This document shows positions 1 to 64,000 of a stretch of 64,000 nt of DNA, piece by piece. The notes beneath the pieces were generated by a model. The model was not told the origin of the DNA. It was given only the letters and a program-made list of their open reading frames with translations, and did not search any database. Positions within the stretch are counted from its first letter, which is position 1, and every line of letters starts with the position of its first letter. A program made the position numbers and the translations under genes. The stretch is taken from positions 124,001-188,000 of the IMG/VR virus record IMGVR_UViG_3300017991_000001. One strand, given 5' to 3'.

Positions 1-2
1 AC

Positions 3-533
3 CTGGCCAACGACCGTGTCGAGATCACCAAGCTGGGCTACGCAGGCGGCGGCGAGGAGGAGACCGAGTCCTTCACCACGGTGGTGGGCGACGGCTCCGA
101 GACGGTCTTCGACATCGACGCGGGCTTCAACACGGCCAACGCCAGGGTCTTCGTTTACGACACCATCAGCGGCTCCCAGATCACGGCCTACCAGTTCCAG
201 CTGCAGACGCCCACGACCACCAGCGTGCGGCTGACCTTCAACCCCGCGCCGGCCGCGGGGCAGATCCGGGTCTTCATCTTCAGCCCGAGCACGGCGGAGG
301 GCGAGACCTACGATTCCGGCGACATCGGCAACGGCGCCGACACTGAATTCGTGCTCGATTTGGGCTTCCCGGCGGCCCTGGCGGACATCTACGTTTTCGA
401 TGCGCTTGGCGGAGGACCGATCTTCGGATACTCCTTGCAGCGCGCCACGCCCACCCTGAACAGCATCACGGTGGGGTTTTCCCCTGCTCCGGCTTCGGGG
501 CAGATTCGGCTGTTCGCGTTTGAGCGGTCTTGA
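3..533 (+). CDS. 5'-truncated virion/tail-fibre-associated protein with two ~70-aa GDGxETxFxxDxGF repeat domains
   Basis: Frame open from base 3 (LANDRVEITKLG...) through track ORF 81..533; two copies of G(D/N)G(S/A)(E/D)TxF...TPT...PAPAxGQIR. Confidence 0.6.
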   Translation: MANDRVEITKLGYAGGGEEETESFTTVVGDGSETVFDIDAGFNTANARVFVYDTISGSQITAYQFQLQTPTTTSVRLTFNPAPAAGQIRVFIFSPSTAEGETYDSGDIGNGADTEFVLDLGFPAALADIYVFDALGGGPIFGYSLQRATPTLNSITVGFSPAPASGQIRLFAFERS

Positions 534-581
534 CCGTAAAGATGCGGGCGCCTATCATGAGGCCGGTACGGAGAAGGGCCC

Positions 582-833
582 ATGGCAAAATCTCAAGGTA
601 CGTTTGGGAACGGCGCCGACACGCAATTCGACGTCAACGCGGGCTTCAGCACCGCCGTCGTTTGCGTGCGGCTCTTCGACCTTAACCGGGACGGACTTGA
701 GATCCCGGCTTTCCAGCTGCAAAAGCAGACGCCCACGGCCAACAGTGTAAGGTTCATCTTGACCCCGGCACCGGCGTCAAACTCGATCCAGTACGTGATT
801 ACGGACGGTACGGAACCGCCAGATCCGGCGTGA
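582..833 (+). CDS. Small protein with one copy of the same GNGADTxF repeat domain
   Basis: GNGADTQFDVNAGFSTAVVCVRLFD...TPTANS...PAPA is paralogous to the repeats in 3..533. Confidence 0.6.
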   Translation: MAKSQGTFGNGADTQFDVNAGFSTAVVCVRLFDLNRDGLEIPAFQLQKQTPTANSVRFILTPAPASNSIQYVITDGTEPPDPA

Positions 834-841
834 GGAGGTAG

Positions 842-1774
842 GTGATGGCTGACACTCCGATGTTCAACCCGATTGACATGCAAAACAATCGGATCAAGAA
901 CCTGCCCGCTCCCGTCGACGATGACGATCCGTTGCGCAAGGTCGACCAGTCTTCCGGCCCAACCGGGGTTACGGGGGCCACCGGCGCCTCGGGCGCGGCC
1001 GGTACGGACGGCGTGACAGGCGTGACGGGTGCCACCGGCGCGGCCGGTGTTACGGGCGTGACCGGGGTCTCGGGCGCGGCCGGTACGGACGGTGTCACGG
1101 GTGTGACCGGAGCCACAGGCTCCGCAGGGGCTCAGGGTGTGACCGGCGTGACTGGTGCTACAGGTTCCGCCGGGTCAGCGGGAGCGCAAGGCGTGACCGG
1201 CGTGACCGGTGCCACGGGCTCGGCGGGTGCTGCCGGCGCCACGGGTGTGACCGGTGCGCAAGGCGTGACCGGCGTGACCGGTGCGACCGGTCTTGGCGTG
1301 ACCGGCGTGACCGGGGCCACGGGCTCAGCGGGTTCCGTTGGCGCGACAGGCGCCACCGGGGCCACCGGTGCCACAGGACCGGCCATCAACGCCACGGAGT
1401 CCGCAATCGGTTCGGTTGAGCTGGCTACTGAGGCCGAAGCTAAGGCTGGTGCTACAGGCGCTGGTAGTGTGGGTCCGCTGGCCGTACGCCCCATTCATCT
1501 GATGGTATACCGCGACCCGAACTATGGTACGCTTATCGCCCGCGCAAACCTGACACCGCCGGCCTCAACTCCGTATGCCCGAGGCTCCTACGCTGTCGAA
1601 CTTCAGTCTGAGATCAACGCCGACGATCAGGTGGCCTATGGGGCCTATGATGTAGTGGTTGGCAGTCGGAATAAGAGTACCCTCGGCAGTTACGCCAACG
1701 TCGTTCATGGGCGAGCCAATTCCTGCGAGGGCGGTGACAACTTCGTTTTCGGCACGTCAAACAGCATCGGCTAG
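842..1774 (+). CDS. Collagen-like tail fibre protein
   Basis: RBS GAGGAGG; [14 protein letters not shown] neck motif, long G-X-Y repeat, [20 protein letters not shown] tail-fibre repeat. Confidence 0.75.
958..1385 (+). repeat. 9-bp-period collagen-like coding repeat ([12 protein letters not shown] triplets)
   Basis: Tandem degenerate GGCGTGACC/GGTGCCACG units encoding Gly at every third residue. Confidence 0.9.
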
Positions 1775-1799
1775 GTCGGGGTTCACTAGGAGATAGATC

Positions 1800-2951
1800 A
1801 TGGTCATCATTTTCGGTTCCGACATGAACACGATTACGGGACGGTCCAACCAAATCCCGGCGGCCGTGAATCGAAACGCAATCTTGAGCTGTTACAACGT
1901 GTACGCAGCCGGCTCGTACAACTTTCTGGCCAACGTATACGGCTATGTCAAGGTCTCCGGGTCCAACAACGTCATTGCCGCGAGCTACACGTCGAACTCG
2001 CTCTACGGCAACGGCAACGTGATCCTGGGCGGACAGCAGTGCTATCAGAGCACGGGCACCTACAGCCAGTACGGCTGCGTGCTGATTGGGGGATACCAAA
2101 ACCGGCTCTATGGCGCGGCAACCGGGCGCGGCTGCGTGGTCTTGGGCGGGTACAACAACAAGGTCCGCAATTACGACAACGCGATCGTCGGCGGCACCAA
2201 CGGCCTCATCAACGAGTCCGGCGCGACGGCCAACGCCGTGCTGGGCGGCGACTATGGCGAGATCAAGCAGGACGCTACGAACAGCGTGGTGCTGGGCGGC
2301 TACAAGAACAAGATCAACGCCTCCGGCGACAACAACGGCATCCTGGCCGGCTACCAGAACCAGACCTATTCCAGTGCGACGCAGTGCGCGGTGGTCGGGG
2401 GCAGCTACAACGTCGCACGCGGTGACGGCTCCGTGGTCCTGGGCGGACAGCAGAACACCGTCGGCGCATCCGGCGACCACTCGGCGATCATGGGTCAGTA
2501 CACGCACACCACGCGTACCGGCGAGGTTGCGCACAACAGTGTCGCCTTCAACGACGCTACCGGTGCCACGGTCTCCGACGACCGCGGCTACCACCGCATA
2601 ACCGGCAACCTGAAGACGGCGGACGCTACCGTAACATCGATCATCGACTTGACCCTGTCGGAGGCTACGGCTTACGCCTTCATGATCACGATCGTGGGCG
2701 TGGAGGACGGGGGCGGCAACCGGGCTTCCTACGTGCGACGTGCCACGGCCTACCGAGACGGCAGTGGTTCAGCCGCTTTGCAAGGCTCCGTTGAGACCAT
2801 CGGCACCGACGTGGAGTCCGACGCGGCCTGGGACGTGACCGTGGACGTGAATTCCAACGACCTCAGGATTCGTGCAACAGGCAAGGCGGCCACCGACATT
2901 AACTGGGTGGCGGTCGTGGAGTGGGCGGCGATTGGCGAGGTGGTCAACTAA
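1800..2951 (+). CDS. Tail fibre/adhesin-like protein with (V/I)(V/L)GGxxN beta-helix repeats
   Basis: RBS AGGAGA; repeated VLGGYNN/IVGGTNG/VLGGQQN units and a beta-rich C-terminal domain. Confidence 0.65.
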   Translation: MVIIFGSDMNTITGRSNQIPAAVNRNAILSCYNVYAAGSYNFLANVYGYVKVSGSNNVIAASYTSNSLYGNGNVILGGQQCYQSTGTYSQYGCVLIGGYQNRLYGAATGRGCVVLGGYNNKVRNYDNAIVGGTNGLINESGATANAVLGGDYGEIKQDATNSVVLGGYKNKINASGDNNGILAGYQNQTYSSATQCAVVGGSYNVARGDGSVVLGGQQNTVGASGDHSAIMGQYTHTTRTGEVAHNSVAFNDATGATVSDDRGYHRITGNLKTADATVTSIIDLTLSEATAYAFMITIVGVEDGGGNRASYVRRATAYRDGSGSAALQGSVETIGTDVESDAAWDVTVDVNSNDLRIRATGKAATDINWVAVVEWAAIGEVVN

Positions 2952-2970
2952 GTCGAAAGCGAGGATTCAA

Positions 2971-3486
2971 ATGCCTATCAGCAAGGAAGAGCGGCTGGCC
3001 AAGCGCAAAGCCAAGCGCGAGTCCCGGAAGAAGGACCGAGAGGCCAAACGCAAGGCACGCCTTGCCGCCAAGGGAGTGGCTGACACCAAGGACGACAGCC
3101 TGTGCACGCAGTGCGGCATCTGCTGCTACCTGTACCTGCCGGGTGAGAACGGGAGGCTTTTCTACACGCCTTTCCTGTGCGGCAATCTCAACCAGGTTAC
3201 GAAGCTCTGCGCCGTGTTCGATCAGCGCCTGAAGGTGTTCAAACCGTGCAACACCGCGGAGAGGGGTGTACGGCGCAAGGTCATGCCCGTTGGCTGCCCG
3301 TACACCGCCGGTGTCAAGGACTACGTCGGTCCCGCCCCGGACTACAACGCTTCACCCGCGGTGAAGGCGCGGGTGGACAAGATCCTGGCTGACGGCCCCA
3401 ACGAGCACGGCCAGTACGTCATCAACGGCGACGCGTACGTGTTGGACACGAACTGGACGCCGACAACCTGCGTTTATCCCACTTGA
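2971..3486 (+). CDS. YkgJ-like Zn/Fe-chelating cysteine-cluster protein with a basic N-terminus
   Basis: CTQCGICC...CGNL...LCAVFDQR...PC...GCPY; ATG 2971 after GAGGA is preferred over the track start at 2872. Confidence 0.65.
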   Translation: MPISKEERLAKRKAKRESRKKDREAKRKARLAAKGVADTKDDSLCTQCGICCYLYLPGENGRLFYTPFLCGNLNQVTKLCAVFDQRLKVFKPCNTAERGVRRKVMPVGCPYTAGVKDYVGPAPDYNASPAVKARVDKILADGPNEHGQYVINGDAYVLDTNWTPTTCVYPT

Positions 3487-3510
3487 GCTGTGACCAGGTC
3501 ATGGTATAGT
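3483..3510 (+). promoter_or_regulatory. Sigma70-like promoter with extended -10
   Basis: TTGAGC-N16-TATAGT with TG one base upstream of the -10, ahead of the sulfotransferase gene. Confidence 0.4.
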
Positions 3511-3551
3511 TCTTCGCCATAATCGAAAACTTCGATGGCGGAGAACAACCC

Positions 3552-4364
3552 ATGCCCACAATCCATTTTCTTGCCGGGCTGCCCCGCAGCGGCTCCACGC
3601 TGCTGATGAACATCCTGGCCCAGAACCCGGACATCCATCCCACGACCACGTCCCCGCTTCCCGAGGCGCTGGTGCGCGCCCGGAACAGCTGGCAGGATAT
3701 CGGGGCGTACAGTGCCAACCCGGACCACCGGGCACGGGACGGAGCGCTCAAGGGGTTGCTGCAGGGGTATTACGCCCACGTCGAGGAACCCGTGGTGATC
3801 GACAAGCACCGCGGGTGGCCGTCCCACATCGAACTGCTCGAACACCTGACGCAGTGCGACGTCAAGATCATTTGCACGGTGCGCTGCATCGTGGACATCC
3901 TTTCGTCGATGGAGAAGCTGTACCGCGCCAACAAGGCGGTGCGACGCCCCGAGGGTGAGGGCCAGGCAGCCGGGCAGTACCTGTCGGTGAAGGGGCGCGC
4001 CAACGTGTGGATGGGCGAAGTCGGGGTGATCGGCTCGGCTTACCTGAACATGCAGGACGCCTGTGCGCGCGGGTACCGGGACCGCCTCCACTTCGTGGAA
4101 TACGGCAACCTGACGAAGTTCCCCGACAAAACCCTCAAGAAGGTCTACAAGTTTCTGGGGATGGAACCCTACGACAGCCATGACTTCGTGAACGTGGAGC
4201 AGACCACGCAGGAGAACGACTACTTCCACGGTTTCGAGGACCTGCACACGATCCGACCCACCGTGGCCCACCAGCACAGCGACGCGACGGAGGTGCTGGG
4301 AGAGGAACTTGTGGCCCTGTACAGCAAGCCCGGCGCCCAGTTCTGGCGTGCTCCGGGCTTCTAA
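3552..4364 (+). CDS. Sulfotransferase-family protein
   Basis: PAPS-binding loop GLPRSGSTLL, DKHRGW, VRCIVDILSS, LHFVEYGNLTKFP. Confidence 0.85.
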   Translation: MPTIHFLAGLPRSGSTLLMNILAQNPDIHPTTTSPLPEALVRARNSWQDIGAYSANPDHRARDGALKGLLQGYYAHVEEPVVIDKHRGWPSHIELLEHLTQCDVKIICTVRCIVDILSSMEKLYRANKAVRRPEGEGQAAGQYLSVKGRANVWMGEVGVIGSAYLNMQDACARGYRDRLHFVEYGNLTKFPDKTLKKVYKFLGMEPYDSHDFVNVEQTTQENDYFHGFEDLHTIRPTVAHQHSDATEVLGEELVALYSKPGAQFWRAPGF

Positions 4365-4378
4365 CTCCAGGGACGATG

Positions 4379-4407
4379 TTTACATGTACCGGCAGTCTCG
4401 GTAGTAT
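4379..4407 (+). promoter_or_regulatory. Sigma70-like promoter
   Basis: TTTACA-N17-TAGTAT in the intergenic gap before ORF 4438. Confidence 0.55.
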
Positions 4408-4437
4408 ACGATTCGGATTCCGTGCCGAGGAACTGCC

Positions 4438-5199
4438 GTGGACGCGTTTGACGCCCGCATAAGACAACGTGCCCTTGAGAAGCGCGCAGCCATTCCCTCC
4501 AGACTGTATGAGATGGCCTCGTCCGGCGATCTGCCGAAGTCGCGTGTCGGTCTGGCGCTCGAAGAGGTGGCGTTGGATCGTACGCAAAAGGCCGTCGACG
4601 AGGGCGTCATCTCGCCCAACCAGGCACGTTCCTTTTACCGGATGCAAATGCTTTCGCTGGGGCGCCATCAGCCCGAACTTGAACAGGCCACCGAGGTACC
4701 CACCATGCGCCTGGGTGAGCAGGCCCCGGTGACGCCCGGTGAATTGGCATGGGCCGGCGGCATGTCCGTGGGTGTTCCCTGGCTGGGGTCTCGAATGCCC
4801 GGCGTGAGCAGCCTGTTCGGCGGCCCCATTAGCACAGGCGAAGCGGCGAAGTGGACAGTTTCTCCAAAGTTCATCGGTTTCTCGGTGCTGGGAGATGTAC
4901 TAGGTTCCGGTCTGGGAGCCTTCTCACAGCCCGGTTACCAGAAAGGCGAACAGGGATACATGTCGGCGGTGGGTTCGGCATTCAAGGAGCATATGCGCGG
5001 TGTCGGCCAGGCCAGTCGCGAGGCTCGTGATCGGTACGGCTTGTTCGGTGTGCCGCTCCAGGCGCTGCACGGTATCTGGAATCCGCTCGCCAGTACGGGC
5101 TACATGCTGAAGAACGTCAAGGACACCGTCTTCGACAAGGCGGGCAGCGCGGCGCTGCGCGCGCAGCACGCCGTGGAGAAAGCACTCAAGGAGGCCTAG
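4438..5199 (+). CDS. Putative virion protein with Gly-rich hydrophobic segments
   Basis: GTG start after GAGGA; LEKRAA motif near the N-terminus; GxxxG-rich core. Confidence 0.55.
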   Translation: MDAFDARIRQRALEKRAAIPSRLYEMASSGDLPKSRVGLALEEVALDRTQKAVDEGVISPNQARSFYRMQMLSLGRHQPELEQATEVPTMRLGEQAPVTPGELAWAGGMSVGVPWLGSRMPGVSSLFGGPISTGEAAKWTVSPKFIGFSVLGDVLGSGLGAFSQPGYQKGEQGYMSAVGSAFKEHMRGVGQASREARDRYGLFGVPLQALHGIWNPLASTGYMLKNVKDTVFDKAGSAALRAQHAVEKALKEA

Positions 5200-5200
5200 G

Positions 5201-5812
5201 ATGCCGTTCAAAAGCGAGGCACAACGACGCAAGTTCTACGCCATGGCCGACCGGGGTGAGATCTCCGACGAGACCGTGGACGAATGGGAGTCGAAAACGA
5301 AGGACAAGGACCTTCCCGAACGGGTTGAAAAGAAGGACGAGAAGAAAGAGAAGAAGGCGGCCCTGGCCCGTATACTGAAGGTGGCCAACGTCATGCTCGA
5401 CACCCGGCACCAGGCGCGTAAGGAGCGCCTGCTGCCCGTCCTCATGCAGAAGACGGCCATCATGCGCACCGCGCTGAAAGCAGTCGGCCGGGCGGCGGCG
5501 AAGAAGAAGCCGATGGCGTTCGGGGAGAGTGCGGAGCAGTTGGGCCTGTCCGTTGGCGACATCCTGGGTATGCGCGGCAAGGGCGGCTACCTGACGCGCC
5601 GCGGAGCCAAGGCCGGTTTGCGTGAAGCCGGCGAGAAGGCCAAGGGCAAGAAACTGAAGAAGCTGTTGATGGAGGAACTGGCGCGACGCCGGCGCATGGT
5701 CGGCTACGGCGCGCTGGGCACCGGCGGCACGGGCGTCGGCTTGCTGGGCTACATGCTGGGCAGTTCCGGCGCGCCCTCGCAGCCTTACCCCGATTACTAT
5801 CCATCTATGTGA
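5201..5812 (+). CDS. Putative head-associated protein with MPFKSEAQRR N-terminal module and C-terminal hydrophobic helix
   Basis: MPFKSEAQRRKFYAMADRGEIS...LPERV; KKAA and QKTA motifs; GYGALGTGGTGVGLLGYMLG. Confidence 0.65.
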   Translation: MPFKSEAQRRKFYAMADRGEISDETVDEWESKTKDKDLPERVEKKDEKKEKKAALARILKVANVMLDTRHQARKERLLPVLMQKTAIMRTALKAVGRAAAKKKPMAFGESAEQLGLSVGDILGMRGKGGYLTRRGAKAGLREAGEKAKGKKLKKLLMEELARRRRMVGYGALGTGGTGVGLLGYMLGSSGAPSQPYPDYYPSM

Positions 5813-5819
5813 GGTAATC

Positions 5820-6218
5820 ATGGGCGACGAGACCAGGGAGAGGATCAACGCCTTCAAGGTCGGCTTTCTGAGAAAGCTGGCCGAGGAGGGCATCACGCCT
5901 GACGAGTTCCACGAGCACGTCAAGCAGGCCTTCGACCCCATGGCGGCGGCGGTCGCCGGGGCCGGGGGCGCTGCGGACGTCGGAACGAAGCTGGTGGGAG
6001 CGGGGGCCGACGTGGGCGGCGCGCTGCTGAAGAACCTGGCGTATGCCGGGGTGTTGGCGCCCATGGCGCTGGGCGGCACGGCCGGCGCGATCGAGGCCCG
6101 CTTGACCAGCCCGTCCGTGGAGGACGTGGAGGCCATGCGCCGCGCCGAACTGGCGGCCAAGTACGAGCAGATGGCCCGCGTGATCAGGCAAAGGCTTAGA
6201 GCCAAGAGAGGCGCTTGA
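5820..6218 (+). CDS. Small Gly/Ala-rich putative virion protein
   Basis: RBS GAGGT; VKQA motif followed by a Gly-zipper-like segment. Confidence 0.6.
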   Translation: MGDETRERINAFKVGFLRKLAEEGITPDEFHEHVKQAFDPMAAAVAGAGGAADVGTKLVGAGADVGGALLKNLAYAGVLAPMALGGTAGAIEARLTSPSVEDVEAMRRAELAAKYEQMARVIRQRLRAKRGA

Positions 6219-6220
6219 GC

Positions 6221-6676
6221 ATGTCTGGCAACAATGGAAACGGGAGCAAGGCGCCCGAGGTCGAACCGGTAGGAGAGGTTTCGGACATCAGCGCCGAGGA
6301 GTCGCAACAGGCCGAGCGGCAAAAGCAGGAAGATCTGGACCCGCAGTTGGTGGACCCGTACGGCATGCACGGCAAGGAGTCCATCCTGCCGGGCTTCGAC
6401 GGCCTGCCTTTCCGGGGCCGCGTGCCGAACCTGAAGGAGACGGACCGGGTTCAGCCACAGGTCGCAGCGCAGGTCCACGTGCACGTGCTGGACCTGTCGA
6501 AGAGCGAGGACATGAAGCTGTACCGGAAGATCTGCCAGGTGGTCGGCAACGGTATGGGACAGATCTCCTTCGAGAAGCACGAGTACGACGAGGACATCAA
6601 GAACTGGCGCGTGTTCATCCGTTGGATGCTTAACTACGCGCACATGCCGTCCGAGTCCGGCAGCCTGTTCATGTGA
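6221..6676 (+). CDS. Hypothetical phage protein
   Basis: Typical codon usage; ATG 6221 preferred over TTG 6215. Confidence 0.6.
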   Translation: MSGNNGNGSKAPEVEPVGEVSDISAEESQQAERQKQEDLDPQLVDPYGMHGKESILPGFDGLPFRGRVPNLKETDRVQPQVAAQVHVHVLDLSKSEDMKLYRKICQVVGNGMGQISFEKHEYDEDIKNWRVFIRWMLNYAHMPSESGSLFM

Positions 6677-6684
6677 GGTGAGCT

Positions 6685-7557
6685 ATGGGTGAATTCGCGA
6701 AACGGGCCGCCGAGGTCCTGGAGCCGTGGGAGCTGGAGCTGGAGCGCCAGCAGAAGAAGCTCTACAAGAAGATCCCGTCCTCCAAGGAAGAGGCCACCAC
6801 TTCGGCGATCAACCGCATCAACGAGCTGCGCCAGAAGAGCTACATGGCCGGCTACCTGATGAGGCATCTGCGTAGCGAGGAAGAGGAAACCAAGCGCCTG
6901 CTGCCGGAGGACTCGGTGGGCGTGCCCGGCAGGGAGATCTCCCTGGCGCTCCCTGAGAAGAAGGCTGGTGCGCTGGACGCGTTGACGCGCCCGCTGCGCG
7001 AGACGGCCGAAGACCTCAAGATGCACGCCTCCCAACGCATCGACGAGGAGAAGGAACGGCTCACACGCACCACGTCCGATCCCGGCACGCTGCCCTGGTA
7101 CTACCCCATGATGGCGCTGACCGCCCCCAACGCCTTCGCCGAGGGGTTCCGCAAGGCGGAGAAGGACATCGACGCCGAGGAGCTGGCCCGCATCAACGAG
7201 CGGCTCGTCAAAGCCAAGGCCGAGTTCGAGAAGGCGCTCGAGGAGGAGTACAGCCAGTCGGGCAGCTTGAAGGTCAGCAGCGCCCGGCCTCAAAGCGCCG
7301 GCGAGATGATCGACGGGCTGGCGCAGATGCATGTCAAGTGCGCCGAGGGTGAGCTCAACCAGATCCTGGGCACCTACCTGGCGCTGGCCGCGCTGCTGGG
7401 TCAGGGCGCGCACATGACGGCCAAGGAATGGGCCGAGAAGCGCGACCCGAAGAGACAGAAGCTGAAACTCGTGCGCGAGGCCGTGCGCCAGCGCATGCGT
7501 TCGTACATGCCACCCATCCGGGTGGAGGCCGGGGAACCTGGACTGGCCATAAGCTGA
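6685..7557 (+). CDS. Helical putative virion protein
   Basis: RBS GAGGTG; AKRAA, EKKA, VKCA motifs; coiled-coil character. Confidence 0.6.
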   Translation: MGEFAKRAAEVLEPWELELERQQKKLYKKIPSSKEEATTSAINRINELRQKSYMAGYLMRHLRSEEEETKRLLPEDSVGVPGREISLALPEKKAGALDALTRPLRETAEDLKMHASQRIDEEKERLTRTTSDPGTLPWYYPMMALTAPNAFAEGFRKAEKDIDAEELARINERLVKAKAEFEKALEEEYSQSGSLKVSSARPQSAGEMIDGLAQMHVKCAEGELNQILGTYLALAALLGQGAHMTAKEWAEKRDPKRQKLKLVREAVRQRMRSYMPPIRVEAGEPGLAIS

Positions 7558-7571
7558 CACGGGGTCCTCAC

Positions 7572-10500
7572 ATGCCTGAAGCCCTTCTCAATGACACGCT
7601 GAGCGCGCCGGTCAAACCAAAACCGGCCGTCACGCATCGCACGTTCGACGACGTGGACACCATGCGCGGCTCCATCTTCGACGGGGTGCTCGACGCCGTG
7701 GCCAAGAAGTACCCGGTCGAGAACACCCGCTATCGCATGGAAGTGGCTGATCTGGGCTACGGCAAGGACAAGCCTTACTCCCTGGAAGACCAGAAAAAAG
7801 CGATCATGACGGGCCAGACGATGACCCGTCAGCTGTCCGGCACCTGGCGCCTGGTCGATAAGGAGTCGGGCAAGGTCGTCGATTCAAAGAAGGCCGTGAT
7901 CGCACACGTGCCCTATGTCACGCCTCGGGGCACCTTCATCTACCGCGGCAACGAGTACACCATCTCCAACCAGATGCGCCTCAAGCCCGGGGTCTACTCC
8001 CGCGTCAAGGACAACGGCATGATCGAGGCCCACTTCAACGTGGCGCCCGGCACCGGCCCGTCCTTCCGCATGTACATGGAGCCGGACACCGGCATCTTCC
8101 GCCTGGCCGTGGGCCAGTCGACGCTGAAGATGTACCCGATCCTGAAGGCCATGGGCGTGCCCGACCGCGAGATCGAGCAGATCTGGGGAAAGGAGCTCCT
8201 GCAGAAGAACACCGAGGCGGCCGACCCGCGCGCCGTCTCCCGCGCCTTCGCCAAGCTGGTGGCGACCCGCGCGGACCAGCCGGGCATCGACGCCGACCGG
8301 GAAGGGCTGGCCAAAGTCGCCCAGTTCACCCAGGTGGACAACGACCTGGTCGTGGGGCCTTCGCGGGTCCACGGCAACGGCTTGTACACGCAGCAGCCCG
8401 TCCCGGCCGGCACGCGCGTCACGCCGGCCTACATCCGCATCGGCATGACCGGCGACACCGAGGCCGACTTCGTGCGTTCCGGGCCGGCGCTGTGGGTCAA
8501 TCACCAGCCCGACGACATGGCCAACACGGTCACGGCCGTAGCACCCGACGGGCGCATGGCCAACCTGATCGCCACCCGCGACATCGAGCCGTGGGAGGAG
8601 ATCACCTGCGACTACGCCAAGAACCACGACACGCTGACGGACTGGGTCAAGCAGCTGTACGACATGGACGAGATGGAGGCCGAGAGGTCGATCTCCAAGA
8701 TCGCCATGTCGAAGACGGCGGCCAAGATCCCGACCGTGGCCGTGGACCTGGACGGCACGCTGGCCGAGATGTACGAGTCCTTCGATCCCAAGAAGATCCC
8801 CGACCCCCGCCCCGGCGCGCGCAAGGCCATGAAGAAGTTCCAGGACAAGGGCTACCGGGTCCTGATCCACACCGTGCGGGGCGACGACCAGCTGACCAAG
8901 GACTGGTTGCACAAGCACGACATCCCCTACGACTACGTCAACGAGAACCCGGACCAGCCCGACACTGCATCCGACAAGCTGATCGCCGACGCCTACGTGG
9001 ACGACCGCGGCGTGCAGGGTGCGCAGGCCTGGCACAAGATCGAGCAACAGGTCTCCGCCAAGCTGGAGAAGGAAGCCAAGATCGGTTTCAAGGACCAGGA
9101 GATGCGGTGGACGAAGTTGTGGTTCCACGGCACCGTGCGGGCCCAGCGCCAGGGCAACGACGGCAAACCGTGGGTCTATGTCCAGGTCCACAAGGGGCTT
9201 ATGGACGCTGCTCGGGACAGCCTCGCCAATGAAGGCGTGGACATCGAGAAGAACCCCAACGACCCGCACATCACGCTTCTGCGCTCCAGCGAAGCCCAGG
9301 AGCTGATCGACCGGCACGGCGAGGAGCAGTGGAAGGGCGCGGCCAAGGACGGCAAGTCCATACGCTTCGCGCTCAGGCGCATGATGTCCCTGATCCCGGA
9401 CGGGTGGGACGGCGTGGACCGGGTCTGGTTCATCGAGGTGGAGAGCCCGGACTTGAAGAAGTACCGGCGCGATCTGGGTTTTCCCGAGCTGCCCATCGGC
9501 GACAACGGCAACGAGCACCGCTTCCACATCACCTTTGCCATCCACCGCTCCAAGAACGAGCCCAAGCGCGCGGCGTACCTGCTTTCCGGTGCCGGCATCG
9601 GAATCGTGGAGCGCGCCTTTGAGAAGGCCGCCGGGGCCACCGACCAGGGCATCGAGCTCAACCAGGTCTTCGACCGCATGGAGCTGGACCCTGACGTGAC
9701 CAAGTCCACGGTCGGTGAGGGCTTCAAGAACGCCGGCATCCCGACGCTGCTCAGGGTCAGCCAGAAGCTCCTGAACATTTCAAAGGGGATGGAGGACACC
9801 GACGACCGGGACTCGCTGGCCTACCAGAAGCTGTACGGTCCCGAGGACTTCTTCACCGAGCGCGTGAACCGCGACGCCGGCCAGACCGGCCGGAAGCTGT
9901 TGTGGCGCGCCACGCTGCGGGGCAACCTGAAACACGTGCCTACGGGGGCGCTTTCCGGGCAAATGTTCGGCGTGCTGCTGAGAAGCGGCATGGGGATGAG
10001 TCTCGAAGAGACCAACCCCATGGACATCATGGACCAGAACCTCCGCGTGATCCGCCTGGGCGAGGGCGGCATTCCGTCGCTGGACTCGGTGCCGGAGGAG
10101 AGCCGAAACGTCCAGCCCAGCCACTTCGCCTACCTGGACCCGATCAGAAGCCCGGAGAGCGAGAAGATCGGCGTGGACTCGCGCGTGTCCCATCGCGTGA
10201 TGAAGGGTTCCGACGGGCAGTTCCACGCGCCCATGTTCAACCCGAAGACAGGCAAGGAGGAGATGGTCTCCGCGGCAAAGGCGGCCGAGTCGGTGGTGGC
10301 CTTTCCGGGCGAGCTGAACAAGAAGCGCGGCAAGGTCAGGGCCATGGTCAAGTCCAGGCAGGTCCAGTACGTGGACCGCAAGGACGTGGACTACGAGGTC
10401 GAAGACCCCAACCAGATGTTCACGCTCAGCTCCAACCTGGTTCCCCTGGTGTCGGGCATCAAGGGCGGGCGCCTGCTGATGGGCGCCAAGTACTTCACCC

Positions 10501-13500
10501 AGGCGCTGCCCCTGCGCGAGCGGGAGGCCCCGCTGGTCCGCAACCTGGAGAGGAGCGGCAAGTCCTTTGACGAGCTGTACGGGGACCGGGTGGGTGCCAT
10601 ACGCGCGCAGGCTCCGGGTGTGGTGACCTCGATGAACAAGAACGGCATCAAGGTCAAGTACGCCGACGGGACCACCAAGGAGCATGAGCTGTATCGCAAC
10701 TTCCCCTTCAACCGGAAGAGCCTGACCGGGGATTGCGAGGTGCTGATCAAGCGTAACGGCGAACTCCTTGTTACGCGACTGGACGCCTACGAATTCGAGC
10801 AGGGGGACCTGACGCTGTCGATCGACCCTGAAACGAAGTTGTCCGCATGGATGGAGGTAACTGGCTATACGCGTCACGAGTGTGACAAGCGCCTGTACCG
10901 GGTCAAAACGGATTCAGGCAGAGCCTTCACAATAACTGAGGATCACAGCTTGATGGTGATGGGCCCTGAAGGCGATCTCGTCCCCGCTTACCCAAGCGCT
11001 TGCGTCGTTGGGCACACGCGCATACCCGTGGCGCTGCCTCGTTTTGAAGGGTGTCGCGGATTTTTCGGCGAGGACAAGCTGGGAACGTTGACCGGCCTGT
11101 ACCTGGCGGAAGGACATATTCCTCAGAACCAGCCCAATCTCATCATCATAGCGGTTGCGCCGGAAGAGCGGGCAGACGAGGTAATGCGGCTGTTTCGCGA
11201 ACTTGGCTGCAAACCTTTCAGGAACGGCGGTTCCGTGTGCGCTACCGATGCTGATTTGAGCAAGTTTCTCATAAAGAACTGCGGACACCTTTCGCACGGC
11301 AAGTTTATCGGCCGACAGCTGATGAATGCCAACATGTCGTTCAAACAGGCTCTGTTACAAGGCTATTTGGCCGGCGACGGCAACTTGTGGGCGGACAGAA
11401 ACGGCACTGTTCAGCTCACGGCAGTGACCGTATCCAAACGTCTTCGCGACGATCTGGTCGTTCTCGCGGGCACTTTGGGAGTCTTCACGACGCTTTTCGA
11501 CGTACCCCGTGACAACGAGGCATGGCGTGACGGCTACGGGCTGCGCTTCCCGAACAAGGAATTGAAGCGGACGCGGTGGATGTTCTACGAGGACCGTCAA
11601 CGCCTGCTCGACGCGTTGGTTAGGGAGAACACGCGCGCGTCCAAGTTTGACGTGGTTCCGGTGCCACGGGAAGCGCGTAAAGCCTTGTATGGCGAGTTGG
11701 AAACTGTGCCGCATTTCGTCTACAAAACGGTTAACAAGGGCTACGTGGCGAAACACAGAGTGCGTACGGGGTCTGGTGTTTTTGGAAAGTGGGGCGCCTC
11801 CGACGTGTCCTGGGACCGGATCAAGTCGATTACGGAGGTGCCCAGCGAGGAATATGTTTATGACCTGTCCGTGGCGGCATCCGAGGCTTTTGCGGTAAAC
11901 GGCGGCGTCGTTGTCCACAACACGTTCATCCACAACACCCCGACCGTTAAGATCGGGGACCGGGTCCGCAAGGGGCAGTTGCTGGCCACCAGCAACTACA
12001 CGGACGACCAGGGCGCGCTGGCGCTGGGCACCAACCTGCGCACCGCCTACGTGCCCTACAAGGGCCTCAACTTCGAGGACGCCATTGTCATCTCCGAGTC
12101 GGCGGCCAAGCGGCTCTCCAGCGAGCACATGTACCAGCACACGCTCGACAAGGAGGACGACACGGTCACGGGGCGCAAGCAGTTCGTCTCGATCTACCCG
12201 ACGACCTTCAACCGCAAGCAGCTAGGCGCGCTGGACGAGCGCGGCGTGGCCAAGGTGGGCACCACCATCAAGTACGGCGACCCCGTGGTGCTGTCCATGC
12301 GCAAGAACCAACCCTCGGCCGTGCATCGGGGCCGCAAGCCCATGTACACCGACACCTCCATCACCTGGGATCACGAGTCCCCGGGCATGGTGACCGGCGT
12401 GGACGAGACGGACGACGGCGGCTTCAACGTGACGGTGAAGGCCTACATGCCGGCACAGGAGGGGGACAAGCTGGCCGGCCGCTACGGCGACAAGGGCGTG
12501 ATCTCCAAGGTCGTGCCCGACGACCAGATGATGCACGACCGGGACGGCAAGCCCTACGAGATCCTGCTCAACCCGTTGGGCATCATCACGCGCGGCAACC
12601 CCTCCCAGGTGTACGAGACGCTGCTGGGCAAGGTGGCCCGCAAGCGGGGCAAGCCCATTAGTGTGCCGGGCTTCATGGACGAGAGCATGGTGGACTACGT
12701 GCGGAAGGAGCTCAGCCGGGAGCGGATGAAGTCGCATGAGGACCTCTACGACCCGACCACCAACCGCAAGGTGCCGGACATCCTGACCGGGGACCGCTTC
12801 ATCTTCAAGCTGCACCACACCGCCGAGTCCAAGGGCAAGGGCCGCGACGTGGGCGCCTACACCTCCGAGGGCATCCCGGCCAAGGGCGGCGAGTTGGGCT
12901 CAAAGCGGGTCAGCAACATGGAGCAGAACGCCCTGCTGTCCCATGGCGCGACCGGCGTGCTGCGCGACGCCCAGGTGGTCAGGGGCCAGCGCAACGACGA
13001 CTTCTGGCGGGCCTTCAGGATGGGCTACACGCCCCCCTCGCCGAGCGTGCCCATGGTCTACGACAAGTTCCTCAACCACCTGCGCGGCGCCGGCATCAAC
13101 GTCAAGAAGAACGGCGACCGGACGCAGCTGCTGGCCATGACCGACAAGGACGTGGACGAGATGACCAGCGGGGAGATCACCGAGGCCAAGACGGTGGACT
13201 CCGACACGCTCAAGGAGATCGACGGTGGGCTGTTCGATCGCGGGCTCACCGGAGGGCACGGGGGCAGCCGCTGGAGCCATATAAAACTGGCCGAACCCAT
13301 GCCCAATCCCGTGATGGAAGAGCCCATTCGTCGCATGTTGGGCCTGACCAAGGTCAAGTTCGAGGAGGTCCTGCAGGGCAAGGAGGACATCGGCGGCGAG
13401 ACGGGCACCAAGGCCATCGGGGCGGCGCTGAAGCGCATCAACCTGGACGAGGCCATCGACAACGCCAAGCTGATCATCAAGGACGGCGCGAAGTCCAAGC

Positions 13501-14504
13501 GGGACAACGCGGTCAAGACGCTGGGCTACTACGAGACGCTCAAGAAGGCCGGGATGAAGCCCAGCGACCTGATGCTCTCCAAGGTGCCGGTGCTGCCGCC
13601 GTCCATGCGCCCGATCACCCAGTACCGGTCCATGCAGCTCTCGGCCGACCCGAACTTCCTGTACCGGGACCTGATCAACGCCAACACGGACCTCAAGGAG
13701 ATCTCGTCCGAGCTGGGCCGCAGGCACGGCGGCAGGGCGCGGTTGCGCACCTACCACGCCTTCAAGGCCGTGACCGGCCTGGGCGACCCCGTGCAGGCCA
13801 AGACCCAGGAGAAGCGGGTCAAGGGTCTCCTGGCCCACGTCTTCGGCTCCAGCCCGAAGTTCGGGATGTTCCAGCGCCGGGTGCTGGGCAGCCCCGTGGA
13901 CGTGGTGGGCCGGGCGGCGATCACGCCCAACCCGAGCCTGAGCATGGACCAGGTGGGCATCCCCGAGGACAAGGTCTGGACGATCTACCGGCCCTTCGTG
14001 GTCCGGCGCCTGATCCGCCGCGGCATGCCGGCGATGGACGCGGCCAAGGCTGCGGCCAACCGCACGGAGGTGGCGGCCAACGCGCTGCAGGAGGAGATTT
14101 CCACGCGGCCCGTTCTGATCAACCGCGCGCCCACGCTGCACCGCTACGGGTTCATGGCGGCCTGGCCGGTGCTGACCAAGGGCAAGACCCTGCAGGTCTC
14201 CCCGACCACGGTGGGCGGCTTCAACGCGGACTTCGACGGCGACGCGATGAACTACCACGTGCCGGTGACCGACGAGGCCGTCGCTGACGCGGTGGACAAG
14301 ATGCTGCCCAGCAAGAACCTGAAGTCCGCGAGGTTCTTCAAGACCCATTACGTGCCCGTCAACGAGTTCCTGATGGGCCTGTACCTGGCCAGTACGGCCA
14401 AGAGCGACAAGCCGTTACGGGTGTTCCGGGACAAGAAGGACGTGCTGGCTGCCTACCAGCGCGGGGACATCGGCCTGGGAGACCGTGTTTCCATAAGGAG
14501 CTGA
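7572..14504 (+). CDS. Phage multi-subunit RNA polymerase: beta fused to the N-terminal half of beta', with SET/HAD/2H insertion and an intein
   Basis: beta motifs GTFIYRGNEYTISNQMRLKPGVYS, GLNFEDAIVISE, GDKLAGRYGDKG, LNPLGIITRGN; beta' motifs PVLPPSMRP, NRAPTLHR and catalytic FNADFDGDAM; ATG 7572 follows the previous stop. Confidence 0.95.
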   Translation: MPEALLNDTLSAPVKPKPAVTHRTFDDVDTMRGSIFDGVLDAVAKKYPVENTRYRMEVADLGYGKDKPYSLEDQKKAIMTGQTMTRQLSGTWRLVDKESGKVVDSKKAVIAHVPYVTPRGTFIYRGNEYTISNQMRLKPGVYSRVKDNGMIEAHFNVAPGTGPSFRMYMEPDTGIFRLAVGQSTLKMYPILKAMGVPDREIEQIWGKELLQKNTEAADPRAVSRAFAKLVATRADQPGIDADREGLAKVAQFTQVDNDLVVGPSRVHGNGLYTQQPVPAGTRVTPAYIRIGMTGDTEADFVRSGPALWVNHQPDDMANTVTAVAPDGRMANLIATRDIEPWEEITCDYAKNHDTLTDWVKQLYDMDEMEAERSISKIAMSKTAAKIPTVAVDLDGTLAEMYESFDPKKIPDPRPGARKAMKKFQDKGYRVLIHTVRGDDQLTKDWLHKHDIPYDYVNENPDQPDTASDKLIADAYVDDRGVQGAQAWHKIEQQVSAKLEKEAKIGFKDQEMRWTKLWFHGTVRAQRQGNDGKPWVYVQVHKGLMDAARDSLANEGVDIEKNPNDPHITLLRSSEAQELIDRHGEEQWKGAAKDGKSIRFALRRMMSLIPDGWDGVDRVWFIEVESPDLKKYRRDLGFPELPIGDNGNEHRFHITFAIHRSKNEPKRAAYLLSGAGIGIVERAFEKAAGATDQGIELNQVFDRMELDPDVTKSTVGEGFKNAGIPTLLRVSQKLLNISKGMEDTDDRDSLAYQKLYGPEDFFTERVNRDAGQTGRKLLWRATLRGNLKHVPTGALSGQMFGVLLRSGMGMSLEETNPMDIMDQNLRVIRLGEGGIPSLDSVPEESRNVQPSHFAYLDPIRSPESEKIGVDSRVSHRVMKGSDGQFHAPMFNPKTGKEEMVSAAKAAESVVAFPGELNKKRGKVRAMVKSRQVQYVDRKDVDYEVEDPNQMFTLSSNLVPLVSGIKGGRLLMGAKYFTQALPLREREAPLVRNLERSGKSFDELYGDRVGAIRAQAPGVVTSMNKNGIKVKYADGTTKEHELYRNFPFNRKSLTGDCEVLIKRNGELLVTRLDAYEFEQGDLTLSIDPETKLSAWMEVTGYTRHECDKRLYRVKTDSGRAFTITEDHSLMVMGPEGDLVPAYPSACVVGHTRIPVALPRFEGCRGFFGEDKLGTLTGLYLAEGHIPQNQPNLIIIAVAPEERADEVMRLFRELGCKPFRNGGSVCATDADLSKFLIKNCGHLSHGKFIGRQLMNANMSFKQALLQGYLAGDGNLWADRNGTVQLTAVTVSKRLRDDLVVLAGTLGVFTTLFDVPRDNEAWRDGYGLRFPNKELKRTRWMFYEDRQRLLDALVRENTRASKFDVVPVPREARKALYGELETVPHFVYKTVNKGYVAKHRVRTGSGVFGKWGASDVSWDRIKSITEVPSEEYVYDLSVAASEAFAVNGGVVVHNTFIHNTPTVKIGDRVRKGQLLATSNYTDDQGALALGTNLRTAYVPYKGLNFEDAIVISESAAKRLSSEHMYQHTLDKEDDTVTGRKQFVSIYPTTFNRKQLGALDERGVAKVGTTIKYGDPVVLSMRKNQPSAVHRGRKPMYTDTSITWDHESPGMVTGVDETDDGGFNVTVKAYMPAQEGDKLAGRYGDKGVISKVVPDDQMMHDRDGKPYEILLNPLGIITRGNPSQVYETLLGKVARKRGKPISVPGFMDESMVDYVRKELSRERMKSHEDLYDPTTNRKVPDILTGDRFIFKLHHTAESKGKGRDVGAYTSEGIPAKGGELGSKRVSNMEQNALLSHGATGVLRDAQVVRGQRNDDFWRAFRMGYTPPSPSVPMVYDKFLNHLRGAGINVKKNGDRTQLLAMTDKDVDEMTSGEITEAKTVDSDTLKEIDGGLFDRGLTGGHGGSRWSHIKLAEPMPNPVMEEPIRRMLGLTKVKFEEVLQGKEDIGGETGTKAIGAALKRINLDEAIDNAKLIIKDGAKSKRDNAVKTLGYYETLKKAGMKPSDLMLSKVPVLPPSMRPITQYRSMQLSADPNFLYRDLINANTDLKEISSELGRRHGGRARLRTYHAFKAVTGLGDPVQAKTQEKRVKGLLAHVFGSSPKFGMFQRRVLGSPVDVVGRAAITPNPSLSMDQVGIPEDKVWTIYRPFVVRRLIRRGMPAMDAAKAAANRTEVAANALQEEISTRPVLINRAPTLHRYGFMAAWPVLTKGKTLQVSPTTVGGFNADFDGDAMNYHVPVTDEAVADAVDKMLPSKNLKSARFFKTHYVPVNEFLMGLYLASTAKSDKPLRVFRDKKDVLAAYQRGDIGLGDRVSIRS
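8346..8615 (+). other. SET domain inserted in RNAP beta
   Basis: PSRVHGNGLYT (GxG), WVNHQPDDMAN (NH motif), IATRDIEPWEEITCDY (EExxxDY). Confidence 0.85.
8727..9053 (+). other. HAD-superfamily phosphatase domain inserted in RNAP beta
   Basis: Motif I VAVDLDGTL, motif II IHTVR, YVNENP, motifs III/IV KLIADAYVDDR. Confidence 0.85.
9078..9551 (+). other. 2H phosphoesterase domain inserted in RNAP beta
   Basis: Two HxT motifs, PHITLL (9267) and FHITFA (9525), with intervening VWFIEVESPDLKKYRRDLG. Confidence 0.8.
10719..11921 (+). mobile_element. Intein (401 aa) with LAGLIDADG homing endonuclease in RNAP beta
   Basis: Starts SLTGDCEVLI, ends YVYDLSVAASEAFAVNGGVVVHN before Thr; LGTLTGLYLAEGH and LLQGYLAGDGN motifs; shifted codon usage; removal restores FPFNRK-TFIHNTPTVKIGDRVRKGQLLA. 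Confidence 0.93.
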
Positions 14505-14529
14505 CAAACAACGTATCGGACCCTATAAT
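14501..14529 (+). promoter_or_regulatory. Sigma70-like promoter
   Basis: CTGACA-N17-TATAAT overlapping the RNAP stop codon, 30 nt before ORF 14560. Confidence 0.65.
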
Positions 14530-14559
14530 CCGCTGCGTTGATGCACAGGGAGAACTATC

Positions 14560-15186
14560 ATGTCCGCGTCCAAAGGTGTTGCCAAGAAGGTGCTGCCCAA
14601 GCCGAAAGGCAAGGAGGGGAAGATTCTCGTGACCACGCCCAAGCCCGACAAGGTTTCCGTACAGGCGGTCAAGACGTCCGCGCTGCGCCGAGCAGAGATC
14701 CTCAGCCTGATCACCAAGGAAGGTTTCGGCTTTGCCACGAAGGAGGGTAGCGCTGCCAAGGGGCTCGTGAACGCTGCCGGCAAGCTGCGCTCCGGGGCTC
14801 GAAAGGGCCTCAAGTCTTACGGCAAACTGGTCGGTAGCAAGACGAAGCCCGGAATTGCTACAGACAAGGAACGGAAGTTGTTCAACAAGGCCAAGAAGAA
14901 GGGCGTCAAGAGCAAGAAAGGCGCCAAGGCTCTCGATAAGTTCAAGCGCGAGGCTTCCAAGAAGACCGTGAAGCACTTGAACCGTTCGCAGAAATTCTTC
15001 GGAAAGCTGAAGGACGACAAAGGCAATCGCATTAAACTCAGCTCCGCTCAGCTGTTGGGCCACTTCCTGAAAAGGGCGCTGACCAAGCAGGGTTCGGAGC
15101 AGATCATCAAGCAGGCTTCGGACCGCGAACGGGCGGCCCGTGTGCTTTCAGCCGTCCACAAGGCGGCACGCAGCTATGGACGCTAA
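14560..15186 (+). CDS. Very Lys-rich basic protein, possibly DNA-binding/internal head protein
   Basis: RBS GGGAG; dense Lys content; IIKQA motif. Confidence 0.65.
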   Translation: MSASKGVAKKVLPKPKGKEGKILVTTPKPDKVSVQAVKTSALRRAEILSLITKEGFGFATKEGSAAKGLVNAAGKLRSGARKGLKSYGKLVGSKTKPGIATDKERKLFNKAKKKGVKSKKGAKALDKFKREASKKTVKHLNRSQKFFGKLKDDKGNRIKLSSAQLLGHFLKRALTKQGSEQIIKQASDRERAARVLSAVHKAARSYGR

Positions 15187-15388
15187 GGCGTACCTCATCA
15201 AGCAGGCGCTGGGGATGAGTGGCCTCCAGATGCAGATGGAGATGCCCTTTTCACCACCCCGGCCCGTGGCGCACATGGACACGCTGGAGGACCGCCGTAC
15301 CCGGGAAAAGATGCTGGCGGACCTGCCGCCATCCAGACGTGAGGGGATCTTAAGGGCCATACAGGCCAGAATGAGGGCCAGACGATGA
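15176..15388 (+). CDS. Small protein with AYLIKQA leader
   Basis: Begins MDAKAYLIKQALG; overlaps both neighbours. Confidence 0.6.
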   Translation: MDAKAYLIKQALGMSGLQMQMEMPFSPPRPVAHMDTLEDRRTREKMLADLPPSRREGILRAIQARMRARR

Positions 15389-16167
15389 ACAGACTCAACC
15401 CGCAACTGATCAAGCTGGCACGCGGCGCGATCCGCAAGGCGGAGAAGACGGCTGCCAAGAAGGAAGCCTTCGTGCCCATGTCACCCGCCGGTGCGGCTCC
15501 CGCACCTCCGGGTGCGCCCATGCCGCCTCCACCGGCAGGCGCGCCAGCGGCCCCCATGCCGCCCGATCCCATGATGGCCGGCGCCATGCCGGCTGACCCC
15601 ATGGCTGCAGGTGGGGCACCGCCGGCTGAAGGCGCGCCCATGGACCCGGCGGCTGCCGGTGCCGGCGGCGAGACCATGACGGTTGCGCTGCCCGACCTGA
15701 TCCAACTCTTCACCATGATCGCCCAGCAGGGCGGCGCAGGCGGAGCGCCCGCTCCCGCGCCCGCCGAAGGCGGCGGTGGCGAAGGCGGCGCCGAGCCCGA
15801 GAAGAAGCCCAGCGCGGCGGCGGGCAAGGACGCCAAGATCGACATGATCCTGTCCAAGCTGGACCAGCTGATCGGGGCGCTGGGCATGGCCGACATGATG
15901 GCGCCCGCCGAGGGCGGGGCAGCCATGCCTCCCGCAGAGACGGGGATGGAAGGCGAAAACGCCCTGGCTCCCGCCGAAGGCGGCATGGCTCCCGAAGCAC
16001 CCATCCCGGCGATCGATGCCGGCGGCGCGGCACCGCCCCCGCCCACGGGTGGCATGATGGTGGCTGCCGCGGAGGGCGAGAAGAAGGCATCCGGCAACGG
16101 CAACGTATCCAGGGCGAAGATGCTCAGCCGCATTTGCAGCAACCTGAGGAGTGGCCAGCGACGCTGA
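15385..16167 (+). CDS. Pro/Ala/Met-rich low-complexity putative head protein
   Basis: MNRLNPQLIKLAR, EKTAAKKEA, EKKAS motifs. Confidence 0.65.
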   Translation: MNRLNPQLIKLARGAIRKAEKTAAKKEAFVPMSPAGAAPAPPGAPMPPPPAGAPAAPMPPDPMMAGAMPADPMAAGGAPPAEGAPMDPAAAGAGGETMTVALPDLIQLFTMIAQQGGAGGAPAPAPAEGGGGEGGAEPEKKPSAAAGKDAKIDMILSKLDQLIGALGMADMMAPAEGGAAMPPAETGMEGENALAPAEGGMAPEAPIPAIDAGGAAPPPPTGGMMVAAAEGEKKASGNGNVSRAKMLSRICSNLRSGQRR

Positions 16168-16415
16168 TGAACGTGCGTGTGCAGGGCGAGGGCTTCGAGC
16201 CCGTGCAGGTTTTGGACAATGTCCAGTCCGTGGTCATTCTGGACGACCACGGGCAGCCGGTCATCGCCGTGCAGCGCACGAAGGAGAATCAGATCCTTTC
16301 CATCAAAGCCGGGGACCCCCATTTCGACAAGACCTTGGAGGCGATGGGCATCGGGCTGAACGCCCGGGTGGTCAGTGGGCATTTTCCGAAAGGGGTACCA
16401 AGTGATCCGTCCTGA
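16167..16415 (+). CDS. Small hypothetical protein
   Basis: TGATG coupling to the upstream gene; MNVRVQGEGFEP... Confidence 0.55.
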   Translation: MNVRVQGEGFEPVQVLDNVQSVVILDDHGQPVIAVQRTKENQILSIKAGDPHFDKTLEAMGIGLNARVVSGHFPKGVPSDPS

Positions 16416-18252
16416 TTATGTCCCTCCCCTCCTGCCCGGCGTGGGGCCCCTGTCTTTTGAGAAGGCGGCGGTTGCCCCCTTGGTGGCGGCTGCCCTGCCC
16501 ACGGTCGGTAGAGTGGCGGGAGGGTGGCTTTTGCGGCGAGGGGGAGCAGCACTGCTTCGGCGGTTGGGGCAGCGAGTTATCCCTGCGCTGCGCAGGTTTT
16601 TTGGAAGAGGTACTTCAGCGGCACGTTCCGCTCTGCGTGCTGACATTACCCCCAGGAAAGCTTTTGAACGCATACCAGCACAAGTAAAGTTGCCGAAGCG
16701 TGATCCCATCACAGGCAAGAAAGCACCTCGTCACATGCGTGGTTGGCAGGATCGCTCCATGATTACAGAAGGTGTGGCACCTGGAACGCGTCCGCCTGCG
16801 GCGCCTGCCGCAGCGTCAGGGAAGCCGGGATTGGCTACACGTTTCGTTGACTGGGCCACGGGCCGCAAAAATGTGGACCCTTCCACGGGCAAAACACCTG
16901 GCGTGATGGGTCAGGCCATGAACGTGGGGGGCAAGGTATTGAACACCGCGCTCTACGGGAGCATAGGGGCTGACCTTTTGGGTTCACTGGGTTCGTTGTG
17001 GAAAGGCGGTTCGCCACCTGTAGCGTCCGGGTCTGCGGGACATCAAATGTGGAACTATCCCAAGACGGCCGAGCGTAGAGCTGCCTTCGAGGAGGGTGTG
17101 GACCGGTTTTGCAAGGAAGCCGACTTCGACGACGAGGACAAGCAAGCATTATACACGTTGATCGAAACAGCCGCTGAGTTGGAAAAGCGGGGCGTGGACA
17201 CTTGGGAGCTCCTTAAAAAGCCGGTTGTGGACCCTTTGGGCACGTGGATAGGCGTGGGGCATACTCTGCTGTCCGGGCTGGGAGGAATAGGTTCGGATAA
17301 GGGTATCTTAGGAGCAATGGAACACACGGGCAAGAAGTATATGAGAAGTGGACCAAATCCGTTCGAGAAAGGAATTTCAAGTATCTTTTGGGGCGACCCT
17401 GGCGCACGTGCTGAAAGTGCTGCCAAGAAAAATCAAACCCCCGAGCAGCGGGAACAGGCTTCTCGCAGGGATCAGGTTCGCGGCTTGAGCGAAGAGATCA
17501 TGAAGGACGAGGGGCTACGCGAAGACATTGAGAGGCGAGGGTTCAGGGAACTAAGGCGCTGGGCCAAATCCAGGAACGTGCCGTTGGGCGTGGCACGCGA
17601 CGCGCTGAAGGGTACGACTTCGGTGCATCCTCAACTCGCTGGTGCGCTAAAACAACCTACGAAGCCCGGTGTTACGCCCGGTTCACGGCTCATTGGTGTA
17701 CGAAGCGGAGCTAGGCAAACACAAGGTGGCTCCGTCCCACTCAGGCTGGGTCCAATGCCTGCGGCGAGGCCTCCGGCTTCAAATACACCTGGAGCGGCGC
17801 CCGCACCAACCGAACCCGCCACGGCGCCGGCGGCAAGTACATCCCCTTCTGCCGCCGAGGCGGCTTCATCGTTCAAGAACCAGGTGAACGCCCGGAACCC
17901 CGGCGCGAAGTGGCTCAACCTGAGCAAGGGCGAAGGTGCGATCCTGCCCGTGGATCAGTCGGCCGGCCCGAACCTGCAGCGCAGGGCCCAGACAAACGCC
18001 TTCTTCAACATGCAGCCGCAGCAGGGCAACGTGACCATGGCCCAGCGTGGCGGCACGGGCGTGGAGACGCTCACCCCGCGTACGCAGTCAAGCAACATGC
18101 CCTTCGCGGAGGGTACGGGTTCGCCGTCCACGGGCATGACCGACTTCAGCGACTGGATGAAGACCACCTACGGCGACACCAGTAAGATGACCGACCCCAG
18201 CAACATGATCTCTACGGGTGTGGACATGAAGACGCCCAAGCCGAACGTTTAG
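16402..18252 (+). CDS. Large mosaic putative virion protein
   Basis: Likely GTG start 16402 (track start 16375); FEKAA, PKTA, CKEA motifs; atypical codon usage over about 16450-17850. Confidence 0.6.
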   Translation: MIRPDYVPPLLPGVGPLSFEKAAVAPLVAAALPTVGRVAGGWLLRRGGAALLRRLGQRVIPALRRFFGRGTSAARSALRADITPRKAFERIPAQVKLPKRDPITGKKAPRHMRGWQDRSMITEGVAPGTRPPAAPAAASGKPGLATRFVDWATGRKNVDPSTGKTPGVMGQAMNVGGKVLNTALYGSIGADLLGSLGSLWKGGSPPVASGSAGHQMWNYPKTAERRAAFEEGVDRFCKEADFDDEDKQALYTLIETAAELEKRGVDTWELLKKPVVDPLGTWIGVGHTLLSGLGGIGSDKGILGAMEHTGKKYMRSGPNPFEKGISSIFWGDPGARAESAAKKNQTPEQREQASRRDQVRGLSEEIMKDEGLREDIERRGFRELRRWAKSRNVPLGVARDALKGTTSVHPQLAGALKQPTKPGVTPGSRLIGVRSGARQTQGGSVPLRLGPMPAARPPASNTPGAAPAPTEPATAPAASTSPSAAEAASSFKNQVNARNPGAKWLNLSKGEGAILPVDQSAGPNLQRRAQTNAFFNMQPQQGNVTMAQRGGTGVETLTPRTQSSNMPFAEGTGSPSTGMTDFSDWMKTTYGDTSKMTDPSNMISTGVDMKTPKPNV

Positions 18253-18261
18253 GGGTTGTGA

Positions 18262-20100
18262 ATGGAAACGACGGTTGGACAGCTCCTGCTGAACGAGGCC
18301 TTGCCCGAGGACATGCGCGACTACCGCCGTGTCATCGACAAGAAGTCCCTCGCGCCGCTGTTCACCGAACTGGCCGAGAAGCACCCCGACCACTACGCCG
18401 AGATCAACCAGCGCCTCCACACCCTGGCCGCCGACGCGGTGACGGGGCACGGCGGCGTGACCAGCCTCACGCTCGACTCGCTGCGCACGCCGCTGGGCAT
18501 CGAGCGCGCCCGCAAGGAACTGCAAAAGAAGATCGACAAGGTGCTGGACGGACCCGGCACCCAGGAACAGAAGAATGAAAGAATCGTGGGACTGATCTCC
18601 GACGCGCTGGAGCCCGTCACGCAGGAGAATTACAAAGAGAACCTGGCGGCCGACAACCCGCTGGCCGTGCAGGTTTCCTCCGGCAGCCGGGGCAACCCCG
18701 CCGGCCTGCGCTCCCTGACAGCAGGGGATCTGCTTTTCACGGACCACAAGGACCGCCCGATCCCGGTGCCGGTCCTTACGTCTTTCTCGGAAGGGTTGGA
18801 CCCCGTGCAGTACTGGGCCGGCGCGTACACGGCCCGCAAGGGCACCATCGCCACCAAGTTTGCCACCCCCAAGTCGGGGTTCCTGGGCAAGCAGCTCGCG
18901 GCGGCCTCCCACCGCCTGGTGGTCACCGAAAAGGATTGCGGCACGCCCAACGGCCTCGTGGTGGACGCTCACGACCCGGACAACGAGGGGGCCGTGCTGG
19001 CTTCGGACGCTGGCGCGTTCAAACGCGGCGAGGTGCTGGACCCCAATAACATGCGCAAGCTGAAGGACCAGATCGTGGTGCGTTCGCCCATGACCTGCCA
19101 GGCGGAGAACGGCATCTGCCAGCAGTGCGCCGGGGTGCGCGAGCGAGGCGGCTTCCCGCCTATCGGCGACAACGTCGGGATGGCCGCCGCACACGCCATC
19201 TCCGAACCCATCGGGCAGGGTCAGCTGAACGTCAAACACGGCGGCGGGAAGCTGAAAAAGCGCGACGAGGCCAAGACGGGCATCGACCTGATCAACCAAC
19301 TCGTGCAGGTTCCCAAGACTTTTGCCGGGGCTGCTGCGATATCAACCGTTGACGGTCGAGTCGAGCGGGTGGAGAATGCTCCACAAGGCGGCCAGTACAT
19401 TCGGATTGCGGGTACCGAACATTGGGTGCCGGCAGGCGAGGACCTGGTTGTCAAGCGTGGGGACAAGGTGGAGGCCGGGGACGTCCTTTCCAGCGGCATC
19501 CCGAACCCGGCCGAGATCACGCGCTTCAAGGGGATCGGGGAGGGCCGGCGGTACTTCATGGAGATGTTCCGCAAGACGCTGGAGGAGAACCGCTTCAAGG
19601 CGCACCGGCGCAACGTGGAACTGCTCTCCAGGGGCCTGATCAACCACGTCAGGGTGACGGATCTGGACGGACCGGCGGACACCCTGCCCGACGACGTGGC
19701 CGAGTACGACGACATCGTGCGCGGATATCAGGCCCGTTATGGCTCCAAAACGGTTGCCCCGAAGCGTGCCCTTGGGTTATACCTGGAACGTCCCGCACTG
19801 CACTATTCGATCGGGACGCGCGTCACGCCCCGCGTGGCCAAGAGTTTGCAGGACCACGGCGTAGAAAATGTGCTGGCCCATGCCGACGAACCAAGCTTCG
19901 TACCGGAGATGACACGGGCGATGGAAACCCTCTCACACTCCAGCGACTGGATGGTGCGATTGGGCGGTTTCCATTTGAAAAAGTCCTTAATGGGGGCGTT
20001 GCACCGTGGACGAGAGTCCAAGGAGCACGGCACCTCATTCATCCCTCCACTCGCGAAGGGCGTCGAGTTCGGCAAGCCAAAAGGCGACGTCGGATACTGA
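18262..20100 (+). CDS. RNA polymerase beta' C-terminal half
   Basis: SGSRGN, SFSEGL, bridge helix ARKGTIATKFATPKSGFLGKQL, Zn site KDCGT...RSPMTCQAENGICQQC, trigger loop AAAHAISEPIGQGQLNVKHGG. Confidence 0.93.
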   Translation: METTVGQLLLNEALPEDMRDYRRVIDKKSLAPLFTELAEKHPDHYAEINQRLHTLAADAVTGHGGVTSLTLDSLRTPLGIERARKELQKKIDKVLDGPGTQEQKNERIVGLISDALEPVTQENYKENLAADNPLAVQVSSGSRGNPAGLRSLTAGDLLFTDHKDRPIPVPVLTSFSEGLDPVQYWAGAYTARKGTIATKFATPKSGFLGKQLAAASHRLVVTEKDCGTPNGLVVDAHDPDNEGAVLASDAGAFKRGEVLDPNNMRKLKDQIVVRSPMTCQAENGICQQCAGVRERGGFPPIGDNVGMAAAHAISEPIGQGQLNVKHGGGKLKKRDEAKTGIDLINQLVQVPKTFAGAAAISTVDGRVERVENAPQGGQYIRIAGTEHWVPAGEDLVVKRGDKVEAGDVLSSGIPNPAEITRFKGIGEGRRYFMEMFRKTLEENRFKAHRRNVELLSRGLINHVRVTDLDGPADTLPDDVAEYDDIVRGYQARYGSKTVAPKRALGLYLERPALHYSIGTRVTPRVAKSLQDHGVENVLAHADEPSFVPEMTRAMETLSHSSDWMVRLGGFHLKKSLMGALHRGRESKEHGTSFIPPLAKGVEFGKPKGDVGY

Positions 20101-20110
20101 GGAGCAAGCG

Positions 20111-20602
20111 ATGTCGAGTGTCGAAGAGTTGACGAAGGAAGCCTCCGAGATGGGGCGCGCGAGCGCTGTGTCCCGTCTGGGTTACGCCGTGGGGTGCATC
20201 GAGGCGGCGATGCCCGATGACGCCTGCGTCGAGAAGGTGGCCCAGGTGATACGCGTGCCCAAGACCATGATCAAGGTGGCGATCGTGCTGAAGCGTGCCA
20301 GCCCGCTGCTCAAGGCATTGGGCGTCGGGGCCGCGCTGGCCGGCGGTTTGCCCATCCTGACGGGTCTGGGTCGCGGAGCGTCGCGTGGGCTGGAAAAGGC
20401 CGTCAGCCGCATTGGCGGGCCGTACTCCGACCTCCTGGGCGGCTCGTCCATGGGTGAGATCGGGGGCATGGCGCCCGACGAGATGAAGCGCGTCAACAAG
20501 CTCATCATGCGACAGGCCCTGCGGAACTACCAGATGCAGGGCATGCTGGAAAACCTGAGGTTCGCGAACACCCGTCCCCGAGGCGGCCTCTTCGGAGCGT
20601 AA
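20111..20602 (+). CDS. Putative virion protein with Gly-rich hydrophobic helix
   Basis: RBS GAGGAG; LTKEAS, VEKVA, LKRAS motifs. Confidence 0.6.
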   Translation: MSSVEELTKEASEMGRASAVSRLGYAVGCIEAAMPDDACVEKVAQVIRVPKTMIKVAIVLKRASPLLKALGVGAALAGGLPILTGLGRGASRGLEKAVSRIGGPYSDLLGGSSMGEIGGMAPDEMKRVNKLIMRQALRNYQMQGMLENLRFANTRPRGGLFGA

Positions 20603-20632
20603 CAACCCGCATAGATCAAGGAGCGCAGACGG

Positions 20633-23224
20633 ATGCCGGCGCCAAACGCATCAGAAAGCAACTTGGAGCGCACCTTTGCGGACGTGGCGTACGCCCGACT
20701 GCGCGACAAGGCTCCCTCCATGCTGGACTACCTGATCGGGTTCCAGCTCGTCGACAAGAACGAAGAGGAGACCCACGCGGTGGGGATCTTCGGGTTCAAG
20801 GTGGGATCAGAGTGGGTCTATGCCCCCGTGTTCTTCATCAACGGGGAGCTGAAGGGCCACGAGCTGATGTACATCAAGAGCCAGGACGCGTTCGTGCCGA
20901 TGACCGAGGAGTGGGTCAACTACATCCTCAACCGCAGGCCGTCCGTGCTGGGCGAGCCGGAGGAGCGGGAGCGCAACGAAATACCGCTGCGCCAGCCCGA
21001 CTTCGACGTGTTCGCCCGGAGTCCGTACATCGGCTCCAAGTTCGCGGCGCACACCCGGCCCAGCTTCAATCAGATCGTGGAGCGGATGGACCCGAACCTG
21101 CACGGGTTCATGCCCGTCTTCCACCCCGAGAACTGGCCCAACGGGAAGAAGTACGCGTCGCTGGGCACGCGCTTCACCGTGCCCGGAGCGCTCAAGGCGC
21201 TGGGCAAGCGGGCGATGCTCAACCTCGTGGCCTCTATGAAGGAGGACGAGAAGTTCGCCAACGCCGTATTGGGGTTCTACGACCTGAAGAATGACATCGC
21301 CGGCTTTGAGAAAGCGGCCAAGGCGGACAAGGACTCCGTCAACTACCAGGAGGACGCGGCCTTCTCGAAGTGTAGCGCCTGCAACAACTACACGGAGGGC
21401 GGCGGCTGCACCCAGGTCTCCGGTGACATCTCACCCAACGCGACCTGTTCCCTGTGGTCCGCCGCGACAGCCAAGCCGGTGGAACCCATCGAGCCGATCA
21501 AGGCCGGCTCCACCGACGCGGACAAAGGCCCGCATACGGAATCGACCGGCAAGGGCAAGAAGCCCAAGAACACCATCCCCGTGGACAAGCCCGTCACGCA
21601 GGAGGAGCAGGACGAGCACGGCCGCGAGGAGGACCTCCTCAACGACCTGCAGCCCGCCATGCCCCTCAAGGGCGCGGCCCTGGTGATCACGCAGGAGGAG
21701 GCCACGCAGTACGACCCCTACCTGACCGACACCGACCGCGAGGCGCTGATGCGGGAACGCTATCTGATCAAGGACGCCCGGCACGACGACGCGACCTCGC
21801 AGGTCTACTCTACCCAGGTCAACACGTCCGTGCAGGGACCGCGCGATCCGGGCCTGTACGACGTCTACAACCGCGACGGCGGCACGCGGAAGATGCTGAT
21901 CATCACCGCGCCGAAGCTCTTCTCGGCGTACGGTCGCCGGGACAAGAACGGCATGTGCGTGGTCGTGGACCTGGACCAGAAGGCCTACGGCAACTATTTC
22001 CCCGTCGACATCCTGACCCGCCAGCAGTATGGCTCCAGCGCCATGAAGAACCTGCTCAACAGTGGCACCGACCCGAAGAACATGAAGCCCGGGCAGACCG
22101 CCGTGCTTGTGGGCCCGGGGTGCAAAGGCACGTGCGTTTTCCAGGTGGACAACAAGCGCACCAACGGCGACGGGCAGGTGGAGTTCGACGTGTGGGGGCG
22201 GGACCACGACATGTCCTCCAACTCGCTGGTCAAGCGGCGCGACACCAACATCTCGGACGACGATTTCTCCGATTCGGTGCGCAGTCTGGTGATCACGGAC
22301 AAGGACGTGCCGGACATGCAGCAGGTCGGCGAGGCCCTGTACGTGCCGAAGGGGTTCAAGGCCATCGTGATCCGGGAGTCGGACAAGCTCAGGGACACCG
22401 TCTGTTGCCCCCCGCCGAAGTCCGCGCCGAAGTCCACGCTGGACCTGGGCAACATCAACGACTTCTGGCAGCAGCTGTGGAAGGCCGCCGGCGAGAAGAA
22501 GGGCCGGTACCGCCGCATGCGCATCCTGACCGACGGCATCACCTTCAAGACCGATCTCAACGGGACGCAGGGTCCGCCCCTGTCCAAGGTGGCCACCCTG
22601 AAGACCCTGGTCATGACCTACGGCCTGAACCAGAAGGATGCGGAACTGCTGGTCAAGCAGGCGCAGCCGCGCAAGGCTTGCAACTACATCGTAAAGCTGG
22701 CGCAAGGATACGGTGACGCGCCCGCGCCCGCCTACTTCCCGGAACCGGCTATGGGCAACGAAGGCGGCATCCCGGCCCCGATCCAGTACCCCCAGCACAA
22801 CCTGGAGAACCTGGGCCAGATCGATCCGTTCAACCGGGAGATGTACCGCGAGCACAACTACATCGACGAGGGCGCCAAGCGCTTCGCGGAGAACGCCTCC
22901 CAGCAGGGCCAGAAGGAGGTGCTCGACACCGCGGTGATCTCGGGCCTGGTGAAGACCATGGACTCGGACGCCGTCGTGGACAGCTACATCGGCGACCTGC
23001 TGTTGGGGCTGGACCGTATCGGGCGCATCCTGTTCATGTTCTACTGGCACAACGAGGCCTTCAAGGAGCGCTACGGCCAGCAGGACATGCCGGAGATGGA
23101 AGACAACCTTCGCAACGTCTTCAAGAACCTGGGCGAGCTGGCCCTGTTCCTGAAGCAGAAGACGATCGAGCCGGACGAAGCCGACAGTGGGGAGGCGGAA
23201 CTGACAAACGTCCTGGCATCATGA
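20633..23224 (+). CDS. Large putative head protein (863 aa) containing a HiPIP-like Cys4 motif
   Basis: RBS AAGGAG; several K-x-A motifs; NYQ...CSAC...C..VSGDI....CSLW at 21326-21457. Confidence 0.7.
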   Translation: MPAPNASESNLERTFADVAYARLRDKAPSMLDYLIGFQLVDKNEEETHAVGIFGFKVGSEWVYAPVFFINGELKGHELMYIKSQDAFVPMTEEWVNYILNRRPSVLGEPEERERNEIPLRQPDFDVFARSPYIGSKFAAHTRPSFNQIVERMDPNLHGFMPVFHPENWPNGKKYASLGTRFTVPGALKALGKRAMLNLVASMKEDEKFANAVLGFYDLKNDIAGFEKAAKADKDSVNYQEDAAFSKCSACNNYTEGGGCTQVSGDISPNATCSLWSAATAKPVEPIEPIKAGSTDADKGPHTESTGKGKKPKNTIPVDKPVTQEEQDEHGREEDLLNDLQPAMPLKGAALVITQEEATQYDPYLTDTDREALMRERYLIKDARHDDATSQVYSTQVNTSVQGPRDPGLYDVYNRDGGTRKMLIITAPKLFSAYGRRDKNGMCVVVDLDQKAYGNYFPVDILTRQQYGSSAMKNLLNSGTDPKNMKPGQTAVLVGPGCKGTCVFQVDNKRTNGDGQVEFDVWGRDHDMSSNSLVKRRDTNISDDDFSDSVRSLVITDKDVPDMQQVGEALYVPKGFKAIVIRESDKLRDTVCCPPPKSAPKSTLDLGNINDFWQQLWKAAGEKKGRYRRMRILTDGITFKTDLNGTQGPPLSKVATLKTLVMTYGLNQKDAELLVKQAQPRKACNYIVKLAQGYGDAPAPAYFPEPAMGNEGGIPAPIQYPQHNLENLGQIDPFNREMYREHNYIDEGAKRFAENASQQGQKEVLDTAVISGLVKTMDSDAVVDSYIGDLLLGLDRIGRILFMFYWHNEAFKERYGQQDMPEMEDNLRNVFKNLGELALFLKQKTIEPDEADSGEAELTNVLAS

Positions 23225-23225
23225 T

Positions 23226-24062
23226 ATGCAAAAAGCAGACCTTCAACTCCTCGAAGCCGCTCCTGACAAGGAGTGGCAGATGGTACAGGACGCGGTTACG
23301 AAGCGCCTCGAGCCGGGTCGCAGCCCCGAGCTGTCCCTGCGCCGGCGCTCCTACCGTTTCCTGCGCCGTTGGGTGAAGGCCTCCATCTGCGAAGCCGACA
23401 AGCTCAAGCGCGAATACCCCGACATCTACGTGGCCTACTGCCTGTACCTGAACCCGGCCAGCGTGCGCTGGATCATCGAGGCGGGGCTGCTGACCGACGT
23501 GTCGTACGAGGACATGGCCGAGTACGTGGGCAAGTCGGTCGACGTGCTCAAGACCTACGAGAAGCTCTTCTTCAACGTGCGCCACCGGCTGGACTCCAAG
23601 GGCGAGATCATGAACATGGTTCTGCTCCCCACGGTGGCCTCCGGCCTGGACGGCCGCGACTTCGACTTCCTCTACAAGACGCTGGCCTACTGCGCCGGCT
23701 GGAAGGCCCTGCAGGCGTTCATCGAGGTGGGCGAGATGGACGCCAACACCGAGGACTGGCTGCAGTCCTCGTTCCGTTCGCGCCTGAAGAAGCTGGGCTG
23801 GATTGCCGTGCACCGCGTCGAGGTCAACCAGTTCACGGCCATCGAGATCATCGACCGGTGCCTGGAACTGGTGCGTTTGGAGAAGGAGCACGGCACCGGA
23901 GCCGCCCAGGATCAGGCCTCCCAGCTGATGAAAGACTTGCTGGAGGGATCTTCGCTGACTATCATCTCTTCCAAGGCGAAGTTGTCGGCGAATGAACCGC
24001 GTGCACTGTTTGCCAAGGCCGGAACGTACGAGGGGCCTTTCGCGCTCCCACAGGAGACCTGA
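23226..24062 (+). CDS. Hypothetical protein, possible helix-turn-helix
   Basis: SYEDMAEYVGKSVDVLKTYE is HTH-like; typical codon usage. Confidence 0.6.
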   Translation: MQKADLQLLEAAPDKEWQMVQDAVTKRLEPGRSPELSLRRRSYRFLRRWVKASICEADKLKREYPDIYVAYCLYLNPASVRWIIEAGLLTDVSYEDMAEYVGKSVDVLKTYEKLFFNVRHRLDSKGEIMNMVLLPTVASGLDGRDFDFLYKTLAYCAGWKALQAFIEVGEMDANTEDWLQSSFRSRLKKLGWIAVHRVEVNQFTAIEIIDRCLELVRLEKEHGTGAAQDQASQLMKDLLEGSSLTIISSKAKLSANEPRALFAKAGTYEGPFALPQET

Positions 24063-24063
24063 G

Positions 24064-25452
24064 ATGGAAAAGCTCAGCAAGGAAAATGAACAGAAGGTCA
24101 TCGCCGCCATCGAGAGCGCGATCAAGCTGGCCAACGCCGGCTCCACGCCCAACGAGGCGCTGCGCAAGGTGGCCGAGGACAACAGCTTCACGCCGCCGCT
24201 GGTGCGCCGCATGGTCGAGGCCTTCAACGTTTCCAAGACGCTGGCGCACATGAAGCACGCTTCCGGCGAGGACCGCGTGAACTCCTTCCCGCTGGCCGAC
24301 GCCGGCGAGATCCTCAAGGAGATGTACCCGGAGAACCCGGTCGCGCCCGCCGACGAGAAGGCTGCCGAGTTCGAGCCGTCCTTCTACCGGTACCCCGAGC
24401 GTCACAACTACATGAAAGAGGCGGCCACGGAAGTCACGCTGCCGCCCCTGGTCGACAAGAAGGCCGAGGCGTACGGGCCCGACCCGGTCGTGGTGGCGCG
24501 CACGCGTGCGGACAGGTTGCAGGGGCTGAGCAAAAGGGCCGACAACAGGCGCTCGGTGTACCGCCAGAAGATCTGGGAGCTGAACAGTCTGGTGAAGGAG
24601 GGGGGCGCCTATTTCAGGCAGCTCTACCACACCCCGTTTGCCGAGGTCGAACGCAACATGGTCGGCGAGTACGGGGCCATGGGCAAGACGCTCATGGACA
24701 TGATCTACAAGGAGGGCCGGCTCAAGGAATCGCGCTACGCCGAGGACGCGCCCGTGCGGCAGTGGCTGTTCGACTCCAAGGCCGAACCTTACACCCACCT
24801 GACCATGGCGCTGAAGGTCGCGTCCGACTCCGTGAAGCTGGTGAAGGAGGCAGCACGGGCCCAGCTCGAGCACGAGAAGTTCGCACGGGAGTGCGGCTAT
24901 CCGCTGCCCGTCGACGACGAGGAGGAGGGTGAGGTCAAGGAGGCGCTTCTTGATGAAGTGCTGCACGAGCACCACACCCCCTTCGAGGAGAACGCGCTCG
25001 CGCCGGCCTCGGAGGTGGCCGAGGACCCTTTTGAGAAAGACGCCGTCCTTCCGGGTCTGCCGGAGACGGCTTTGGCTTCCGGCGCCATGAGCATCCTGGG
25101 CCTGAAGGAGACGGACGAGAAGGACAGGCAGCAGGCGCTCAGCGAGGCGCTGGACCCCGTGCATGAGTCGAAGCTCAGGTCCATCTCCACGCAGGCCATG
25201 CTGTCCGACTTCATGTCCAACGACCCGATCATCAGCTCCTACTCGCAGGACGACGTCGTGAACGCCTACAACCAGCTGGCGCAGCTGGCACCGTCCGTGT
25301 CGCAGCAGCCCGCGGTGGCGCGCGGCATGCTACGGCGGCTGCTGCAGTCCGAGAGCATCGTGGAACCGCACGAGGCCGGACAGCTGACGGACGTGGAGAC
25401 GAAGCTGAGGAAGGGCACACCGGGTATCGCGGAAGTCCCTCCACGCGTTTGA
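24064..25452 (+). CDS. Putative internal head protein rich in K-x-A motifs
   Basis: RBS GGAGA; IKLA, RKVA, EKAA, MKEAA, VKEAA, VKEA, EKDA. Confidence 0.65.
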   Translation: MEKLSKENEQKVIAAIESAIKLANAGSTPNEALRKVAEDNSFTPPLVRRMVEAFNVSKTLAHMKHASGEDRVNSFPLADAGEILKEMYPENPVAPADEKAAEFEPSFYRYPERHNYMKEAATEVTLPPLVDKKAEAYGPDPVVVARTRADRLQGLSKRADNRRSVYRQKIWELNSLVKEGGAYFRQLYHTPFAEVERNMVGEYGAMGKTLMDMIYKEGRLKESRYAEDAPVRQWLFDSKAEPYTHLTMALKVASDSVKLVKEAARAQLEHEKFARECGYPLPVDDEEEGEVKEALLDEVLHEHHTPFEENALAPASEVAEDPFEKDAVLPGLPETALASGAMSILGLKETDEKDRQQALSEALDPVHESKLRSISTQAMLSDFMSNDPIISSYSQDDVVNAYNQLAQLAPSVSQQPAVARGMLRRLLQSESIVEPHEAGQLTDVETKLRKGTPGIAEVPPRV

Positions 25453-25464
25453 TCGGAGCCTGAC

Positions 25465-26616
25465 ATGGAGCTGTCCCAAGAACTCGCCGTGACCTGTGTG
25501 GCCGTCAAGGAGGCTTCCGAGAAGGAGGCCATGCCTGGCGTGCCCGCCGCGCTGCCCATGAGCAATGCCCTGGCAGCCCCCGCCAAGAGCATGGCCGGCC
25601 AGGCAACGCAGATGGCCAACCAGCGCGTGGCGCAGGGGCAGGCCACCGAGCGTCAGCAGATCAACGATAAGGAACAACAGGGGCAAGTCCAGACGGCCAG
25701 CCCCATGACCAAGAACATTGCCCCCATCCGTCCCGCGAACATCGGCCAGCCCCTCATACGGCAGGGGTATCAGCCACCCGTGGTGCGCAATACCTGGTCA
25801 CCGCCGGTGCCCGTCAAGGCGGCAGCCGACCCCGACCTGACCCAGCTGCGCGCGAAGTTCGAGTCCATGGAAGCCAGGGAACGCCTGCTGCGTCGGCACG
25901 CGCAGAAGTGGGAGGAGTTGTCGGCTGCACGCGCGGCGCGCGAGGAGCCCAGCGCCGTGTCCACGGCGTTACAGCGCATGGCTCCGGTACCGCACACGAT
26001 GGGCGAGGCGGCCGTGCGTGCTCCGCTGGCGGCCCTTTCCGGGTACGGCGGATATAGAATGGGCGCCAAGTTGGAGCCGGCCGACGTGGAGGAACTGCAG
26101 CGCGTGCTGGGCGCTTCCCGCGCCAAGGGCGAGGGGCTGCGCCCGATCGAGCGCAACCTGTCCGACCTGGTCGGTGAGCAACGGGCAAAGAGACTGGCCA
26201 AGGCGTTGCGCCAGGCGGACCCGACCGTGACCGCGCAAGCGCTCAGGGAGGCGGACATCACCGCGCCTGGTGAAGACGTCGCCAAGCTGCGTAAGCGTAT
26301 GGGGAAGGCGGTGAAAGGTTCCAAGGGCAAGGCGTTGCGCGGCCTAGCCGGGCGCGCCCGCATCAAGTCCGAGATTTCCAACTTGTTTCGCCAGGGGCAG
26401 AGCCAGCCGCTTGTACCCAAGATGAGACCCTGGCGCATCGGCGGGGCGCTGGGCGGCCTGGCGCTGGGCGGACTGCTGTCCGGCATCCCGTACGCGGCAC
26501 ACGCTCTGTACCGCAAGGGCGAGGGCGGCGAGGCGGCCTACCGCGCCGCGCAGCGGGCGAAGGAACTTACCGAGGAGGCTGAGCGCGTCTCCGCTGAAAG
26601 GGAGGCGCTGCTGTGA
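25465..26616 (+). CDS. Putative virion protein with C-terminal Gly-zipper helix
   Basis: VKEASEKEA, VKAAA; IGGALGGLALGGLLSGIPY. Confidence 0.6.
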   Translation: MELSQELAVTCVAVKEASEKEAMPGVPAALPMSNALAAPAKSMAGQATQMANQRVAQGQATERQQINDKEQQGQVQTASPMTKNIAPIRPANIGQPLIRQGYQPPVVRNTWSPPVPVKAAADPDLTQLRAKFESMEARERLLRRHAQKWEELSAARAAREEPSAVSTALQRMAPVPHTMGEAAVRAPLAALSGYGGYRMGAKLEPADVEELQRVLGASRAKGEGLRPIERNLSDLVGEQRAKRLAKALRQADPTVTAQALREADITAPGEDVAKLRKRMGKAVKGSKGKALRGLAGRARIKSEISNLFRQGQSQPLVPKMRPWRIGGALGGLALGGLLSGIPYAAHALYRKGEGGEAAYRAAQRAKELTEEAERVSAEREALL

Positions 26617-28073
26617 TCAAGGTTATCCGTTCCGACAGCTACGACTTCGACATGCCCGCCGCGTCGCTGGTGCAGGTGTGGTCGCGCGGCATTGACCGCC
26701 ACTGGATCACCAAGCGCGCGGCGGTGCTCAACGACGTCGTGCGGGGCATTCAGCCCGAGAAGGGCTTCCAGTACATCCACCTGATCACCATGGGGGCGCA
26801 GGAGGCATACGGCCCCAACCGCAACGGGGACGGCTTCAACGAGAAGCGGGGCACCTTCGAGCTCCCGTACCCCAAGGACGGCGTGCCCGTCTACCACATG
26901 AGCGGTGGCCTGACCGAGCGGCACAACACCTTCACCAAGAACGCCCACGTCTTCGAGCACCACAAGAACAAGGACCCCAAGAAGGCCATCGGTTCGGTTC
27001 ACGCGGACGCCTACAACCCCGAGATGAAGCGGGGCGAGCTGATCGCGAAGGTGCCCGAGAACGACAACTGGCTGCCCCATCTGGAGAAGCTGGCCAACGG
27101 GGAAGATATTCCCTTCAGCATGGCGTGCAAAGTCCCCTATGACGTGTGCACGATCTGCGGGAACAAGGCCAAGTCCCGGGCGGAATACTGCAAGCACGCC
27201 TCCGACCACCTGACCGAGATCCTGAAGGAAGGCCACCAGTCCTTCGTGATCAACGACCAACCCAACTTCTTCGACATCTCGCGCGTCTTCCGGCCGGCCG
27301 ACCGCATCGCCTGGTCGCTCAGGAAAGTGGCCTCGGCGGGGGTCGTTTCGATCAAGTCGGGAGCCCAGTTGGCCGAGGAAGAGGGGCTGATGTTACCGGA
27401 GCGCTTCTGGGACGCGGACAGCCCCGATGCCTCGGCCAAGATCGCCGCCGCGAAGAAGCTGGCCGAGATTGAGAAACTAGTTGACGGATCGGCAAGGTCT
27501 GTGGACAATGCCGCCCGTTTGAAGGGGTTGGCTTGCGGGTGTCCATCCGAAAACCTTCCCCATGAAGCCATGGAGATCCTTCAGAAAGCGCAGCTCGGAC
27601 AGGCGCTACACGGACTGGCGGACGCCAAGATTTGCCTTTCCCTGGAGGACTTCATCAAGCTGGTATCGGGGTCAGAAGCGTGCGACTCCGCAGCCGGCGA
27701 CATCCCTGCCGCAATGGGGGTGCTGCCTGGTGTGTTCAGCCGACTCCTCCGTAATGGGGGAATTGAGGACTGCGCGACGGACTCGGCGTACGACCCGTCC
27801 CGCTCGGCGATACCCAGGTGCATCCGGGAGGCTTTAGCTCCACTGGCAGACGGACACTCGATGTCGGCCGGTCCAGCTACGCGGCGCATGCAAATCACCA
27901 TCATTCGCGCGACGCCCAAACCTTCCAAAGCACCCGTGAAACTCGCTTCCACCTCAAAGTCTGCTGAGCGCTTGGCCAGGGAGTACGCCAAGTACCAGCT
28001 TTCGTTCGTTGCAGCAGCGGGAAGGGACGACGAACTGGTTCACGGGCTGACGGTCCTGCGCAACCACACTTGA
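26613..28073 (+). CDS. Prohead (capsid maturation) protease with Zn-finger-like motif
   Basis: Upstream of scaffold and capsid genes; GPNRNGDGF, FEHHKNKD...IGSV (His), IPFSMACKVPYD (Ser), CTICGN...YCKH. Confidence 0.75.
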   Translation: MIKVIRSDSYDFDMPAASLVQVWSRGIDRHWITKRAAVLNDVVRGIQPEKGFQYIHLITMGAQEAYGPNRNGDGFNEKRGTFELPYPKDGVPVYHMSGGLTERHNTFTKNAHVFEHHKNKDPKKAIGSVHADAYNPEMKRGELIAKVPENDNWLPHLEKLANGEDIPFSMACKVPYDVCTICGNKAKSRAEYCKHASDHLTEILKEGHQSFVINDQPNFFDISRVFRPADRIAWSLRKVASAGVVSIKSGAQLAEEEGLMLPERFWDADSPDASAKIAAAKKLAEIEKLVDGSARSVDNAARLKGLACGCPSENLPHEAMEILQKAQLGQALHGLADAKICLSLEDFIKLVSGSEACDSAAGDIPAAMGVLPGVFSRLLRNGGIEDCATDSAYDPSRSAIPRCIREALAPLADGHSMSAGPATRRMQITIIRATPKPSKAPVKLASTSKSAERLAREYAKYQLSFVAAAGRDDELVHGLTVLRNHT

Positions 28074-28122
28074 AGACGCGGGACGTTTTTACAGTCATCA
28101 CAGTCCTCTAGGAGGCAGACGG

Positions 28123-29394
28123 ATGAGCAATCAGAGTCTCATGGCCATGATGGACACGCTCCTCAAGCAGGCCAATGACGTGGAAAAGGAAGCGCTTTCC
28201 GACGTCTCGGGCCCCGAACCGACGACCCATCCGGTCATGTCGGCCGACGATGGCACGCAGGCTGCCACCGAGGGGGCGAGAAGTTCCGAGAACGAAAGCG
28301 ACGCTCGCGAGGAACACGGCGACCTGGCCGTCACCGGACAGGAGGACGCCGAGAGTGCCGAGGCCGGTGAGAAGGACGAAGCCGACAGTATCGGCACCGA
28401 GACATCAGATTCGGACGAGATGCGAGGGAACGTGGAGCAGCCCAAGGCCACGAAGGACGCCCCGCCGGACAGCGGCCCGGGCGACCACACCTTCTCCGAG
28501 AAGTACTCCGCCGCGGCCATCGTGGATTCGGGCAACAAGCTGCTCGCCGCGCTGGGCAACCTCACCGGACAGCACAAGCAGGCCGATGAGAAGAAGGAAG
28601 GCGAGGAGAAGAAGGACAAGAAGAAGGATGAGAAGGGCGAAGCGTGTGACGACGGAGAGAACTGCGACAAGAGCGCTTCCGAACAGGAAAAGCGCGCCGC
28701 GGCCGAGAAGTATCAGGAGGACGCGGAAGCAGGGTACGTCGCCGCCCAAATGATCGCCGAGCAGCTGATGAGCAAGCAGGCTGAGGAGGAAGAGCTCGTC
28801 AAGCTGGCGGAGAACATCATCAAGACCGCGCACGCTGACGCGGATCTCCTCTGCGAATTCCTGGACAGCCACGAGAAGGGTGTCAAGGGCCTGGAGGCCG
28901 TCAAGAAGGCGTCTCTCAAGAAGAAGGCGCAGCCTCCCATGGGCGCGCTGCCTGCCATGGGTGGCGGCGGTGAGCTTGGCCCCGAAGCCGGCGGCATGAT
29001 CCCCCCGGAAGCACTGGCGGCGGGCGCTCCCCCCGAGGAGCTTCCTCCCGAAGCGGGCATGGAAGGCGCGCCCGGTGACGAAGAGGCGGCGATCGACGCC
29101 CTGGCCGATGCACTGGCCGAAGCGGGCGTGACCCCGGAAGAGCTGGCTGAAACCATCGCCGAGGCGGGTGGTGAAGGCGAAGTCGCACCCGAAGGCCTCG
29201 AAGAGGGCATGGAGGAAGAGGCCCCCGCAGAGGTGCCCGGAGAGGTCGTTGAAGACGCAGCCGAAGGGGCTGCCGAGGGTGCTGCTGAAGGCGCCACCGA
29301 GGGAACCGAAGAGGCGGAGGAGGAGGCGCCCAAGGCTGCCTCTATGAGCAAGCAGAGCATCAAGGAGGCTTTGCTGAACATCGCACGGGGCTAA
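28123..29394 (+). CDS. Capsid scaffolding protein
   Basis: Very acidic, low complexity, between protease and capsid genes; about ten K-x-A motifs. Confidence 0.7.
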   Translation: MSNQSLMAMMDTLLKQANDVEKEALSDVSGPEPTTHPVMSADDGTQAATEGARSSENESDAREEHGDLAVTGQEDAESAEAGEKDEADSIGTETSDSDEMRGNVEQPKATKDAPPDSGPGDHTFSEKYSAAAIVDSGNKLLAALGNLTGQHKQADEKKEGEEKKDKKKDEKGEACDDGENCDKSASEQEKRAAAEKYQEDAEAGYVAAQMIAEQLMSKQAEEEELVKLAENIIKTAHADADLLCEFLDSHEKGVKGLEAVKKASLKKKAQPPMGALPAMGGGGELGPEAGGMIPPEALAAGAPPEELPPEAGMEGAPGDEEAAIDALADALAEAGVTPEELAETIAEAGGEGEVAPEGLEEGMEEEAPAEVPGEVVEDAAEGAAEGAAEGATEGTEEAEEEAPKAASMSKQSIKEALLNIARG

Positions 29395-29443
29395 ACAAGC
29401 CGATTGTCGTTCGCGAGTCTGCAAGGATCAAGGAGATAGGACA

Positions 29444-29827
29444 ATGGCGAAGGTCGAAGTCGATACCAAGGTCCTCGAAGCTGTGGTGGACTATGTCGAG
29501 CAGGCGACCGGCTACGCTCAGAAGCAGGCGGAGATTGAAAAAGCCGTCGCGGAGCGGGGCCCCGAGGTTGTCGATGCGCTCATCAAGGCAGGGTTCGTCA
29601 CCGAGGACAAACGCGAGTCGGCCATCCGAGCAACCAGTGACCCGAGGAAGGTGCTCGAGTCGCTGGAGAAGACGGCGAAGCTCAAGGCCGGACGCAAGAG
29701 CGCGTCAGCGCCGGAACCGTTGGGTACCGGTGAAGACGTCAAGGAAGCTGGCGTGCAAAGGCCGGGGGACACGTCTCCCGCGATGGCCGCCGCCAACGAC
29801 AGGTTCATGCGCGCAATAGGCTTCTGA
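29444..29827 (+). CDS. Small helical head assembly protein
   Basis: RBS AAGGAG; QKQA, EKTA, RKSA, VKEA. Confidence 0.6.
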   Translation: MAKVEVDTKVLEAVVDYVEQATGYAQKQAEIEKAVAERGPEVVDALIKAGFVTEDKRESAIRATSDPRKVLESLEKTAKLKAGRKSASAPEPLGTGEDVKEAGVQRPGDTSPAMAAANDRFMRAIGF

Positions 29828-29895
29828 GAGAGGTCCGCGCTCAAACGGCGTTAGAGACAGTGACAGGAAACCTCAGGATTTAGGAGGAGACCAAG

Positions 29896-30402
29896 ATGCC
29901 GGGCACCAACGTTCCTGGACAGATGTACGACCACGAGCTCAATCCCGTAAAAGGGTGGCCGAGCCCGTACGCGGTCGACAAGATCGCCGAGATCGCTTCA
30001 GGCGTCGAGGGTATCCTCGGCGGCATGGTGATCTCACTGGATGCCAACGGAAAGTTCATTCGGGGCGCCGACGGCTCGGCCATGCCGTGCTTCGCGTTTC
30101 CGAACGCGTCGGACTTCGATGTGCTGTCCGATCGCGGGAACATTTCCGGCGGAAACATGATGGGCCTCGTGGCCGTTGGCGCCTACGAACTCGAGAGTAC
30201 CGAGTACATGGGCTCCGGCTTCGCGGTCAACACGCCGCTGACCGCGCACAACGTTGCCGGTGACGATCAGGGCAAACTCAAGGTTACGACCTTGGGCAGC
30301 TCCGACCTCATCGTTGGCGTCTGCAACCGCGGCCCGACGGCGAACGAGTACAACAAGGAGATGGTCCGCTTCTGGCCTGTCTATCTGCCCAAGCGTGCGT
30401 AA
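29896..30402 (+). CDS. Head decoration/cement-like protein
   Basis: RBS AGGAGGAG; Gly-rich beta-type 168-aa protein just upstream of the capsid gene. Confidence 0.55.
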   Translation: MPGTNVPGQMYDHELNPVKGWPSPYAVDKIAEIASGVEGILGGMVISLDANGKFIRGADGSAMPCFAFPNASDFDVLSDRGNISGGNMMGLVAVGAYELESTEYMGSGFAVNTPLTAHNVAGDDQGKLKVTTLGSSDLIVGVCNRGPTANEYNKEMVRFWPVYLPKRA

Positions 30403-30440
30403 GCGCTTCACCCTGAACATCCGTTTGGAGGTGAGGGCTG

Positions 30441-30821
30441 ATGGACAAAAAGTGTGCAGCGTACCTGATCAAGGAGGCGACCCGGCCATACGCCCGGGGT
30501 AGCTCCGGGGGTCGAGTCATCCCCGTGCCAGGTATGCAGGAGGCCGTCGCTGCAGCCACCCGGCAGGGTATCGGCAGGAAGACGCCCCCTGCGGGCGGCG
30601 GAGGAGGAGGTGGCGGCTTTCTGGCCCCCTTCCGCCGGATGGGTTGGCGGCGGGGCTTGCGAGCGGCCGGCATCGGAGGCGGTATCGGTGCCCTCCTTTG
30701 GGGCTTGGGCCATCTGTGGGCGAACAAGAATCGCCCCAGCGTGTCCGAGAACGTCACGCAAAACCTCAACGCGAGGATGCGTGGAGCTGGAGAAGAAGGC
30801 ATTTACATGAAACCTCAGTAA
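30441..30821 (+). CDS. Inserted small protein with AYLIKEA leader and TM-like helix
   Basis: MDKKCAAYLIKEAT; AAGIGGGIGALLWGLGHLW. Confidence 0.65.
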   Translation: MDKKCAAYLIKEATRPYARGSSGGRVIPVPGMQEAVAAATRQGIGRKTPPAGGGGGGGGFLAPFRRMGWRRGLRAAGIGGGIGALLWGLGHLWANKNRPSVSENVTQNLNARMRGAGEEGIYMKPQ

Positions 30822-30887
30822 TTGGTGCGGGCAGCTGCCAAGAGCGCATCCCGCGAGACGTAAGGCCAATTGATAAGGAGACAGGCC

Positions 30888-31835
30888 GTGGCTAACCCAA
30901 CTGCGAGCGAGCCGACCTCTCGGATGGTCAACGATGCATTCATCGATCAGTTGGCCAGCGGGAACGACCGGATCGTGAAGGAAGCCCAGGACGCGATCAA
31001 CGATTACGTCCGGGTAAGGATGCGTGAAGATGGCTTCTGGCGGAGAATCCTCCCGCCGGTGACCATCACCAACGACGAGCTGGATCGGCAGGTGGACACC
31101 GACAAGCCCGTCAAGGTGGTCGACAAGGAACCTGAGAGCCCTGCGGCGATCAGCGTGCCTTTTGCCTCGCTGCCCATGAACCGGTACATCCGCGGGCCCC
31201 GGTTCCGCGTGATGTTCGACCGCATCCTGACGCCCAAGTTCACGAAGGACGTGGACGAGCTCAGGACCTACGACATGGACATCCGGCAGATCCTGTCGGA
31301 CAACTCCATCAAGGACATGCTGGCCGAAGAAGACGGCAAGGCGATTGCCACCGTCAACTTCCTGCTCCTCGGCGTCAACACGCCCCTGGCCGAGACGGGC
31401 GTCGCGCAGTGGGTTGCCATCTCCGGTGGCGTCACCCGCGACAACCTGGCTGAAGCCATGAAGGTGCTCCCCCGCACCCCGAACCACCTGAACGTGGCCA
31501 CGGTGTTGGTCAACAACGTCACCATCTGGGACGTTGTCAAGTTCGGGCGCGACGAGGTCGGTGGTGACCTGTCCCAGGACCTGTTCGAGAACGGGTTCGC
31601 GGAGCGGGAGCTGCTCGGCCGGCGCTGGATCGTCACGATCAAGCGGGACCTGGTGCCTGACAGCACCATCTTCCTGTTTGCCGCGCCGAAGTTCCTCGGC
31701 AAGTTCTTCGTGCTCGAGGACACGACGATGTACATTGATCGCCGTGCCTTCATGCTCGAGTTCTTCGCGTACGAGAGCATTGGCTCCTCGATCGCGAACG
31801 TGGCCGGCATCGGGCGTGTCGACTTCGAGCCCTAA
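30888..31835 (+). CDS. Major capsid protein (HK97-like)
   Basis: RBS TAAGGAG plus GTG; ~315 aa; REDGFWRRILPP, TPKFTKDVDELRTYDMDI, DMLAEED; follows protease and scaffold. Confidence 0.8.
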   Translation: MANPTASEPTSRMVNDAFIDQLASGNDRIVKEAQDAINDYVRVRMREDGFWRRILPPVTITNDELDRQVDTDKPVKVVDKEPESPAAISVPFASLPMNRYIRGPRFRVMFDRILTPKFTKDVDELRTYDMDIRQILSDNSIKDMLAEEDGKAIATVNFLLLGVNTPLAETGVAQWVAISGGVTRDNLAEAMKVLPRTPNHLNVATVLVNNVTIWDVVKFGRDEVGGDLSQDLFENGFAERELLGRRWIVTIKRDLVPDSTIFLFAAPKFLGKFFVLEDTTMYIDRRAFMLEFFAYESIGSSIANVAGIGRVDFEP

Positions 31836-31934
31836 GCTCGCGCCGTAGGTCTGTGTGTAGCAGGCTTGCACCCTAACCCGGGCGGTCGGTGATCCGGCCG
31901 CCCCTATGCAAAACGAGCACTCGAGGAGAGTCCG

Positions 31935-32267
31935 ATGAGTCAGGAAATGACCCAGGAGGACGCGGCGCTGTTCGAGAACGTGTACGCGCCCGCCTTCGCC
32001 CAGAAGATGGCCTCCAACGGCCGCCCGCTCCACGACGACGAGTCGATGGAGCACGCGCTGGAGCTGACGGCGCGGGTGAAGCAGGAGGTGCAGTCTTCCG
32101 ACGCCAACTCGATCAAGGAAGCCAACCTGGCTTTCCGCAAGGCGACCGGCGCGGACGAGCGCGATGCCGAAGAGGCTCGCGAGACCAGCACCAAGGAGGC
32201 TGCCCGCAAGCTGGCGGCCGACCCCGGCTTCAGGCAGATGCTGGAAGCGGCGCGCAGCGCCCAGTAG
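31935..32267 (+). CDS. Small acidic helical head-module protein
   Basis: RBS GAGGAG; IKEA, TKEAA. Confidence 0.65.
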   Translation: MSQEMTQEDAALFENVYAPAFAQKMASNGRPLHDDESMEHALELTARVKQEVQSSDANSIKEANLAFRKATGADERDAEEARETSTKEAARKLAADPGFRQMLEAARSAQ

Positions 32268-32302
32268 GGATCGTTATCCTTCACACGCGGTGAGGTAATC
32301 CC

Positions 32303-32767
32303 ATGCCGGGTAAGCGTGGAATCGGTGAGGCGGACTTCGTAACGCCCCGCCAGGTATACCGGGAGGATGTCGATGCCGTCGACAGTGGCGGCGTCACGGA
32401 CACGGACATCCCCATCCTGGACAGCCGCGAGCTGGCGACTCAGCGACAGGGGTTGGGTCAGGGCGACGTGGCGCAGTACGGGCGCAACGCGCAGTTGAAC
32501 CTGGCTTGCATCCCTGAAGGTTTTTCCAGCGTCACGATGCAGTTGTGGCTCTGGGCCGACGTGGAGGAGCCGCTCGAACCGGGTACCTCTTCCTCTTCGT
32601 ACGGCGTGCTGCCGACCACGGAGGAGTGGGTACAGGTCGAGGAAAAGACGATCACGGGACCGGAGTTGTGGGTTGTCAAAGACGTTCCTCCGGGGCAATA
32701 TAAGGTTATCGTCACGGCCAAGACAGGCAGTGGCCATCTTCAGATCCGCGAGCAACACGCAGCGTAA
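32303..32767 (+). CDS. Putative virion structural protein
   Basis: RBS GAGGT; beta-rich with a Ser tract. Confidence 0.6.
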   Translation: MPGKRGIGEADFVTPRQVYREDVDAVDSGGVTDTDIPILDSRELATQRQGLGQGDVAQYGRNAQLNLACIPEGFSSVTMQLWLWADVEEPLEPGTSSSSYGVLPTTEEWVQVEEKTITGPELWVVKDVPPGQYKVIVTAKTGSGHLQIREQHAA

Positions 32768-32781
32768 GGAGTGAGGAGAAC

Positions 32782-33027
32782 ATGAGAACGACCATCACTA
32801 ACACTTCGGGCGCGGAAAAGACCTTCGGGTGGATTCCTCCGCACGGGCACACCTTGGCGAACGGAGCATCCGTCGTCATTGAGGGCGACCTGCGCACGAT
32901 CCTGGGAGGCGGCCGTGGTCGATACTCCAGGGGTCAGGAGCTTGCGGGCCTCAACGACGCGGTCACCCGCGGCCAAGTGACGGAAGAGGAGACCGTCGGT
33001 CCGTCCAGCTCTTCGAGCAGCGCCTAA
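32782..33027 (+). CDS. Small putative structural protein
   Basis: RBS GAGGAG; ends GPSSSSSA. Confidence 0.6.
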   Translation: MRTTITNTSGAEKTFGWIPPHGHTLANGASVVIEGDLRTILGGGRGRYSRGQELAGLNDAVTRGQVTEEETVGPSSSSSSA

Positions 33028-33069
33028 CCGCCGCCCGGCGGCGGTTTGCCGCGATACGGCGAATGAACC

Positions 33070-33106
33070 GCCGCCCGGCTATGTGTACATGGCCGGGCGG
33101 CTTTTT
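33070..33106 (+). terminator. Intrinsic terminator
   Basis: GCCGCCCGGCTATG-tgta-CATGGCCGGGCGGC followed by TTTTT. Confidence 0.75.
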
Positions 33107-33127
33107 CATTAGGAGAGGGACGCACAG

Positions 33128-34051
33128 ATGGCATTCGCGAACGAATGCATTGACGCTCAGGGGGTCTGCCCCAACCGCATCCCGTTCCTGGTGACCGGGC
33201 AGTGCGCCGTGGAGTCGCTGTACATCACCATCAAGGACATCAACAGCGGCGAGCCCATCGACCTGACTCAGTACGGGATCTTCTCCTCGTCGGACCCGAG
33301 CAGCTCATCGTCCTCGTCTTCCTCCAGCTTCTTCAGCAGCAGCTCCTCCTCGGGGGGCGACGACCCGGAGGACGGAGTCGAGTTCGTGGCCAAGGAGCTG
33401 CCTAAAACGCCCACGTACCTCTTCAAGAAGTACGGCGTCGTGGAGAGCGAGGAGGACGCGCGGAACGGTCGGGTGCGCCTGGACGTGACGGCCGAGGACA
33501 CGGCCCGCGCGGGGATCTGGTCCGCGATGGCCGGCGTCTGGTACAACGGCTACATACGCAAGCTGATGCCGTTCTACTACGAGGTCCAGCCCAACCTGCT
33601 GGCCGACTACTGGAACGGCCCCCTGACGACCTACCAGCTGCGCCTGTACCTGCGGGACAAGTGCGCTGAAGACAACTTCCTGCTCGACGACACGGAGTTC
33701 AAGCAGGAAGAGCTGCACGCGATGATGATCAAGGTGATCGACGAGTGGAACGAGGAGCCGCCGCCCGGCTTCGAGTCCAACCCGGTCGACTTCCCCTACC
33801 GTCACAACTGGGCCGAGGCGGTCATAGGCGAGCTGTTCACCATGGCGGCCTACCAGCTGCGCCGGAACAAGCTGGACTACACCGCCGGCGGGGTGCAGGT
33901 GGACGACGAGGCCCGCTGGGAGATGTACCTGGCCCGCGCGAAGGAACTCAAGTCGGAGTGGAAGGCGTTCATCATCCGCAAGAAGATCGAGCTGAACATT
34001 GAGGGTGGTTTCCAGAGCCTGGGAGGGTATCGGCACACGATACCGCGATAG
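33128..34051 (+). CDS. Head-tail connector/neck-like protein with poly-Ser tract
   Basis: After capsid genes; C-terminal LRLYLRD...NFLLDD...YTAGGVQVDD resembles head-completion proteins. Confidence 0.55.
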   Translation: MAFANECIDAQGVCPNRIPFLVTGQCAVESLYITIKDINSGEPIDLTQYGIFSSSDPSSSSSSSSSSFFSSSSSSGGDDPEDGVEFVAKELPKTPTYLFKKYGVVESEEDARNGRVRLDVTAEDTARAGIWSAMAGVWYNGYIRKLMPFYYEVQPNLLADYWNGPLTTYQLRLYLRDKCAEDNFLLDDTEFKQEELHAMMIKVIDEWNEEPPPGFESNPVDFPYRHNWAEAVIGELFTMAAYQLRRNKLDYTAGGVQVDDEARWEMYLARAKELKSEWKAFIIRKKIELNIEGGFQSLGGYRHTIPR

Positions 34052-34053
34052 TC

Positions 34054-34656
34054 ATGGAAAAAGAAGCCGTCGGGCCCGTTGCCGGGGCCCTTGGAAAGGC
34101 CTGGGGCATCGGTAAGGTTCTGCTGGGTTTCGGGGACAAGATGCCGAAGTGGTTGTGGCCCCTCTTCGGCATCGCCGCGGCGTCACCCGTCGTGGGCTAC
34201 GCCCTTGAGAGCCGGCGCGAGAAGTCCAAGCGCACCGACGAGATCAGGCGCCGCATGAACGTGATGCGGCAGCTGCCGGGCGGGGAGGCGCTCCCGATGA
34301 ACTTCGGGGAGACGCAGCCCCTGCAGGCCAAGCGAACGTCGGAGGAGGGGTACCTGCCCTTCCCGCTGCCCCCGAAGCAGGAGTCCATCCTGTCCAAGTT
34401 CGGGGAGGCGCGGGTCGTCGTGGCACGTTCGCTGGGACGGCCCGAGATCAAGGAGTCGGGGCTCAACGAGCTGGGGATCATGTTGCAGCAGGCCAAGAAC
34501 AGGGCCAAGCAGAAGAGCCCGGCGAGCACGCTGAACGAGGGCGTGGACACCGAGCCGAAGGGCGAGAAGCCCGAAGAGAAGCGCGAGCAGCAGGGTGAGG
34601 CTAGGCCTGCAGCCGACTACGCCAGCGTGGGCGGCGGCATGGCGCACGGAGTGTGA
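34054..34656 (+). CDS. Putative virion protein with N-terminal membrane-like segments
   Basis: MEKEA then VGPVAGALGKAWGIG...WLWPLFGIAAA. Confidence 0.6.
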   Translation: MEKEAVGPVAGALGKAWGIGKVLLGFGDKMPKWLWPLFGIAAASPVVGYALESRREKSKRTDEIRRRMNVMRQLPGGEALPMNFGETQPLQAKRTSEEGYLPFPLPPKQESILSKFGEARVVVARSLGRPEIKESGLNELGIMLQQAKNRAKQKSPASTLNEGVDTEPKGEKPEEKREQQGEARPAADYASVGGGMAHGV

Positions 34657-34657
34657 G

Positions 34658-35794
34658 ATGAATCACCGGGCTTACTTGTTTAAGGAAGCAGCCAAGTGGT
34701 CTCGCCGCTTGATGGGTATGCTACGTTCTGCGACCCCCAAGAGGCGTAAACGCTTACTTAATCAATTCTACGAAGGTCATCTTCCTGAAAAGGGAATGGT
34801 GAGTCGGTATGGCTTAGAGGACGATCTAAGGGAGATGCAAACGTATAGTAGAGCACTGGAAAGGGCCGAGGATGCTTCAGAAGCGATGTCAGGATTGAAA
34901 CAGCGTATGATAGAAAGAAAGATCCCTGTTCCGAAAACTGCCCCCACTCCAAAGGGCTTTCGTGACTATGGGTATGGTATGTCAGGTGCACGCACCATCG
35001 CTTCCGACCTGACAGAAGTGTTCCCTAAAGCAAAGAGATCAAAGATAAAAGGCATTGTGAAAAGAAGTCCGGCCGCTTTGTACAAATACCTGGCAAGTCA
35101 AGTTAGCGCTTATCCAATGAGTCCTGAAAGACGGTGGGGTGCCAATAGTCTACTGGAAAAGTGGCTTGTGTCGGGCAAAGGGAAAGCATTCAAACCACGT
35201 CCACCGCATAAGTATATGAAGACGCATAAGACAAAAGGGGGCAAAGTTGTCACGGAGGAATATAAGAAAAAGCAACCCGAGTATCAGCCCGAAGCACACG
35301 TCTGGAGAGGCTATGGTTCGGACCGTCCTCTGCTTGCTCGTACAAGCGATGTTTTTGTTTCACCACACCCGCAAGTGGCAACAAGTTTTGGTGACCTCGT
35401 GGCCCGCATCCCTTTATCCCGATACGGCAACGTAAAGTATAGCCCGGACGTGGGGCTGAAATTTGAAGGTGCTGTTTCCTCTGGGTATAAGTGGCGTAAG
35501 AAGCGCCTTGCAAAGATCAAAAAAAGAATGTTGAAGGGGAAAGGATACAAGAAGTTCATCTACCCCGGAATGAACGCTCCCCTTCGAGATTATGAAACCG
35601 TTTTACCGACAGTGGGACCAAAGGACATCGGGGAGCTGTACAGCAGCCATGACTACAAACTGCACCCGCTTCGTTTGAAACTGCCGAAAAGGATGCAGAC
35701 TGCAGGCAAGCGGACAGTACCGGCTACTGGCGAGAATCTGCTTTCACATCCCGTTACGAAGTCATTGTCTGAATTTGTAACACCAATCATGTAG
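34658..35794 (+). CDS. Low-GC basic protein with AYLFKEA leader; possible ADP-ribosyltransferase-like C-terminal domain
   Basis: MNHRAYLFKEAA; markedly lower GC; HVWRG...VFVSPHPQVATSFG. Confidence 0.65.
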   Translation: MNHRAYLFKEAAKWSRRLMGMLRSATPKRRKRLLNQFYEGHLPEKGMVSRYGLEDDLREMQTYSRALERAEDASEAMSGLKQRMIERKIPVPKTAPTPKGFRDYGYGMSGARTIASDLTEVFPKAKRSKIKGIVKRSPAALYKYLASQVSAYPMSPERRWGANSLLEKWLVSGKGKAFKPRPPHKYMKTHKTKGGKVVTEEYKKKQPEYQPEAHVWRGYGSDRPLLARTSDVFVSPHPQVATSFGDLVARIPLSRYGNVKYSPDVGLKFEGAVSSGYKWRKKRLAKIKKRMLKGKGYKKFIYPGMNAPLRDYETVLPTVGPKDIGELYSSHDYKLHPLRLKLPKRMQTAGKRTVPATGENLLSHPVTKSLSEFVTPIM

Positions 35795-35803
35795 AGGAAA
35801 AAC

Positions 35804-36781
35804 ATGACAGACGTGCCGGTCCTACAGGGTTACGACATCTCGGCCATCGACTGCGATGTGTTCGAGCGTATCCAGATCCAGACCAACCCTCTGGGCGGCA
35901 ACGTCATTGCGTGGGGCCTGCAGCAGGGCTTCAATCAACCCGGTCCCTATCACTTCTACGTGGACTTCGGCCGCTCCGGCACCAACGAGTGGGAGGTCCT
36001 CAACCAGACCCCCGTCGTGGACGACTGCTTCTTCGTGGACCCCTGCCAGCGCCACTGGGACACGCTGGTCGACTACTTCTACAGGGTTCGCCTGGTGCTG
36101 CCCAGCGTCAAGGACGACGCCGGCAACTGTGTAGCCTACGTCTCCCAGCCCCAGCAGGCCAACGGGCTGTGGAACAAGAAGGACTGGCTGAAGGCGCGCT
36201 ACATCATCCGCCAGGAACTGAAGTTGCAGGACAAGGCCACCACCCAGACGTCGAAGGGTGTGCTGCTCAAGCGCCGGCGCTACGGCGAGCAGTCGGTGAC
36301 GACCACCACCTGGGACGTCGGCGAGATCCAGCACACCGGTTCCACGGTGGATTACGGGACCGGCATCGTGGGCGGGTACTTCCGGGCCATCGATTACCGG
36401 ATCACCTTTGACACGCCCTGGCGGCGCGAGTTCGGGCGCGACAACCCCACCAAGGGCACCACGCACGAGATCAAGCGCTCCGGGCGGGCCATCGCCTACC
36501 CCTACGTTGAACACGACGATGTGTTCCATCGGCTGGACAGCGGAGAGCGCTTTGTCATCAAGGCGGTGGAGACCGTCGCCGAGATCGGCAACATCCCGAT
36601 CATCGTGAAGCTCGAGTTGAGCCTTGCCCCAACGACCGCTGAGATTTATAAGATACCCCTTTCAGGGGGTTCCTCGTCCGCCGCGCCTGAGTCGTCGGAC
36701 AGTTCGGAGTCAAGCCCAAGCGGCGTCGAACCCGAGAGCTGCGGCCCCACGGCCCGCATCGATGACGCCGGAGAGTGGTAA
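35804..36781 (+). CDS. Neck/head-closure-like structural protein
   Basis: RBS AGAGGA; N-terminal FN3/Ig-like segment ending YFYRVRL; position before the tail terminator. Confidence 0.5.
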   Translation: MTDVPVLQGYDISAIDCDVFERIQIQTNPLGGNVIAWGLQQGFNQPGPYHFYVDFGRSGTNEWEVLNQTPVVDDCFFVDPCQRHWDTLVDYFYRVRLVLPSVKDDAGNCVAYVSQPQQANGLWNKKDWLKARYIIRQELKLQDKATTQTSKGVLLKRRRYGEQSVTTTTWDVGEIQHTGSTVDYGTGIVGGYFRAIDYRITFDTPWRREFGRDNPTKGTTHEIKRSGRAIAYPYVEHDDVFHRLDSGERFVIKAVETVAEIGNIPIIVKLELSLAPTTAEIYKIPLSGGSSSAAPESSDSSESSPSGVEPESCGPTARIDDAGEW

Positions 36782-36794
36782 AAGGAGACACACA

Positions 36795-37040
36795 ATGGCC
36801 GGTAAGGAAGAGCAAGTCAAAGAGGCGGAAGCCAACATCCAGGAGCGCCTGCAGGCGTTCGACTACGGGATGGAACTCTTCTTCAAGGAAGCGGGCATCG
36901 AGAAAGCCGCGGTTGCGCAGGCCGTCGGTCTCGAAGAGCAGGACCTTGCCCCGAAGTCGGCACGATGGCTGAAGGAACAGATGGAGGCGGCGAACAAGGA
37001 AGCAGAGAGCAAAGACGCCGCCCCGACAAAGGAGGAGTAG
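36795..37040 (+). CDS. Small acidic protein with K-x-A motifs
   Basis: RBS AAGGAG before ATG 36795; VKEA, FKEA, EKAA. Confidence 0.6.
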   Translation: MAGKEEQVKEAEANIQERLQAFDYGMELFFKEAGIEKAAVAQAVGLEEQDLAPKSARWLKEQMEAANKEAESKDAAPTKEE

Positions 37041-37115
37041 GCCCGTTCGGTCGGGTCTCTCCGCTACTGCGCAGGATAGGCCTGACCTGGGAGCCCGACC
37101 ACGAGGAGATCCTCG

Positions 37116-37862
37116 ATGGCAGTCGACTGTGGAAACGATTCCGGGACGCCCGCACCAGGCGGGACACCGATTACAAAGGTCGGACTCGATGAGAAGTCGA
37201 GTCTCTGCACGACCGGTTTCCACCCGAATATCATCACGGGGTTCATCACGCGGGCTTTGCGGGACCACTTCTCGGACCCTGACAACCTGGAGTTCGGCGG
37301 GCGCAATGAGTTTCGCATCGTCGACGGCCAGCGGCTCATGGTCGAGGAGTTGCAGAATTACGTATGGACGGCGGGGCCGGACACGGAGCTCCTGATCGAT
37401 CCATCGTGGAAGTACAACCGGCAGAACATCCAGAAGCGGCCGGGCCTGCTCGTGCACCGAAACAAGTTCTCGCGCAGCAGCCCGATCGTGATGGGGGACG
37501 GCCAGACGGTCGGCCCCAAACGGGATCAAGCCGGTAACATTCAGCGGGTGCGGGGGAGATACCAGACCTGCGCCATTGCGGGGAGCCACACGGTCTTCTG
37601 TATCGGTGGCGCCGGAGCAGAAGCAGAGTTGCTGGGTGCGGAAGTGTTCAACCACTTCCTCATGTTCGGGCAGCTGTTCCGCGAGGAGTGGAAGATGCAC
37701 GAGTTCAGTGCAAATTCCGTGGAACCGGTTGCCTATCTTGAGGAATTCGACGATCATTACGTGGTGCCGGTCGTGCTGTCGTACGCCTACATGCCCACGT
37801 GGCGCGTCGAACGGGAAGCACCCTGGCTTAAAACACTCGCGATTGACATTCAATCGGAATAA
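37116..37862 (+). CDS. Tail completion/terminator-like protein
   Basis: Immediately upstream of the sheath; RPGLLVHRN...HTVFCIG...AELLG pattern. Confidence 0.5.
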   Translation: MAVDCGNDSGTPAPGGTPITKVGLDEKSSLCTTGFHPNIITGFITRALRDHFSDPDNLEFGGRNEFRIVDGQRLMVEELQNYVWTAGPDTELLIDPSWKYNRQNIQKRPGLLVHRNKFSRSSPIVMGDGQTVGPKRDQAGNIQRVRGRYQTCAIAGSHTVFCIGGAGAEAELLGAEVFNHFLMFGQLFREEWKMHEFSANSVEPVAYLEEFDDHYVVPVVLSYAYMPTWRVEREAPWLKTLAIDIQSE

Positions 37863-37874
37863 GGAGACGCTCAC

Positions 37875-40682
37875 ATGCCGTCGTACGTGCTCCCCCAGGT
37901 ACTGGTCTTTCAAGAGTTTGAAGCCCAGCCCGCGCAGATCGCGCAGCCGCAACACGCGTGCATTGTGGGTCCCCACTACAGCCTCCACCGTTACACCGAG
38001 GAGCGCTCCGAGATCTACGTGGGCACCTATGATCCGCTCAACGAGGAATGCTTTGCCTGGCCCAACCGGCCGGCGGGCGGCGAGGTGGACCCGGACTACA
38101 CGCGGGTCTACATGGAGAACGCCCTCCTCCAGTACTTCAACGACCCCGCGGGCGACAGCTCGCTGGTCAACCACGTCGCCCCCGGCAAGAACCGCATCCG
38201 GGCCGACTCCAAGATCTTCCAGACGGCCAACGGCTACGCCCGCAGCACCGACTTCCTCCGGGACGTCCAGGTGGGCGACGTGGCCAAGGTCCTGGCCAGC
38301 TCCTGTGGCGAGCCGGTCAGCCTGGTCGCCAACATTGTCGGCCTGGTCGCCGACGTGCTGGCCGCCGTGGTCGATTCGGCCGAGGTCGATATCGACAACC
38401 AGGCCGCCACCGTGGCCTCCACCGCCGACGCGCAAACGGCCGGCGCCATCAACAACGTGGGCGTCGACTCGGTCGACGGCTCCAGTTACGACGGCCTGCC
38501 GGACGGCGAGCCTTCCGAGACCTACACCATTGAAGTCATTGCCGGCTCCACCGGAGGGGACGCCACCTCGGCCCTTCTTCGGGTGACCTCGGCATCCGGG
38601 CTCGACAACGTGGCCGAGGTCACTCCGGCCGCATTCGCATCTCCGACCTCCATTGGCACCCGGGGCCTGACGGTAACCTTCGTCAACAACACCGGCAGTT
38701 CTTCGAGCGGCCCCGGCGGCCCGGTCGACCCCGACGACTTCCTGATCGGGCAGACCTGGGAGGTCGAGGTTTCGCAGACCTTCACGCCGGCCACGCCGGC
38801 TTCGGGCGGCACGTACGGCGGCGCGGCGGACACGACCTACATCGTGGAAGTCACCCGCGGCGGGCTGTTCTCGAGCTCCACCAAGCCCCAGATCACGGTC
38901 ACCACGACCACGGGCATCGACATCTCCGGCCCGACGGAAGTGCCCGCCTCCGCCACCGCGGTGGTGGTCGGCACCCAAGGCGTGACCATCGCCTTCACGG
39001 GCGCGGGCCTGAACAAGGGCGACCGCTACACGATCGCCGTGGAAGCGGCCAAGGACGGGCCGGTCCGCACGCTGGTGCTGGACCGCAACCTGCCCGATGC
39101 CCTGCGGGGTGTCTGTGACGCGGGCACGTCCTCCTCGTCCAGCGGCGCGCCGCCGGACCTGGACCTGACGCTCTACGTCAAGAAGGACATCGAGGTGACC
39201 GAGGAACGCCTCGGCTCGCCGCCCCTGGTCAACTGGGAGCAGAGCGATACGGAGATCTGCCTGAAGTCCGGCATCACCGCCTTCGACAGCGACTTCCAGT
39301 CCGGCGGAAGCCTGGTGGCGCTGCCCGTCATGGACGGCGACATCTACATCAACTACCGGGCGATGCTCTCCACCCGCTGCAGCACGGTGGGTTCGATCAG
39401 CGACGTCTCGGAGGTTTCCGGGGCGCTGGGTTCGGTCAGCCCGGACAACCCGCTGGCCTTCGGCGTCTACAAGGCGCTGGAGAACAACAACGGCGAGGAC
39501 GTGAAGTACCTGGCCGTGTGTGACGACAGCGGCAACGTGGACGCCACGCTGGAGCCGTGGCTGGACGCGCTGGAGATTCTGGTGGGCCGGGACGATGTCT
39601 ACAGCCTGGTCCCCCTGACCCAGTACAAGCCCGTCTGCGACGCCTTCCTGGCGCACTGCTCGGCGCAGTCCACGCCGGAGAACGGCCGCTGGCGGATCAC
39701 GTGGCTCAACCTGGCCGCCGAGGAGACCATCGGCGTCTACACGACCAGCGCGGTGGGCGGCGGTCCCGTCCTGGCCACGATCACGGACGACCCCGACACC
39801 TCCGGCACGCAGTACACGCTGGTGGAAGCGGTCGGCGAGCAGTTCGTGACCAACGGGGTGCGGGCCGGCGACACGGTCCGGGCGCTGTACACCTCCGACG
39901 GGTTCGGCAACTACACCTACACCGAGTTCGTGGTGGACGCCGTGCTCAACGAGGAGTCGATTCGTTTGGTCACGGGACCGGACGCGGCGGTCAACACGCC
40001 CTCCAAGATCGAGATCTGGAGGACGCTCAGCAAGGACGAGCTGGCCACCGAGATGGCCACCAAGCCGGGCCTGTTCAGCAGCCGGCGCGCCTACCTGGTG
40101 TGGCCGGACACGCTCGGCAACGCCGGCGTCACTTTCGAGGGGTTCTACCTGTGTTCGGCTCTGGCGGGGCTGCGCTCCGGCGTGCTCCCGCACCAGGGCC
40201 TGACCAACGTGGAGATCAACGGGTTCGACGACCTGTCCCGCACGGTCGACTTCTTCAGCGCCAACCAGCTGAACACGATGGCGGCCAGCGGGTACTGGAT
40301 CGTGACGCAGGACCCGAGCGACGGTTCGGTCTTCACCCGTCACCAGCTCTCGACGGGCGACCAGGACGAGCTGAACGAGAAGGAACAGAACATCACCACC
40401 AACCTGGACAACATCTCGGTGAACTTCCTGATCCGCATGAAGCAGTTCATCGGACGCGGGAACGTGACGCCCACGATGCTGGCCATCCTGCGCGGTGAGA
40501 TTCTGGGACTGATCGAGCAGTTCAAGAACACGATCATCAACGACCAGTTAGGACCTCAGATCCTGAACGCTGAGATCCTGGAACTCAGGCCGGACGATGT
40601 GCTGGGAGACCGGATCATCGCCCGCATCGACGTTGAGCTGCCGTACCCGCTCAACAACCTGGAGCTGCACCTGGTCGCTTAA
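37875..40682 (+). CDS. Contractile tail sheath protein with large inserted domains
   Basis: 935 aa; MPSYVLPQVLVFQEF start; ALEILVGRDDVYSLVPLT, ALAGLRSG, LTNVEING and C-terminal PYPLNNLELHL sheath-like motifs. Confidence 0.8.
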   Translation: MPSYVLPQVLVFQEFEAQPAQIAQPQHACIVGPHYSLHRYTEERSEIYVGTYDPLNEECFAWPNRPAGGEVDPDYTRVYMENALLQYFNDPAGDSSLVNHVAPGKNRIRADSKIFQTANGYARSTDFLRDVQVGDVAKVLASSCGEPVSLVANIVGLVADVLAAVVDSAEVDIDNQAATVASTADAQTAGAINNVGVDSVDGSSYDGLPDGEPSETYTIEVIAGSTGGDATSALLRVTSASGLDNVAEVTPAAFASPTSIGTRGLTVTFVNNTGSSSSGPGGPVDPDDFLIGQTWEVEVSQTFTPATPASGGTYGGAADTTYIVEVTRGGLFSSSTKPQITVTTTTGIDISGPTEVPASATAVVVGTQGVTIAFTGAGLNKGDRYTIAVEAAKDGPVRTLVLDRNLPDALRGVCDAGTSSSSSGAPPDLDLTLYVKKDIEVTEERLGSPPLVNWEQSDTEICLKSGITAFDSDFQSGGSLVALPVMDGDIYINYRAMLSTRCSTVGSISDVSEVSGALGSVSPDNPLAFGVYKALENNNGEDVKYLAVCDDSGNVDATLEPWLDALEILVGRDDVYSLVPLTQYKPVCDAFLAHCSAQSTPENGRWRITWLNLAAEETIGVYTTSAVGGGPVLATITDDPDTSGTQYTLVEAVGEQFVTNGVRAGDTVRALYTSDGFGNYTYTEFVVDAVLNEESIRLVTGPDAAVNTPSKIEIWRTLSKDELATEMATKPGLFSSRRAYLVWPDTLGNAGVTFEGFYLCSALAGLRSGVLPHQGLTNVEINGFDDLSRTVDFFSANQLNTMAASGYWIVTQDPSDGSVFTRHQLSTGDQDELNEKEQNITTNLDNISVNFLIRMKQFIGRGNVTPTMLAILRGEILGLIEQFKNTIINDQLGPQILNAEILELRPDDVLGDRIIARIDVELPYPLNNLELHLVA

Positions 40683-40690
40683 GGAGAGCG

Positions 40691-41392
40691 ATGGATTACA
40701 GGGGATACCTGATCAAGCAGGCGGCAGCGGGGCTTGTTGGCGAACAGGCCCCCGCGCCCGCTTCATGGTTTCTCAACCCCGTGAACAAGGGGGATCGGGT
40801 ACGCAAGTTCCTGAAGAACAGGAAGATCCAAAAGAGTCTCCAGAAGGAGGCGATGGGGCTGCGGCGGGCGCAACGTTTGGCGCGCCTGATGCGCAGCGGA
40901 AAGTTCAGCAAGCGCCGGGAGGTGTTCAAGCAGAAGCACGGGATTGAGACGCGGCATCCCTACGAGACAGCGCTGCATGACGTCAGGCGCAGGCTGCTGC
41001 GCCGGCAGCCGGAGAAGGCTTTTGGGGTGTTGACGGACCCGGACGTGCGGGACACGCTAAAGTATGTGGCGCGCAAGGGGCGCAACCCGCTGGAACACCT
41101 GGAGCGCATGGGCGCCACGTCGAAGGCGGAACTGTTGGGGTTGGGGTTCCCGCCTGGCGTGCGACCGCCTGTCGGGTTGGGCGTGTTCGACCCGCTGCAC
41201 AAGATCAAGGGTCGGTACCGGGGCGGCCAGGCAGCCAGCCGACCCATGGGTGCCTTGCCTGGCAGCCGGGTGATCGGGGCGCGGGAGAGTGCGCTGCCCG
41301 CGATACAGTTCGCCAAGGTCAAGGCCAAGGTGAAGGCGCCCGGCGGCAAATGGAAGAAGCGCAAGATGCGGATCGAGGACATGCCTGCATAA
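40691..41392 (+). CDS. Basic protein with GYLIKQA leader, inserted between sheath and tube
   Basis: MDYRGYLIKQAAAG; LQKEA. Confidence 0.65.
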   Translation: MDYRGYLIKQAAAGLVGEQAPAPASWFLNPVNKGDRVRKFLKNRKIQKSLQKEAMGLRRAQRLARLMRSGKFSKRREVFKQKHGIETRHPYETALHDVRRRLLRRQPEKAFGVLTDPDVRDTLKYVARKGRNPLEHLERMGATSKAELLGLGFPPGVRPPVGLGVFDPLHKIKGRYRGGQAASRPMGALPGSRVIGARESALPAIQFAKVKAKVKAPGGKWKKRKMRIEDMPA

Positions 41393-41407
41393 TCGGGAGG
41401 ATGAGCG

Positions 41408-41857
41408 ATGGCTCGTGACGTTTTCAATCGGGAAGTTGACCTGGGGACTCCGCTGGCGGCGGACGCCACGCGACTGCTGGTCACGGGCCTGACCGAAGAG
41501 GACATGCTCGCCCAGAACGTGCGGATCGAGTACCGCCAGAACGTGAACCGCCTCTGGGAGGTGGGGTCCTCGAAGCAGTTCTTCATCGCCGGCCGCACGG
41601 AAGGCACCATTGCCGTTGGCCGCATCATCGGGGGCAAGGGCGTCTCCGGTGAGTTCATTCGCCAGTACGGCGACGTCTGTAACATGCCGGGCAATCACAT
41701 CACGTTGCTGCTGGACTCGGGGTGCACGGACAACCAGACGCTGGGCAAGATCACGGCGTCCGGTGTCGTGGTTCAGTCCGTGGCCTACGCCGTCAACAGC
41801 CAGGAGATGGTGATCAACGAAGACATCGGCATGTTGTTCGCGCGCCTCGAGTTCTGA
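41408..41857 (+). CDS. Tail tube protein
   Basis: 149 aa after the sheath; QNVRIEYRQNVNRLWEVGS...GTIAVGRI. Confidence 0.7.
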   Translation: MARDVFNREVDLGTPLAADATRLLVTGLTEEDMLAQNVRIEYRQNVNRLWEVGSSKQFFIAGRTEGTIAVGRIIGGKGVSGEFIRQYGDVCNMPGNHITLLLDSGCTDNQTLGKITASGVVVQSVAYAVNSQEMVINEDIGMLFARLEF

Positions 41858-41897
41858 GGCGCCTTAGGCGCCGCTGCGGCGTCATTGAGTAGCAGAG

Positions 41898-44519
41898 GTG
41901 TATTCCGTGGCCTTCGATTTCAGGTCTGAAGACACGTTGTCTGCGCGCCTGCGTCGCAGGGACACGGGCACACGCTCGGACCCCACTTTCCAAGTTGGAC
42001 TGATCAAAGACACTTACGCGCATACGGGTTGCTACCTGGTGGGGTTGCCTGCCGGGCGAACCATCGTTGCCACCGAAGCTTTGCCGATGTTTTCGGGCAT
42101 ACCCATGGGTGCCCGACCCGTGGGTATGTACATGCCGGGTGCTCGTGTAGTCGTCGCGCAATTCCCCCAAGTTGAATACGGTTTGATACTGGGCACGTCG
42201 CTAAAACAGGTCTCCGACGCCCGAGTCGTATTGCCTGACAGCATCGGCCGCCCGCGTCTGGATGTAGGCGTGAAGAGCGACAACATGCATTACGGTCCGT
42301 TGCAGGACTACGACACGCCCGGCAACTTTAGCGTTGGCCGTCCCCTCGACACGCTGCCCGGCGACTGGGGAAGCATCAACGACATGGGCGTGGGCGTGCT
42401 CGTCGGCCGGATGATGGCCCTCCTGCGCGCCTCCGACCTGGCCAAGATCGAGGCCTTCTGGGGCGACGACCTGCTCAGAATCTTCGGCTACAACATGGAG
42501 ATCAGCACCGCCGCCACCGAAGAGCAGCGGGTCAACGACGAGGGCGAGTACAACGAGATCCTCTTCAAGACGCCGTATCCGTGGGAAGGGTTGGGCAGCC
42601 GGGGCGGCCCCGGCGGCACCAGCACCACCGACGACGCCCCGGCGAAGAAGGGTTCGGTCAAGGCCACCGTGGAGCCCGAGGAGGACGACCAGCACATCCT
42701 GCCGCGCTTCACCCGGCTGACGGGCTACCTGGGCGACATGGAGCGGGAGTGGATCTCCGCTCCGCCGTCCGAGCTGGAACTGGAGACCTTCAAGGGCCTG
42801 ACGCGGCACACGGGTCTGTACGAGCAGGTCAAGAGCATCGACGGGTCCTACGCCCTGCGCTCGGCCCGCGAGATCATGCTCGAGAAGACCATCCTCATCC
42901 CGGTGCCCAAGCAGATGACCTCGTCCGAGGACCCGACGGGGGACAATAGGGAGAACTACTCCGCGTCGGGCCTGTTCAACGGCACCCACGAGAAGAAACC
43001 CTACTTCTGGGGCGAGGACAAGGCCGGCATACGCAGCGCGCAGATGCTGGACTACCATACCTGGTTCTTCAACCGCTACACGCCCGTGGGCCTCAACAAG
43101 CACGAGCTGGACTGGTACTACCCAGAAGAGTCCGGCGGCGCCCTTGGCGACGGCACGCTCTACACGGGCGGCTACAACAACGGCCACGAGTTCCTCATGG
43201 AGCTGCCGCAGATCGCGGACATCACCATCGACCACCGCTCCGGGAACATCCAGAAGTACTACCGCTCGCGCAGCGCGTTCCACATGCATGACGACGGCTC
43301 GCTGACCATCGAGGACGGCTACGGTTCCCAGATCGTCATGGCGGGCGGCTCGATCTCCCTGAAGGCCTTCAACGACGTCTTCCTGCAGCCGGGCCGAAGC
43401 ATGGTCTGCTGGGCGCCGTACGACGCGATCGTGCGGGCCGGCAACTGCGCCGACGTCTCCGCGGCGCTGGGGGACGTGCGCCTCAAGGCCGAGCGCAACC
43501 TGCAGATCCTGGGCGGCAACTCCAAGTCCGACGGCGGCGTGCTGATCGAGAGCCGCTCGACGGGTCCGCAGACGGCCTCCGACTTCGGCGAGAAGACCGG
43601 TGCCCGGGTGACCAGCCACGGCATCACGATCAAGAGCGCCGCCTCCCCGGTCTACGTCGTCGGCAGCGAGGTCTACGTGGGCCGCTACGCCGAGGGCGCC
43701 GGCTCCGTCATCATCGACGGCGGGGACCAGGGCCGTGTGCTGACACGCGGCGCGCAGATCCTGACACGCTCCACCGACGTCATCTCCCAGACGGTCGTGG
43801 CTCCGGGCGACGGCCCCGAGGAGGAGATGTTCGCGCTCAACCTGAACGGGGCGCTCCTCTCCACCAACATCGACATCGGCGGCTCGATCCGCACGTCGCC
43901 TTCGGGCACCGGCAAGACCGGGGACGCGGTCATCGGCGGACAGATCCTCTGCCATGGCCTGGGTGTCTTCGGGGACAACGTGCTGACCAACGGCCAGATG
44001 GCCCAGCGCGAGGGCTCCAACTTCGTGGCCAGCATCGAGCGCGACATCGACCTGGGCACCGAGCCCAGCGAGATCGCCGCCAAGCTCAACCGGCAGGTGG
44101 AGGCCGTGCGTGAAGTGATCGACGAGCTGAACGACGAAGCCGTGGAGGAGGCGGAAACGTCCCCCGGCAACAAGGAGTTCCAGGACAGCATCGGGGCCTC
44201 CATGCGGGCGACGGAGGAGGACCTGAAGCTGGGCGACTCGTTCATCATCTACGAGTCCCGTTGGCAGCAGGTCATGCGCGCCAACGGCAACGCCTCGACG
44301 TGGAACGAACCCGTCGTGGAGGCGCCCAGCGGGGAGCCCACGCGGCCTCACCCGGGCGAGGCGGCCTGGGAGGAGGGCGATCATTACGCCACGGTCGACC
44401 CGCTCAACCTGAGCCTGTCCGAGAACAAGACGCTGGAGCGCGAGAACATGCAGAACGAGGGGGCCGAGCCCGAACTGGCCACCCTCGCCGAGGGGTATCT
44501 GATCAACACGCAGACATGA
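41898..44519 (+). CDS. Baseplate central spike/hub protein (gp5/VgrG-like)
   Basis: N-terminal OB-like region; HMHDDGSLTIEDGYGSQIVMAGGSISL and later Gly-spaced beta-strand repeats. Confidence 0.55.
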   Translation: MYSVAFDFRSEDTLSARLRRRDTGTRSDPTFQVGLIKDTYAHTGCYLVGLPAGRTIVATEALPMFSGIPMGARPVGMYMPGARVVVAQFPQVEYGLILGTSLKQVSDARVVLPDSIGRPRLDVGVKSDNMHYGPLQDYDTPGNFSVGRPLDTLPGDWGSINDMGVGVLVGRMMALLRASDLAKIEAFWGDDLLRIFGYNMEISTAATEEQRVNDEGEYNEILFKTPYPWEGLGSRGGPGGTSTTDDAPAKKGSVKATVEPEEDDQHILPRFTRLTGYLGDMEREWISAPPSELELETFKGLTRHTGLYEQVKSIDGSYALRSAREIMLEKTILIPVPKQMTSSEDPTGDNRENYSASGLFNGTHEKKPYFWGEDKAGIRSAQMLDYHTWFFNRYTPVGLNKHELDWYYPEESGGALGDGTLYTGGYNNGHEFLMELPQIADITIDHRSGNIQKYYRSRSAFHMHDDGSLTIEDGYGSQIVMAGGSISLKAFNDVFLQPGRSMVCWAPYDAIVRAGNCADVSAALGDVRLKAERNLQILGGNSKSDGGVLIESRSTGPQTASDFGEKTGARVTSHGITIKSAASPVYVVGSEVYVGRYAEGAGSVIIDGGDQGRVLTRGAQILTRSTDVISQTVVAPGDGPEEEMFALNLNGALLSTNIDIGGSIRTSPSGTGKTGDAVIGGQILCHGLGVFGDNVLTNGQMAQREGSNFVASIERDIDLGTEPSEIAAKLNRQVEAVREVIDELNDEAVEEAETSPGNKEFQDSIGASMRATEEDLKLGDSFIIYESRWQQVMRANGNASTWNEPVVEAPSGEPTRPHPGEAAWEEGDHYATVDPLNLSLSENKTLERENMQNEGAEPELATLAEGYLINTQT

Positions 44520-44527
44520 GGTGAACC

Positions 44528-45199
44528 ATGCCGGACGGATTCGCGATCAAGGAACCGCCCAAGCAGCCGCTTGAGCAGATGAAGAAGGGCGCCGGACCGC
44601 CCTCGCAGAAGAGGGTGATCTCCGAAGAGAACACGGTGGACAGCATCCCCTTCCCGGAGACAAAGCTGGATGAGAATTCGATGCCGGCACCGGAATCCAA
44701 CGAGCCGGACAAGGAGCCGGGGCCGCCGCTGCCGAAGGACGTGCCGGACGAACGCGACAAGAAGAACTTCATGCGCGTGGTCTTCGCCAACAAGCGGTAT
44801 GAGCGGACCTACAAGCTCTTCGGTGGCGGGATGACGATCACGTTCGAGGACCGGTCCACGCTCGAGACGGAGCTGATGTACGCGCTGCTGGACAAGAAGA
44901 GCATCCCCACCGAGGAGGAGTTCGCCACGGAGCTGGAGCGTCTCCAGCTGGCGCTGCAGTTCAGGAAGCTGGACGTCAAGGGCGAGCAGCAGCCGGTGAA
45001 GATGGGCCCGCTGCCGACGGAGGAGACGGAGACGGCGCAGGAGGAGGAGCTCACGAAGCGGCTGGAGCGGATCATGAAGTTGCCGCGGCCGGTCTACCAC
45101 GCGTTGATGGAGGCCAACCGCCGCTTCGAGGACCACGTGCGGTACCTGACCGACCAGGCCCTGCACGCGGATTTTTGGAAAGCCGGTGGGGGCGCCTGA
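44528..45199 (+). CDS. Tail assembly chaperone-like protein
   Basis: RBS GAGGTG; acidic; overlaps a -1-frame ORF at a slippery site. Confidence 0.5.
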   Translation: MPDGFAIKEPPKQPLEQMKKGAGPPSQKRVISEENTVDSIPFPETKLDENSMPAPESNEPDKEPGPPLPKDVPDERDKKNFMRVVFANKRYERTYKLFGGGMTITFEDRSTLETELMYALLDKKSIPTEEEFATELERLQLALQFRKLDVKGEQQPVKMGPLPTEETETAQEEELTKRLERIMKLPRPVYHALMEANRRFEDHVRYLTDQALHADFWKAGGGA

Positions 45200-45669
45200 T
45201 CGTACACGCTTTCCGCACCGGCGCGCTCGACTTCTCGCAGTACAGCCAGGGGGATGCCTATTGGGAGCTGAGGGAGGAGCTGGTTCTCGAAGACATCCAC
45301 ATGGCGTTCGACGCGAAGGTTTCGGAGCTGTCGCTGCTGTGGCACTCCTGCGCCGGTCAGCCCACGGGTTGGGAGGAGGACGAGGAGCGTGCGAACTATC
45401 ACTTCAAGGAAGCGGATAAGACGTGGAAGGATGTGGGCAGGTGTCTGCTGCCTTGGTATGATCTCTTCAAGAAGCGGGAGTTGTCGGCACAGCAGTTGTG
45501 GGAGGTGTTCAAGGAGCAGGAGAAGGACCCGGCATACGCGGCCTATCTGAAGAGTGAACGGCAGCGGTTGCGGACGATGGCGCGTCGTGCCGTGGAGGGC
45601 GTGGAGGCGGAGAAGGACGCCGTCGCCGCGCTGCGTGAGCTTCGGAGGCGGTTCAGGGAGAAGCGTTGA
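45175..45669 (+). CDS. -1-frame ORF, probable frameshift extension of the chaperone
   Basis: TTG start with no evident RBS; overlaps G GAT TTT at the end of 44528..45199. Confidence 0.5.
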   Translation: MESRWGRLIVHAFRTGALDFSQYSQGDAYWELREELVLEDIHMAFDAKVSELSLLWHSCAGQPTGWEEDEERANYHFKEADKTWKDVGRCLLPWYDLFKKRELSAQQLWEVFKEQEKDPAYAAYLKSERQRLRTMARRAVEGVEAEKDAVAALRELRRRFREKR

Positions 45670-47195
45670 TGCCCGACTTCGTATCCAAGCGCAAGGAGGA
45701 CCGCAAGCGGCTCGTGAAGAGCCCCGGGCGTAAGCCTCTGTCCATCTCCCCGGTTGCGACGCCCCGAACCAAACAGTCAAAGCGAGGACCGCTGGCCACG
45801 CTGCGCAAGCTGGCCCGCGACTTCCGCAGCGGGATAAGTGCTCTACAGAGAATGGCTTATGAGAAAGCCGCGGTGTCCGGCAAGCAACGGCCGGCCGAGA
45901 AATCGTCAACCGTGGAACATAGGAAGTTCATAACCAGAGAACACGTAAAGGATTACACCCCGTCTGCAATGTCTGCCGCAGGACGGGAGCGCCTCTACCG
46001 GGCAAACGAGGCCTCGCGCCAGGCGCCTCGTCCGGTCACGCTGCCCGAGCAGCACACGTCCCGGTCGCCTCGTCCGGTCACGCTGCCCGAGCGGAACACG
46101 GTCAAATCGTCAAAAAAGACAGAGGGTCGTCGCACTGAGGTCGTACGTGAGCGTACGCAGCGCCTGCGTGACGATCGCAAGCCTGAACATCCGATAAGAC
46201 CACCCGCCATTTCACGCTCGTACAGGGCGTTTAAGCGGCCTTTACAGCGGCCTTCCGGTGCACGTGGAGAGGGCGCACGGCAGGGCGTCTTCGCATACGG
46301 ACGGCAGGGGATTGTGACCTCGGCCGACCGGGAGGCCGCTCAACAAGTGCACGAGCCCTACACGGGCGCGTTCCACCAACTGCCGGCAGCGGCCCGCGTG
46401 GCTCAGGTCATCCGGGCCGACGCGCTGATCAGAAGCGGAGAGGGAAAAGAGCACCCGACCATCCGCGCGCTGGCCCAGGCCGCGCGTGAGGGGCGCAAGC
46501 GCTACGTCGCGGACGCCGATCCGGTTCACTTGCAGCAGGCATTCAACGAGGCGTTCGGCGGGGCCACACGAGCCGAACAAGTTCTTAGCACACCTGTGAT
46601 TCACAACATGGTCGAACGACACCGTTTTGCGGTAGAATCAGTACAGCGTCGCCTTGAAACCATATCGCGGCGCGAAGCACCCGGCAGGGTGCCGAACACG
46701 GGCTCCGGGACAGTTTCTGTGCGGCGGGGGCGCGGTTCAGGTGTACGTCGGTCGGCCTCCCCCCCACGATTGGCGTCACCTTCCGCGTCCTCGCTCCATC
46801 ATACACCAGGCGGGGATGAAAGAACACACGTGCACGAACTTCGTGCACAACTCTCACACAACGACTTCGGACACCTTCCCTCCGCGGCCGACCAGGCCGA
46901 GCGGGAGGAACGCCTAAGGTCAACATCTCCATCCATATATGCGAGCAAGCAGGTTCGGACAGCGGAAACCAAGAAGTCCGACCGGCGCGTGACGCCGCCG
47001 CAGATGCCGCAGTCAGAGAGCGGCAGGCCGTCGATGCCGGCACCCACGCGGGTCTCGAAAGCGCCCGCCTCGGCGAACCAGCAGCGCAGTCAGGACGCCA
47101 AGCCAAAGCAGAACAAGTTCACGGGCGAGTTGCGCATGGTCTCTTCCACCGGCAAGGACATCGGCCGGGCGGAAGTCGAGATGAAGGGAGGTTGA
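45669..47195 (+). CDS. Arg/Ser-rich protein at the usual tape-measure position
   Basis: TGATG coupling; atypical codon usage; internal 27-bp direct repeat. Confidence 0.5.
   Translation: MPDFVSKRKEDRKRLVKSPGRKPLSISPVATPRTKQSKRGPLATLRKLARDFRSGISALQRMAYEKAAVSGKQRPAEKSSTVEHRKFITREHVKDYTPSAMSAAGRERLYRANEASRQAPRPVTLPEQHTSRSPRPVTLPERNTVKSSKKTEGRRTEVVRERTQRLRDDRKPEHPIRPPAISRSYRAFKRPLQRPSGARGEGARQGVFAYGRQGIVTSADREAAQQVHEPYTGAFHQLPAAARVAQVIRADALIRSGEGKEHPTIRALAQAAREGRKRYVADADPVHLQQAFNEAFGGATRAEQVLSTPVIHNMVERHRFAVESVQRRLETISRREAPGRVPNTGSGTVSVRRGRGSGVRRSASPPRLASPSASSLHHTPGGDERTHVHELRAQLSHNDFGHLPSAADQAEREERLRSTSPSIYASKQVRTAETKKSDRRVTPPQMPQSESGRPSMPAPTRVSKAPASANQQRSQDAKPKQNKFTGELRMVSSTGKDIGRAEVEMKGG
46024..46092 (+). 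repeat. 27-bp direct repeat encoding PRPVTLPE twice
   Basis: CGCCTCGTCCGGTCACGCTGCCCGAGC at 46024-46050 and 46066-46092. Confidence 0.9.
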
Positions 47196-47196
47196 G

Positions 47197-47649
47197 GTGG
47201 CCGACATCTTCAACTCCCGACCGGGCGTGGTGCAGGTGATCGAGGCCGAGCAGGCCATCCCGGCGCGCCTCCGCATAGGCGGCTTCGACCCCAAGGCGGT
47301 ACTGGTCAGCGGCGTCGACTACACCCAGCGCACGAACCAGCAGTTCCAGTACTCGCTGGACCGCAACGTGTACATCTACGTGTTCGGCGACCTGATGGGC
47401 ACGCTGATGGTCAGCGGGTTGGCCTTCCCCGAAACCTGCGCGGGCGAGGACGGGATCGTCGAGATCCTGGAGTTCTACCGGCAGGGGCGGGCGGCCATCA
47501 ACCCGGCCACGGTCAACGTGGCCATCGGTAACGAGCTGATCGTGGGCTTCATGACGGAGGTCAGGCTGCGGGCCATGACCGGCGGGTACGACGCCGTCGC
47601 ACCCACGGAGGAGTTTCACATCGGAATCAACGCGCTGCCGAGGGAATGA
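47197..47649 (+). CDS. Tube-like/baseplate protein
   Basis: RBS GGAGG; YTQRTNQQFQYSL...YVFGD...VSG resembles the tube protein pattern. Confidence 0.5.
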   Translation: MADIFNSRPGVVQVIEAEQAIPARLRIGGFDPKAVLVSGVDYTQRTNQQFQYSLDRNVYIYVFGDLMGTLMVSGLAFPETCAGEDGIVEILEFYRQGRAAINPATVNVAIGNELIVGFMTEVRLRAMTGGYDAVAPTEEFHIGINALPRE

Positions 47650-48434
47650 TGATCAACCACGCCAGAACCCTCCTGCTGAACCGCAGCGGTGCGTCGCGCC
47701 CCCCGGCGGACTTCTTTCTCGAGGAGTACGTCTCGCCCGACTTCGCCCGGTTGGAGCTGCCGGACTACCTGCAGACGCTGCATCACGCGCTGGTGGGCGA
47801 GAACGCGGACGACGCCTGGGCCAACTTCAGGATGCGGCAGTACACCACGCTCCTGCACGCGACCGAGTTCGCCTCTTATGTGCTGGATCTGGACAGCCGC
47901 GTAACCTACCTGCGTGAGAACTCCACCCTGGACGACATCGAGACGCGTACGGCGGTGCCGCTGAACGGCCTGGCCGGCACAGCCTATATTTTGGGCACGC
48001 TGGAGCCTTCATCCGGGCAACCGCGCCTGCTATATGAGTGGACCGTGGAGATGGTCATGCCCCTGCTGGCCCGCTCCAAGGACCTGCGCACGGGCACCAT
48101 CCAGGACACGGTGATCACCGTGGCCGACAGCCTGAGCAGCGCTATCGCGCTGGCCGGGCAACAGGACCTGAACGTCAAGGTGGAGGACCCCGTGCAGAAC
48201 GCGGCCTGGAAGGTGTCGGTCTTCGCGGAGCCGCCGAGCGACCTGAGCGCGCTGATGGACACCCTCAAGCAGACGGGCGGCGCCACACTGGGCCGGCTGT
48301 TCGCGGGGGCGAGCCCGTACGACACGTTCAAGGAGCTGTGGGAGCGGCACCCCTTTCTGTCCTATCAACTCAGCGGCCTCCTGTTGGCCTTCATCTACCG
48401 CGCGGAGGGCGCGAGGGTTGGCGATACGGCTTGA
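47646..48434 (+). CDS. Putative tail/baseplate protein
   Basis: Coupled ORF within the tail module. Confidence 0.5.
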   Translation: MMINHARTLLLNRSGASRPPADFFLEEYVSPDFARLELPDYLQTLHHALVGENADDAWANFRMRQYTTLLHATEFASYVLDLDSRVTYLRENSTLDDIETRTAVPLNGLAGTAYILGTLEPSSGQPRLLYEWTVEMVMPLLARSKDLRTGTIQDTVITVADSLSSAIALAGQQDLNVKVEDPVQNAAWKVSVFAEPPSDLSALMDTLKQTGGATLGRLFAGASPYDTFKELWERHPFLSYQLSGLLLAFIYRAEGARVGDTA

Positions 48435-50070
48435 AAACTTCTACCGCGTCGATGTGCAGGTGCGGGCCGAGATCGGCGGGCAATCCGTGCCCGTGAACAG
48501 CGTCTCCGTGCGCTACTCGATCGACCGTATACCGGAAGCCGCTATTACCATACCAGTGGGCCGCTCAGCGCGCGGGGACGCCGTACACGTGGGTGCGGGT
48601 GTTTTCGGCACGCTGCCTCCCTTTACGTCCATGCGTATCTACGCGCTTGCTGAGGCGACGCCCGCCGGTCGCGACGCTCCGCGAAAAGGAGGATTGCCGC
48701 AAGGGGAGTTCCTTCTGTTCGATGGGTACGTGTCCGCGCCGTCCATGCATCTCGATGTTTCAGGCGGCATGGGCAGTGCCACGCTCCGTGTACAAGGTTT
48801 TGGAAGGCTGGGCGGCTTGGCTGGAGCAACCACGCTGGGCGTGGGCGTGACCTTGAACAAGCCTCCGGGCGGTACGGACGTGTTTATGAGTAGTTTTGGT
48901 CAGAACGAGAAGAACAACCACCTGACGATTACTGACCAGCTCATGAAGAAGGGGTATTACAGAGACATCGGTGAAGCCGTTTTGGAACTGTTTGACGACG
49001 CGCTGAACGTGACCAGCGTTTGGGCCCACGATCAGCCGGGTTCGGCCAACGCTGGAGCTGCCGCGGACCGTGCCCACGCGAGTCTGGTGTCGGGCGCCAG
49101 CTTCGACCTGCTCAAGCGCGCGTCTCAGGTCAATCAGCAGGCGTTCGGACGCATGGTGGCGGAAACATTAGCGAATGTTTTCTGGGGCGTGTGGTCGGGC
49201 GTCGACAAAGCTGGAAACTTCTCGCCCAGCGCGGGCGGCGATTTGTGGGAAGTGATGCAGAAGCTCCAAGGCGTTTTCTACTTCCACGTCGTACCCACGG
49301 CGGCCACGGATTACATGGCGCCGATTACCCCCAACCTTGGCGGCGACCCGAACAACCTCTTCCCGGCCGGTGAATATTCCATCATAGGCGGGGGTGAGGA
49401 TTTCTTTGAAGGAGGGGGCGCCCGTTACATGTACGCCTATATCACACAGGTGGGTTTGGCGGCGTCGAGTTTCCAATCCTCTCCGTGGAATGACGGTTCG
49501 TCGGTAACCGGGCGCGTAGGGTACGCGAACTTGTCGTTGGGCGATGAAGACTTCGTGTTGGACGGTGGGCGCATCTTCATGTGCGGTTCACCGCCGTGGC
49601 TCATACCTGCCGGTTCACAAGCCAAGGACACACTGAATCCGTTCAAGGGCATCAGCGACGCGGCAGGTTCCGGCGGTTGGTTTAGCAGTGGCAAGCGGGC
49701 GTCGGAAATCGCCATGTTCGGTTCAACGCTGGGTGACCGTGTCGCCAGAACCATCCTGCATGAGCTGGTCTTTGAGCACCGTAAGCTTGCCGTTGCCGGC
49801 CGCCTGCGCACGGACGTGGCACCCGGCAACATCGTACGAGTTACGCTGCCCGCGGAAGGGTTCATCGGTCAACCCGGTGACAACCTGTATGGGATGGCAA
49901 GCGATGTTATCCTGAGGATTATGACTCAGGAAGGCGGCAGTTTGGCGCGAACGGAGGTGGGCATTTCGCACCTGCGCACCGAAAGCGAGCACGAACGCCT
50001 CACGTTGGACGAACACCCCGTATACGGGGAGACTTGGTCGGGCGTGCCGTTAGTCGTGGAGGAGAGCTGA
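48418..50070 (+). CDS. Baseplate hub-like protein
   Basis: N-terminal VNSVSVRYSIDRIPEAAI...LLFDGYV and C-terminal LRTDVAPG..VRV hub-like pattern; atypical codon usage. Confidence 0.5.
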   Translation: MAIRLENFYRVDVQVRAEIGGQSVPVNSVSVRYSIDRIPEAAITIPVGRSARGDAVHVGAGVFGTLPPFTSMRIYALAEATPAGRDAPRKGGLPQGEFLLFDGYVSAPSMHLDVSGGMGSATLRVQGFGRLGGLAGATTLGVGVTLNKPPGGTDVFMSSFGQNEKNNHLTITDQLMKKGYYRDIGEAVLELFDDALNVTSVWAHDQPGSANAGAAADRAHASLVSGASFDLLKRASQVNQQAFGRMVAETLANVFWGVWSGVDKAGNFSPSAGGDLWEVMQKLQGVFYFHVVPTAATDYMAPITPNLGGDPNNLFPAGEYSIIGGGEDFFEGGGARYMYAYITQVGLAASSFQSSPWNDGSSVTGRVGYANLSLGDEDFVLDGGRIFMCGSPPWLIPAGSQAKDTLNPFKGISDAAGSGGWFSSGKRASEIAMFGSTLGDRVARTILHELVFEHRKLAVAGRLRTDVAPGNIVRVTLPAEGFIGQPGDNLYGMASDVILRIMTQEGGSLARTEVGISHLRTESEHERLTLDEHPVYGETWSGVPLVVEES

Positions 50071-50768
50071 TGGACAAGGAATATGAGATCTGGAAGGGCA
50101 AGCCCAGCGACGCGAACTTCGACGCGGTGCTGAAGAAGGCCGACCCCGTCATCAACTCGGCGCTGCAGTCTTACGCTGGCGGGGACAAAGGGCTGCATTC
50201 CAGGGCGAAACTGCTGGCCGCGCGGGCGATCAAGAGCTACGACGCGACCAAGGGGACCAAGCTGCGCACCCACCTGATGACCCAGCTGCAGCCGCTCTCC
50301 CGTACGCACCGCGAGCGCACCCAGGTCGTGCGCGTGCCCGAGCGCGTCACCGCGGACCTCTACAAGATGAGGCAGGAGGAACAGCGCTTCAAGGATCAGT
50401 TCGGCCGCTCGGCCTCCGACAGCGAGCTGTCCTCGGCGACGGGCCTCTCCCGCAAGCGGCTCATGCATGTGCGCAAGTTCGCCCGGGGAGAGATGGCCGA
50501 GTCGGGCCTGGTGGGGGACGAGGGCGAGATCCTGTACCCCGGCGTGTCCAAGCCGGACCCCGAGCAGGTGCTGATCGAGTACGTCCACCACGACCTGGAC
50601 CCGATCGACCAGACCATCCTGGAGCATCGCTCCGGCCTGTACGGGAAGCCCGTTTTGAGCAACAATGATATCGCGGCGCGGTTAAGATTATCGCCGGGCG
50701 CCGTATCGCAGCGGGCGGCGAAGATCGCCAAGCGGATCAGCGAGTTGCGTGACCAGGGGGTCGCCTGA
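50070..50768 (+). CDS. Sigma70-family RNA polymerase sigma factor
   Basis: Region 2 AARAIKSYDATKGTKLRTHL; region 3 VRVPER...FGRSASDSELSSATGLS; region 4 HTH SNNDIAARLRLSPGAVSQR. Confidence 0.85.
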   Translation: MDKEYEIWKGKPSDANFDAVLKKADPVINSALQSYAGGDKGLHSRAKLLAARAIKSYDATKGTKLRTHLMTQLQPLSRTHRERTQVVRVPERVTADLYKMRQEEQRFKDQFGRSASDSELSSATGLSRKRLMHVRKFARGEMAESGLVGDEGEILYPGVSKPDPEQVLIEYVHHDLDPIDQTILEHRSGLYGKPVLSNNDIAARLRLSPGAVSQRAAKIAKRISELRDQGVA

Positions 50769-51205
50769 TGGCCATCGACAACCAGTTCGAGGACCTCGTC
50801 AACGCCCTGATCAGCGCGCAGAGCGCGGTGTCCGACGGCACGCGGGACGGCGGCCAGCGCAGGTGGATGGACTACCTGGAGATCAAGGAGGCCGGCCAGT
50901 TCGATCTCGATGCCATCGCGGAGATCTTCTCACGGGCCGGCTTGAACGACACCTTCAGCAAGCTGATGGGCACGGACGGGGCGCGCGTGAAGGAGTTCCA
51001 CGCGTCCAAGCTGTCCAACGACTTCATGGCCGGGATGGAGCGCGACCACGTGGCCCGCGTGCGCTCACGCGTCGCCACGATCATGCACGGCGCCTCCCGG
51101 TCCCGGGCGAACGGCAAGTCCACGGGCCCGCTGCGGCGCAACACCATTGACTTCATCACCCGCGTGGTGGACGAGGATGACGCCACGGCCAGGGCGGAGA
51201 GCTGA
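50768..51205 (+). CDS. Hypothetical protein
   Basis: TGATG-coupled ORF with typical codon usage. Confidence 0.6.
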   Translation: MAIDNQFEDLVNALISAQSAVSDGTRDGGQRRWMDYLEIKEAGQFDLDAIAEIFSRAGLNDTFSKLMGTDGARVKEFHASKLSNDFMAGMERDHVARVRSRVATIMHGASRSRANGKSTGPLRRNTIDFITRVVDEDDATARAES

Positions 51206-51207
51206 GC

Positions 51208-51678
51208 ATGGCCAGCACGAACTACACGGGACGGACGGTGGACCTGTTCATCTTCCAGGGGGCGCTGCCCGCCGGGGAGCAGCTGATCGAGACGGGCTTC
51301 GGCACTGCGGGCGAGGTCATCACCGGCATCCAGAAACTCGTGCAGTCGTTCACGACACTGTTCCTGACACGCATCGGCACCGTGAAGTACAACGCCTCGC
51401 TGGGCTCGGGTTTCATCGCGGCCATCCAACGCGGGCGCATCCGCGACGAGTCGGGCGCGCGCACGGAGTTCGCGCTGGCCGCCGAGGACGTGCGCAAGAT
51501 TCTGGCCGAAGATGCGGAGGCCAACAACCCGCCGGACGACGAGACGTATGCGGGCGCGGACCTGGAGAGTCTTGAATTAAACAGGGCTGAATCGTTGCTC
51601 GTGTTGAAGGTTCGCGTAAACTCCGTAGCGGGCGAGAGTCGTGAAGTTTTCCTCCCCGTGCCCCTGGCGATCAGGTAA
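51208..51678 (+). CDS. Baseplate wedge protein, gp25-like
   Basis: TGIQKLVQSFTTLFLTRIGTVKYNASLGS; size and position before baseplate J. Confidence 0.7.
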   Translation: MASTNYTGRTVDLFIFQGALPAGEQLIETGFGTAGEVITGIQKLVQSFTTLFLTRIGTVKYNASLGSGFIAAIQRGRIRDESGARTEFALAAEDVRKILAEDAEANNPPDDETYAGADLESLELNRAESLLVLKVRVNSVAGESREVFLPVPLAIR

Positions 51679-51747
51679 AACGATCGCGCGGGCGCGTTAC
51701 CATCTCCTAAGGCCGGCTTCATAGCCCCCGGCCGGAAAGGAGACACG

Positions 51748-52017
51748 ATGGGAGAGAAAGAAAAGGACCCCTTGTGGTACAGGGTGTTCCTGAAACTGGC
51801 CATACTCGCGGCCATCGCGGCGTTCCTGTACGGTTTCGTGGACGGATGGGTGTCCGCACGGGCCGAACGGCGTGAGAAGGTCATGGAGAGGATCAGGGAG
51901 GAGAACGAGCTGCGGCGCATGGAGTCCGAGCTGATGCGTCCACGCATGGGGCAGCTTCCACCCCCGCCTCCGCCCGCGTCCCCTCCGCCCGACAAGAAGG
52001 ATCAGTGGATCTTCTAG
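51748..52017 (+). CDS. Small single-pass membrane protein with Pro-rich tail
   Basis: RBS AAGGAG; VFLKLAILAAIAAFLYGFV; PPPPPPASPPP. Confidence 0.7.
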   Translation: MGEKEKDPLWYRVFLKLAILAAIAAFLYGFVDGWVSARAERREKVMERIREENELRRMESELMRPRMGQLPPPPPPASPPPDKKDQWIF

Positions 52018-52036
52018 GCCCGAGAGGGCTGGGCCC

Positions 52037-52062
52037 GGAAGGGCGCCCCCGGGCGCTTTTCC
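52037..52062 (+). terminator. Probable intrinsic terminator
   Basis: GGAAGGGCGCCC-cc-GGGCGCTTTTCC hairpin with T run. Confidence 0.55.
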
Positions 52063-52081
52063 ATAGCTATCAGGCAGAGCC

Positions 52082-53731
52082 ATGTCCAGCGACTTGACAA
52101 TCAACGACCTCGATTCGGACGACGTCCAACAGGCGGAAGGCTTCCTGGTGGACTTCCTGGCCACGGAGTACCCGAGCCTGGACCTGACGGCCGGCAAGGT
52201 TCTGCGTGATCTTCTGATCCGCCCGAACGCGATCTTCCACTCGCTCAACCAGGAGGACATCGACCGGCTGCGCAGGTCCATGAGCCTAAAAGCCATCGAG
52301 GAGGACCCCACCCTGGCCGACGACGACATCGTCGACGGGGTGCTCTCCAACTACCGCGTGGAGCGCGGCGAGGGCACCAAGGCCGAGGGGCAGGTCACCA
52401 TCATCGTCGCCACGTTCACGACGACCACCGTCAGCGTGGGCACGGTCTTCACGGCCAACGGCGTCAACTTCGTCACCACCCAGACCTACAGCGGCGTGAC
52501 GACGGCCGACGCCGTGGTCTCGGACCAGCAGAAGGAGATCCAGCCCAGGAGCGACGGCACGTACGGTTTCACGATCCCCGTGGAGGCCGAGGAGGTGGGC
52601 GCCGTGGAGGTGCGGCGCAGCACGCGCTTCGCCGTGGTGCCCGAACCGGCGGGCCTGGTGGACGCCGTCGCGGCGGAGGACTTCTCGGGCGGCTCGGACA
52701 CCGAGACCAACTCGGAGCTGATCGAGCGGTTCAAACTGGGGATCTCCCCGTCCACGTTCGCCGGCCGCGTGCACATCCAGTCGCTGCTGCGGGAGGAGGT
52801 CCCGAACCTGCAGGCCAGTTCCATCACCGGCTTCGGCGACCCCGAGATGCTGCGGGACCGCCACAACATCTTCGCCGTGTCGCAGGGCGGCAAGGCCGAC
52901 ATCTGGGCCCGGACGGGCACGCTGCCCACCACCCGCACGCTGACCAAGACGGCCACCCTGATCGACGCGGACAGCAAGACGTGGCAGGTTTCGATCCTGC
53001 GGGACGACGCGCCGGGCTTCTACACCGTGCCGTTCATCCTCCCGGAAGGGGCCGGCACGGACGAGAACACCTTTGAGATCACCGCGGAGACGCGGGGGAT
53101 GGACCTGACCGCCGAGACGGGGGCGTTCGTGCCGGACGTGGACGACCTCGTCGAGGGCGGCTACTCGCGGTACCAGACGGCGGTGCTGCAGTTCGTCGAC
53201 CCGGACACGGACACCTCGGGCCTGACCGAGCACGAGTCCACCCAGACGGTCCAGGTGGGCGTGCTGGCGTTGCCCGACATCGACACGCTGCAGGCCCTGT
53301 CCAACGACCGGGACCGCCGCAACCCGCAGGCCGACTACCTGGTCAAGGCGCCGGTGCCGGCCTTCGTGGCGATCACGCTGACGGTCCAGTACAAGACCGA
53401 CACCGAGGCGCCGGACGCCGACGCGATCAAGGAGTCGATCGCCGGCCGGGTCAACGACCTGGGCTTCGAGGTGGGCAAGCTGCCCTCCAGCATGGTCTAC
53501 GACGCCGTACACAATGCCACTTCCGAGCTGGACGCGCTGGTGGTCGCGCCCATCGACATGTTCTGCCAGATCCGCAGGCCCGACGGGACCGTCGTCTCCA
53601 TCCGCGACGGGAACGAGATCAGGATTCCCGACGAGCCGGAGCTGGGCGTGACCTCCCGCACGACGATGTTCTACGTGGACGTGAGCGACATTGACGTGAC
53701 CGTCGAACCGCTGCCGGTGCTGCCGGCGTGA
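52082..53731 (+). CDS. Baseplate J/gp6-like wedge protein
   Basis: GTKAEGQVTI...GTVF...FVTT, IPVEAEEVG, FSGGSDTETNSELIERF. Confidence 0.8.
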   Translation: MSSDLTINDLDSDDVQQAEGFLVDFLATEYPSLDLTAGKVLRDLLIRPNAIFHSLNQEDIDRLRRSMSLKAIEEDPTLADDDIVDGVLSNYRVERGEGTKAEGQVTIIVATFTTTTVSVGTVFTANGVNFVTTQTYSGVTTADAVVSDQQKEIQPRSDGTYGFTIPVEAEEVGAVEVRRSTRFAVVPEPAGLVDAVAAEDFSGGSDTETNSELIERFKLGISPSTFAGRVHIQSLLREEVPNLQASSITGFGDPEMLRDRHNIFAVSQGGKADIWARTGTLPTTRTLTKTATLIDADSKTWQVSILRDDAPGFYTVPFILPEGAGTDENTFEITAETRGMDLTAETGAFVPDVDDLVEGGYSRYQTAVLQFVDPDTDTSGLTEHESTQTVQVGVLALPDIDTLQALSNDRDRRNPQADYLVKAPVPAFVAITLTVQYKTDTEAPDADAIKESIAGRVNDLGFEVGKLPSSMVYDAVHNATSELDALVVAPIDMFCQIRRPDGTVVSIRDGNEIRIPDEPELGVTSRTTMFYVDVSDIDVTVEPLPVLPA

Positions 53732-53738
53732 GGATGCC

Positions 53739-54548
53739 ATGAACGCGAAAGCTTATCTCATCAAGCAGGCCGTCGAACCCATCGAGCTCCTCATGGGCGG
53801 CGGCACGTTGGGAGGTGGCTACCTGGCCGGCGAGTTGGCCGACGCGGGCGCGAACACGATGCTGAGCGACGTGGTGGCCCGTCAGATCGAGCGGTCCGCC
53901 GGCAAGATGTCGCCCAAGGAGCGGCGTGCCATACAAAAGGGCATTGGCGGGGTGAAGAAGGTACCCGTGCATGTCGTGGGCCCGAAAAAGCTTCACCACG
54001 GCAGCGAATACTTCGCGGCCGTGCCCGGCAAAAAGGGTATCGGCGAGGTGGTGATAACGAAACGCACGCCCGACTTCGTGTTGGCCCACGAGTTGGGGCA
54101 CGCGAAGGTAAAGCCTACGTTCTTCAGCAAACGGATGTCGCGGTTGGAAGGATTATCCGAACGCCACGGCAAGATGTTGGGCGGCGGGGCCGGCGCGCTG
54201 TGGGCGGCACTCAGTGCCGACCCGGAAGAGAGCGCGCTGCGCACGGGCGTGGAAAGCGGCCTCAAGGGCGCGCTGACCGGCGTGGCGTCGCACGCGCCCA
54301 TCCTCGCACACGAGGGGGCCGCATCGTTCCATGGCCTGCGCGGCATGGCTCGCGCGGGTGTGCCGTGGCGCAGCATGGCCCGTTCGGTACCCGGACTGGC
54401 CGCCCTGTTCGGCACGTACCTGGCTTCGGCCGCCCTACCTTCGGCGGGTGTCGCGGCCGGCGCGGGCCTGATCGCGCGCGAGGTCAAGAAGCGGCAGCTC
54501 AAGAGGGAGCTGCGCAAGGCTCGGCGGGAGGGCAAGCTTGGACGCTAA
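53739..54548 (+). CDS. Membrane zincin-like metallopeptidase with AYLIKQA leader
   Basis: MNAKAYLIKQA; VLAHELGH, Gly-rich helices, ILAHEGAAS. Confidence 0.7.
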   Translation: MNAKAYLIKQAVEPIELLMGGGTLGGGYLAGELADAGANTMLSDVVARQIERSAGKMSPKERRAIQKGIGGVKKVPVHVVGPKKLHHGSEYFAAVPGKKGIGEVVITKRTPDFVLAHELGHAKVKPTFFSKRMSRLEGLSERHGKMLGGGAGALWAALSADPEESALRTGVESGLKGALTGVASHAPILAHEGAASFHGLRGMARAGVPWRSMARSVPGLAALFGTYLASAALPSAGVAAGAGLIAREVKKRQLKRELRKARREGKLGR

Positions 54549-55170
54549 AGCCTACCTGATCAAGCAGGCCACGACGGTCGGTCGCCTGGCACGCATCGCC
54601 AAGCGGCATGGCATACCACTGGTCGGCGACTGGCGCTACGCGGCCAAGCTGCTGGGTCGGCAGGCCACGCCCAAGGGCAAGGCGCATTACCGGCGCGCGG
54701 CCGGCCTGATCGAGCCGGGCGAACGAAAGATCCTGCGCCGCCTACAGGCGAAGACCAAGGACCCCTTGGCAGAGCTCGGCGTGCAGCGCCTGCCGGGGGA
54801 GCGCCGGCTCGGGGTCATGGGAGATCGTACCGGCTTGGAGGTGACTGAGGGTGCCGTGCGTACGGTTCATACACACCCGGAAGCAGTGGAAAAGGTATTG
54901 GGGGTGGACCTTCCGCCTTTCAGGAGGAACCGGCTGGGGCAGGTGTTCCCCTCGAGCGGGCTGGACTACCGTTACAAGAAGTTCATGCCCAAGACGATTA
55001 GGGAAGCCATAGCGGACCTAAAGAAGGGACCCTACTTCTTCAAGCACGACCTGGGTGATCTGGAAGATAACTTAGGACTGACCCACGCCATCCTGGACCC
55101 GAGCACGGGCGTGCAGTCGGTGATAAAAGGTGGTCGGGGTAAGCTGAGAAGGCTGTTCTTCAAGGAGTGA
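54538..55170 (+). CDS. Protein with AYLIKQA leader and possible JAB/MPN-like motif
   Basis: TTG start, MDAKAYLIKQATT; TVHTHP...FPSSGLD. Confidence 0.6.
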   Translation: MDAKAYLIKQATTVGRLARIAKRHGIPLVGDWRYAAKLLGRQATPKGKAHYRRAAGLIEPGERKILRRLQAKTKDPLAELGVQRLPGERRLGVMGDRTGLEVTEGAVRTVHTHPEAVEKVLGVDLPPFRRNRLGQVFPSSGLDYRYKKFMPKTIREAIADLKKGPYFFKHDLGDLEDNLGLTHAILDPSTGVQSVIKGGRGKLRRLFFKE

Positions 55171-55937
55171 TGATGAACCCGCGCGCGTACCTCTTGAAGA
55201 GGGCCAAGGACCTGGACGCGGATCTGTCCACGGCGGGCCAGCTCATGACCGGAAACGTGCTGGGTGGCATAGGGGGAGGCTTGGCTGCCGCCGGTTCAAC
55301 AGGTCTCCTGGCAAAGGTGCTCATGCCGGGGCTGGGCAGCCTGGCCGGGCCCGTTTCTTCATCGGAGCGCAAGCAGCTTCAAAAGGCCATGGGCGTCAAG
55401 AAGGTGCCCGTGAAGACGCTCAACCCTTTCAAGATGCCCGTGGAAGGGGAGCACTTCGACCCACAAGCAGGCAAGCGTGGAAAGGTGGTGATCTCCAAAC
55501 GTTCGCCGGATTACATCCTGGCGCACGAGCTGGGCCACGCGCAGGACCCCGCCTGGACCAGCCCGAGGATGATGAGGGTTTACGACATCGCAAGGGATGT
55601 AGGAATTCCATTGGGCAGTCTGGCCGGTTCCATCTGGGCCGCGCACGGCGCGGACCCGGAGGATAGCGTAGCCCGCACGGCAGTCGAGAGCGCGTTGAAA
55701 GGTGCCGCAGGTGGAACGGTCGGGTTCTCGCCCGTACTCGCCAGAGAGACGGTGGCATCCTTGCGGGGTTTCCAGGGGATGTACAACGCGGGCATGCCTT
55801 GGCATAGGATACTCCGGTCAGCGCCCGGTTTGGCAGTGGGCATCCTCACATACATAGCCACGGGGGCGCTACCCGCTGCCGGCGCGGCAGTGGGTACGGG
55901 CCTTGCCGCCAGAGAGCTGAAGAAAGAGGAAGACTAG
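55167..55937 (+). CDS. Paralogous membrane zincin-like metallopeptidase with AYLLKRA leader
   Basis: MNPRAYLLKRA (likely start 55173); ILAHELGH, VLARETVAS; clear similarity to 53739..54548. Confidence 0.7.
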   Translation: MMMNPRAYLLKRAKDLDADLSTAGQLMTGNVLGGIGGGLAAAGSTGLLAKVLMPGLGSLAGPVSSSERKQLQKAMGVKKVPVKTLNPFKMPVEGEHFDPQAGKRGKVVISKRSPDYILAHELGHAQDPAWTSPRMMRVYDIARDVGIPLGSLAGSIWAAHGADPEDSVARTAVESALKGAAGGTVGFSPVLARETVASLRGFQGMYNAGMPWHRILRSAPGLAVGILTYIATGALPAAGAAVGTGLAARELKKEED

Positions 55938-57562
55938 TGTCTGAGCTGCCGGGATACCCGGAGAACGACCTCAACAACGGACGTGACCTGCTGGTCATGC
56001 TGGGCAGCTTCTGGTCCGAGCTGTTCGGTGACCGGGACATCCTGCAAACCCACCTGCAATCCTCCGCCCACGAGCAGGCCCAGACGCACCTGAACTATCT
56101 CGAGGCCGTGGCCAACGTTTCCCGCTTCACCATCCCGGTCTTCCACCGCGAGGACTGGCACCTGCTGACCTTCAAGCAGAGCGAGGCCAACGCGACGGCG
56201 AGCACGTACCGGGAAGGCGACCTGGTCTACGGGGAGCAGCCCGGCACGGTGGCGGGACGCGACGCCGGCTTCGTGCAGACCTACGGCGGCACGGACCGCC
56301 CGGACCAGACGCGGGTGGTGCTGCCCGAGACCCTGGTCGACGCGCCCGTGACCCTCCAGAACCTGGTCATCGACCCCAGCCGCGTGTTGCTCAAGGACCT
56401 GGACTACGACATCGAGGAGCGCTACGGGAGCCGCGTGATGCGCTTCCGCGCCGACCCCTTCACGGACGACCTGATCCCGCGGCGCGACGTGGTGGATGAC
56501 GACGGCAACGTGGTGGACGTGGAGATCGCCCTGTGGATCTACGTCGGCGAGTTCGACCTGGAGTACGTCTACACCCAGTTCGGGTACGCCATCGGTCTGC
56601 AGCTGCCGTCCACCGAGTTCTACAAGCAGCTCCTCAACGCCATCTGGGACTCGCACGTGCTGGGCTTCTCAAGGGCCGGTATGGAGAGCTTCCTGTCCGC
56701 CGTGTCGGGCGCGCCGATCATACTGGGCGCGCGGGAGACGGTGGAGGTGATCCGCGACGAGGGTGACTCGACCCTGGTCGTGACCGATGCCAACGTTTAT
56801 CGCGTGCCGGCTGGTGGCAACGTACTGTTGTCGGTGGGAACCACCTACCTGGCCGGTACGACGGTATCGGACATCTTCCAGATCAGGGAGCTGTCGGGTC
56901 ACAGCCCGAGCTACGACCTGCTACCGGCCATGGCGTTCAGCAAGAGCCTGCTCAGCGGGCAGTTCATCTCCGAGCTGTTCATGGAGGACAAGCTCGCCGA
57001 GCTGTCGTACGAGGGGCTCGACGAGGACGGCAAGGCCATCGTGACCTTCGAGGTGTCCGGCTTCCCCAGCGACGTGGAAGCGTTCTGGGATGCGGTGCAC
57101 GAGCGCGGCAAGGCGGATGGGCAGACGCTGGCCAACCTGCTAGACACGCGGGAGAATCCGGTGGGCGAGCCCGGCGAGAGTGACCTGCCGTCCACGGTGA
57201 ACCCGCTGGAGTTCATGCTGGATAACCTGTTGAAGAACAACCTCTTCCTGCTGCGCGTGAAGCCCGGGGCGTTCGATCCCGACGCTCCCGGCTTGAGCCT
57301 GTTCAGCCGGCTGCGCGAGATCATGCCGCCGCACACGACGTATATCGTGTTCATTGAGGTGACACCTGACGCGGAGAGCGTTGACTTATCTCAGGCTGGC
57401 GGAGAAGATGAACCTGGTGCGGAGGTTAGCGCCGGTATGTTCCACGGGTCAGGGCTGCTGCTGGACGAGCTGTACGAGGGTACATCGGCTCCCGCAGGCG
57501 ACGTGTTGACATACGATGAGGCGGTCGTGGCCGCGCGCCACGTTTCGTTCACCTGTCAATGA
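55937..57562 (+). CDS. Baseplate wedge-like protein
   Basis: Follows baseplate J once the inserted genes are skipped; LGSFW...YTQFGYAIG...MPPHT pattern. Confidence 0.55.
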   Translation: MSELPGYPENDLNNGRDLLVMLGSFWSELFGDRDILQTHLQSSAHEQAQTHLNYLEAVANVSRFTIPVFHREDWHLLTFKQSEANATASTYREGDLVYGEQPGTVAGRDAGFVQTYGGTDRPDQTRVVLPETLVDAPVTLQNLVIDPSRVLLKDLDYDIEERYGSRVMRFRADPFTDDLIPRRDVVDDDGNVVDVEIALWIYVGEFDLEYVYTQFGYAIGLQLPSTEFYKQLLNAIWDSHVLGFSRAGMESFLSAVSGAPIILGARETVEVIRDEGDSTLVVTDANVYRVPAGGNVLLSVGTTYLAGTTVSDIFQIRELSGHSPSYDLLPAMAFSKSLLSGQFISELFMEDKLAELSYEGLDEDGKAIVTFEVSGFPSDVEAFWDAVHERGKADGQTLANLLDTRENPVGEPGESDLPSTVNPLEFMLDNLLKNNLFLLRVKPGAFDPDAPGLSLFSRLREIMPPHTTYIVFIEVTPDAESVDLSQAGGEDEPGAEVSAGMFHGSGLLLDELYEGTSAPAGDVLTYDEAVVAARHVSFTCQ

Positions 57563-57569
57563 GGTGGCC

Positions 57570-57938
57570 ATGAATCATCGGGCTTTCCTGCTTAAAGAGG
57601 CTGTGCAGAAGCGGTCCTACAGTCTGCTTCTGGGCCCTGTCGGCGGTGGTGCCGTGGGGGGCACCATGGCCGCACGGAACATCGATCCCGAGCACAAGGA
57701 ACGCATCAAGAAGATCCTGTACGGCGTGATGTACGGCACCGGCGGCGGCCTGATAGGAGGGGTGGGCGGACAGCTGGCCGGCGGCGCGGTGGGCGGTTTC
57801 GGTGGCAAGCACATCGGCAGGTTGGGGGGTATGGGGAGAGTCGGCGGAGCGGCCGGCATGACCCTCGGGGCGCTGCTGGGGGCCTTCGGAGGCATGGCTG
57901 CGGGCGGGCGCCTGGGCGGCATTAAAGCATCGGAATAG
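57570..57938 (+). CDS. Gly-zipper protein with AFLLKEA leader
   Basis: RBS GAGGT; MNHRAFLLKEA; repeated GxxxG helices. Confidence 0.65.
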   Translation: MNHRAFLLKEAVQKRSYSLLLGPVGGGAVGGTMAARNIDPEHKERIKKILYGVMYGTGGGLIGGVGGQLAGGAVGGFGGKHIGRLGGMGRVGGAAGMTLGALLGAFGGMAAGGRLGGIKASE

Positions 57939-57942
57939 CGTC

Positions 57943-58548
57943 ATGAATGATCTGAAAAAGATGATGGAGACGTACGAGCCGGGGCGGAAGATGTGGGGCG
58001 ACATCAGGATCTTCCTGTTCGACCCCGTCACGAAACGGATCAAGCGCCTGATCCGCAGGCGCAACCTGATCCTGTACAGCGGCGCGGACGTCCTGGCGCT
58101 GATGGCTTCGGGCGCGCCCGGCTTCCACGTCGCCACGATGTACATGGAGTACGAGAACCTGGCCGACCCCGGCGACACGCCGTCGATCCCGTCGTACGAC
58201 CGCACGGGCGGCATCGCCTACTACAACGGCCTGTCCGCCTCCCCGAACAAGGACTTCCTGCGCATTCCGATCACGGTGTCCCCGAGCCTGTCCTCGTCCG
58301 ACGATGCCATCTACGACGGCAACGTGGTGACCTTCTTCGCCGTCTCGGAAGGCTTGGCAGGCTTCCACGGCAAACCGTTCGGGCCCTCATCGAACTCGGC
58401 GGTATACGGTGCGGGCCTGGTGGCCTCGCCCGACCCCAGCGATCAGACGCAGGACCGGGTGTTCGCCCGGACGTACACGGGCATCGGCAAGATCCTGAAG
58501 GAAACGGGTTTCGAGATCGGAATCACGTGGCAGTTGCGTTTCAATTGA
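57943..58548 (+). CDS. Baseplate/fibre-attachment-like protein
   Basis: RNLILYSGADVLA...GLVA...VFAR...GITWQLRF pattern typical of myophage baseplate-fibre junction genes. Confidence 0.55.
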   Translation: MNDLKKMMETYEPGRKMWGDIRIFLFDPVTKRIKRLIRRRNLILYSGADVLALMASGAPGFHVATMYMEYENLADPGDTPSIPSYDRTGGIAYYNGLSASPNKDFLRIPITVSPSLSSSDDAIYDGNVVTFFAVSEGLAGFHGKPFGPSSNSAVYGAGLVASPDPSDQTQDRVFARTYTGIGKILKETGFEIGITWQLRFN

Positions 58549-58558
58549 GGTGGCGCCC

Positions 58559-60430
58559 ATGGCATCCCCCGTCACACCCTGGATAAGCCGGGTCAATCCC
58601 ATCCGCGATGGGGAAGAGGTACGCCAGCAGGTCGCGAACCGGTACCCGCACGAGCTGAAGGATCGCACCCAGCACCTCAAGGACCTGCTGGACGCGATGA
58701 GTGCCGGACAGGCGCTGTTCCTGCGCGACGTGGCGCTCGACAGCGCCGTCGAGGTGGGGCACTACGTCTACTGGGACGCCTCCGCGCTGGAGTACAAGCG
58801 GGCCGTGGCGGCCCTGGTCTACGACGCTTCGGTGGGCGGTCTGGTCGTGGCGGACTCCAGCTACGCGGTCGGCATCGTGGTCTACAAGGCCGGCGCCACG
58901 CGCGGCGACATCCTGCAGACGGGCTTCCTCAACGGCGACTTCGACTTCACCAACACGATCGGCTCGGCGGGCGACACGGCGGCGGAGGCGGGCGCCTACT
59001 ACCTGTCCGGGACCACGCCGGGCATGGCGGTCAAACAGAAGCCGCCCGTCGGCATCTACCTCATGTTCCTGCGCGGCGACGGCGGCGCGCACGTGGCCCC
59101 GGCCCCCAGAGAGGTGCTGGAGGATCACATCCACTACGTGATGGATCTACACGCCCAACCGGCCGGCACGCTGGAATGCACCGAACCACACAACGAATAC
59201 GAATTCCTTACCGTTGACGACACGATGCCAGGCTGGCTGCCGGCCGACCATTCATCGTTCAACGGCGCGGCCCCCTCGGGTGCCGTGCTGGGCTACAACC
59301 TGGCCATGCACACGGAGCTGGAGCGCGTGTGGCCCCCGTTCCCCATGGACAGCGTCTTCGTGGAGCGCGACGGCGTGGGCGAGCACCCCAACCGCTACAT
59401 CGTCGACGCCACGACGCTGTGGTGGACGGAGAAGTGCTACGGCAAGGCCCCGTGGTCGCCGGAGATCCTGGACTGCGGTTCGCCCGCCTCGTCATCGTCA
59501 TCGTCTTCCTCGAGCAGCAGCAGCAGCGAGGCCGGACCCGTGGCGCGCGAGTGTGAGAGCGGCGGCGTGCTTGAGCAGATGGGCTTCGTCAAGGGCGACC
59601 CCTTCGAGCGGCGCTTGCGCCTGTACTTCACCAAGATGCTGGCGAAGACCTCCAACACGGTGGTGACCAGCCTGAGGGCGGCCGAGGGCAGCCCGATCAC
59701 CGTGCAGGGCTGTGACGGGGAGGAAGCCGGCACCGGGGACCTGGAAGTCGACATCGACCTGGCGCTGGGCCTGACCGAAGGGGAGGGCGGCTACCAGGCG
59801 ATCAAGGACATCGACGGGCTGACGTTCAAGCGCGGCCCCGTCATCGAGGCGATCAAGGCCGGCACCAACGTTGAAATCAACGCGGTGTCGGGCGAGAGCG
59901 CCATGGACACGAACGGGTACGTGTACGGCAAGGCCGTGATCAACGCCGTACTGCCCGGTTCCGACCAGCAGGAAGGCAGCATCGTGCTGGTCTCGCTGGA
60001 CAAGGCGCGCGAGGACGTGGTCGATGACATCTTCGTGCTGTCGCTGCCGGCCGGGATCAACTCCTCCTTCCGCGGCAAGATCGACGTGCCCCGCGACGGG
60101 ATCGTGGCCAACCCGCAGATGGAGCTGTGGTTCTGGCTGCTGGCCAACTCGGCCGGCGAGCTGCCCGAGCTGCCGCTTTCGTACCGCCGCCTGCCCCGCC
60201 CGGACGGGTGTACGTCCCTGGCGTGGCCGGAGGCCGACACGGCGCTGGCGAACCTGAACCCGGGCTGCGGCACCCTGACCGCCAAGCGCTACGTGGAGGT
60301 GACCGGCGCGGCCTTCTCCATCGCCGAGGGCGACCAGGTGAACTTCGAGTTGGGACGGCTCTCTACGGACACGTACGCGGGCAAGGTGAGCATCGCCCGC
60401 ATGGGCTTTCGGATAACAGCAGGCAGCTAG
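58559..60430 (+). CDS. Tail fibre/baseplate structural protein with poly-Ser tract
   Basis: ATG 58559 after GAGGT; VNPIRDGEEV...ANRYP..L..RTQHL fibre N-terminal motif. Confidence 0.6.
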   Translation: MASPVTPWISRVNPIRDGEEVRQQVANRYPHELKDRTQHLKDLLDAMSAGQALFLRDVALDSAVEVGHYVYWDASALEYKRAVAALVYDASVGGLVVADSSYAVGIVVYKAGATRGDILQTGFLNGDFDFTNTIGSAGDTAAEAGAYYLSGTTPGMAVKQKPPVGIYLMFLRGDGGAHVAPAPREVLEDHIHYVMDLHAQPAGTLECTEPHNEYEFLTVDDTMPGWLPADHSSFNGAAPSGAVLGYNLAMHTELERVWPPFPMDSVFVERDGVGEHPNRYIVDATTLWWTEKCYGKAPWSPEILDCGSPASSSSSSSSSSSSSEAGPVARECESGGVLEQMGFVKGDPFERRLRLYFTKMLAKTSNTVVTSLRAAEGSPITVQGCDGEEAGTGDLEVDIDLALGLTEGEGGYQAIKDIDGLTFKRGPVIEAIKAGTNVEINAVSGESAMDTNGYVYGKAVINAVLPGSDQQEGSIVLVSLDKAREDVVDDIFVLSLPAGINSSFRGKIDVPRDGIVANPQMELWFWLLANSAGELPELPLSYRRLPRPDGCTSLAWPEADTALANLNPGCGTLTAKRYVEVTGAAFSIAEGDQVNFELGRLSTDTYAGKVSIARMGFRITAGS

Positions 60431-60439
60431 GGATGAGAC

Positions 60440-61369
60440 ATGCCTCCAGTAGGCCCGGTTTGGAACGCGGACTGGCTGAACGCGAACAGCCAGCGGCACT
60501 ACCCGATCTCGGAGAGTGCCACCCTTAAGGACTTGACGGGCAGCTTCGAGTTGCCCAAGGACTTCCTTGTCGACCTGCTTCTGCCCGTACATTCCGATGC
60601 CGGCATCGATCCGACCCTCTTTCACGTGCACAGCGTCGGCATCTTCGGTACCGGCATCTCGCTGACGCTGGGCTACAACGGCACGGCAATCGGCAGCATC
60701 TCTACAGATTCATCGACGTTCACCGGCAACCAGAGCTTCATCTTCGAGGGGACGGGCGCCTTCTTCGACACGGTCGGGAAGGTGATCCTGGGTTCCCTGG
60801 ACAACATCCTGAACTTTGCCGGCTCCTATGAGTTCGACGTCGCGGGGGCCCGTCTCGAACCACATGCCATCGTCCCGGACCTTCGCGGCGTATCTGCTCT
60901 GTACCTCAAGAACGGGGACGACACGATTGGTCCCCTGACCGGCGACATCGTCTTCCAGGCCGGCCGCAACTTCCTCATGAACTACGTGAACGGCCCGGCG
61001 GGAGAGCCGGACCGGCTCCTGATGAACGCCATCTCGGGTGAGGGGCTGACCGAGGACTGTGACTGCGGGGAGGCCGCGTCGCGCCCCTGCATCGAGACCA
61101 TCAACGGGATCAGCCCGGACGAGGACGGCGACTACACGCTTCTGGGTGACGAGTGTCTGGAGCTGGAAGCCATCGCCAACGGGCTCCAGCTAACGGACAA
61201 GTGTGCCAATCCCTGCTGCGGATGTCCTGAACTGGAGGTGGTGGAGACCCACATGCAGTCCCTGACGGAAGCCATCTACCGGCTCGAGCAGCAGGCGTCG
61301 AAGCTGGAAACGGCGATCATCACCATGGAGAACGTGATCCTTGCCTCCAAAACGGAACTTCAGGAATGA
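60440..61369 (+). CDS. Cys-rich structural protein, paralog 1
   Basis: WLNANSQRHYP; CIETINGISPDEDG; C-terminal coiled coil. Confidence 0.6.
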   Translation: MPPVGPVWNADWLNANSQRHYPISESATLKDLTGSFELPKDFLVDLLLPVHSDAGIDPTLFHVHSVGIFGTGISLTLGYNGTAIGSISTDSSTFTGNQSFIFEGTGAFFDTVGKVILGSLDNILNFAGSYEFDVAGARLEPHAIVPDLRGVSALYLKNGDDTIGPLTGDIVFQAGRNFLMNYVNGPAGEPDRLLMNAISGEGLTEDCDCGEAASRPCIETINGISPDEDGDYTLLGDECLELEAIANGLQLTDKCANPCCGCPELEVVETHMQSLTEAIYRLEQQASKLETAIITMENVILASKTELQE

Positions 61370-62790
61370 CGCAGCCCGTCTTCGAGTTCTACAGTGCCAA
61401 CGAGTTCCGCGAGTACCCCTTCGACACGCGGCGTGATGACGGTCTGCACGAGCTTTTCGTGGACGCTTACGTGATGCATACGGCGCACCGGGATAACGCC
61501 GGACGCCTGCGCATGGTGAGTTTCAATACGACCGGGGACCTGGAGCTGCGCTTCGAGGACGGCACGTTGCTGGGCACTCTCACAAGTGCAGACGGGTTTA
61601 TTTCCAGCTCTTTTGGCCGCTATACCTTGTACGAATGGCGAAAATCAGTTACGTATGGGGCCGGGTTCACGTCAGAGGATCTTATCGCCCGCCTAGTGAC
61701 AGTCACCGAGAAGTTGAGCAGCTTCTCTTTTCCAATCTCACCGTCAGACGCCTACCTCCTCGCCTCCAGGGTGAACCCACGTCCGTTGAACGTGATCTCC
61801 ACGGCTTTGGCGTTCCCAGGTTTGGCTTGTTGTCTGGGCGGCCCCAATCGCAATGCTTTGCAGATGGAATCAGGCTATAACCTTGAGCTTTCCACGCAAG
61901 CACCAGAAAGCGAAGTCGGCCTGGCCCTGGCCGAGACGCCGGAAGTGAGGGCACCGGAAGAAGTGTCCGTGTCGGCGTTGGCTGGCGCGGGCGCGGGCAC
62001 CTTCCCCTTGTGCGAGGACCCCTCCGAGTTCGTGCGCTCGCTCAACGGTGTCCAGCCCAACGACGAGAAGGACTTCCGCCTCGGACTGGTGGACTGCACC
62101 TGGGAGGAGACGCGGCTGGTGGGCGGCACCTCCTCGCCGGTCAATCCCAACACCGATTACCTGGGCTCGATCATCGATGCCACGGAGAAGATCATCCTGC
62201 AGCTGCACCAGGCCTGTCGGGCCTGCTGCGACTGCCCGGACTACGGCCGCGCCTACGACATCATCTATACGACCTGGTCGCGCGCGAAGACCGTGAACAA
62301 CCGTCTCATCGAGGTGCTTGGAGACTACGAGCGCATCCTGAACGAGTACAAGGAGATCAAGGCGGACCGCGAGACCGACCTGCAGGTGAAACTGCGCCTC
62401 ATCGCGACGCCCGACTACCAGGTGGCCATCGCCGTGCAGATCGGGAACAACTCCCACACGGACCTGAACCCGATGACGCTGACGGTCGACGCGAACAACG
62501 TTGCGTCGCCGACCATCTATCCCGTGTACACCGAGGGTAGCGGCTTCGTGGAGATGGAAGGTACCCACAACGCACAGAGAGACCCAGCCGGAACGCCGGG
62601 CGGTCCCTTCACGCTCGAGATGCCGGCGCTGGCGCCCGGCAAGTACGCCATCTTTCGGATGGCGGTGCGGTACACCGGCAACCTGCGCTACCAGAAGTAC
62701 TCGGAGGTTTCGGCAAGGGTGGTGAACGACGAGTTTGACGAGCTGGCGGAGCGGCGCATCCTGCTTCGTGGGCCCCTGGTGAAAGAATAA
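61366..62790 (+). CDS. Cys-rich structural protein, paralog 2
   Basis: FYSANEFREYP; VRSLNGVQPNDEK; CRACCDCPDY. Confidence 0.6.
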   Translation: MTQPVFEFYSANEFREYPFDTRRDDGLHELFVDAYVMHTAHRDNAGRLRMVSFNTTGDLELRFEDGTLLGTLTSADGFISSSFGRYTLYEWRKSVTYGAGFTSEDLIARLVTVTEKLSSFSFPISPSDAYLLASRVNPRPLNVISTALAFPGLACCLGGPNRNALQMESGYNLELSTQAPESEVGLALAETPEVRAPEEVSVSALAGAGAGTFPLCEDPSEFVRSLNGVQPNDEKDFRLGLVDCTWEETRLVGGTSSPVNPNTDYLGSIIDATEKIILQLHQACRACCDCPDYGRAYDIIYTTWSRAKTVNNRLIEVLGDYERILNEYKEIKADRETDLQVKLRLIATPDYQVAIAVQIGNNSHTDLNPMTLTVDANNVASPTIYPVYTEGSGFVEMEGTHNAQRDPAGTPGGPFTLEMPALAPGKYAIFRMAVRYTGNLRYQKYSEVSARVVNDEFDELAERRILLRGPLVKE

Positions 62791-64000
62791 TGCTTGTCTT
62801 TTCGGAATGGCTGAACGCGAATGAGGTCCGCCGCTACCCCCTCCATGACAGTGCGAGCGGGGAGCTGCAGGACAATATCCTCGTGGACGCCCGGCTTTGG
62901 GTGCCCAAGAGCGCGGGGCGCGTGGTCTACGTCTCTTCCGTGGGCATCACCAGCGGGCTGGTCACCCTGACCTTCCTGGCCGCGGCGGACTCCCCTTTCC
63001 TGGACGGCACCGGCACGCCGGTCTCCTTCACGCCGCTGGCGGTCGTGCGCGCCTCGCGGCCCGTGACCAGGTTCGTGAACATGGCCGTCGAGGCGCTCTA
63101 CCCCGGCGTGGGTGGGTGGATCGCGCTCGGGGAAGGCGCCGTCGAGATCGAGAGCCTGAACGCCCGCTTTACCGGCCCGGCCGAGACCCAGCTCAACGAG
63201 CGCTGCGTGAACGTCTACGACGACGCGGCCGTGTCCAGCGTGGGCAAGGAAAACGTTGCCGAGGGGCTGACGGGCCTGATCACGCTCCGCGGCGAAGCCG
63301 GTGTGCTGAAGACGTTCAAGGCCACCCGTACGGTCGAAGGGGTGGACCGCGAGGTAGCCGTAGTGGCCATGGACCTGGGCGACAACAAGGTGTCCAGGCT
63401 GCAGGACTTCTCCGGCGTGTGTGGCGGCCGGCCGCAAGCCAACACCTGCAGGAAGCGCGTGGTCGAGCGGATCAACACGGTCACCCCGGACGACGACGGC
63501 AACATCGACCTGGTCTTCGAGGGGGACATGACGGTCGGGGACGTGCAGCGGGGGCTCATCGTGGACTTCCCCGTGGGACTGGACGACGTGTGCCCCGAGT
63601 CGATCTCCAACGAGATCCCGTTCCCCGTACCGGGCGGCCCGCCGAGCCCGACGCCGCCCGAGCCGCCGCCGGAACCGTCCGGGTCTTCGGGCCAGTCCGA
63701 CTCATCCGAGGGGCTTCCTTCGGGCTATTGCGAGGACTTCGAGGACGGCGTGGCCGAGGAGCTGGACAACTTCGTGGGCAGCTTCACAATCGAGGACGTA
63801 CCCGGGCGCACCAAGCGTTACGTCAGCGCCGCCGATGACACCGGTCAGCAGCTTGCCACCAACTACCTGCGGCAGTTCAACACGGAAGAGGGTGAGACTT
63901 ATACGGTCGTAAGCATCATTCGTCCGCGCAGCGTGGATGGCAAGAGTTTCCTGATCGCGGGCTTCAAGAACGACAACCTGTTCACGTTCGCTGGCATTAC
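62790..64000 (+). CDS. Cys-rich structural protein, paralog 3 (3'-truncated by the window)
   Basis: TAATG coupling; MLVFSEWLNANEVRRYP; VERINTVTPDDDG; no stop seen before the window end, so absent from the ORF track. Confidence 0.65.
   Translation, partial: MLVFSEWLNANEVRRYPLHDSASGELQDNILVDARLWVPKSAGRVVYVSSVGITSGLVTLTFLAAADSPFLDGTGTPVSFTPLAVVRASRPVTRFVNMAVEALYPGVGGWIALGEGAVEIESLNARFTGPAETQLNERCVNVYDDAAVSSVGKENVAEGLTGLITLRGEAGVLKTFKATRTVEGVDREVAVVAMDLGDNKVSRLQDFSGVCGGRPQANTCRKRVVERINTVTPDDDGNIDLVFEGDMTVGDVQRGLIVDFPVGLDDVCPESISNEIPFPVPGGPPSPTPPEPPPEPSGSSGQSDSSEGLPSGYCEDFEDGVAEELDNFVGSFTIEDVPGRTKRYVSAADDTGQQLATNYLRQFNTEEGETYTVVSIIRPRSVDGKSFLIAGFKNDNLFTFAGI

What the first reader, a model, noticed from the sequence alone, without database searches (positions are those of the whole stretch)
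9078..9551. 2H phosphoesterase passenger: possible pre-loaded anti-defence nuclease
Seen: two intact HxT motifs. Established: the T4 2H protein Acb1 degrades CBASS cyclic nucleotides, while other 2H enzymes process RNA 2',3'-cyclic phosphates. Inference: delivery at injection would allow signal degradation before phage gene expression; RNA end repair is the alternative role.
Basis: partly seen in the sequence, partly recalled or inferred. Interest (0 to 1): 0.7.

Follow-up and report, generated by a model that had tools for sequence, protein, structure and literature searches.

The report
Phosphoesterase domain built into phage RNA polymerase
The flagged stretch is a real, intact 2H phosphoesterase domain, but it is not a separate gene: it is a conserved insertion inside the large subunit of a jumbo phage's own RNA polymerase, and what it cleaves is still unknown.

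Summary
Window 9078-9551 encodes residues 503-660 of a 2310-aa protein (7572-14504, +). It has two H-I-T motifs (H566, H652), a Pfam 2H-SAK score above threshold, a confident 2H-fold model, and both histidines invariant in 43 homologues.

The context changes the reading. The host protein is the phage's only multisubunit RNA polymerase, a fused beta plus N-terminal beta' subunit. The 2H domain lies in a ~437-aa insertion (SET, HAD phosphatase, 2H) in the beta lobe, a site that is bare in the nearest cultured relative, Salmonella phage Arash.

All ~25 metagenomic RNAPs of this clade carry the 2H at that site. SET and HAD come and go.

The nearest non-RNAP relatives are N-terminal domains of phage "polyvalent"-type multidomain proteins.

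Delivery at injection is plausible: Arash's RNAP is the protein with most spectra in its virion proteome. It is not shown for this phage.

The domain is not an Acb1-family member. Fold scores do not separate Acb1, LigT, Usb1 or viral 2'-5' phosphodiesterases.

I slightly favour healing of 2',3'-cyclic-phosphate RNA ends over Acb1-like signal degradation. I found no description of this architecture in the papers I could search.

The parts
7572..14504 (+). Gene for a 2310-aa fused RNA polymerase subunit: beta plus the N-terminal half of beta', including NADFDGD. The ORF is open from 7428; the called start is the ATG at 7572.
   Evidence: Pfam Rpb2 domains 2/3/6 and Rpb1 domains 1/2. Gene call of 2310 aa on independent contigs. 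It is the only beta/beta' set in the 211-kb genome.
8331..9641 (+). Lineage-specific insertion of ~437 aa (residues ~254-690) in the beta2 lobe, made of SET + HAD + 2H.
   Evidence: In the pairwise alignment with Arash gp206, P0001 39-253 matches gp206 26-248 and P0001 691-1054 matches gp206 235-608. The flanks align to E. coli beta 57-218 and 422 onward.
8340..8640 (+). SET-domain methyltransferase module, with NH..(D)..N and EITCDY motifs. It is a variable part of the insertion.
   Evidence: Pfam SET 25.6 bits, above the threshold of 22.4. Among homologous RNAPs it is present only in P0002, P0003, P0005 and P0011.
8727..9071 (+). Small capless HAD phosphatase with DLDGT motif I and a YVDD motif. 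It is a variable part of the insertion.
   Evidence: Pfam LNS2 29.5 bits and HAD_PNKP 19.3 bits. PHROG matches to polynucleotide-kinase families. NCBIfam BT0820 HAD, E 1e-13. It is 42-60% identical to HAD domains of non-RNAP polyvalent proteins, including portal/MuF fusions.
9078..9551 (+). 2H-SAK phosphoesterase domain, the finding itself. Catalytic H566 at 9267-9269 with T568 at 9273-9275; H652 at 9525-9527 with T654 at 9531-9533.
10734..11921 (+). Intein with a LAGLIDADG homing-endonuclease domain (C1055 to N1450, +1 residue T1451), interrupting beta.
   Evidence: Pfam Intein_splicing 55 bits and LAGLIDADG_3 35.6 bits. Boundaries read from the sequence. Absent from most homologues.
18262..20100 (+). 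Gene for the C-terminal half of beta' (612 aa).
   Evidence: Pfam Rpb1 domain 5. PHROG RNAP families. Homologue of Arash gp216.
50034..50768 (+). Divergent sigma-70-family factor, the probable specificity subunit of the phage RNAP.
   Evidence: Homologue of Arash gp10. Weak NCBIfam RpoD/SigA matches, E 2e-11.

Best explanation
**What it is.** Residues 503-660 of the phage's fused beta/beta'-N RNA polymerase subunit form a catalytically competent 2H (double HxT) phosphoesterase of the 2H-SAK family. The domain is the fixed core of a lineage-specific insertion in the beta2 lobe, at about the place of E. coli beta SI1. It has been inherited vertically with the polymerase across a clade of uncultured large phages, while the neighbouring SET and HAD-phosphatase modules are gained and lost.

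**How it most likely works (inferred).** Because the domain is covalently part of the RNAP, it goes wherever the RNAP goes: probably into the capsid and into the cell with the DNA, then onto the phage template. There it would act as a metal-independent phosphodiesterase on 2',3'-cyclic-phosphate or 2'-5' linkages.

**Most likely job (about 0.4 of the probability).** It heals RNA ends cut by host metal-independent RNases such as anticodon nucleases or HEPN effectors. The steps would be:
1. The 2H opens the cyclic phosphate.
2. The adjacent PNKP-like HAD, or the phage's LigD-type 3'-phosphoesterase, removes the monoester.
3. A P-loop kinase and the ligase domain finish the repair.

**What is shown and what is inferred.** Shown: the domain's identity, its intact catalytic motifs, the insertion site, its conservation and its relatives. 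Inferred: the substrate, virion packaging and the repair pathway.
For: **Identity and integrity.** Pfam 2H-SAK scores above threshold. Both His are invariant, as are G, P, W, W and R columns, in 43 sequences. The model has pLDDT 87. The nearest AFDB fold clusters are named Swiss Army Knife 2H, E 1e-10 to 1e-3. All 50 solved-structure matches shown by VIA are 2H enzymes.

**Integral to the RNAP.**
- Every fused beta-beta' homologue carries the 2H directly before the conserved middle of beta. Where beta is split, the split lies just upstream of the 2H.
- 2H identity tracks RNAP-core identity (Pearson 0.95).
- The RNAP-embedded 2H domains cluster in one clade (SH-aLRT 96-99).
- The insertion is clean relative to Arash gp206 and lies in the beta lobe.

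**Repair reading.**
- The flanking HAD matches PNKP-type phosphatases.
- Standalone relatives fuse the 2H to a LigD 3'-phosphoesterase plus ligase (P0073, P0069).
- This genome encodes a LigD_N-ligase protein 9 kb upstream and an AAA_33 kinase.
- Two of three related 2H-RNAP contigs also carry LigD_N plus a ligase-like domain.
- The SAK domains are described as RNA-end-processing modules (PMC7824862, PMC9503650).

**Delivery.** Arash gp206 and gp216 dominate that phage's virion proteome. This phage shares terminase, portal, sigma and baseplate genes with Arash.
Against: - No biochemical data exist for any 2H-SAK member that I could find.
- The HAD is absent from about half of the clade's RNAPs, while the 2H is always present. 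The 2H therefore cannot depend on that partner.
- No RtcB or clear Rnl-type RNA ligase is present. The only ligase is DNA-ligase-like.
- The putative repair genes are scattered, not an operon.
- Iyer et al. 2017 noted that the 2H domains of polyvalent proteins are not linked to RNA ligases, and favoured an RNase or signal-degrading role (PMC5512222).
- The repair model does not explain why a repair enzyme should be welded into the RNAP lobe.
- Packaging rests on one proteome of a relative with 33% identity. That proteome also listed many non-structural enzymes.
Confidence: 0.42

Rival explanations
1. Pre-loaded, Acb1-like signal degrader. The RNAP is packaged and injected, and its 2H domain hydrolyses cyclic di- or oligonucleotide alarm signals (CBASS, type III CRISPR) or 2'-5'-linked signals before any phage gene is expressed.
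For: - The top solved-structure neighbours are Acb1 (Z 7.6, rmsd 3.0 over 106 residues) and a poxvirus cGAMP phosphodiesterase (Z 7.2).
- The closest non-RNAP relatives are N-terminal domains of phage polyvalent-type proteins carrying InPase, NUDIX, kinase or SET/HAD modules.
- Iyer et al. 2017 predicted that 2H domains of polyvalent proteins counter nucleotide signalling.
- Homologues of the adjacent HAD sit in portal/MuF-fused, head-packaged proteins.
- The RNAP is abundant in Arash virions.
- Precedent from my own knowledge: rotavirus VP3, a core-packaged capping enzyme with a C-terminal 2H domain that degrades 2-5A. It also appears among the structural matches at Z 4.9.
Against: - There is no sequence or profile similarity to Acb1.
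- Acb1 ranks 24th or lower in BFVD, E >= 0.05.
- The Z-scores do not separate Acb1 from LigT-like, ns2, Usb1 or CNPase.
- Strict conservation at a fixed RNAP site is unusual for an accessory anti-defence module, whereas SET and HAD behave like accessories.
- A degrader of diffusible signals gains nothing from being tethered, beyond delivery.
- The ligand-docking attempt gave no result.
Confidence: 0.25
2. Transcription-coupled RNA processing or RNase. The 2H acts on RNA 3' ends at the polymerase. It could work like Usb1, as a 3' exoribonuclease that leaves cyclic phosphates. It could also clear 3'-blocked RNA fragments near the secondary channel or in backtracked complexes. A third option is degradation of host RNA.
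For: - Universal conservation and a fixed position inside the RNAP fit a role tied to transcription itself.
- The insertion site corresponds to the beta-lobe/SI1 region. In E. coli that region borders the secondary channel (my own knowledge).
- Usb1 is among the best structural matches (Z 6.8).
- Iyer et al. 2017 listed an RNase role as one option.
- There is a precedent for an enzymatic domain on a phage RNAP: the HD domain fused to AR9 beta (PMC7824862).
Against: - No direct evidence.
- The lobe is far from the RNA exit channel (my own knowledge), so nascent 5' ends are not nearby.
- Related RNAPs such as Arash's work without any such domain.
- Standalone and polyvalent relatives of the domain exist outside any RNAP.
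Confidence: 0.12
3. Structural filler. The domain is an exapted, non-catalytic lobe insertion, like many lineage-specific RNAP insertions.
For: - Bacterial beta subunits carry non-enzymatic lineage-specific insertions at this region (Lane and Darst 2010, cited in PMC13282480).
- The domain is retained even where its HAD and SET neighbours are lost.
Against: Both catalytic His and the +2 Thr/Ser are invariant across 43 sequences that have diverged to 27-30% identity, as are several probable substrate-contact residues. This is the signature of a maintained active site.
Confidence: 0.05

Closest known systems
2H-SAK domain (Pfam PF22547; "Swiss Army Knife" RNA-repair proteins of Burroughs and Aravind 2016)
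   Same: It scores above the family threshold. The nearest AlphaFold DB fold clusters carry this name. It has the double HxT/S motif and the two-lobed alpha+beta fold. It sits next to a small HAD phosphatase, as in SAK proteins.
   Different: Here the domain is inserted inside an RNA polymerase beta subunit, rather than standing alone or lying at the N-terminus of a repair or polyvalent protein. No member I could find has been assayed.
Phage polyvalent proteins (Iyer et al. 2017, PMC5512222)
   Same: Several enzymatic conflict-type domains (SET, HAD, 2H) are strung on one virus polypeptide. The 2H's nearest non-RNAP relatives are N-terminal domains of multidomain proteins carrying InPase, which that paper lists as a phage-type polyvalent-protein domain. 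The HAD's relatives sit in portal/MuF-fused proteins. That paper already lists 2H, InPase and the N4 virion polymerase as phage-type polyvalent components.
   Different: The scaffold is a multisubunit, bacterial-type RNAP beta subunit, and the domains lie in an internal loop of an essential enzyme. They are not beads on a string that a protease can release. The 2H is fixed rather than shuffled.
Acb1 (phage anti-CBASS 2H nuclease; PDB 7T26/7T27)
   Same: Same superfamily and fold. It is the best solved-structure match by Z (7.6). It is a phage protein.
   Different: Sequence identity is about 15%, with no profile match. Acb1 is a standalone protein of ~140-150 aa made after infection. It ranks below SAK-type and giant-virus proteins among viral models. 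The substrate here is untested.
Rotavirus VP3 C-terminal 2',5'-phosphodiesterase (PDB 5AF2, 6O3V)
   Same: A 2H domain fused to a transcription-associated enzyme that is packaged in the virion core and active at the start of infection. It appears as a structural match at Z 4.9.
   Different: It is from a eukaryotic dsRNA virus. The domain is a C-terminal appendage of a capping enzyme, not an insertion in the polymerase. The relationship is at superfamily level only.
LigT/ThpR RNA 2',3'-cyclic phosphodiesterases and the T4 Pnkp healing module
   Same: The double HxT chemistry is expected to open 2',3'-cyclic phosphates. The pairing with a PNKP-like HAD phosphatase mirrors end-healing enzymes. 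LigT-like structures match at Z 5.8-7.0.
   Different: It scores below threshold for LigT_PEase (17-18 bits against 23.3) and TIGR02258 (16.6 against 65.7). No dedicated RNA ligase lies nearby.
Virion RNA polymerases of jumbo phages (phiKZ/AR9 vRNAP) and the Arash RNAP
   Same: A phage-encoded multisubunit RNAP. Arash's fused beta-beta'N homologue has the most spectra of any protein in its virion proteome. AR9 beta carries a fused HD hydrolase.
   Different: This RNAP is of bacterial type and the genome encodes a sigma-70-like factor. There is one RNAP set rather than the virion and non-virion pair of phiKZ-like phages. Its identity to Arash is only 33%, and Arash lacks the insertion.

Membership tests
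2H phosphoesterase superfamily | Two H-x-T/S motifs, one in each lobe | tested here: met
   H566-I-T568 and H652-I-T654. Both His are invariant in 43 homologues.
2H phosphoesterase superfamily | Two-lobed alpha+beta fold with the motifs on facing strands | tested here: met
   AF2 model with pLDDT 87. All 50 rows shown by VIA-align are 2H enzymes, Z 4.7-7.6. I could not inspect coordinates, so the active-site geometry itself was not measured.
2H phosphoesterase superfamily | Metal-independent hydrolysis of a 2',3'-cyclic, 2'-5' or related phosphodiester | not testable with these tools
   Needs an enzyme assay.
2H-SAK (PF22547) | Score at or above Pfam's gathering threshold (27 bits) | tested here: met
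   32.9 and 35.8 bits on the excised domain; 32.3 bits in the six-frame genome scan; 26.9 bits when the whole 2358-aa ORF is scanned.
2H-SAK (PF22547) | Nearest structural relatives belong to the family | tested here: met
   Many of the AFDB fold clusters at E <= 1e-3 are named Swiss Army Knife 2H. A BFVD SAK-2H model ranks 6th.
Acb1 anti-CBASS nuclease family | Detectable sequence or profile similarity to Acb1 | tested here: not met
   A 43-sequence profile against all PDB sequences (the set searched covers all entries, so 7T26/7T27 too) at E <= 10 found no Acb1. No Acb1-type family appeared in Pfam or NCBIfam scans.
Acb1 anti-CBASS nuclease family | Structure closer to Acb1 than to other 2H families | tested here: inconclusive
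   Acb1 Z 7.6, against 7.2 (pox cGAMP PDE), 7.0 (LigT-like), 6.9 (ns2) and 6.8 (Usb1). In BFVD, Acb1 models rank 24th or lower.
Acb1 anti-CBASS nuclease family | Standalone small protein (~150 aa) | tested here: not met
   It is an internal domain of a 2310-aa RNAP subunit.
Acb1 anti-CBASS nuclease family | Cleaves 3'3'-cGAMP, cA3 and related CBASS signals | not testable with these tools
   The ligand job was not folded. Needs an assay.
LigT/ThpR RNA 2',3'-cyclic phosphodiesterase | Score above the family thresholds (PF02834 23.3 bits; TIGR02258 65.7 bits) | tested here: not met
   17.1-18.2 bits and 16.6 bits.
Phage polyvalent proteins (Iyer 2017) | Two or more conflict-type enzymatic domains in one polypeptide of a phage | tested here: met
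   SET + HAD + 2H within one protein. The same domain types recur together in non-RNAP relatives.
Phage polyvalent proteins (Iyer 2017) | Packaged in the virion and delivered with the DNA | tested here: inconclusive
   Indirect only: the Arash homologue in its virion proteome, and HAD homologues fused to portal/MuF domains.
Bacterial-type multisubunit RNAP beta/beta' | Rpb2 domain 6 and Rpb1 domain 2 with the NADFDGD catalytic loop | tested here: met
   PF00562 at 164.8 bits, PF00623 at 85.5 bits, NADFDGD at residue 2218.

The most novel reading that the evidence does not exclude
The phage RNA polymerase itself serves as an injected effector carrier. A virion-packaged, bacterial-type RNAP would have a beta-lobe insertion that acts as a docking site for enzymatic counter-defence modules: a fixed 2H phosphodiesterase plus interchangeable SET and HAD domains drawn from the same pool as polyvalent proteins. 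Host nucleotide-signal or RNA-targeting immunity would then be disarmed at the site and moment of first transcription, before any phage protein is made.
Probability: 0.2. Interest if true: 0.85.

Novelty: new variant of a known kind. Interest (0 to 1): 0.62.

Why it matters
**A new architecture.** Enzyme domains embedded in the core of a multisubunit RNA polymerase are rare. I found no description of a clade-wide, catalytically intact phosphodiesterase inside the beta lobe, sometimes flanked by a methyltransferase and a phosphatase, in the papers I could search.

**If the RNAP is packaged.** This would be a new route for delivering counter-defence enzymes, a prokaryotic parallel to rotavirus VP3. 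It would also extend the polyvalent-protein idea to an essential enzyme.

**If the domain serves transcription or RNA repair.** It would link RNA-end chemistry directly to a polymerase.

**Either way.** It gives a concrete, assayable entry point to the uncharacterised 2H-SAK family.

Tried and rejected
- **Cultured phages.** Megablast of the gene and tblastn of the 2H domain against 50,697 phage records gave no match. The insertion is therefore absent from the cultured phages held there.
- **Solved structures by sequence.** A profile search of all PDB sequences found nothing usable.
- **Docking.** Complex prediction with 3'3'-cGAMP was not folded by the tool, so it is evidence for nothing.
- **Bacterial and archaeal genomes.** No host could be named.
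- **RNA ligases in this genome.** There is no RtcB. RNA_ligase gave only a sub-threshold hit, which turned out to be a LigD_N plus DNA-ligase-like protein.
- **Sigma factor.** Pfam Sigma70_r2 found none. Homology to Arash gp10 and NCBIfam did find one.
- **Neighbouring genes.** PHROG and Pfam scans of the neighbours were almost all blank, so local context gives little help.
- **Contexts of standalone relatives.** They lie in large one-strand phage contigs with no telling neighbours.
- **Literature.** The Burroughs and Aravind 2016 paper is not held. Nothing was found on "2H-SAK" or the BCSR5 phosphodiesterase.
- **Rejected idea.** I considered that the stretch could be a separate passenger gene or a recent accessory acquisition. 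Conservation, co-divergence and the tree argue against that.
Full report
**What is at the coordinates.**

Window 9078-9551 lies inside one very long ORF, open from 7428 to 14504 on the + strand. Independent gene calls on other contigs start it at the ATG at 7572, which gives a 2310-aa product, P0001. The finding's limits correspond exactly to residues K503-S660.

H-x-[ST] occurs 11 times in this protein, so the tripeptides alone prove little. Three further results make the case:
- The excised segment scores 32.9-35.8 bits on Pfam PF22547, "Swiss Army Knife 2H phosphoesterase" (threshold 27), and only sub-threshold on LigT_PEase.
- In a 43-sequence alignment reaching 27% identity, both histidines are invariant, as are one G, one P, two W and one R column.
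- An AlphaFold2 model built on that alignment has mean pLDDT 87.

Foldseek against the PDB gives only weak E-values, but its high-probability matches are 2H enzymes. In the VIA-align second look all 50 rows shown are 2H enzymes, at Z 4.7-7.6.

**What carries it.**

The window is bases 124001-188000 of a 211,084-bp IMG/VR virus record. The record has direct terminal repeats, ~64% G+C, and nearly all genes on one strand. This is a jumbo phage.

The long ORF is an RNA polymerase subunit. It has Rpb2 domains 2, 3 and 6, followed by Rpb1 domains 1 and 2 with NADFDGD. That is beta fused to the N-terminal half of beta'. The rest of beta' is encoded at 18262-20100. Six-frame family scans find no second beta or beta' set in the genome.

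Besides the 2H, the ORF contains three other modules:
- a SET domain (25.6 bits);
- a small HAD phosphatase with an intact DLDGT motif, which matches LNS2 and PNKP-type phosphatase models and PHROG polynucleotide-kinase families;
- a LAGLIDADG intein at C1055-N1450.

**Where the domain sits in the polymerase.**

The nearest cultured relative is Salmonella phage Arash. Its gp206 is likewise a fused beta-beta'N, 33% identical over the catalytic core.

The pairwise alignment is clean. P0001 39-253 matches gp206 26-248, and P0001 691-1054 matches gp206 235-608. P0001 therefore carries a ~437-residue insertion (about residues 254-690, window 8331-9641) made of SET, HAD and 2H. Arash has nothing at that point.

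Against solved bacterial RNAPs, the flanks align to E. coli beta 57-218 and to 422 onward. This places the insertion in the beta2 lobe, at about the position of the E. coli lineage-specific insertion SI1. From my own knowledge of RNAP structure, that surface faces the downstream DNA and secondary-channel side, not the RNA exit. This is an inference and was not tested here.

**How conserved it is.**

A word-indexed search of 5.8 billion proteins and a full HMMER scan of 1.84 billion representatives recovered about 25 fused beta-beta' proteins from metagenomes.

Mapping P0001's segments onto them gave these results:
- Every one has the 2H directly before the conserved middle of beta.
- HAD is present in about half of them and SET in four.
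- In six of them the polypeptide begins with the 2H. Beta is split there, just upstream of the domain.

Identity in the 2H (40-82%) tracks identity in the catalytic core (57-85%), with Pearson r 0.95. In a quick maximum-likelihood tree of 145 2H domains, 23 RNAP-embedded copies form one clade (SH-aLRT 99). All 25 fall in a 31-row clade (96), apart from 106 non-RNAP copies. The careful tree search did not finish, so this is the quick tree.

The 2H is therefore an old, vertically inherited and selectively maintained part of this polymerase. It is the only 2H domain in the genome. IMG/VR holds four such RNAP loci, on contigs of 65-188 kb. The identical protein was seen on 11 contigs from several samples.

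**Relatives outside polymerases.**

At 27-40% identity, the domain recurs as the N-terminal module of proteins of 170 to more than 1500 aa. I scanned 94 of them. Partner domains were:
- InPase in 12;
- LigD 3'-phosphoesterase in 4, two of them with a ligase OB domain;
- SET in 4;
- the LNS2-type HAD in 3;
- C39-like peptidases, P-loop kinases, NUDIX and SNF2 in a few.

Most have no recognisable partner domain. The four I looked up lie on contigs of 3.5-195 kb. On the three that are 35 kb or longer, all called genes near the gene run in one direction, as in large phage genomes.

The HAD of the insertion is 42-60% identical to HADs in non-RNAP giants. These include proteins with Mu-type portal plus MuF plus ADP-ribosyltransferase, or portal plus ART plus a 2H of another family (P0021, P0022).

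These are the "polyvalent proteins" of Iyer et al. 2017. That paper lists 2H, InPase and the N4 virion polymerase as phage-type components, regards them as packaged and injected, and proposes that their 2H domains act as RNases or as degraders of 2'-5' or cyclic-nucleotide signals (PMC5512222). The beta-lobe insertion thus draws on the same domain pool.

**Is the polymerase delivered at injection?**

This cannot be shown from sequence. In Arash, gp206 gave the most spectra of any protein in the virion proteome (3516, against 1333 for the major capsid protein). gp216 (beta') and the sigma factor gp10 were also detected. However, 116 proteins were listed, including ribonucleotide reductase, and the authors themselves allow carry-over (PMC10585845).

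This phage shares the following with Arash:
- terminase;
- portal, ~10 kb upstream of the RNAP gene;
- both RNAP genes;
- a structural protein;
- the sigma factor (window 50034-50768);
- baseplate genes.

I put packaging at roughly even odds. Near-consensus sigma-70-type promoters are present, for example an 11/12 match at 14501-14529. These could serve either the host RNAP or the phage's own sigma, so they do not settle the matter.

**What the domain does.**

Structure does not resolve the subfamily. Acb1 scores Z 7.6, a poxvirus cGAMP phosphodiesterase 7.2, a LigT-like protein 7.0, coronavirus ns2 6.9, Usb1 6.8, CNPase ~6, E. coli LigT 5.8 and rotavirus VP3 4.9.

By sequence it is not an Acb1. 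There was no profile hit to any PDB sequence and no Acb1-type family hit. Acb1 models rank 24th or lower among viral predicted structures, whereas SAK-2H fold clusters top the AlphaFold DB search.

For RNA-end healing:
- the adjoining PNKP-like HAD;
- fusion of standalone relatives to a LigD 3'-phosphoesterase plus ligase;
- a LigD_N-ligase gene 9 kb upstream in this genome, and in two of three related contigs;
- an AAA_33 kinase elsewhere in the genome;
- the description of SAK modules as RNA-end processors (PMC7824862, PMC9503650).

Against it:
- HAD is dispensable in half the clade.
- There is no RtcB or clear RNA ligase.
- The candidate repair genes are scattered.
- The model does not explain why the enzyme is welded into the polymerase.

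I rank the explanations as follows: RNA-end healing about 0.4, Acb1-like signal degradation about 0.25, a transcription-coupled RNase or 3'-end role about 0.12, a purely structural role about 0.05, and the remainder unknown.

**Novelty.**

The two comparative-genomics papers on jumbo phages and on NAD/ADP-ribose systems, the polyvalent-protein paper and a 2026 review of jumbo phages do not describe a 2H, SET or HAD insertion in a phage RNAP beta subunit. The closest precedent they mention is an HD domain fused to AR9 beta. I class this as a new variant of known kinds: a known domain family and a known enzyme, in a combination and position I did not find described.

Noticed in passing
window 10734-11921 (+): A 396-aa intein with a LAGLIDADG homing-endonuclease domain (C1055...HN1450|T) interrupts the beta part of the RNAP gene. 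Most homologues lack it. Some carry inteins at other sites: beta' in P0015/P0016, beta in P0025/P0032.
   Followed up: partly
window ~8340-8640 (+): A SET-domain methyltransferase with intact NH...N and EITCDY motifs lies inside the RNAP beta lobe. SET also co-occurs with 2H-SAK in 4 of 94 non-RNAP relatives. Its target is unknown.
   Followed up: partly
window ~8727-9071 (+): A capless HAD phosphatase (DLDGT) lies inside the RNAP. It is 42-60% identical to HAD domains of portal/MuF/ART-fused polyvalent proteins from other phages, which suggests recent domain exchange.
   Followed up: partly
window 50034-50768 (+): A divergent sigma-70-family gene, homologous to Arash gp10, sits beside the baseplate genes (Baseplate_J at 52082-53731). 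Pfam Sigma70_r2 missed it.
   Followed up: partly
G000:C1:122271-123815 (L006:877-2421), just upstream of the window: A 514-aa protein with a LigD-type 3'-phosphoesterase plus an ATP-dependent ligase domain. The same pair is fused behind 2H-SAK in some standalone relatives, and sits inside 1200-1300-aa open frames in two related phage contigs.
   Followed up: partly
G000:C1:84112-85053 (L016:1021-1962): A 313-aa protein with a C-terminal AAA_33 P-loop kinase domain and an unassigned 160-aa N-terminus. It is a possible polynucleotide kinase.
   Followed up: no
window 14501-14529 (+): A near-consensus sigma-70-type promoter (CTGACA-17-TATAAT, 11/12) overlaps the stop codon of the RNAP gene, upstream of the next ORF. 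Six such sites occur in the first 20 kb, against 2.3 expected.
   Followed up: no
window 3552-4364 (+): A sulfotransferase-family gene (Pfam Sulfotransfer_3, E 9e-17) lies in the gene array between the portal and RNAP genes.
   Followed up: no
window 14560-18252: The 3.76 kb between the two RNAP genes has lower G+C (~0.61). It holds ORFs with no family match, including one directly abutting the beta'-C gene. Whether any of them is a missing RNAP piece was not examined.
   Followed up: no

What the first reader, a model, noticed from the sequence alone, without database searches (positions are those of the whole stretch)
7572..20100. Unusual RNAP architecture: beta-beta'(N) fusion, separate beta'(C), N-terminal beta' zinc-binding domain missing
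Seen: beta runs directly into beta' with no stop; GLFDRGLTGG-HGGS-RWSHIKL lacks the Cys4 element that bacteria have between these motifs; the split falls shortly after NADFDGD; the second Zn site is retained. Five ORFs and a promoter lie between the halves, and no alpha subunit is visible here. Inference: a streamlined, bacterial-type phage RNAP with a split pattern distinct from cellular enzymes.
Basis: partly seen in the sequence, partly recalled or inferred. Interest (0 to 1): 0.68.

Follow-up and report, generated by a model that had tools for sequence, protein, structure and literature searches.

The report
Fused, split, enzyme-carrying phage RNA polymerase
A 211-kb environmental phage encodes a bacterial-type RNA polymerase whose beta subunit is fused to the first half of beta', lacks alpha, omega and the first zinc domain, and carries an intein and three extra enzyme domains inside beta; the layout is real and shared by dozens of related phages.

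Summary
One ORF (7572-14504, 2310 aa) reads from beta straight into the N-terminal half of beta'. It ends 86 residues after NADFDGD. The C-terminal half of beta' is a separate gene (18262-20100). The Cys4 zinc ribbon is absent and the second zinc site is kept. Five ORFs and one promoter-like site lie between the halves. No alpha or omega is found in the complete 211-kb genome. Independent contigs from four metagenome runs cover the junction, the stop and the restart with no differences, so this is not an assembly artefact.

The layout is a lineage trait. The junction is continuous in 75 of 77 related IMG/VR loci, the split is present in 66, and two distant relatives have one unsplit ORF. This is the known mReC phage RNAP lineage, whose cultured relative is Salmonella phage Arash, where these proteins are abundant in virions.

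The split lies close to the cyanobacterial/plastid and phiKZ-type site, and beta-beta' fusions exist in Helicobacter. Only the combination is new.

A phage sigma-like factor (50070-50768) is predicted to dock on the beta' clamp helices.

The parts
7572..14504 (+). Gene for the beta / beta'(N-half) fusion protein. It is 2310 aa, or about 1909 aa after intein removal.
   Evidence: Single open frame. Pfam finds Rpb2_3, Rpb2_6, Rpb1_1 and Rpb1_2 in one frame. The public gene call P0164 is 2310 aa.
7572..8327 (+). Beta N-terminal part, up to the lobe.
   Evidence: Aligns to cyanobacterial beta residues 26-229 and Thermus beta residues 75-204.
8328..9632 (+). 435-aa insert in the beta lobe holding three domains: SET (about 8322-8669), capless HAD phosphatase (about 8712-9080) and 2H phosphoesterase (about 9117-9554).
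   Evidence: Scanned alone, Pfam SET scores 24.9 bits against a 22.4 cut-off and 2H-SAK scores 30.6 against 27. The motifs GxG, NH, DY, DLDGT, DD and two HIT are intact. The AF2 model has pLDDT 81.7. Fold matches: MLL1/EZH2 SET at Z 8.9, BT_0820 HAD at Z 12.9, T4 Pnkp phosphatase at Z 9.0. The insert is absent from most relatives, where the flanks abut.
9633..10718 (+). Beta middle part (fork region).
   Evidence: Pfam Rpb2_3. Aligns to E. coli beta residues 422-707.
10719..11921 (+). 401-aa intein with a LAGLIDADG homing endonuclease. It begins with Ser1 ('SLTGDCEVL'), has block B 'TEDH', and ends 'VVVHN' followed by +1 Thr.
   Evidence: Pfam Intein_splicing 55 bits and LAGLIDADG_3 36 bits. 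Motifs located. Absent from Arash and most relatives, but present at the same site in L003, L043, L067 and L072. Its GC3 is 0.69 against 0.89 for the gene.
11922..13112 (+). Beta C-terminal part (DPBB with 'GDKLAGRYGDKGV', flap, clamp end 'GAGINV') and a short linker.
   Evidence: Pfam Rpb2_6, E 4e-48. Motifs located.
13113..14501 (+). Beta' N-terminal half. It includes the zinc-ribbon-less segment (13224-13289), the clamp helices and the active site NADFDGD (14223-14243).
   Evidence: phmmer matches bacterial beta' and cyanobacterial gamma at E 1e-46 to 1e-52. No Cys4 in any of about 60 aligned relatives.
14501..14529 (+). Sigma70-like promoter match CTGACA-17-TATAAT, overlapping the beta'N stop codon.
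   Evidence: 11 of 12 positions match. It is the only such site in the genome. This is a consensus match only; function is not shown.
14560..15186 (+). 208-aa Lys-rich ORF, found only in this phage and its near-identical strain.
   Evidence: No Pfam or PHROG family. Among the related loci it matches only L002.
15140..15388 (+). 82-aa ORF, found only in this phage and its near-identical strain.
15385..16167 (+). 260-aa Ala/Pro/Gly-rich ORF, conserved between the beta' halves across the lineage.
   Evidence: tblastn without the low-complexity filter gives matches in 69-72 loci. They were seen lying between the halves in the eleven loci whose gaps I read, and share an N-terminal 'NPELL..A' motif.
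16167..16415 (+). About 82-aa ORF (93 aa if read from 16134), conserved between the beta' halves across the lineage.
   Evidence: Homologues lie between the halves in 49 of 50 loci where they were detected.
16375..18252 (+). 625-aa ORF of unknown function with GC3 of 0.64, found only in this phage and its near-identical strain.
18262..20100 (+). Gene for the beta' C-terminal half (612 aa): bridge helix near aa 140, second zinc site (18937-19128) and trigger loop (19195-19248).
   Evidence: Pfam Rpb1_5. phmmer matches bacterial beta' at E 2e-44, and residue 22 aligns with residue 12 of cyanobacterial RpoC2.
50070..50768 (+). Divergent sigma70-family factor (232 aa) encoded in the structural module.
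   Evidence: Homologous to Arash gp10 (E 2e-14), which carries Sigma70_r3 above the cut-off. It has 331 homologues, many with r3/r4 hits. It is predicted to dock on the beta' clamp helices: score 0.68, best control 0.05.

Best explanation
These are the core genes of the only multisubunit RNA polymerase of a 211-kb tailed phage. The phage belongs to the mReC lineage of RNAP-encoding Caudovirales, whose cultured relative is Salmonella phage Arash.

How I think it works, with shown and inferred steps marked:

1. Gene 1 makes one chain: beta, then a linker of about 6 residues, then beta' up to just past the catalytic double-psi barrel. The fusion is shown. I infer that this covalent tether takes over the job of the missing alpha dimer and omega, which is bringing beta and beta' together.

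2. A 401-aa intein with intact splicing motifs has to excise itself before the beta barrel is whole. The motifs are shown. Splicing is inferred.

3. Gene 2 supplies the rest of beta' (bridge helix, trigger loop, second zinc site). It joins non-covalently at a surface hairpin that also tolerates a cut in cyanobacteria, plastids and phiKZ-like phages. In an unsplit relative the two pieces align end to end.

4. The first zinc ribbon is replaced throughout the lineage by a short 'TGGH-GxxRW' loop.

5. A phage sigma70-family protein binds the clamp helices of beta'N and gives promoter specificity. This rests on homology and a complex model that passed its controls.

6. In this clade the beta lobe is an insertion hot spot. 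Here it carries SET, HAD and 2H domains whose catalytic motifs are all intact. These domains also occur in free-standing 'Swiss army knife' RNA-repair proteins and in virion-delivered polyvalent proteins.

7. I infer that the polymerase is packaged in the virion and injected, and that it transcribes early genes while carrying these enzymes into the cell. The enzymes could heal cleaved RNA ends or destroy nucleotide signals, and methylate a lysine on an unknown target. Two facts support packaging. The genes sit between portal and major capsid genes, as in Arash. In Arash the homologous proteins are among the most abundant in purified virions.
For: - Domain content and motifs.
- Fusion conserved: continuous in frame in 75 of 77 related loci.
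- Split conserved: 66 loci have beta'C in a separate ORF 0.9-6.7 kb downstream, and 2 loci are unsplit.
- Clean cut: the pieces align end to end with the unsplit relative L070.
- Zinc ribbon missing across the lineage.
- No alpha or omega, and only one RNAP set, in the complete genome.
- Not an artefact: independent contigs carry the same sequence.
- Sigma. The complex model scores 0.68 against a best control of 0.05. That mark was reached by 58 of 80 solved complexes and 2 of 110 mismatched pairs. The runs agree and the partner's pLDDT is at least 75. The interface is beta' residues 2063-2107 (the clamp helices) against sigma residues 41-52 and 83-89.
- Synteny with Arash from portal through RNAP to major capsid protein.
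- Arash virion proteomics: gp206 is the most detected protein, and gp216, the sigma factor gp10 and a helicase are also detected (PMC10585845).
- Insert. The same site holds 184-676 aa inserts in at least 16 other fused RNAP proteins.
- HAD homologues occur in free-standing multi-domain proteins, in a portal-like fusion and in an ART-PolyVal protein.
Against: - No transcription, splicing or packaging data exist for this phage. No RNA run holds it.
- Arash is only about 29-33% identical. Its authors note that abundant infection proteins may simply co-purify with virions.
- The sigma complex may score high because solved holoenzymes resemble it, so it shows likeness, not binding.
- This sigma copy does not itself reach Pfam cut-offs for sigma regions.
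- A distant or structural substitute for alpha cannot be excluded by profile searches. Use of host alpha is not excluded either.
- The position of the insert in the beta lobe comes from sequence alignment ranges, not from a structure.
- The substrates of the SET, HAD and 2H domains are unknown.
Confidence: 0.72

Rival explanations
1. The fusion or the split is an assembly or frameshift artefact, or the gene is a decaying pseudogene.
For: The window comes from a single metagenome-assembled record, and the ORF is unusually long.
Against: A contig from another sample differs at 1 of 21,227 bases. Logan contigs from 4 runs of 4 studies cover the junction, the stop and the restart with 0 differences. 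The layout is conserved in 75 and 66 related loci. GC3 is 0.89 and the catalytic motifs are intact.
Confidence: 0.02
2. The phage enzyme is not self-sufficient. Beta-beta'N and beta'C assemble on the host's alpha dimer, and perhaps omega, forming a hybrid polymerase.
For: No phage alpha or omega was found. The enzyme is bacterial-type by sequence.
Against: phiKZ- and AR9-type phage RNAPs work without alpha or omega (PMC7598289). The covalent beta-beta' tether removes much of the need for alpha. If the enzyme is packaged as in Arash, it must be assembled without fresh host alpha, although alpha from the previous host could be co-packaged. Not tested here; the host is unknown.
Confidence: 0.13
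3. The polymerase is not a virion protein. It is made after infection and transcribes middle or late genes, while the host RNAP starts the programme.
For: There is a single near-consensus sigma70 promoter in the genome, so host RNAP could act somewhere. Arash's authors allow that abundant proteins may co-purify. There is only one RNAP set, unlike phiKZ's virion and non-virion pair.
Against: The genes lie inside the head module between portal and major capsid genes in both phages. In Arash, beta-beta'N is the top virion protein with 128 unique peptides, and beta'C, sigma and a helicase are also detected. Only one sigma70-like promoter exists in 211 kb, so host RNAP can hardly run the early programme.
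Confidence: 0.3
4. The SET-HAD-2H block is a structural decoration like the lineage-specific inserts of bacterial beta, with no enzymatic role.
For: Bacterial beta lobes tolerate large non-catalytic inserts (own knowledge). Relative domain orientation is uncertain, with pTM 0.41.
Against: All three catalytic signatures are intact. The HAD domain is 50-69% identical to domains of free-standing enzymes. Domain content at the site varies (2H alone, HAD+2H, SET+2H, SET+HAD), as expected for functional modules. GC3 of 0.93 indicates long residence under selection.
Confidence: 0.15

Closest known systems
mReC lineage: multisubunit-RNAP-encoding Caudovirales (Weinheimer & Aylward 2020, PMC7481178); cultured relative Salmonella phage Arash (PMC10585845)
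   Same: Large environmental tailed phages that encode beta and beta' detectable with cellular models. Gene order from portal through RNAP to major capsid protein is shared with Arash. Arash also has a 1525-aa beta-beta'N gene, intervening genes, then a 606-aa beta'C gene.
   Different: Neither paper describes the fusion, the beta' split, the missing zinc ribbon, inteins or inserted enzymes. In Arash both genes are annotated simply as 'subunit beta'. This phage adds an intein and SET-HAD-2H. I did not place the window in their tree.
Cyanobacterial/plastid rpoC1 (gamma) | rpoC2 split, and the phiKZ/AR9-type phage beta' split
   Same: Beta' is cut after the catalytic barrel. Beta'N ends at gamma residue 554-558 and beta'C residue 22 aligns with RpoC2 residue 12. 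PMC7598289 reports the same boundary in phiKZ-like enzymes, which also lack alpha and omega.
   Different: By the alignment ranges the phage cut lies about 10-20 aligned residues earlier, apparently just before the 'TTVG' element that opens beta'C here. Cyanobacterial beta is not fused to gamma. phiKZ-type enzymes also split beta, have no sigma, and are far more divergent.
Natural rpoB-rpoC fusions of Helicobacter and Wolbachia (own knowledge, not tested here)
   Same: Beta's C-terminus runs in frame into beta's N-terminus through a short linker.
   Different: Those fusions keep beta' whole, keep the zinc ribbon, and keep alpha and omega.
AR9-type virion RNAP with an HD phosphohydrolase fused to a beta fragment (PMC7598289), and phage 'polyvalent' injected proteins
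   Same: A nucleic-acid or nucleotide-processing enzyme domain is attached covalently to a virion-carried protein. HAD homologues of the insert occur in a portal-like fusion and in an ART-PolyVal protein.
   Different: Here the domains are inserted inside the beta lobe rather than at an end. There are three of them, including a SET methyltransferase.

Membership tests
Multisubunit RNAP beta (Rpb2/RpoB) | Catalytic barrel domain with the conserved Lys-bearing loop | tested here: met
   Pfam Rpb2_6, E 4e-48. 'GDKLAGRYGDKGV' at 12462-12500.
Multisubunit RNAP beta' (Rpb1/RpoC) | NADFDGD metal-binding loop, bridge helix and trigger loop | tested here: met
   NADFDGD at 14223-14243. Rpb1_2 lies in gene 1 and Rpb1_5 in gene 2. 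Bridge helix and trigger loop motifs were located.
Bacterial-type beta' | N-terminal Cys4 zinc ribbon between 'GLF' and 'GHIEL' | tested here: not met
   No Cys in 13224-13289. The same holds in about 60 aligned relatives.
Bacterial-type beta' | Second zinc site (four Cys) | tested here: met
   C226, C279, C286 and C289 of beta'C.
Bacterial RNAP core (alpha2-beta-beta'-omega) | Alpha and omega subunits encoded | tested here: not met
   PF01000, PF01193, PF03118 and PF01192 give no match at E<=1 in the complete genome, while the control genomes ring. Host subunits could not be tested.
mReC phage RNAP lineage | RNAP groups with other RNAP-encoding Caudovirales apart from cellular enzymes | tested here: inconclusive
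   There are 79 related IMG/VR loci at 36-67% identity and Arash at 29-33%. A tree was built among phage sequences only. No cellular sequences were included, and the MCP and TerL family criteria of the paper were not checked.
Cyanobacterial-type beta' split | Cut at the gamma|beta' boundary after the catalytic barrel | tested here: inconclusive
   The cut falls in the same inter-domain hairpin, offset by about 10-20 aligned residues as judged from HMMER ranges. No direct three-way alignment was possible.
Intein with LAGLIDADG endonuclease | Ser/Cys at position 1, block B TxxH, C-terminal HN followed by Ser/Thr/Cys, and two LAGLIDADG motifs | tested here: met
   S1098, 'TEDH', 'VVVHN'+T1499, 'LYLAEGH' and 'GYLAGDGN'. 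Pfam Intein_splicing and LAGLIDADG_3. Splicing activity cannot be tested here.
SET-domain methyltransferase | SET fold with GxG, NH and catalytic Tyr motifs | tested here: met
   Pfam SET 24.9 bits against a 22.4 cut-off on the isolated insert. Motifs located. Fold Z 8.9 to MLL1/EZH2, and a Foldseek match to the viral SET protein vSET. Activity and substrate not tested.
HAD phosphatase (capless, Pnkp-like) | DxDxT nucleophile motif, motif II Thr, motif IV DD, Rossmannoid fold | tested here: met
   'DLDGT', 'HTVRG' and 'VDDRG'. Z 12.9 to BT_0820, 9.0 to the T4 Pnkp phosphatase and 8.6 to Pnkp1.
2H phosphoesterase (2H-SAK) | Two HxT/S motifs | tested here: met
   'HITL' and 'HITF'. Pfam 2H-SAK 30.6 bits against a 27 cut-off. 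No fold match was listed because the HAD and SET domains filled the tables.
Sigma70 family (ORF 50070-50768) | Regions 2, 3 and 4 recognisable, and binding to the beta' clamp helices | tested here: inconclusive
   This copy is below Pfam cut-offs (r3 E 0.026, r4 E 0.1). Its homologues and Arash gp10 pass for r3/r4. The complex model passes its controls: 0.68 against 0.05.

The most novel reading that the evidence does not exclude
The virion-packaged polymerase serves as a delivery vehicle. The beta lobe is a modular docking site where this clade swaps enzyme domains (2H, HAD, SET and others). These domains are injected with the DNA as part of the RNAP itself. From the first seconds of infection they would repair or pre-empt host attacks on RNA or nucleotide signals and methylate a host or phage protein. 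A further possibility is that the two small genes kept between the beta' halves across the lineage are new subunits that stand in for alpha and omega.
Probability: 0.3. Interest if true: 0.85.

Novelty: new variant of a known kind. Interest (0 to 1): 0.64.

Why it matters
- It is a natural bacterial-type RNAP that appears to work without alpha, omega and the first zinc domain. Beta and beta' are tethered, and beta' is cut at the same weak point used by cyanobacteria and phiKZ-like phages. That makes the minimal assembly requirements of multisubunit RNAPs directly testable with two or three recombinant proteins.
- The lineage shows gene fusion, fission, intein invasion and domain insertion acting on one essential enzyme. 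Unsplit, split and further-split forms are all available for comparison.
- A SET methyltransferase and an RNA-end-healing pair built into the beta subunit is, as far as I could find, undescribed. It points to a new way for phages to couple early transcription with counter-defence.
- It also marks a permissive site in the beta lobe for engineered insertions.

Tried and rejected
- A megablast of the gene against 50,697 phage records found nothing. Only protein-level relatives exist.
- PHROG and Pfam scans of the five intervening ORFs and most neighbours gave no family.
- The first AF2 model of the insert used a HAD-dominated alignment and was confident only for the HAD domain. It was redone with 16 RNAP-embedded inserts added.
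- Rfam and tRNA scans of the window found nothing, so there is no sign of introns in or near the genes.
- Literature: the mReC paper, the jumbo-phage RNAP review, the jumbo-phage comparative paper, the Arash paper, and the Carin-5 and SP-15 papers do not describe this architecture. The hypermodified-DNA link of more distant RNAP-bearing phages (IME392, RHph_TM30) was not pursued. Those phages have a different gene layout: an unfused whole beta' in RHph_TM30 and several fragments in IME392.
- Rooting: with Arash and Vibrio phage D181 (both split) as outgroup, the unsplit pair L069/L070 is sister to all other split loci. Whether unsplit is ancestral or a re-fusion cannot be decided, and long branches add doubt.
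- The large representative-protein search was not used, because no claim here rests on absence of relatives.
- I could not obtain cyanobacterial sequences as objects for a direct alignment. The split-site comparison therefore rests on HMMER coordinate ranges.

Full report
**What the window is.** The window is bases 124,001-188,000 of a 211,084-bp IMG/VR virus record. The record has direct terminal repeats (123 bp exact), CheckV completeness of 100% and 63% G+C. Genes run almost entirely on the + strand.

**The observation.**
- An open frame runs from 7428 to 14504. The upstream gene ends at 7557, and the public gene call for this exact protein is 2310 aa (P0164).
- Pfam places beta domains (Rpb2_3; Rpb2_6 at E 4e-48) and beta' domains (Rpb1_1; Rpb1_2 with NADFDGD) in this one frame.
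- Beta's last conserved block, 'GAGINV', ends near nt 13103. About six residues later comes 'TQLLAMTDKDV', which HMMER aligns with the start of bacterial beta'.
- The segment 'GGLFDRGLTGGHGGSRWSHIKL' (13224-13289) has no cysteine where bacterial beta' carries its Cys4 ribbon.
- The frame stops at 14502-14504, 86 residues after NADFDGD (14223-14243).
- A 612-aa gene at 18262-20100 supplies Rpb1_5, the bridge helix, four Cys of the second zinc site (C226, C279, C286, C289) and the trigger loop.
- Five ORFs with coding-like third-position G+C lie between the two genes.
- A CTGACA-17-TATAAT match overlaps the stop codon. It is the only such site in the whole genome.

**Not an artefact.**
- L002, a contig from a different metagenome, differs from the window at 1 of 21,227 bases.
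- The stretch 12500-18400 is held by seven runs from at least six studies of sediment and seawater.
- Logan contigs from four runs cover the beta/beta' junction, the stop and the beta'C start with no differences and no indels.
- No RNA run holds the stretch, so expression is untested.

**A lineage trait.** A search of IMG/VR with the beta'N part gave 79 loci at 36-67% identity, many on contigs of 160-235 kb.
- Fusion: beta's C-terminus continues in frame into beta'N in 75 of 77 loci. L067 has separate genes, and L068 has extra sequence at the junction.
- Split: beta'C is a separate ORF 0.9-6.7 kb downstream (median 1.6 kb) in 66 loci.
- Unsplit: two distant relatives from different samples, L069 and L070, carry beta, beta'N and beta'C as one ORF of 2126 and 2051 aa.
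- Clean cut: in L070 the sequence runs '...VKVGG-HETTIGRL...' exactly where the window has '...VSIRS*' and 'METTVGQL...'. The split is a cut with nothing lost.
- Zinc ribbon: the ribbon-less 'GGLFD..TGGH.G..RW' loop is shared by about 60 distinct relatives.
- Direction of change: in a tree rooted on Arash and Vibrio phage D181, which are both split, the unsplit pair is sister to the rest. The direction of change is therefore undecided.
- Further fission: several loci cut beta again (L038, L057, L060, L053). In Vibrio phage D181 a homing-endonuclease gene sits in such a cut. Inteins are common in both genes, with beta'C ORFs of up to 2254 aa.

**Between the halves.** Most relatives keep two small genes there. 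One is an Ala/Pro/Gly-rich protein of about 230 aa, which corresponds to the window's 15385-16167. The other is a protein of about 80 aa, which corresponds to 16167-16415. The Lys-rich 208-aa ORF, the 82-aa ORF and the 625-aa ORF are found only in this phage.

- Intein. A 401-aa intein lies at 10719-11921. It has Ser1, block B 'TEDH', two LAGLIDADG motifs and 'HN' followed by Thr. It interrupts beta just before its catalytic barrel. Its GC3 of 0.69, against 0.89 for the gene, suggests a later arrival.
- Insert, position. A 435-aa block lies at 8328-9632, where most relatives' flanks abut. By alignment ranges this is in the beta lobe, in the region where proteobacteria carry their own lineage-specific insert (inference).
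- Insert, content.
  - SET domain: Pfam over cut-off; GxG, NH and DY motifs; fold Z 8.9 to MLL1/EZH2.
  - Capless HAD phosphatase: DLDGT and DD motifs; Z 12.9 to BT_0820; 9.0 to the T4 Pnkp phosphatase.
  - 2H phosphoesterase: two HIT motifs; Pfam 2H-SAK over cut-off.
  - These rest.
- Insert, distribution.
  - The same site holds 184-676 aa in at least 16 other fused RNAP proteins, with varying mixes of 2H, HAD, SET and DUF5661.
  - In the window's clade of seven loci, five carry a 2H domain.
  - The HAD domain is 50-69% identical to domains in free-standing multi-domain proteins that also carry 2H, InPase, kinase, NUDIX or acylphosphatase modules.
  - It also matches a portal-like fusion and an ART-PolyVal protein.

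**Other subunits.** No alpha NTD, alpha CTD or omega is found at E<=1 in the complete genome, while all control genomes ring. There is a single copy of each catalytic barrel.

A homologue of Arash's sigma factor lies at 50070-50768 in the tail/baseplate region.
- This copy is below Pfam cut-offs. Its 331 homologues often carry Sigma70_r3/r4, and Arash gp10 passes for r3.
- A complex model of beta'N with this protein scored 0.68, against 0.05 for the best of three controls. That mark was reached by 58 of 80 solved complexes and 2 of 110 mismatched pairs.
- The three runs agree in at least 80% of contacts, and the partner's pLDDT is at least 75.
- The interface is the beta' clamp helices against the sigma N-terminal helices.
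- This may reflect memory of solved holoenzymes. It shows likeness, not binding.

**Context and mechanism.** The cultured relative Salmonella phage Arash has the same order of genes: portal, a small gene, a 1525-aa beta-beta'N gene, nine genes, then a 606-aa beta'C gene, with the major capsid gene following the next structural genes.
- In its virion proteome the fused protein was the most detected of all. Beta'C, the sigma factor and a helicase were also abundant (PMC10585845).
- I therefore think the window's enzyme is most likely a virion-carried, alpha-less, sigma-dependent polymerase.
- On that view the covalent tether substitutes for the assembly platform, and the lobe insert brings extra enzymes into the cell.
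- Packaging, self-sufficiency and the activities of the insert are all inferences.

**Comparison with the known.**
- The lineage itself is known as mReC (PMC7481178). That paper, the Arash paper and the two jumbo-phage RNAP papers I read do not describe the fusion, the split, the ribbon loss, the inteins or the inserts.
- The beta' cut is close to the cyanobacterial/plastid and phiKZ-type cut. Beta-beta' fusion is known in Helicobacter and Wolbachia (own knowledge).
- AR9's virion RNAP, with an HD domain fused to a beta fragment, is the nearest precedent for an enzyme attached to a phage RNAP.

**Verdict.** It is a new variant of a known kind.

Noticed in passing
window 14501-14529, with ORF 14560-15186: The only near-consensus sigma70 promoter match in the 211-kb genome (TATAAT itself occurs just 8 times). 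It lies directly upstream of a 208-aa very Lys-rich, histone-H1-like ORF. This may be a host-RNAP-read early gene, or a possible substrate of the SET domain.
   Followed up: partly
genome 121684-123815 (L085:290-2421), just upstream of the window: A Methyltransf_11 gene is followed by a 514-aa protein with a LigD_N 3'-phosphoesterase domain (over cut-off) and a weak ATP-dependent ligase / RNA-ligase core. With the HAD and 2H domains in beta, this looks like a nucleic-acid end-repair toolkit.
   Followed up: partly
window 15385-16167 and 16167-16415: A two-gene cassette is kept between the beta' halves in most of the lineage: an Ala/Pro/Gly-rich protein of about 230 aa and a protein of about 80 aa. 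Their function is unknown. They could be head-module proteins or polymerase accessory subunits.
   Followed up: partly
L069:6674-13051 and L070:6854-13006: Two distant relatives from different samples encode beta and the whole of beta' as a single ORF of 2126 and 2051 aa.
   Followed up: partly
L038, L057, L060, L053/L077, L067; Vibrio phage D181 (L084:7578-13092): Beta is cut again at other sites in some relatives. In D181 a homing-endonuclease gene sits in the cut. Many beta'C ORFs are 1000-2250 aa, probably because of inteins.
   Followed up: partly
window 10719-11921 and 16375-18252: The intein (GC3 0.69) and the 625-aa ORF (GC3 0.64) have much lower third-position G+C than the surrounding genes (0.83-0.93). 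This suggests they arrived more recently.
   Followed up: no
window 842-1774, 3552-4364, 30870-31835, 52082-53731: Other genes in the window: a collagen-repeat protein, a sulfotransferase, the major head protein (homologue of Arash gp226) and a baseplate J-like protein. Most other large ORFs in the window match no Pfam or PHROG family.
   Followed up: no
P0188 and P0189 (proteins): Homologues of the insert's HAD domain are fused to a Mu-like portal family domain (PF06074) in one protein and to an ART-PolyVal domain in another protein of 2935 aa. Both are proteins expected to travel in virions.
   Followed up: no
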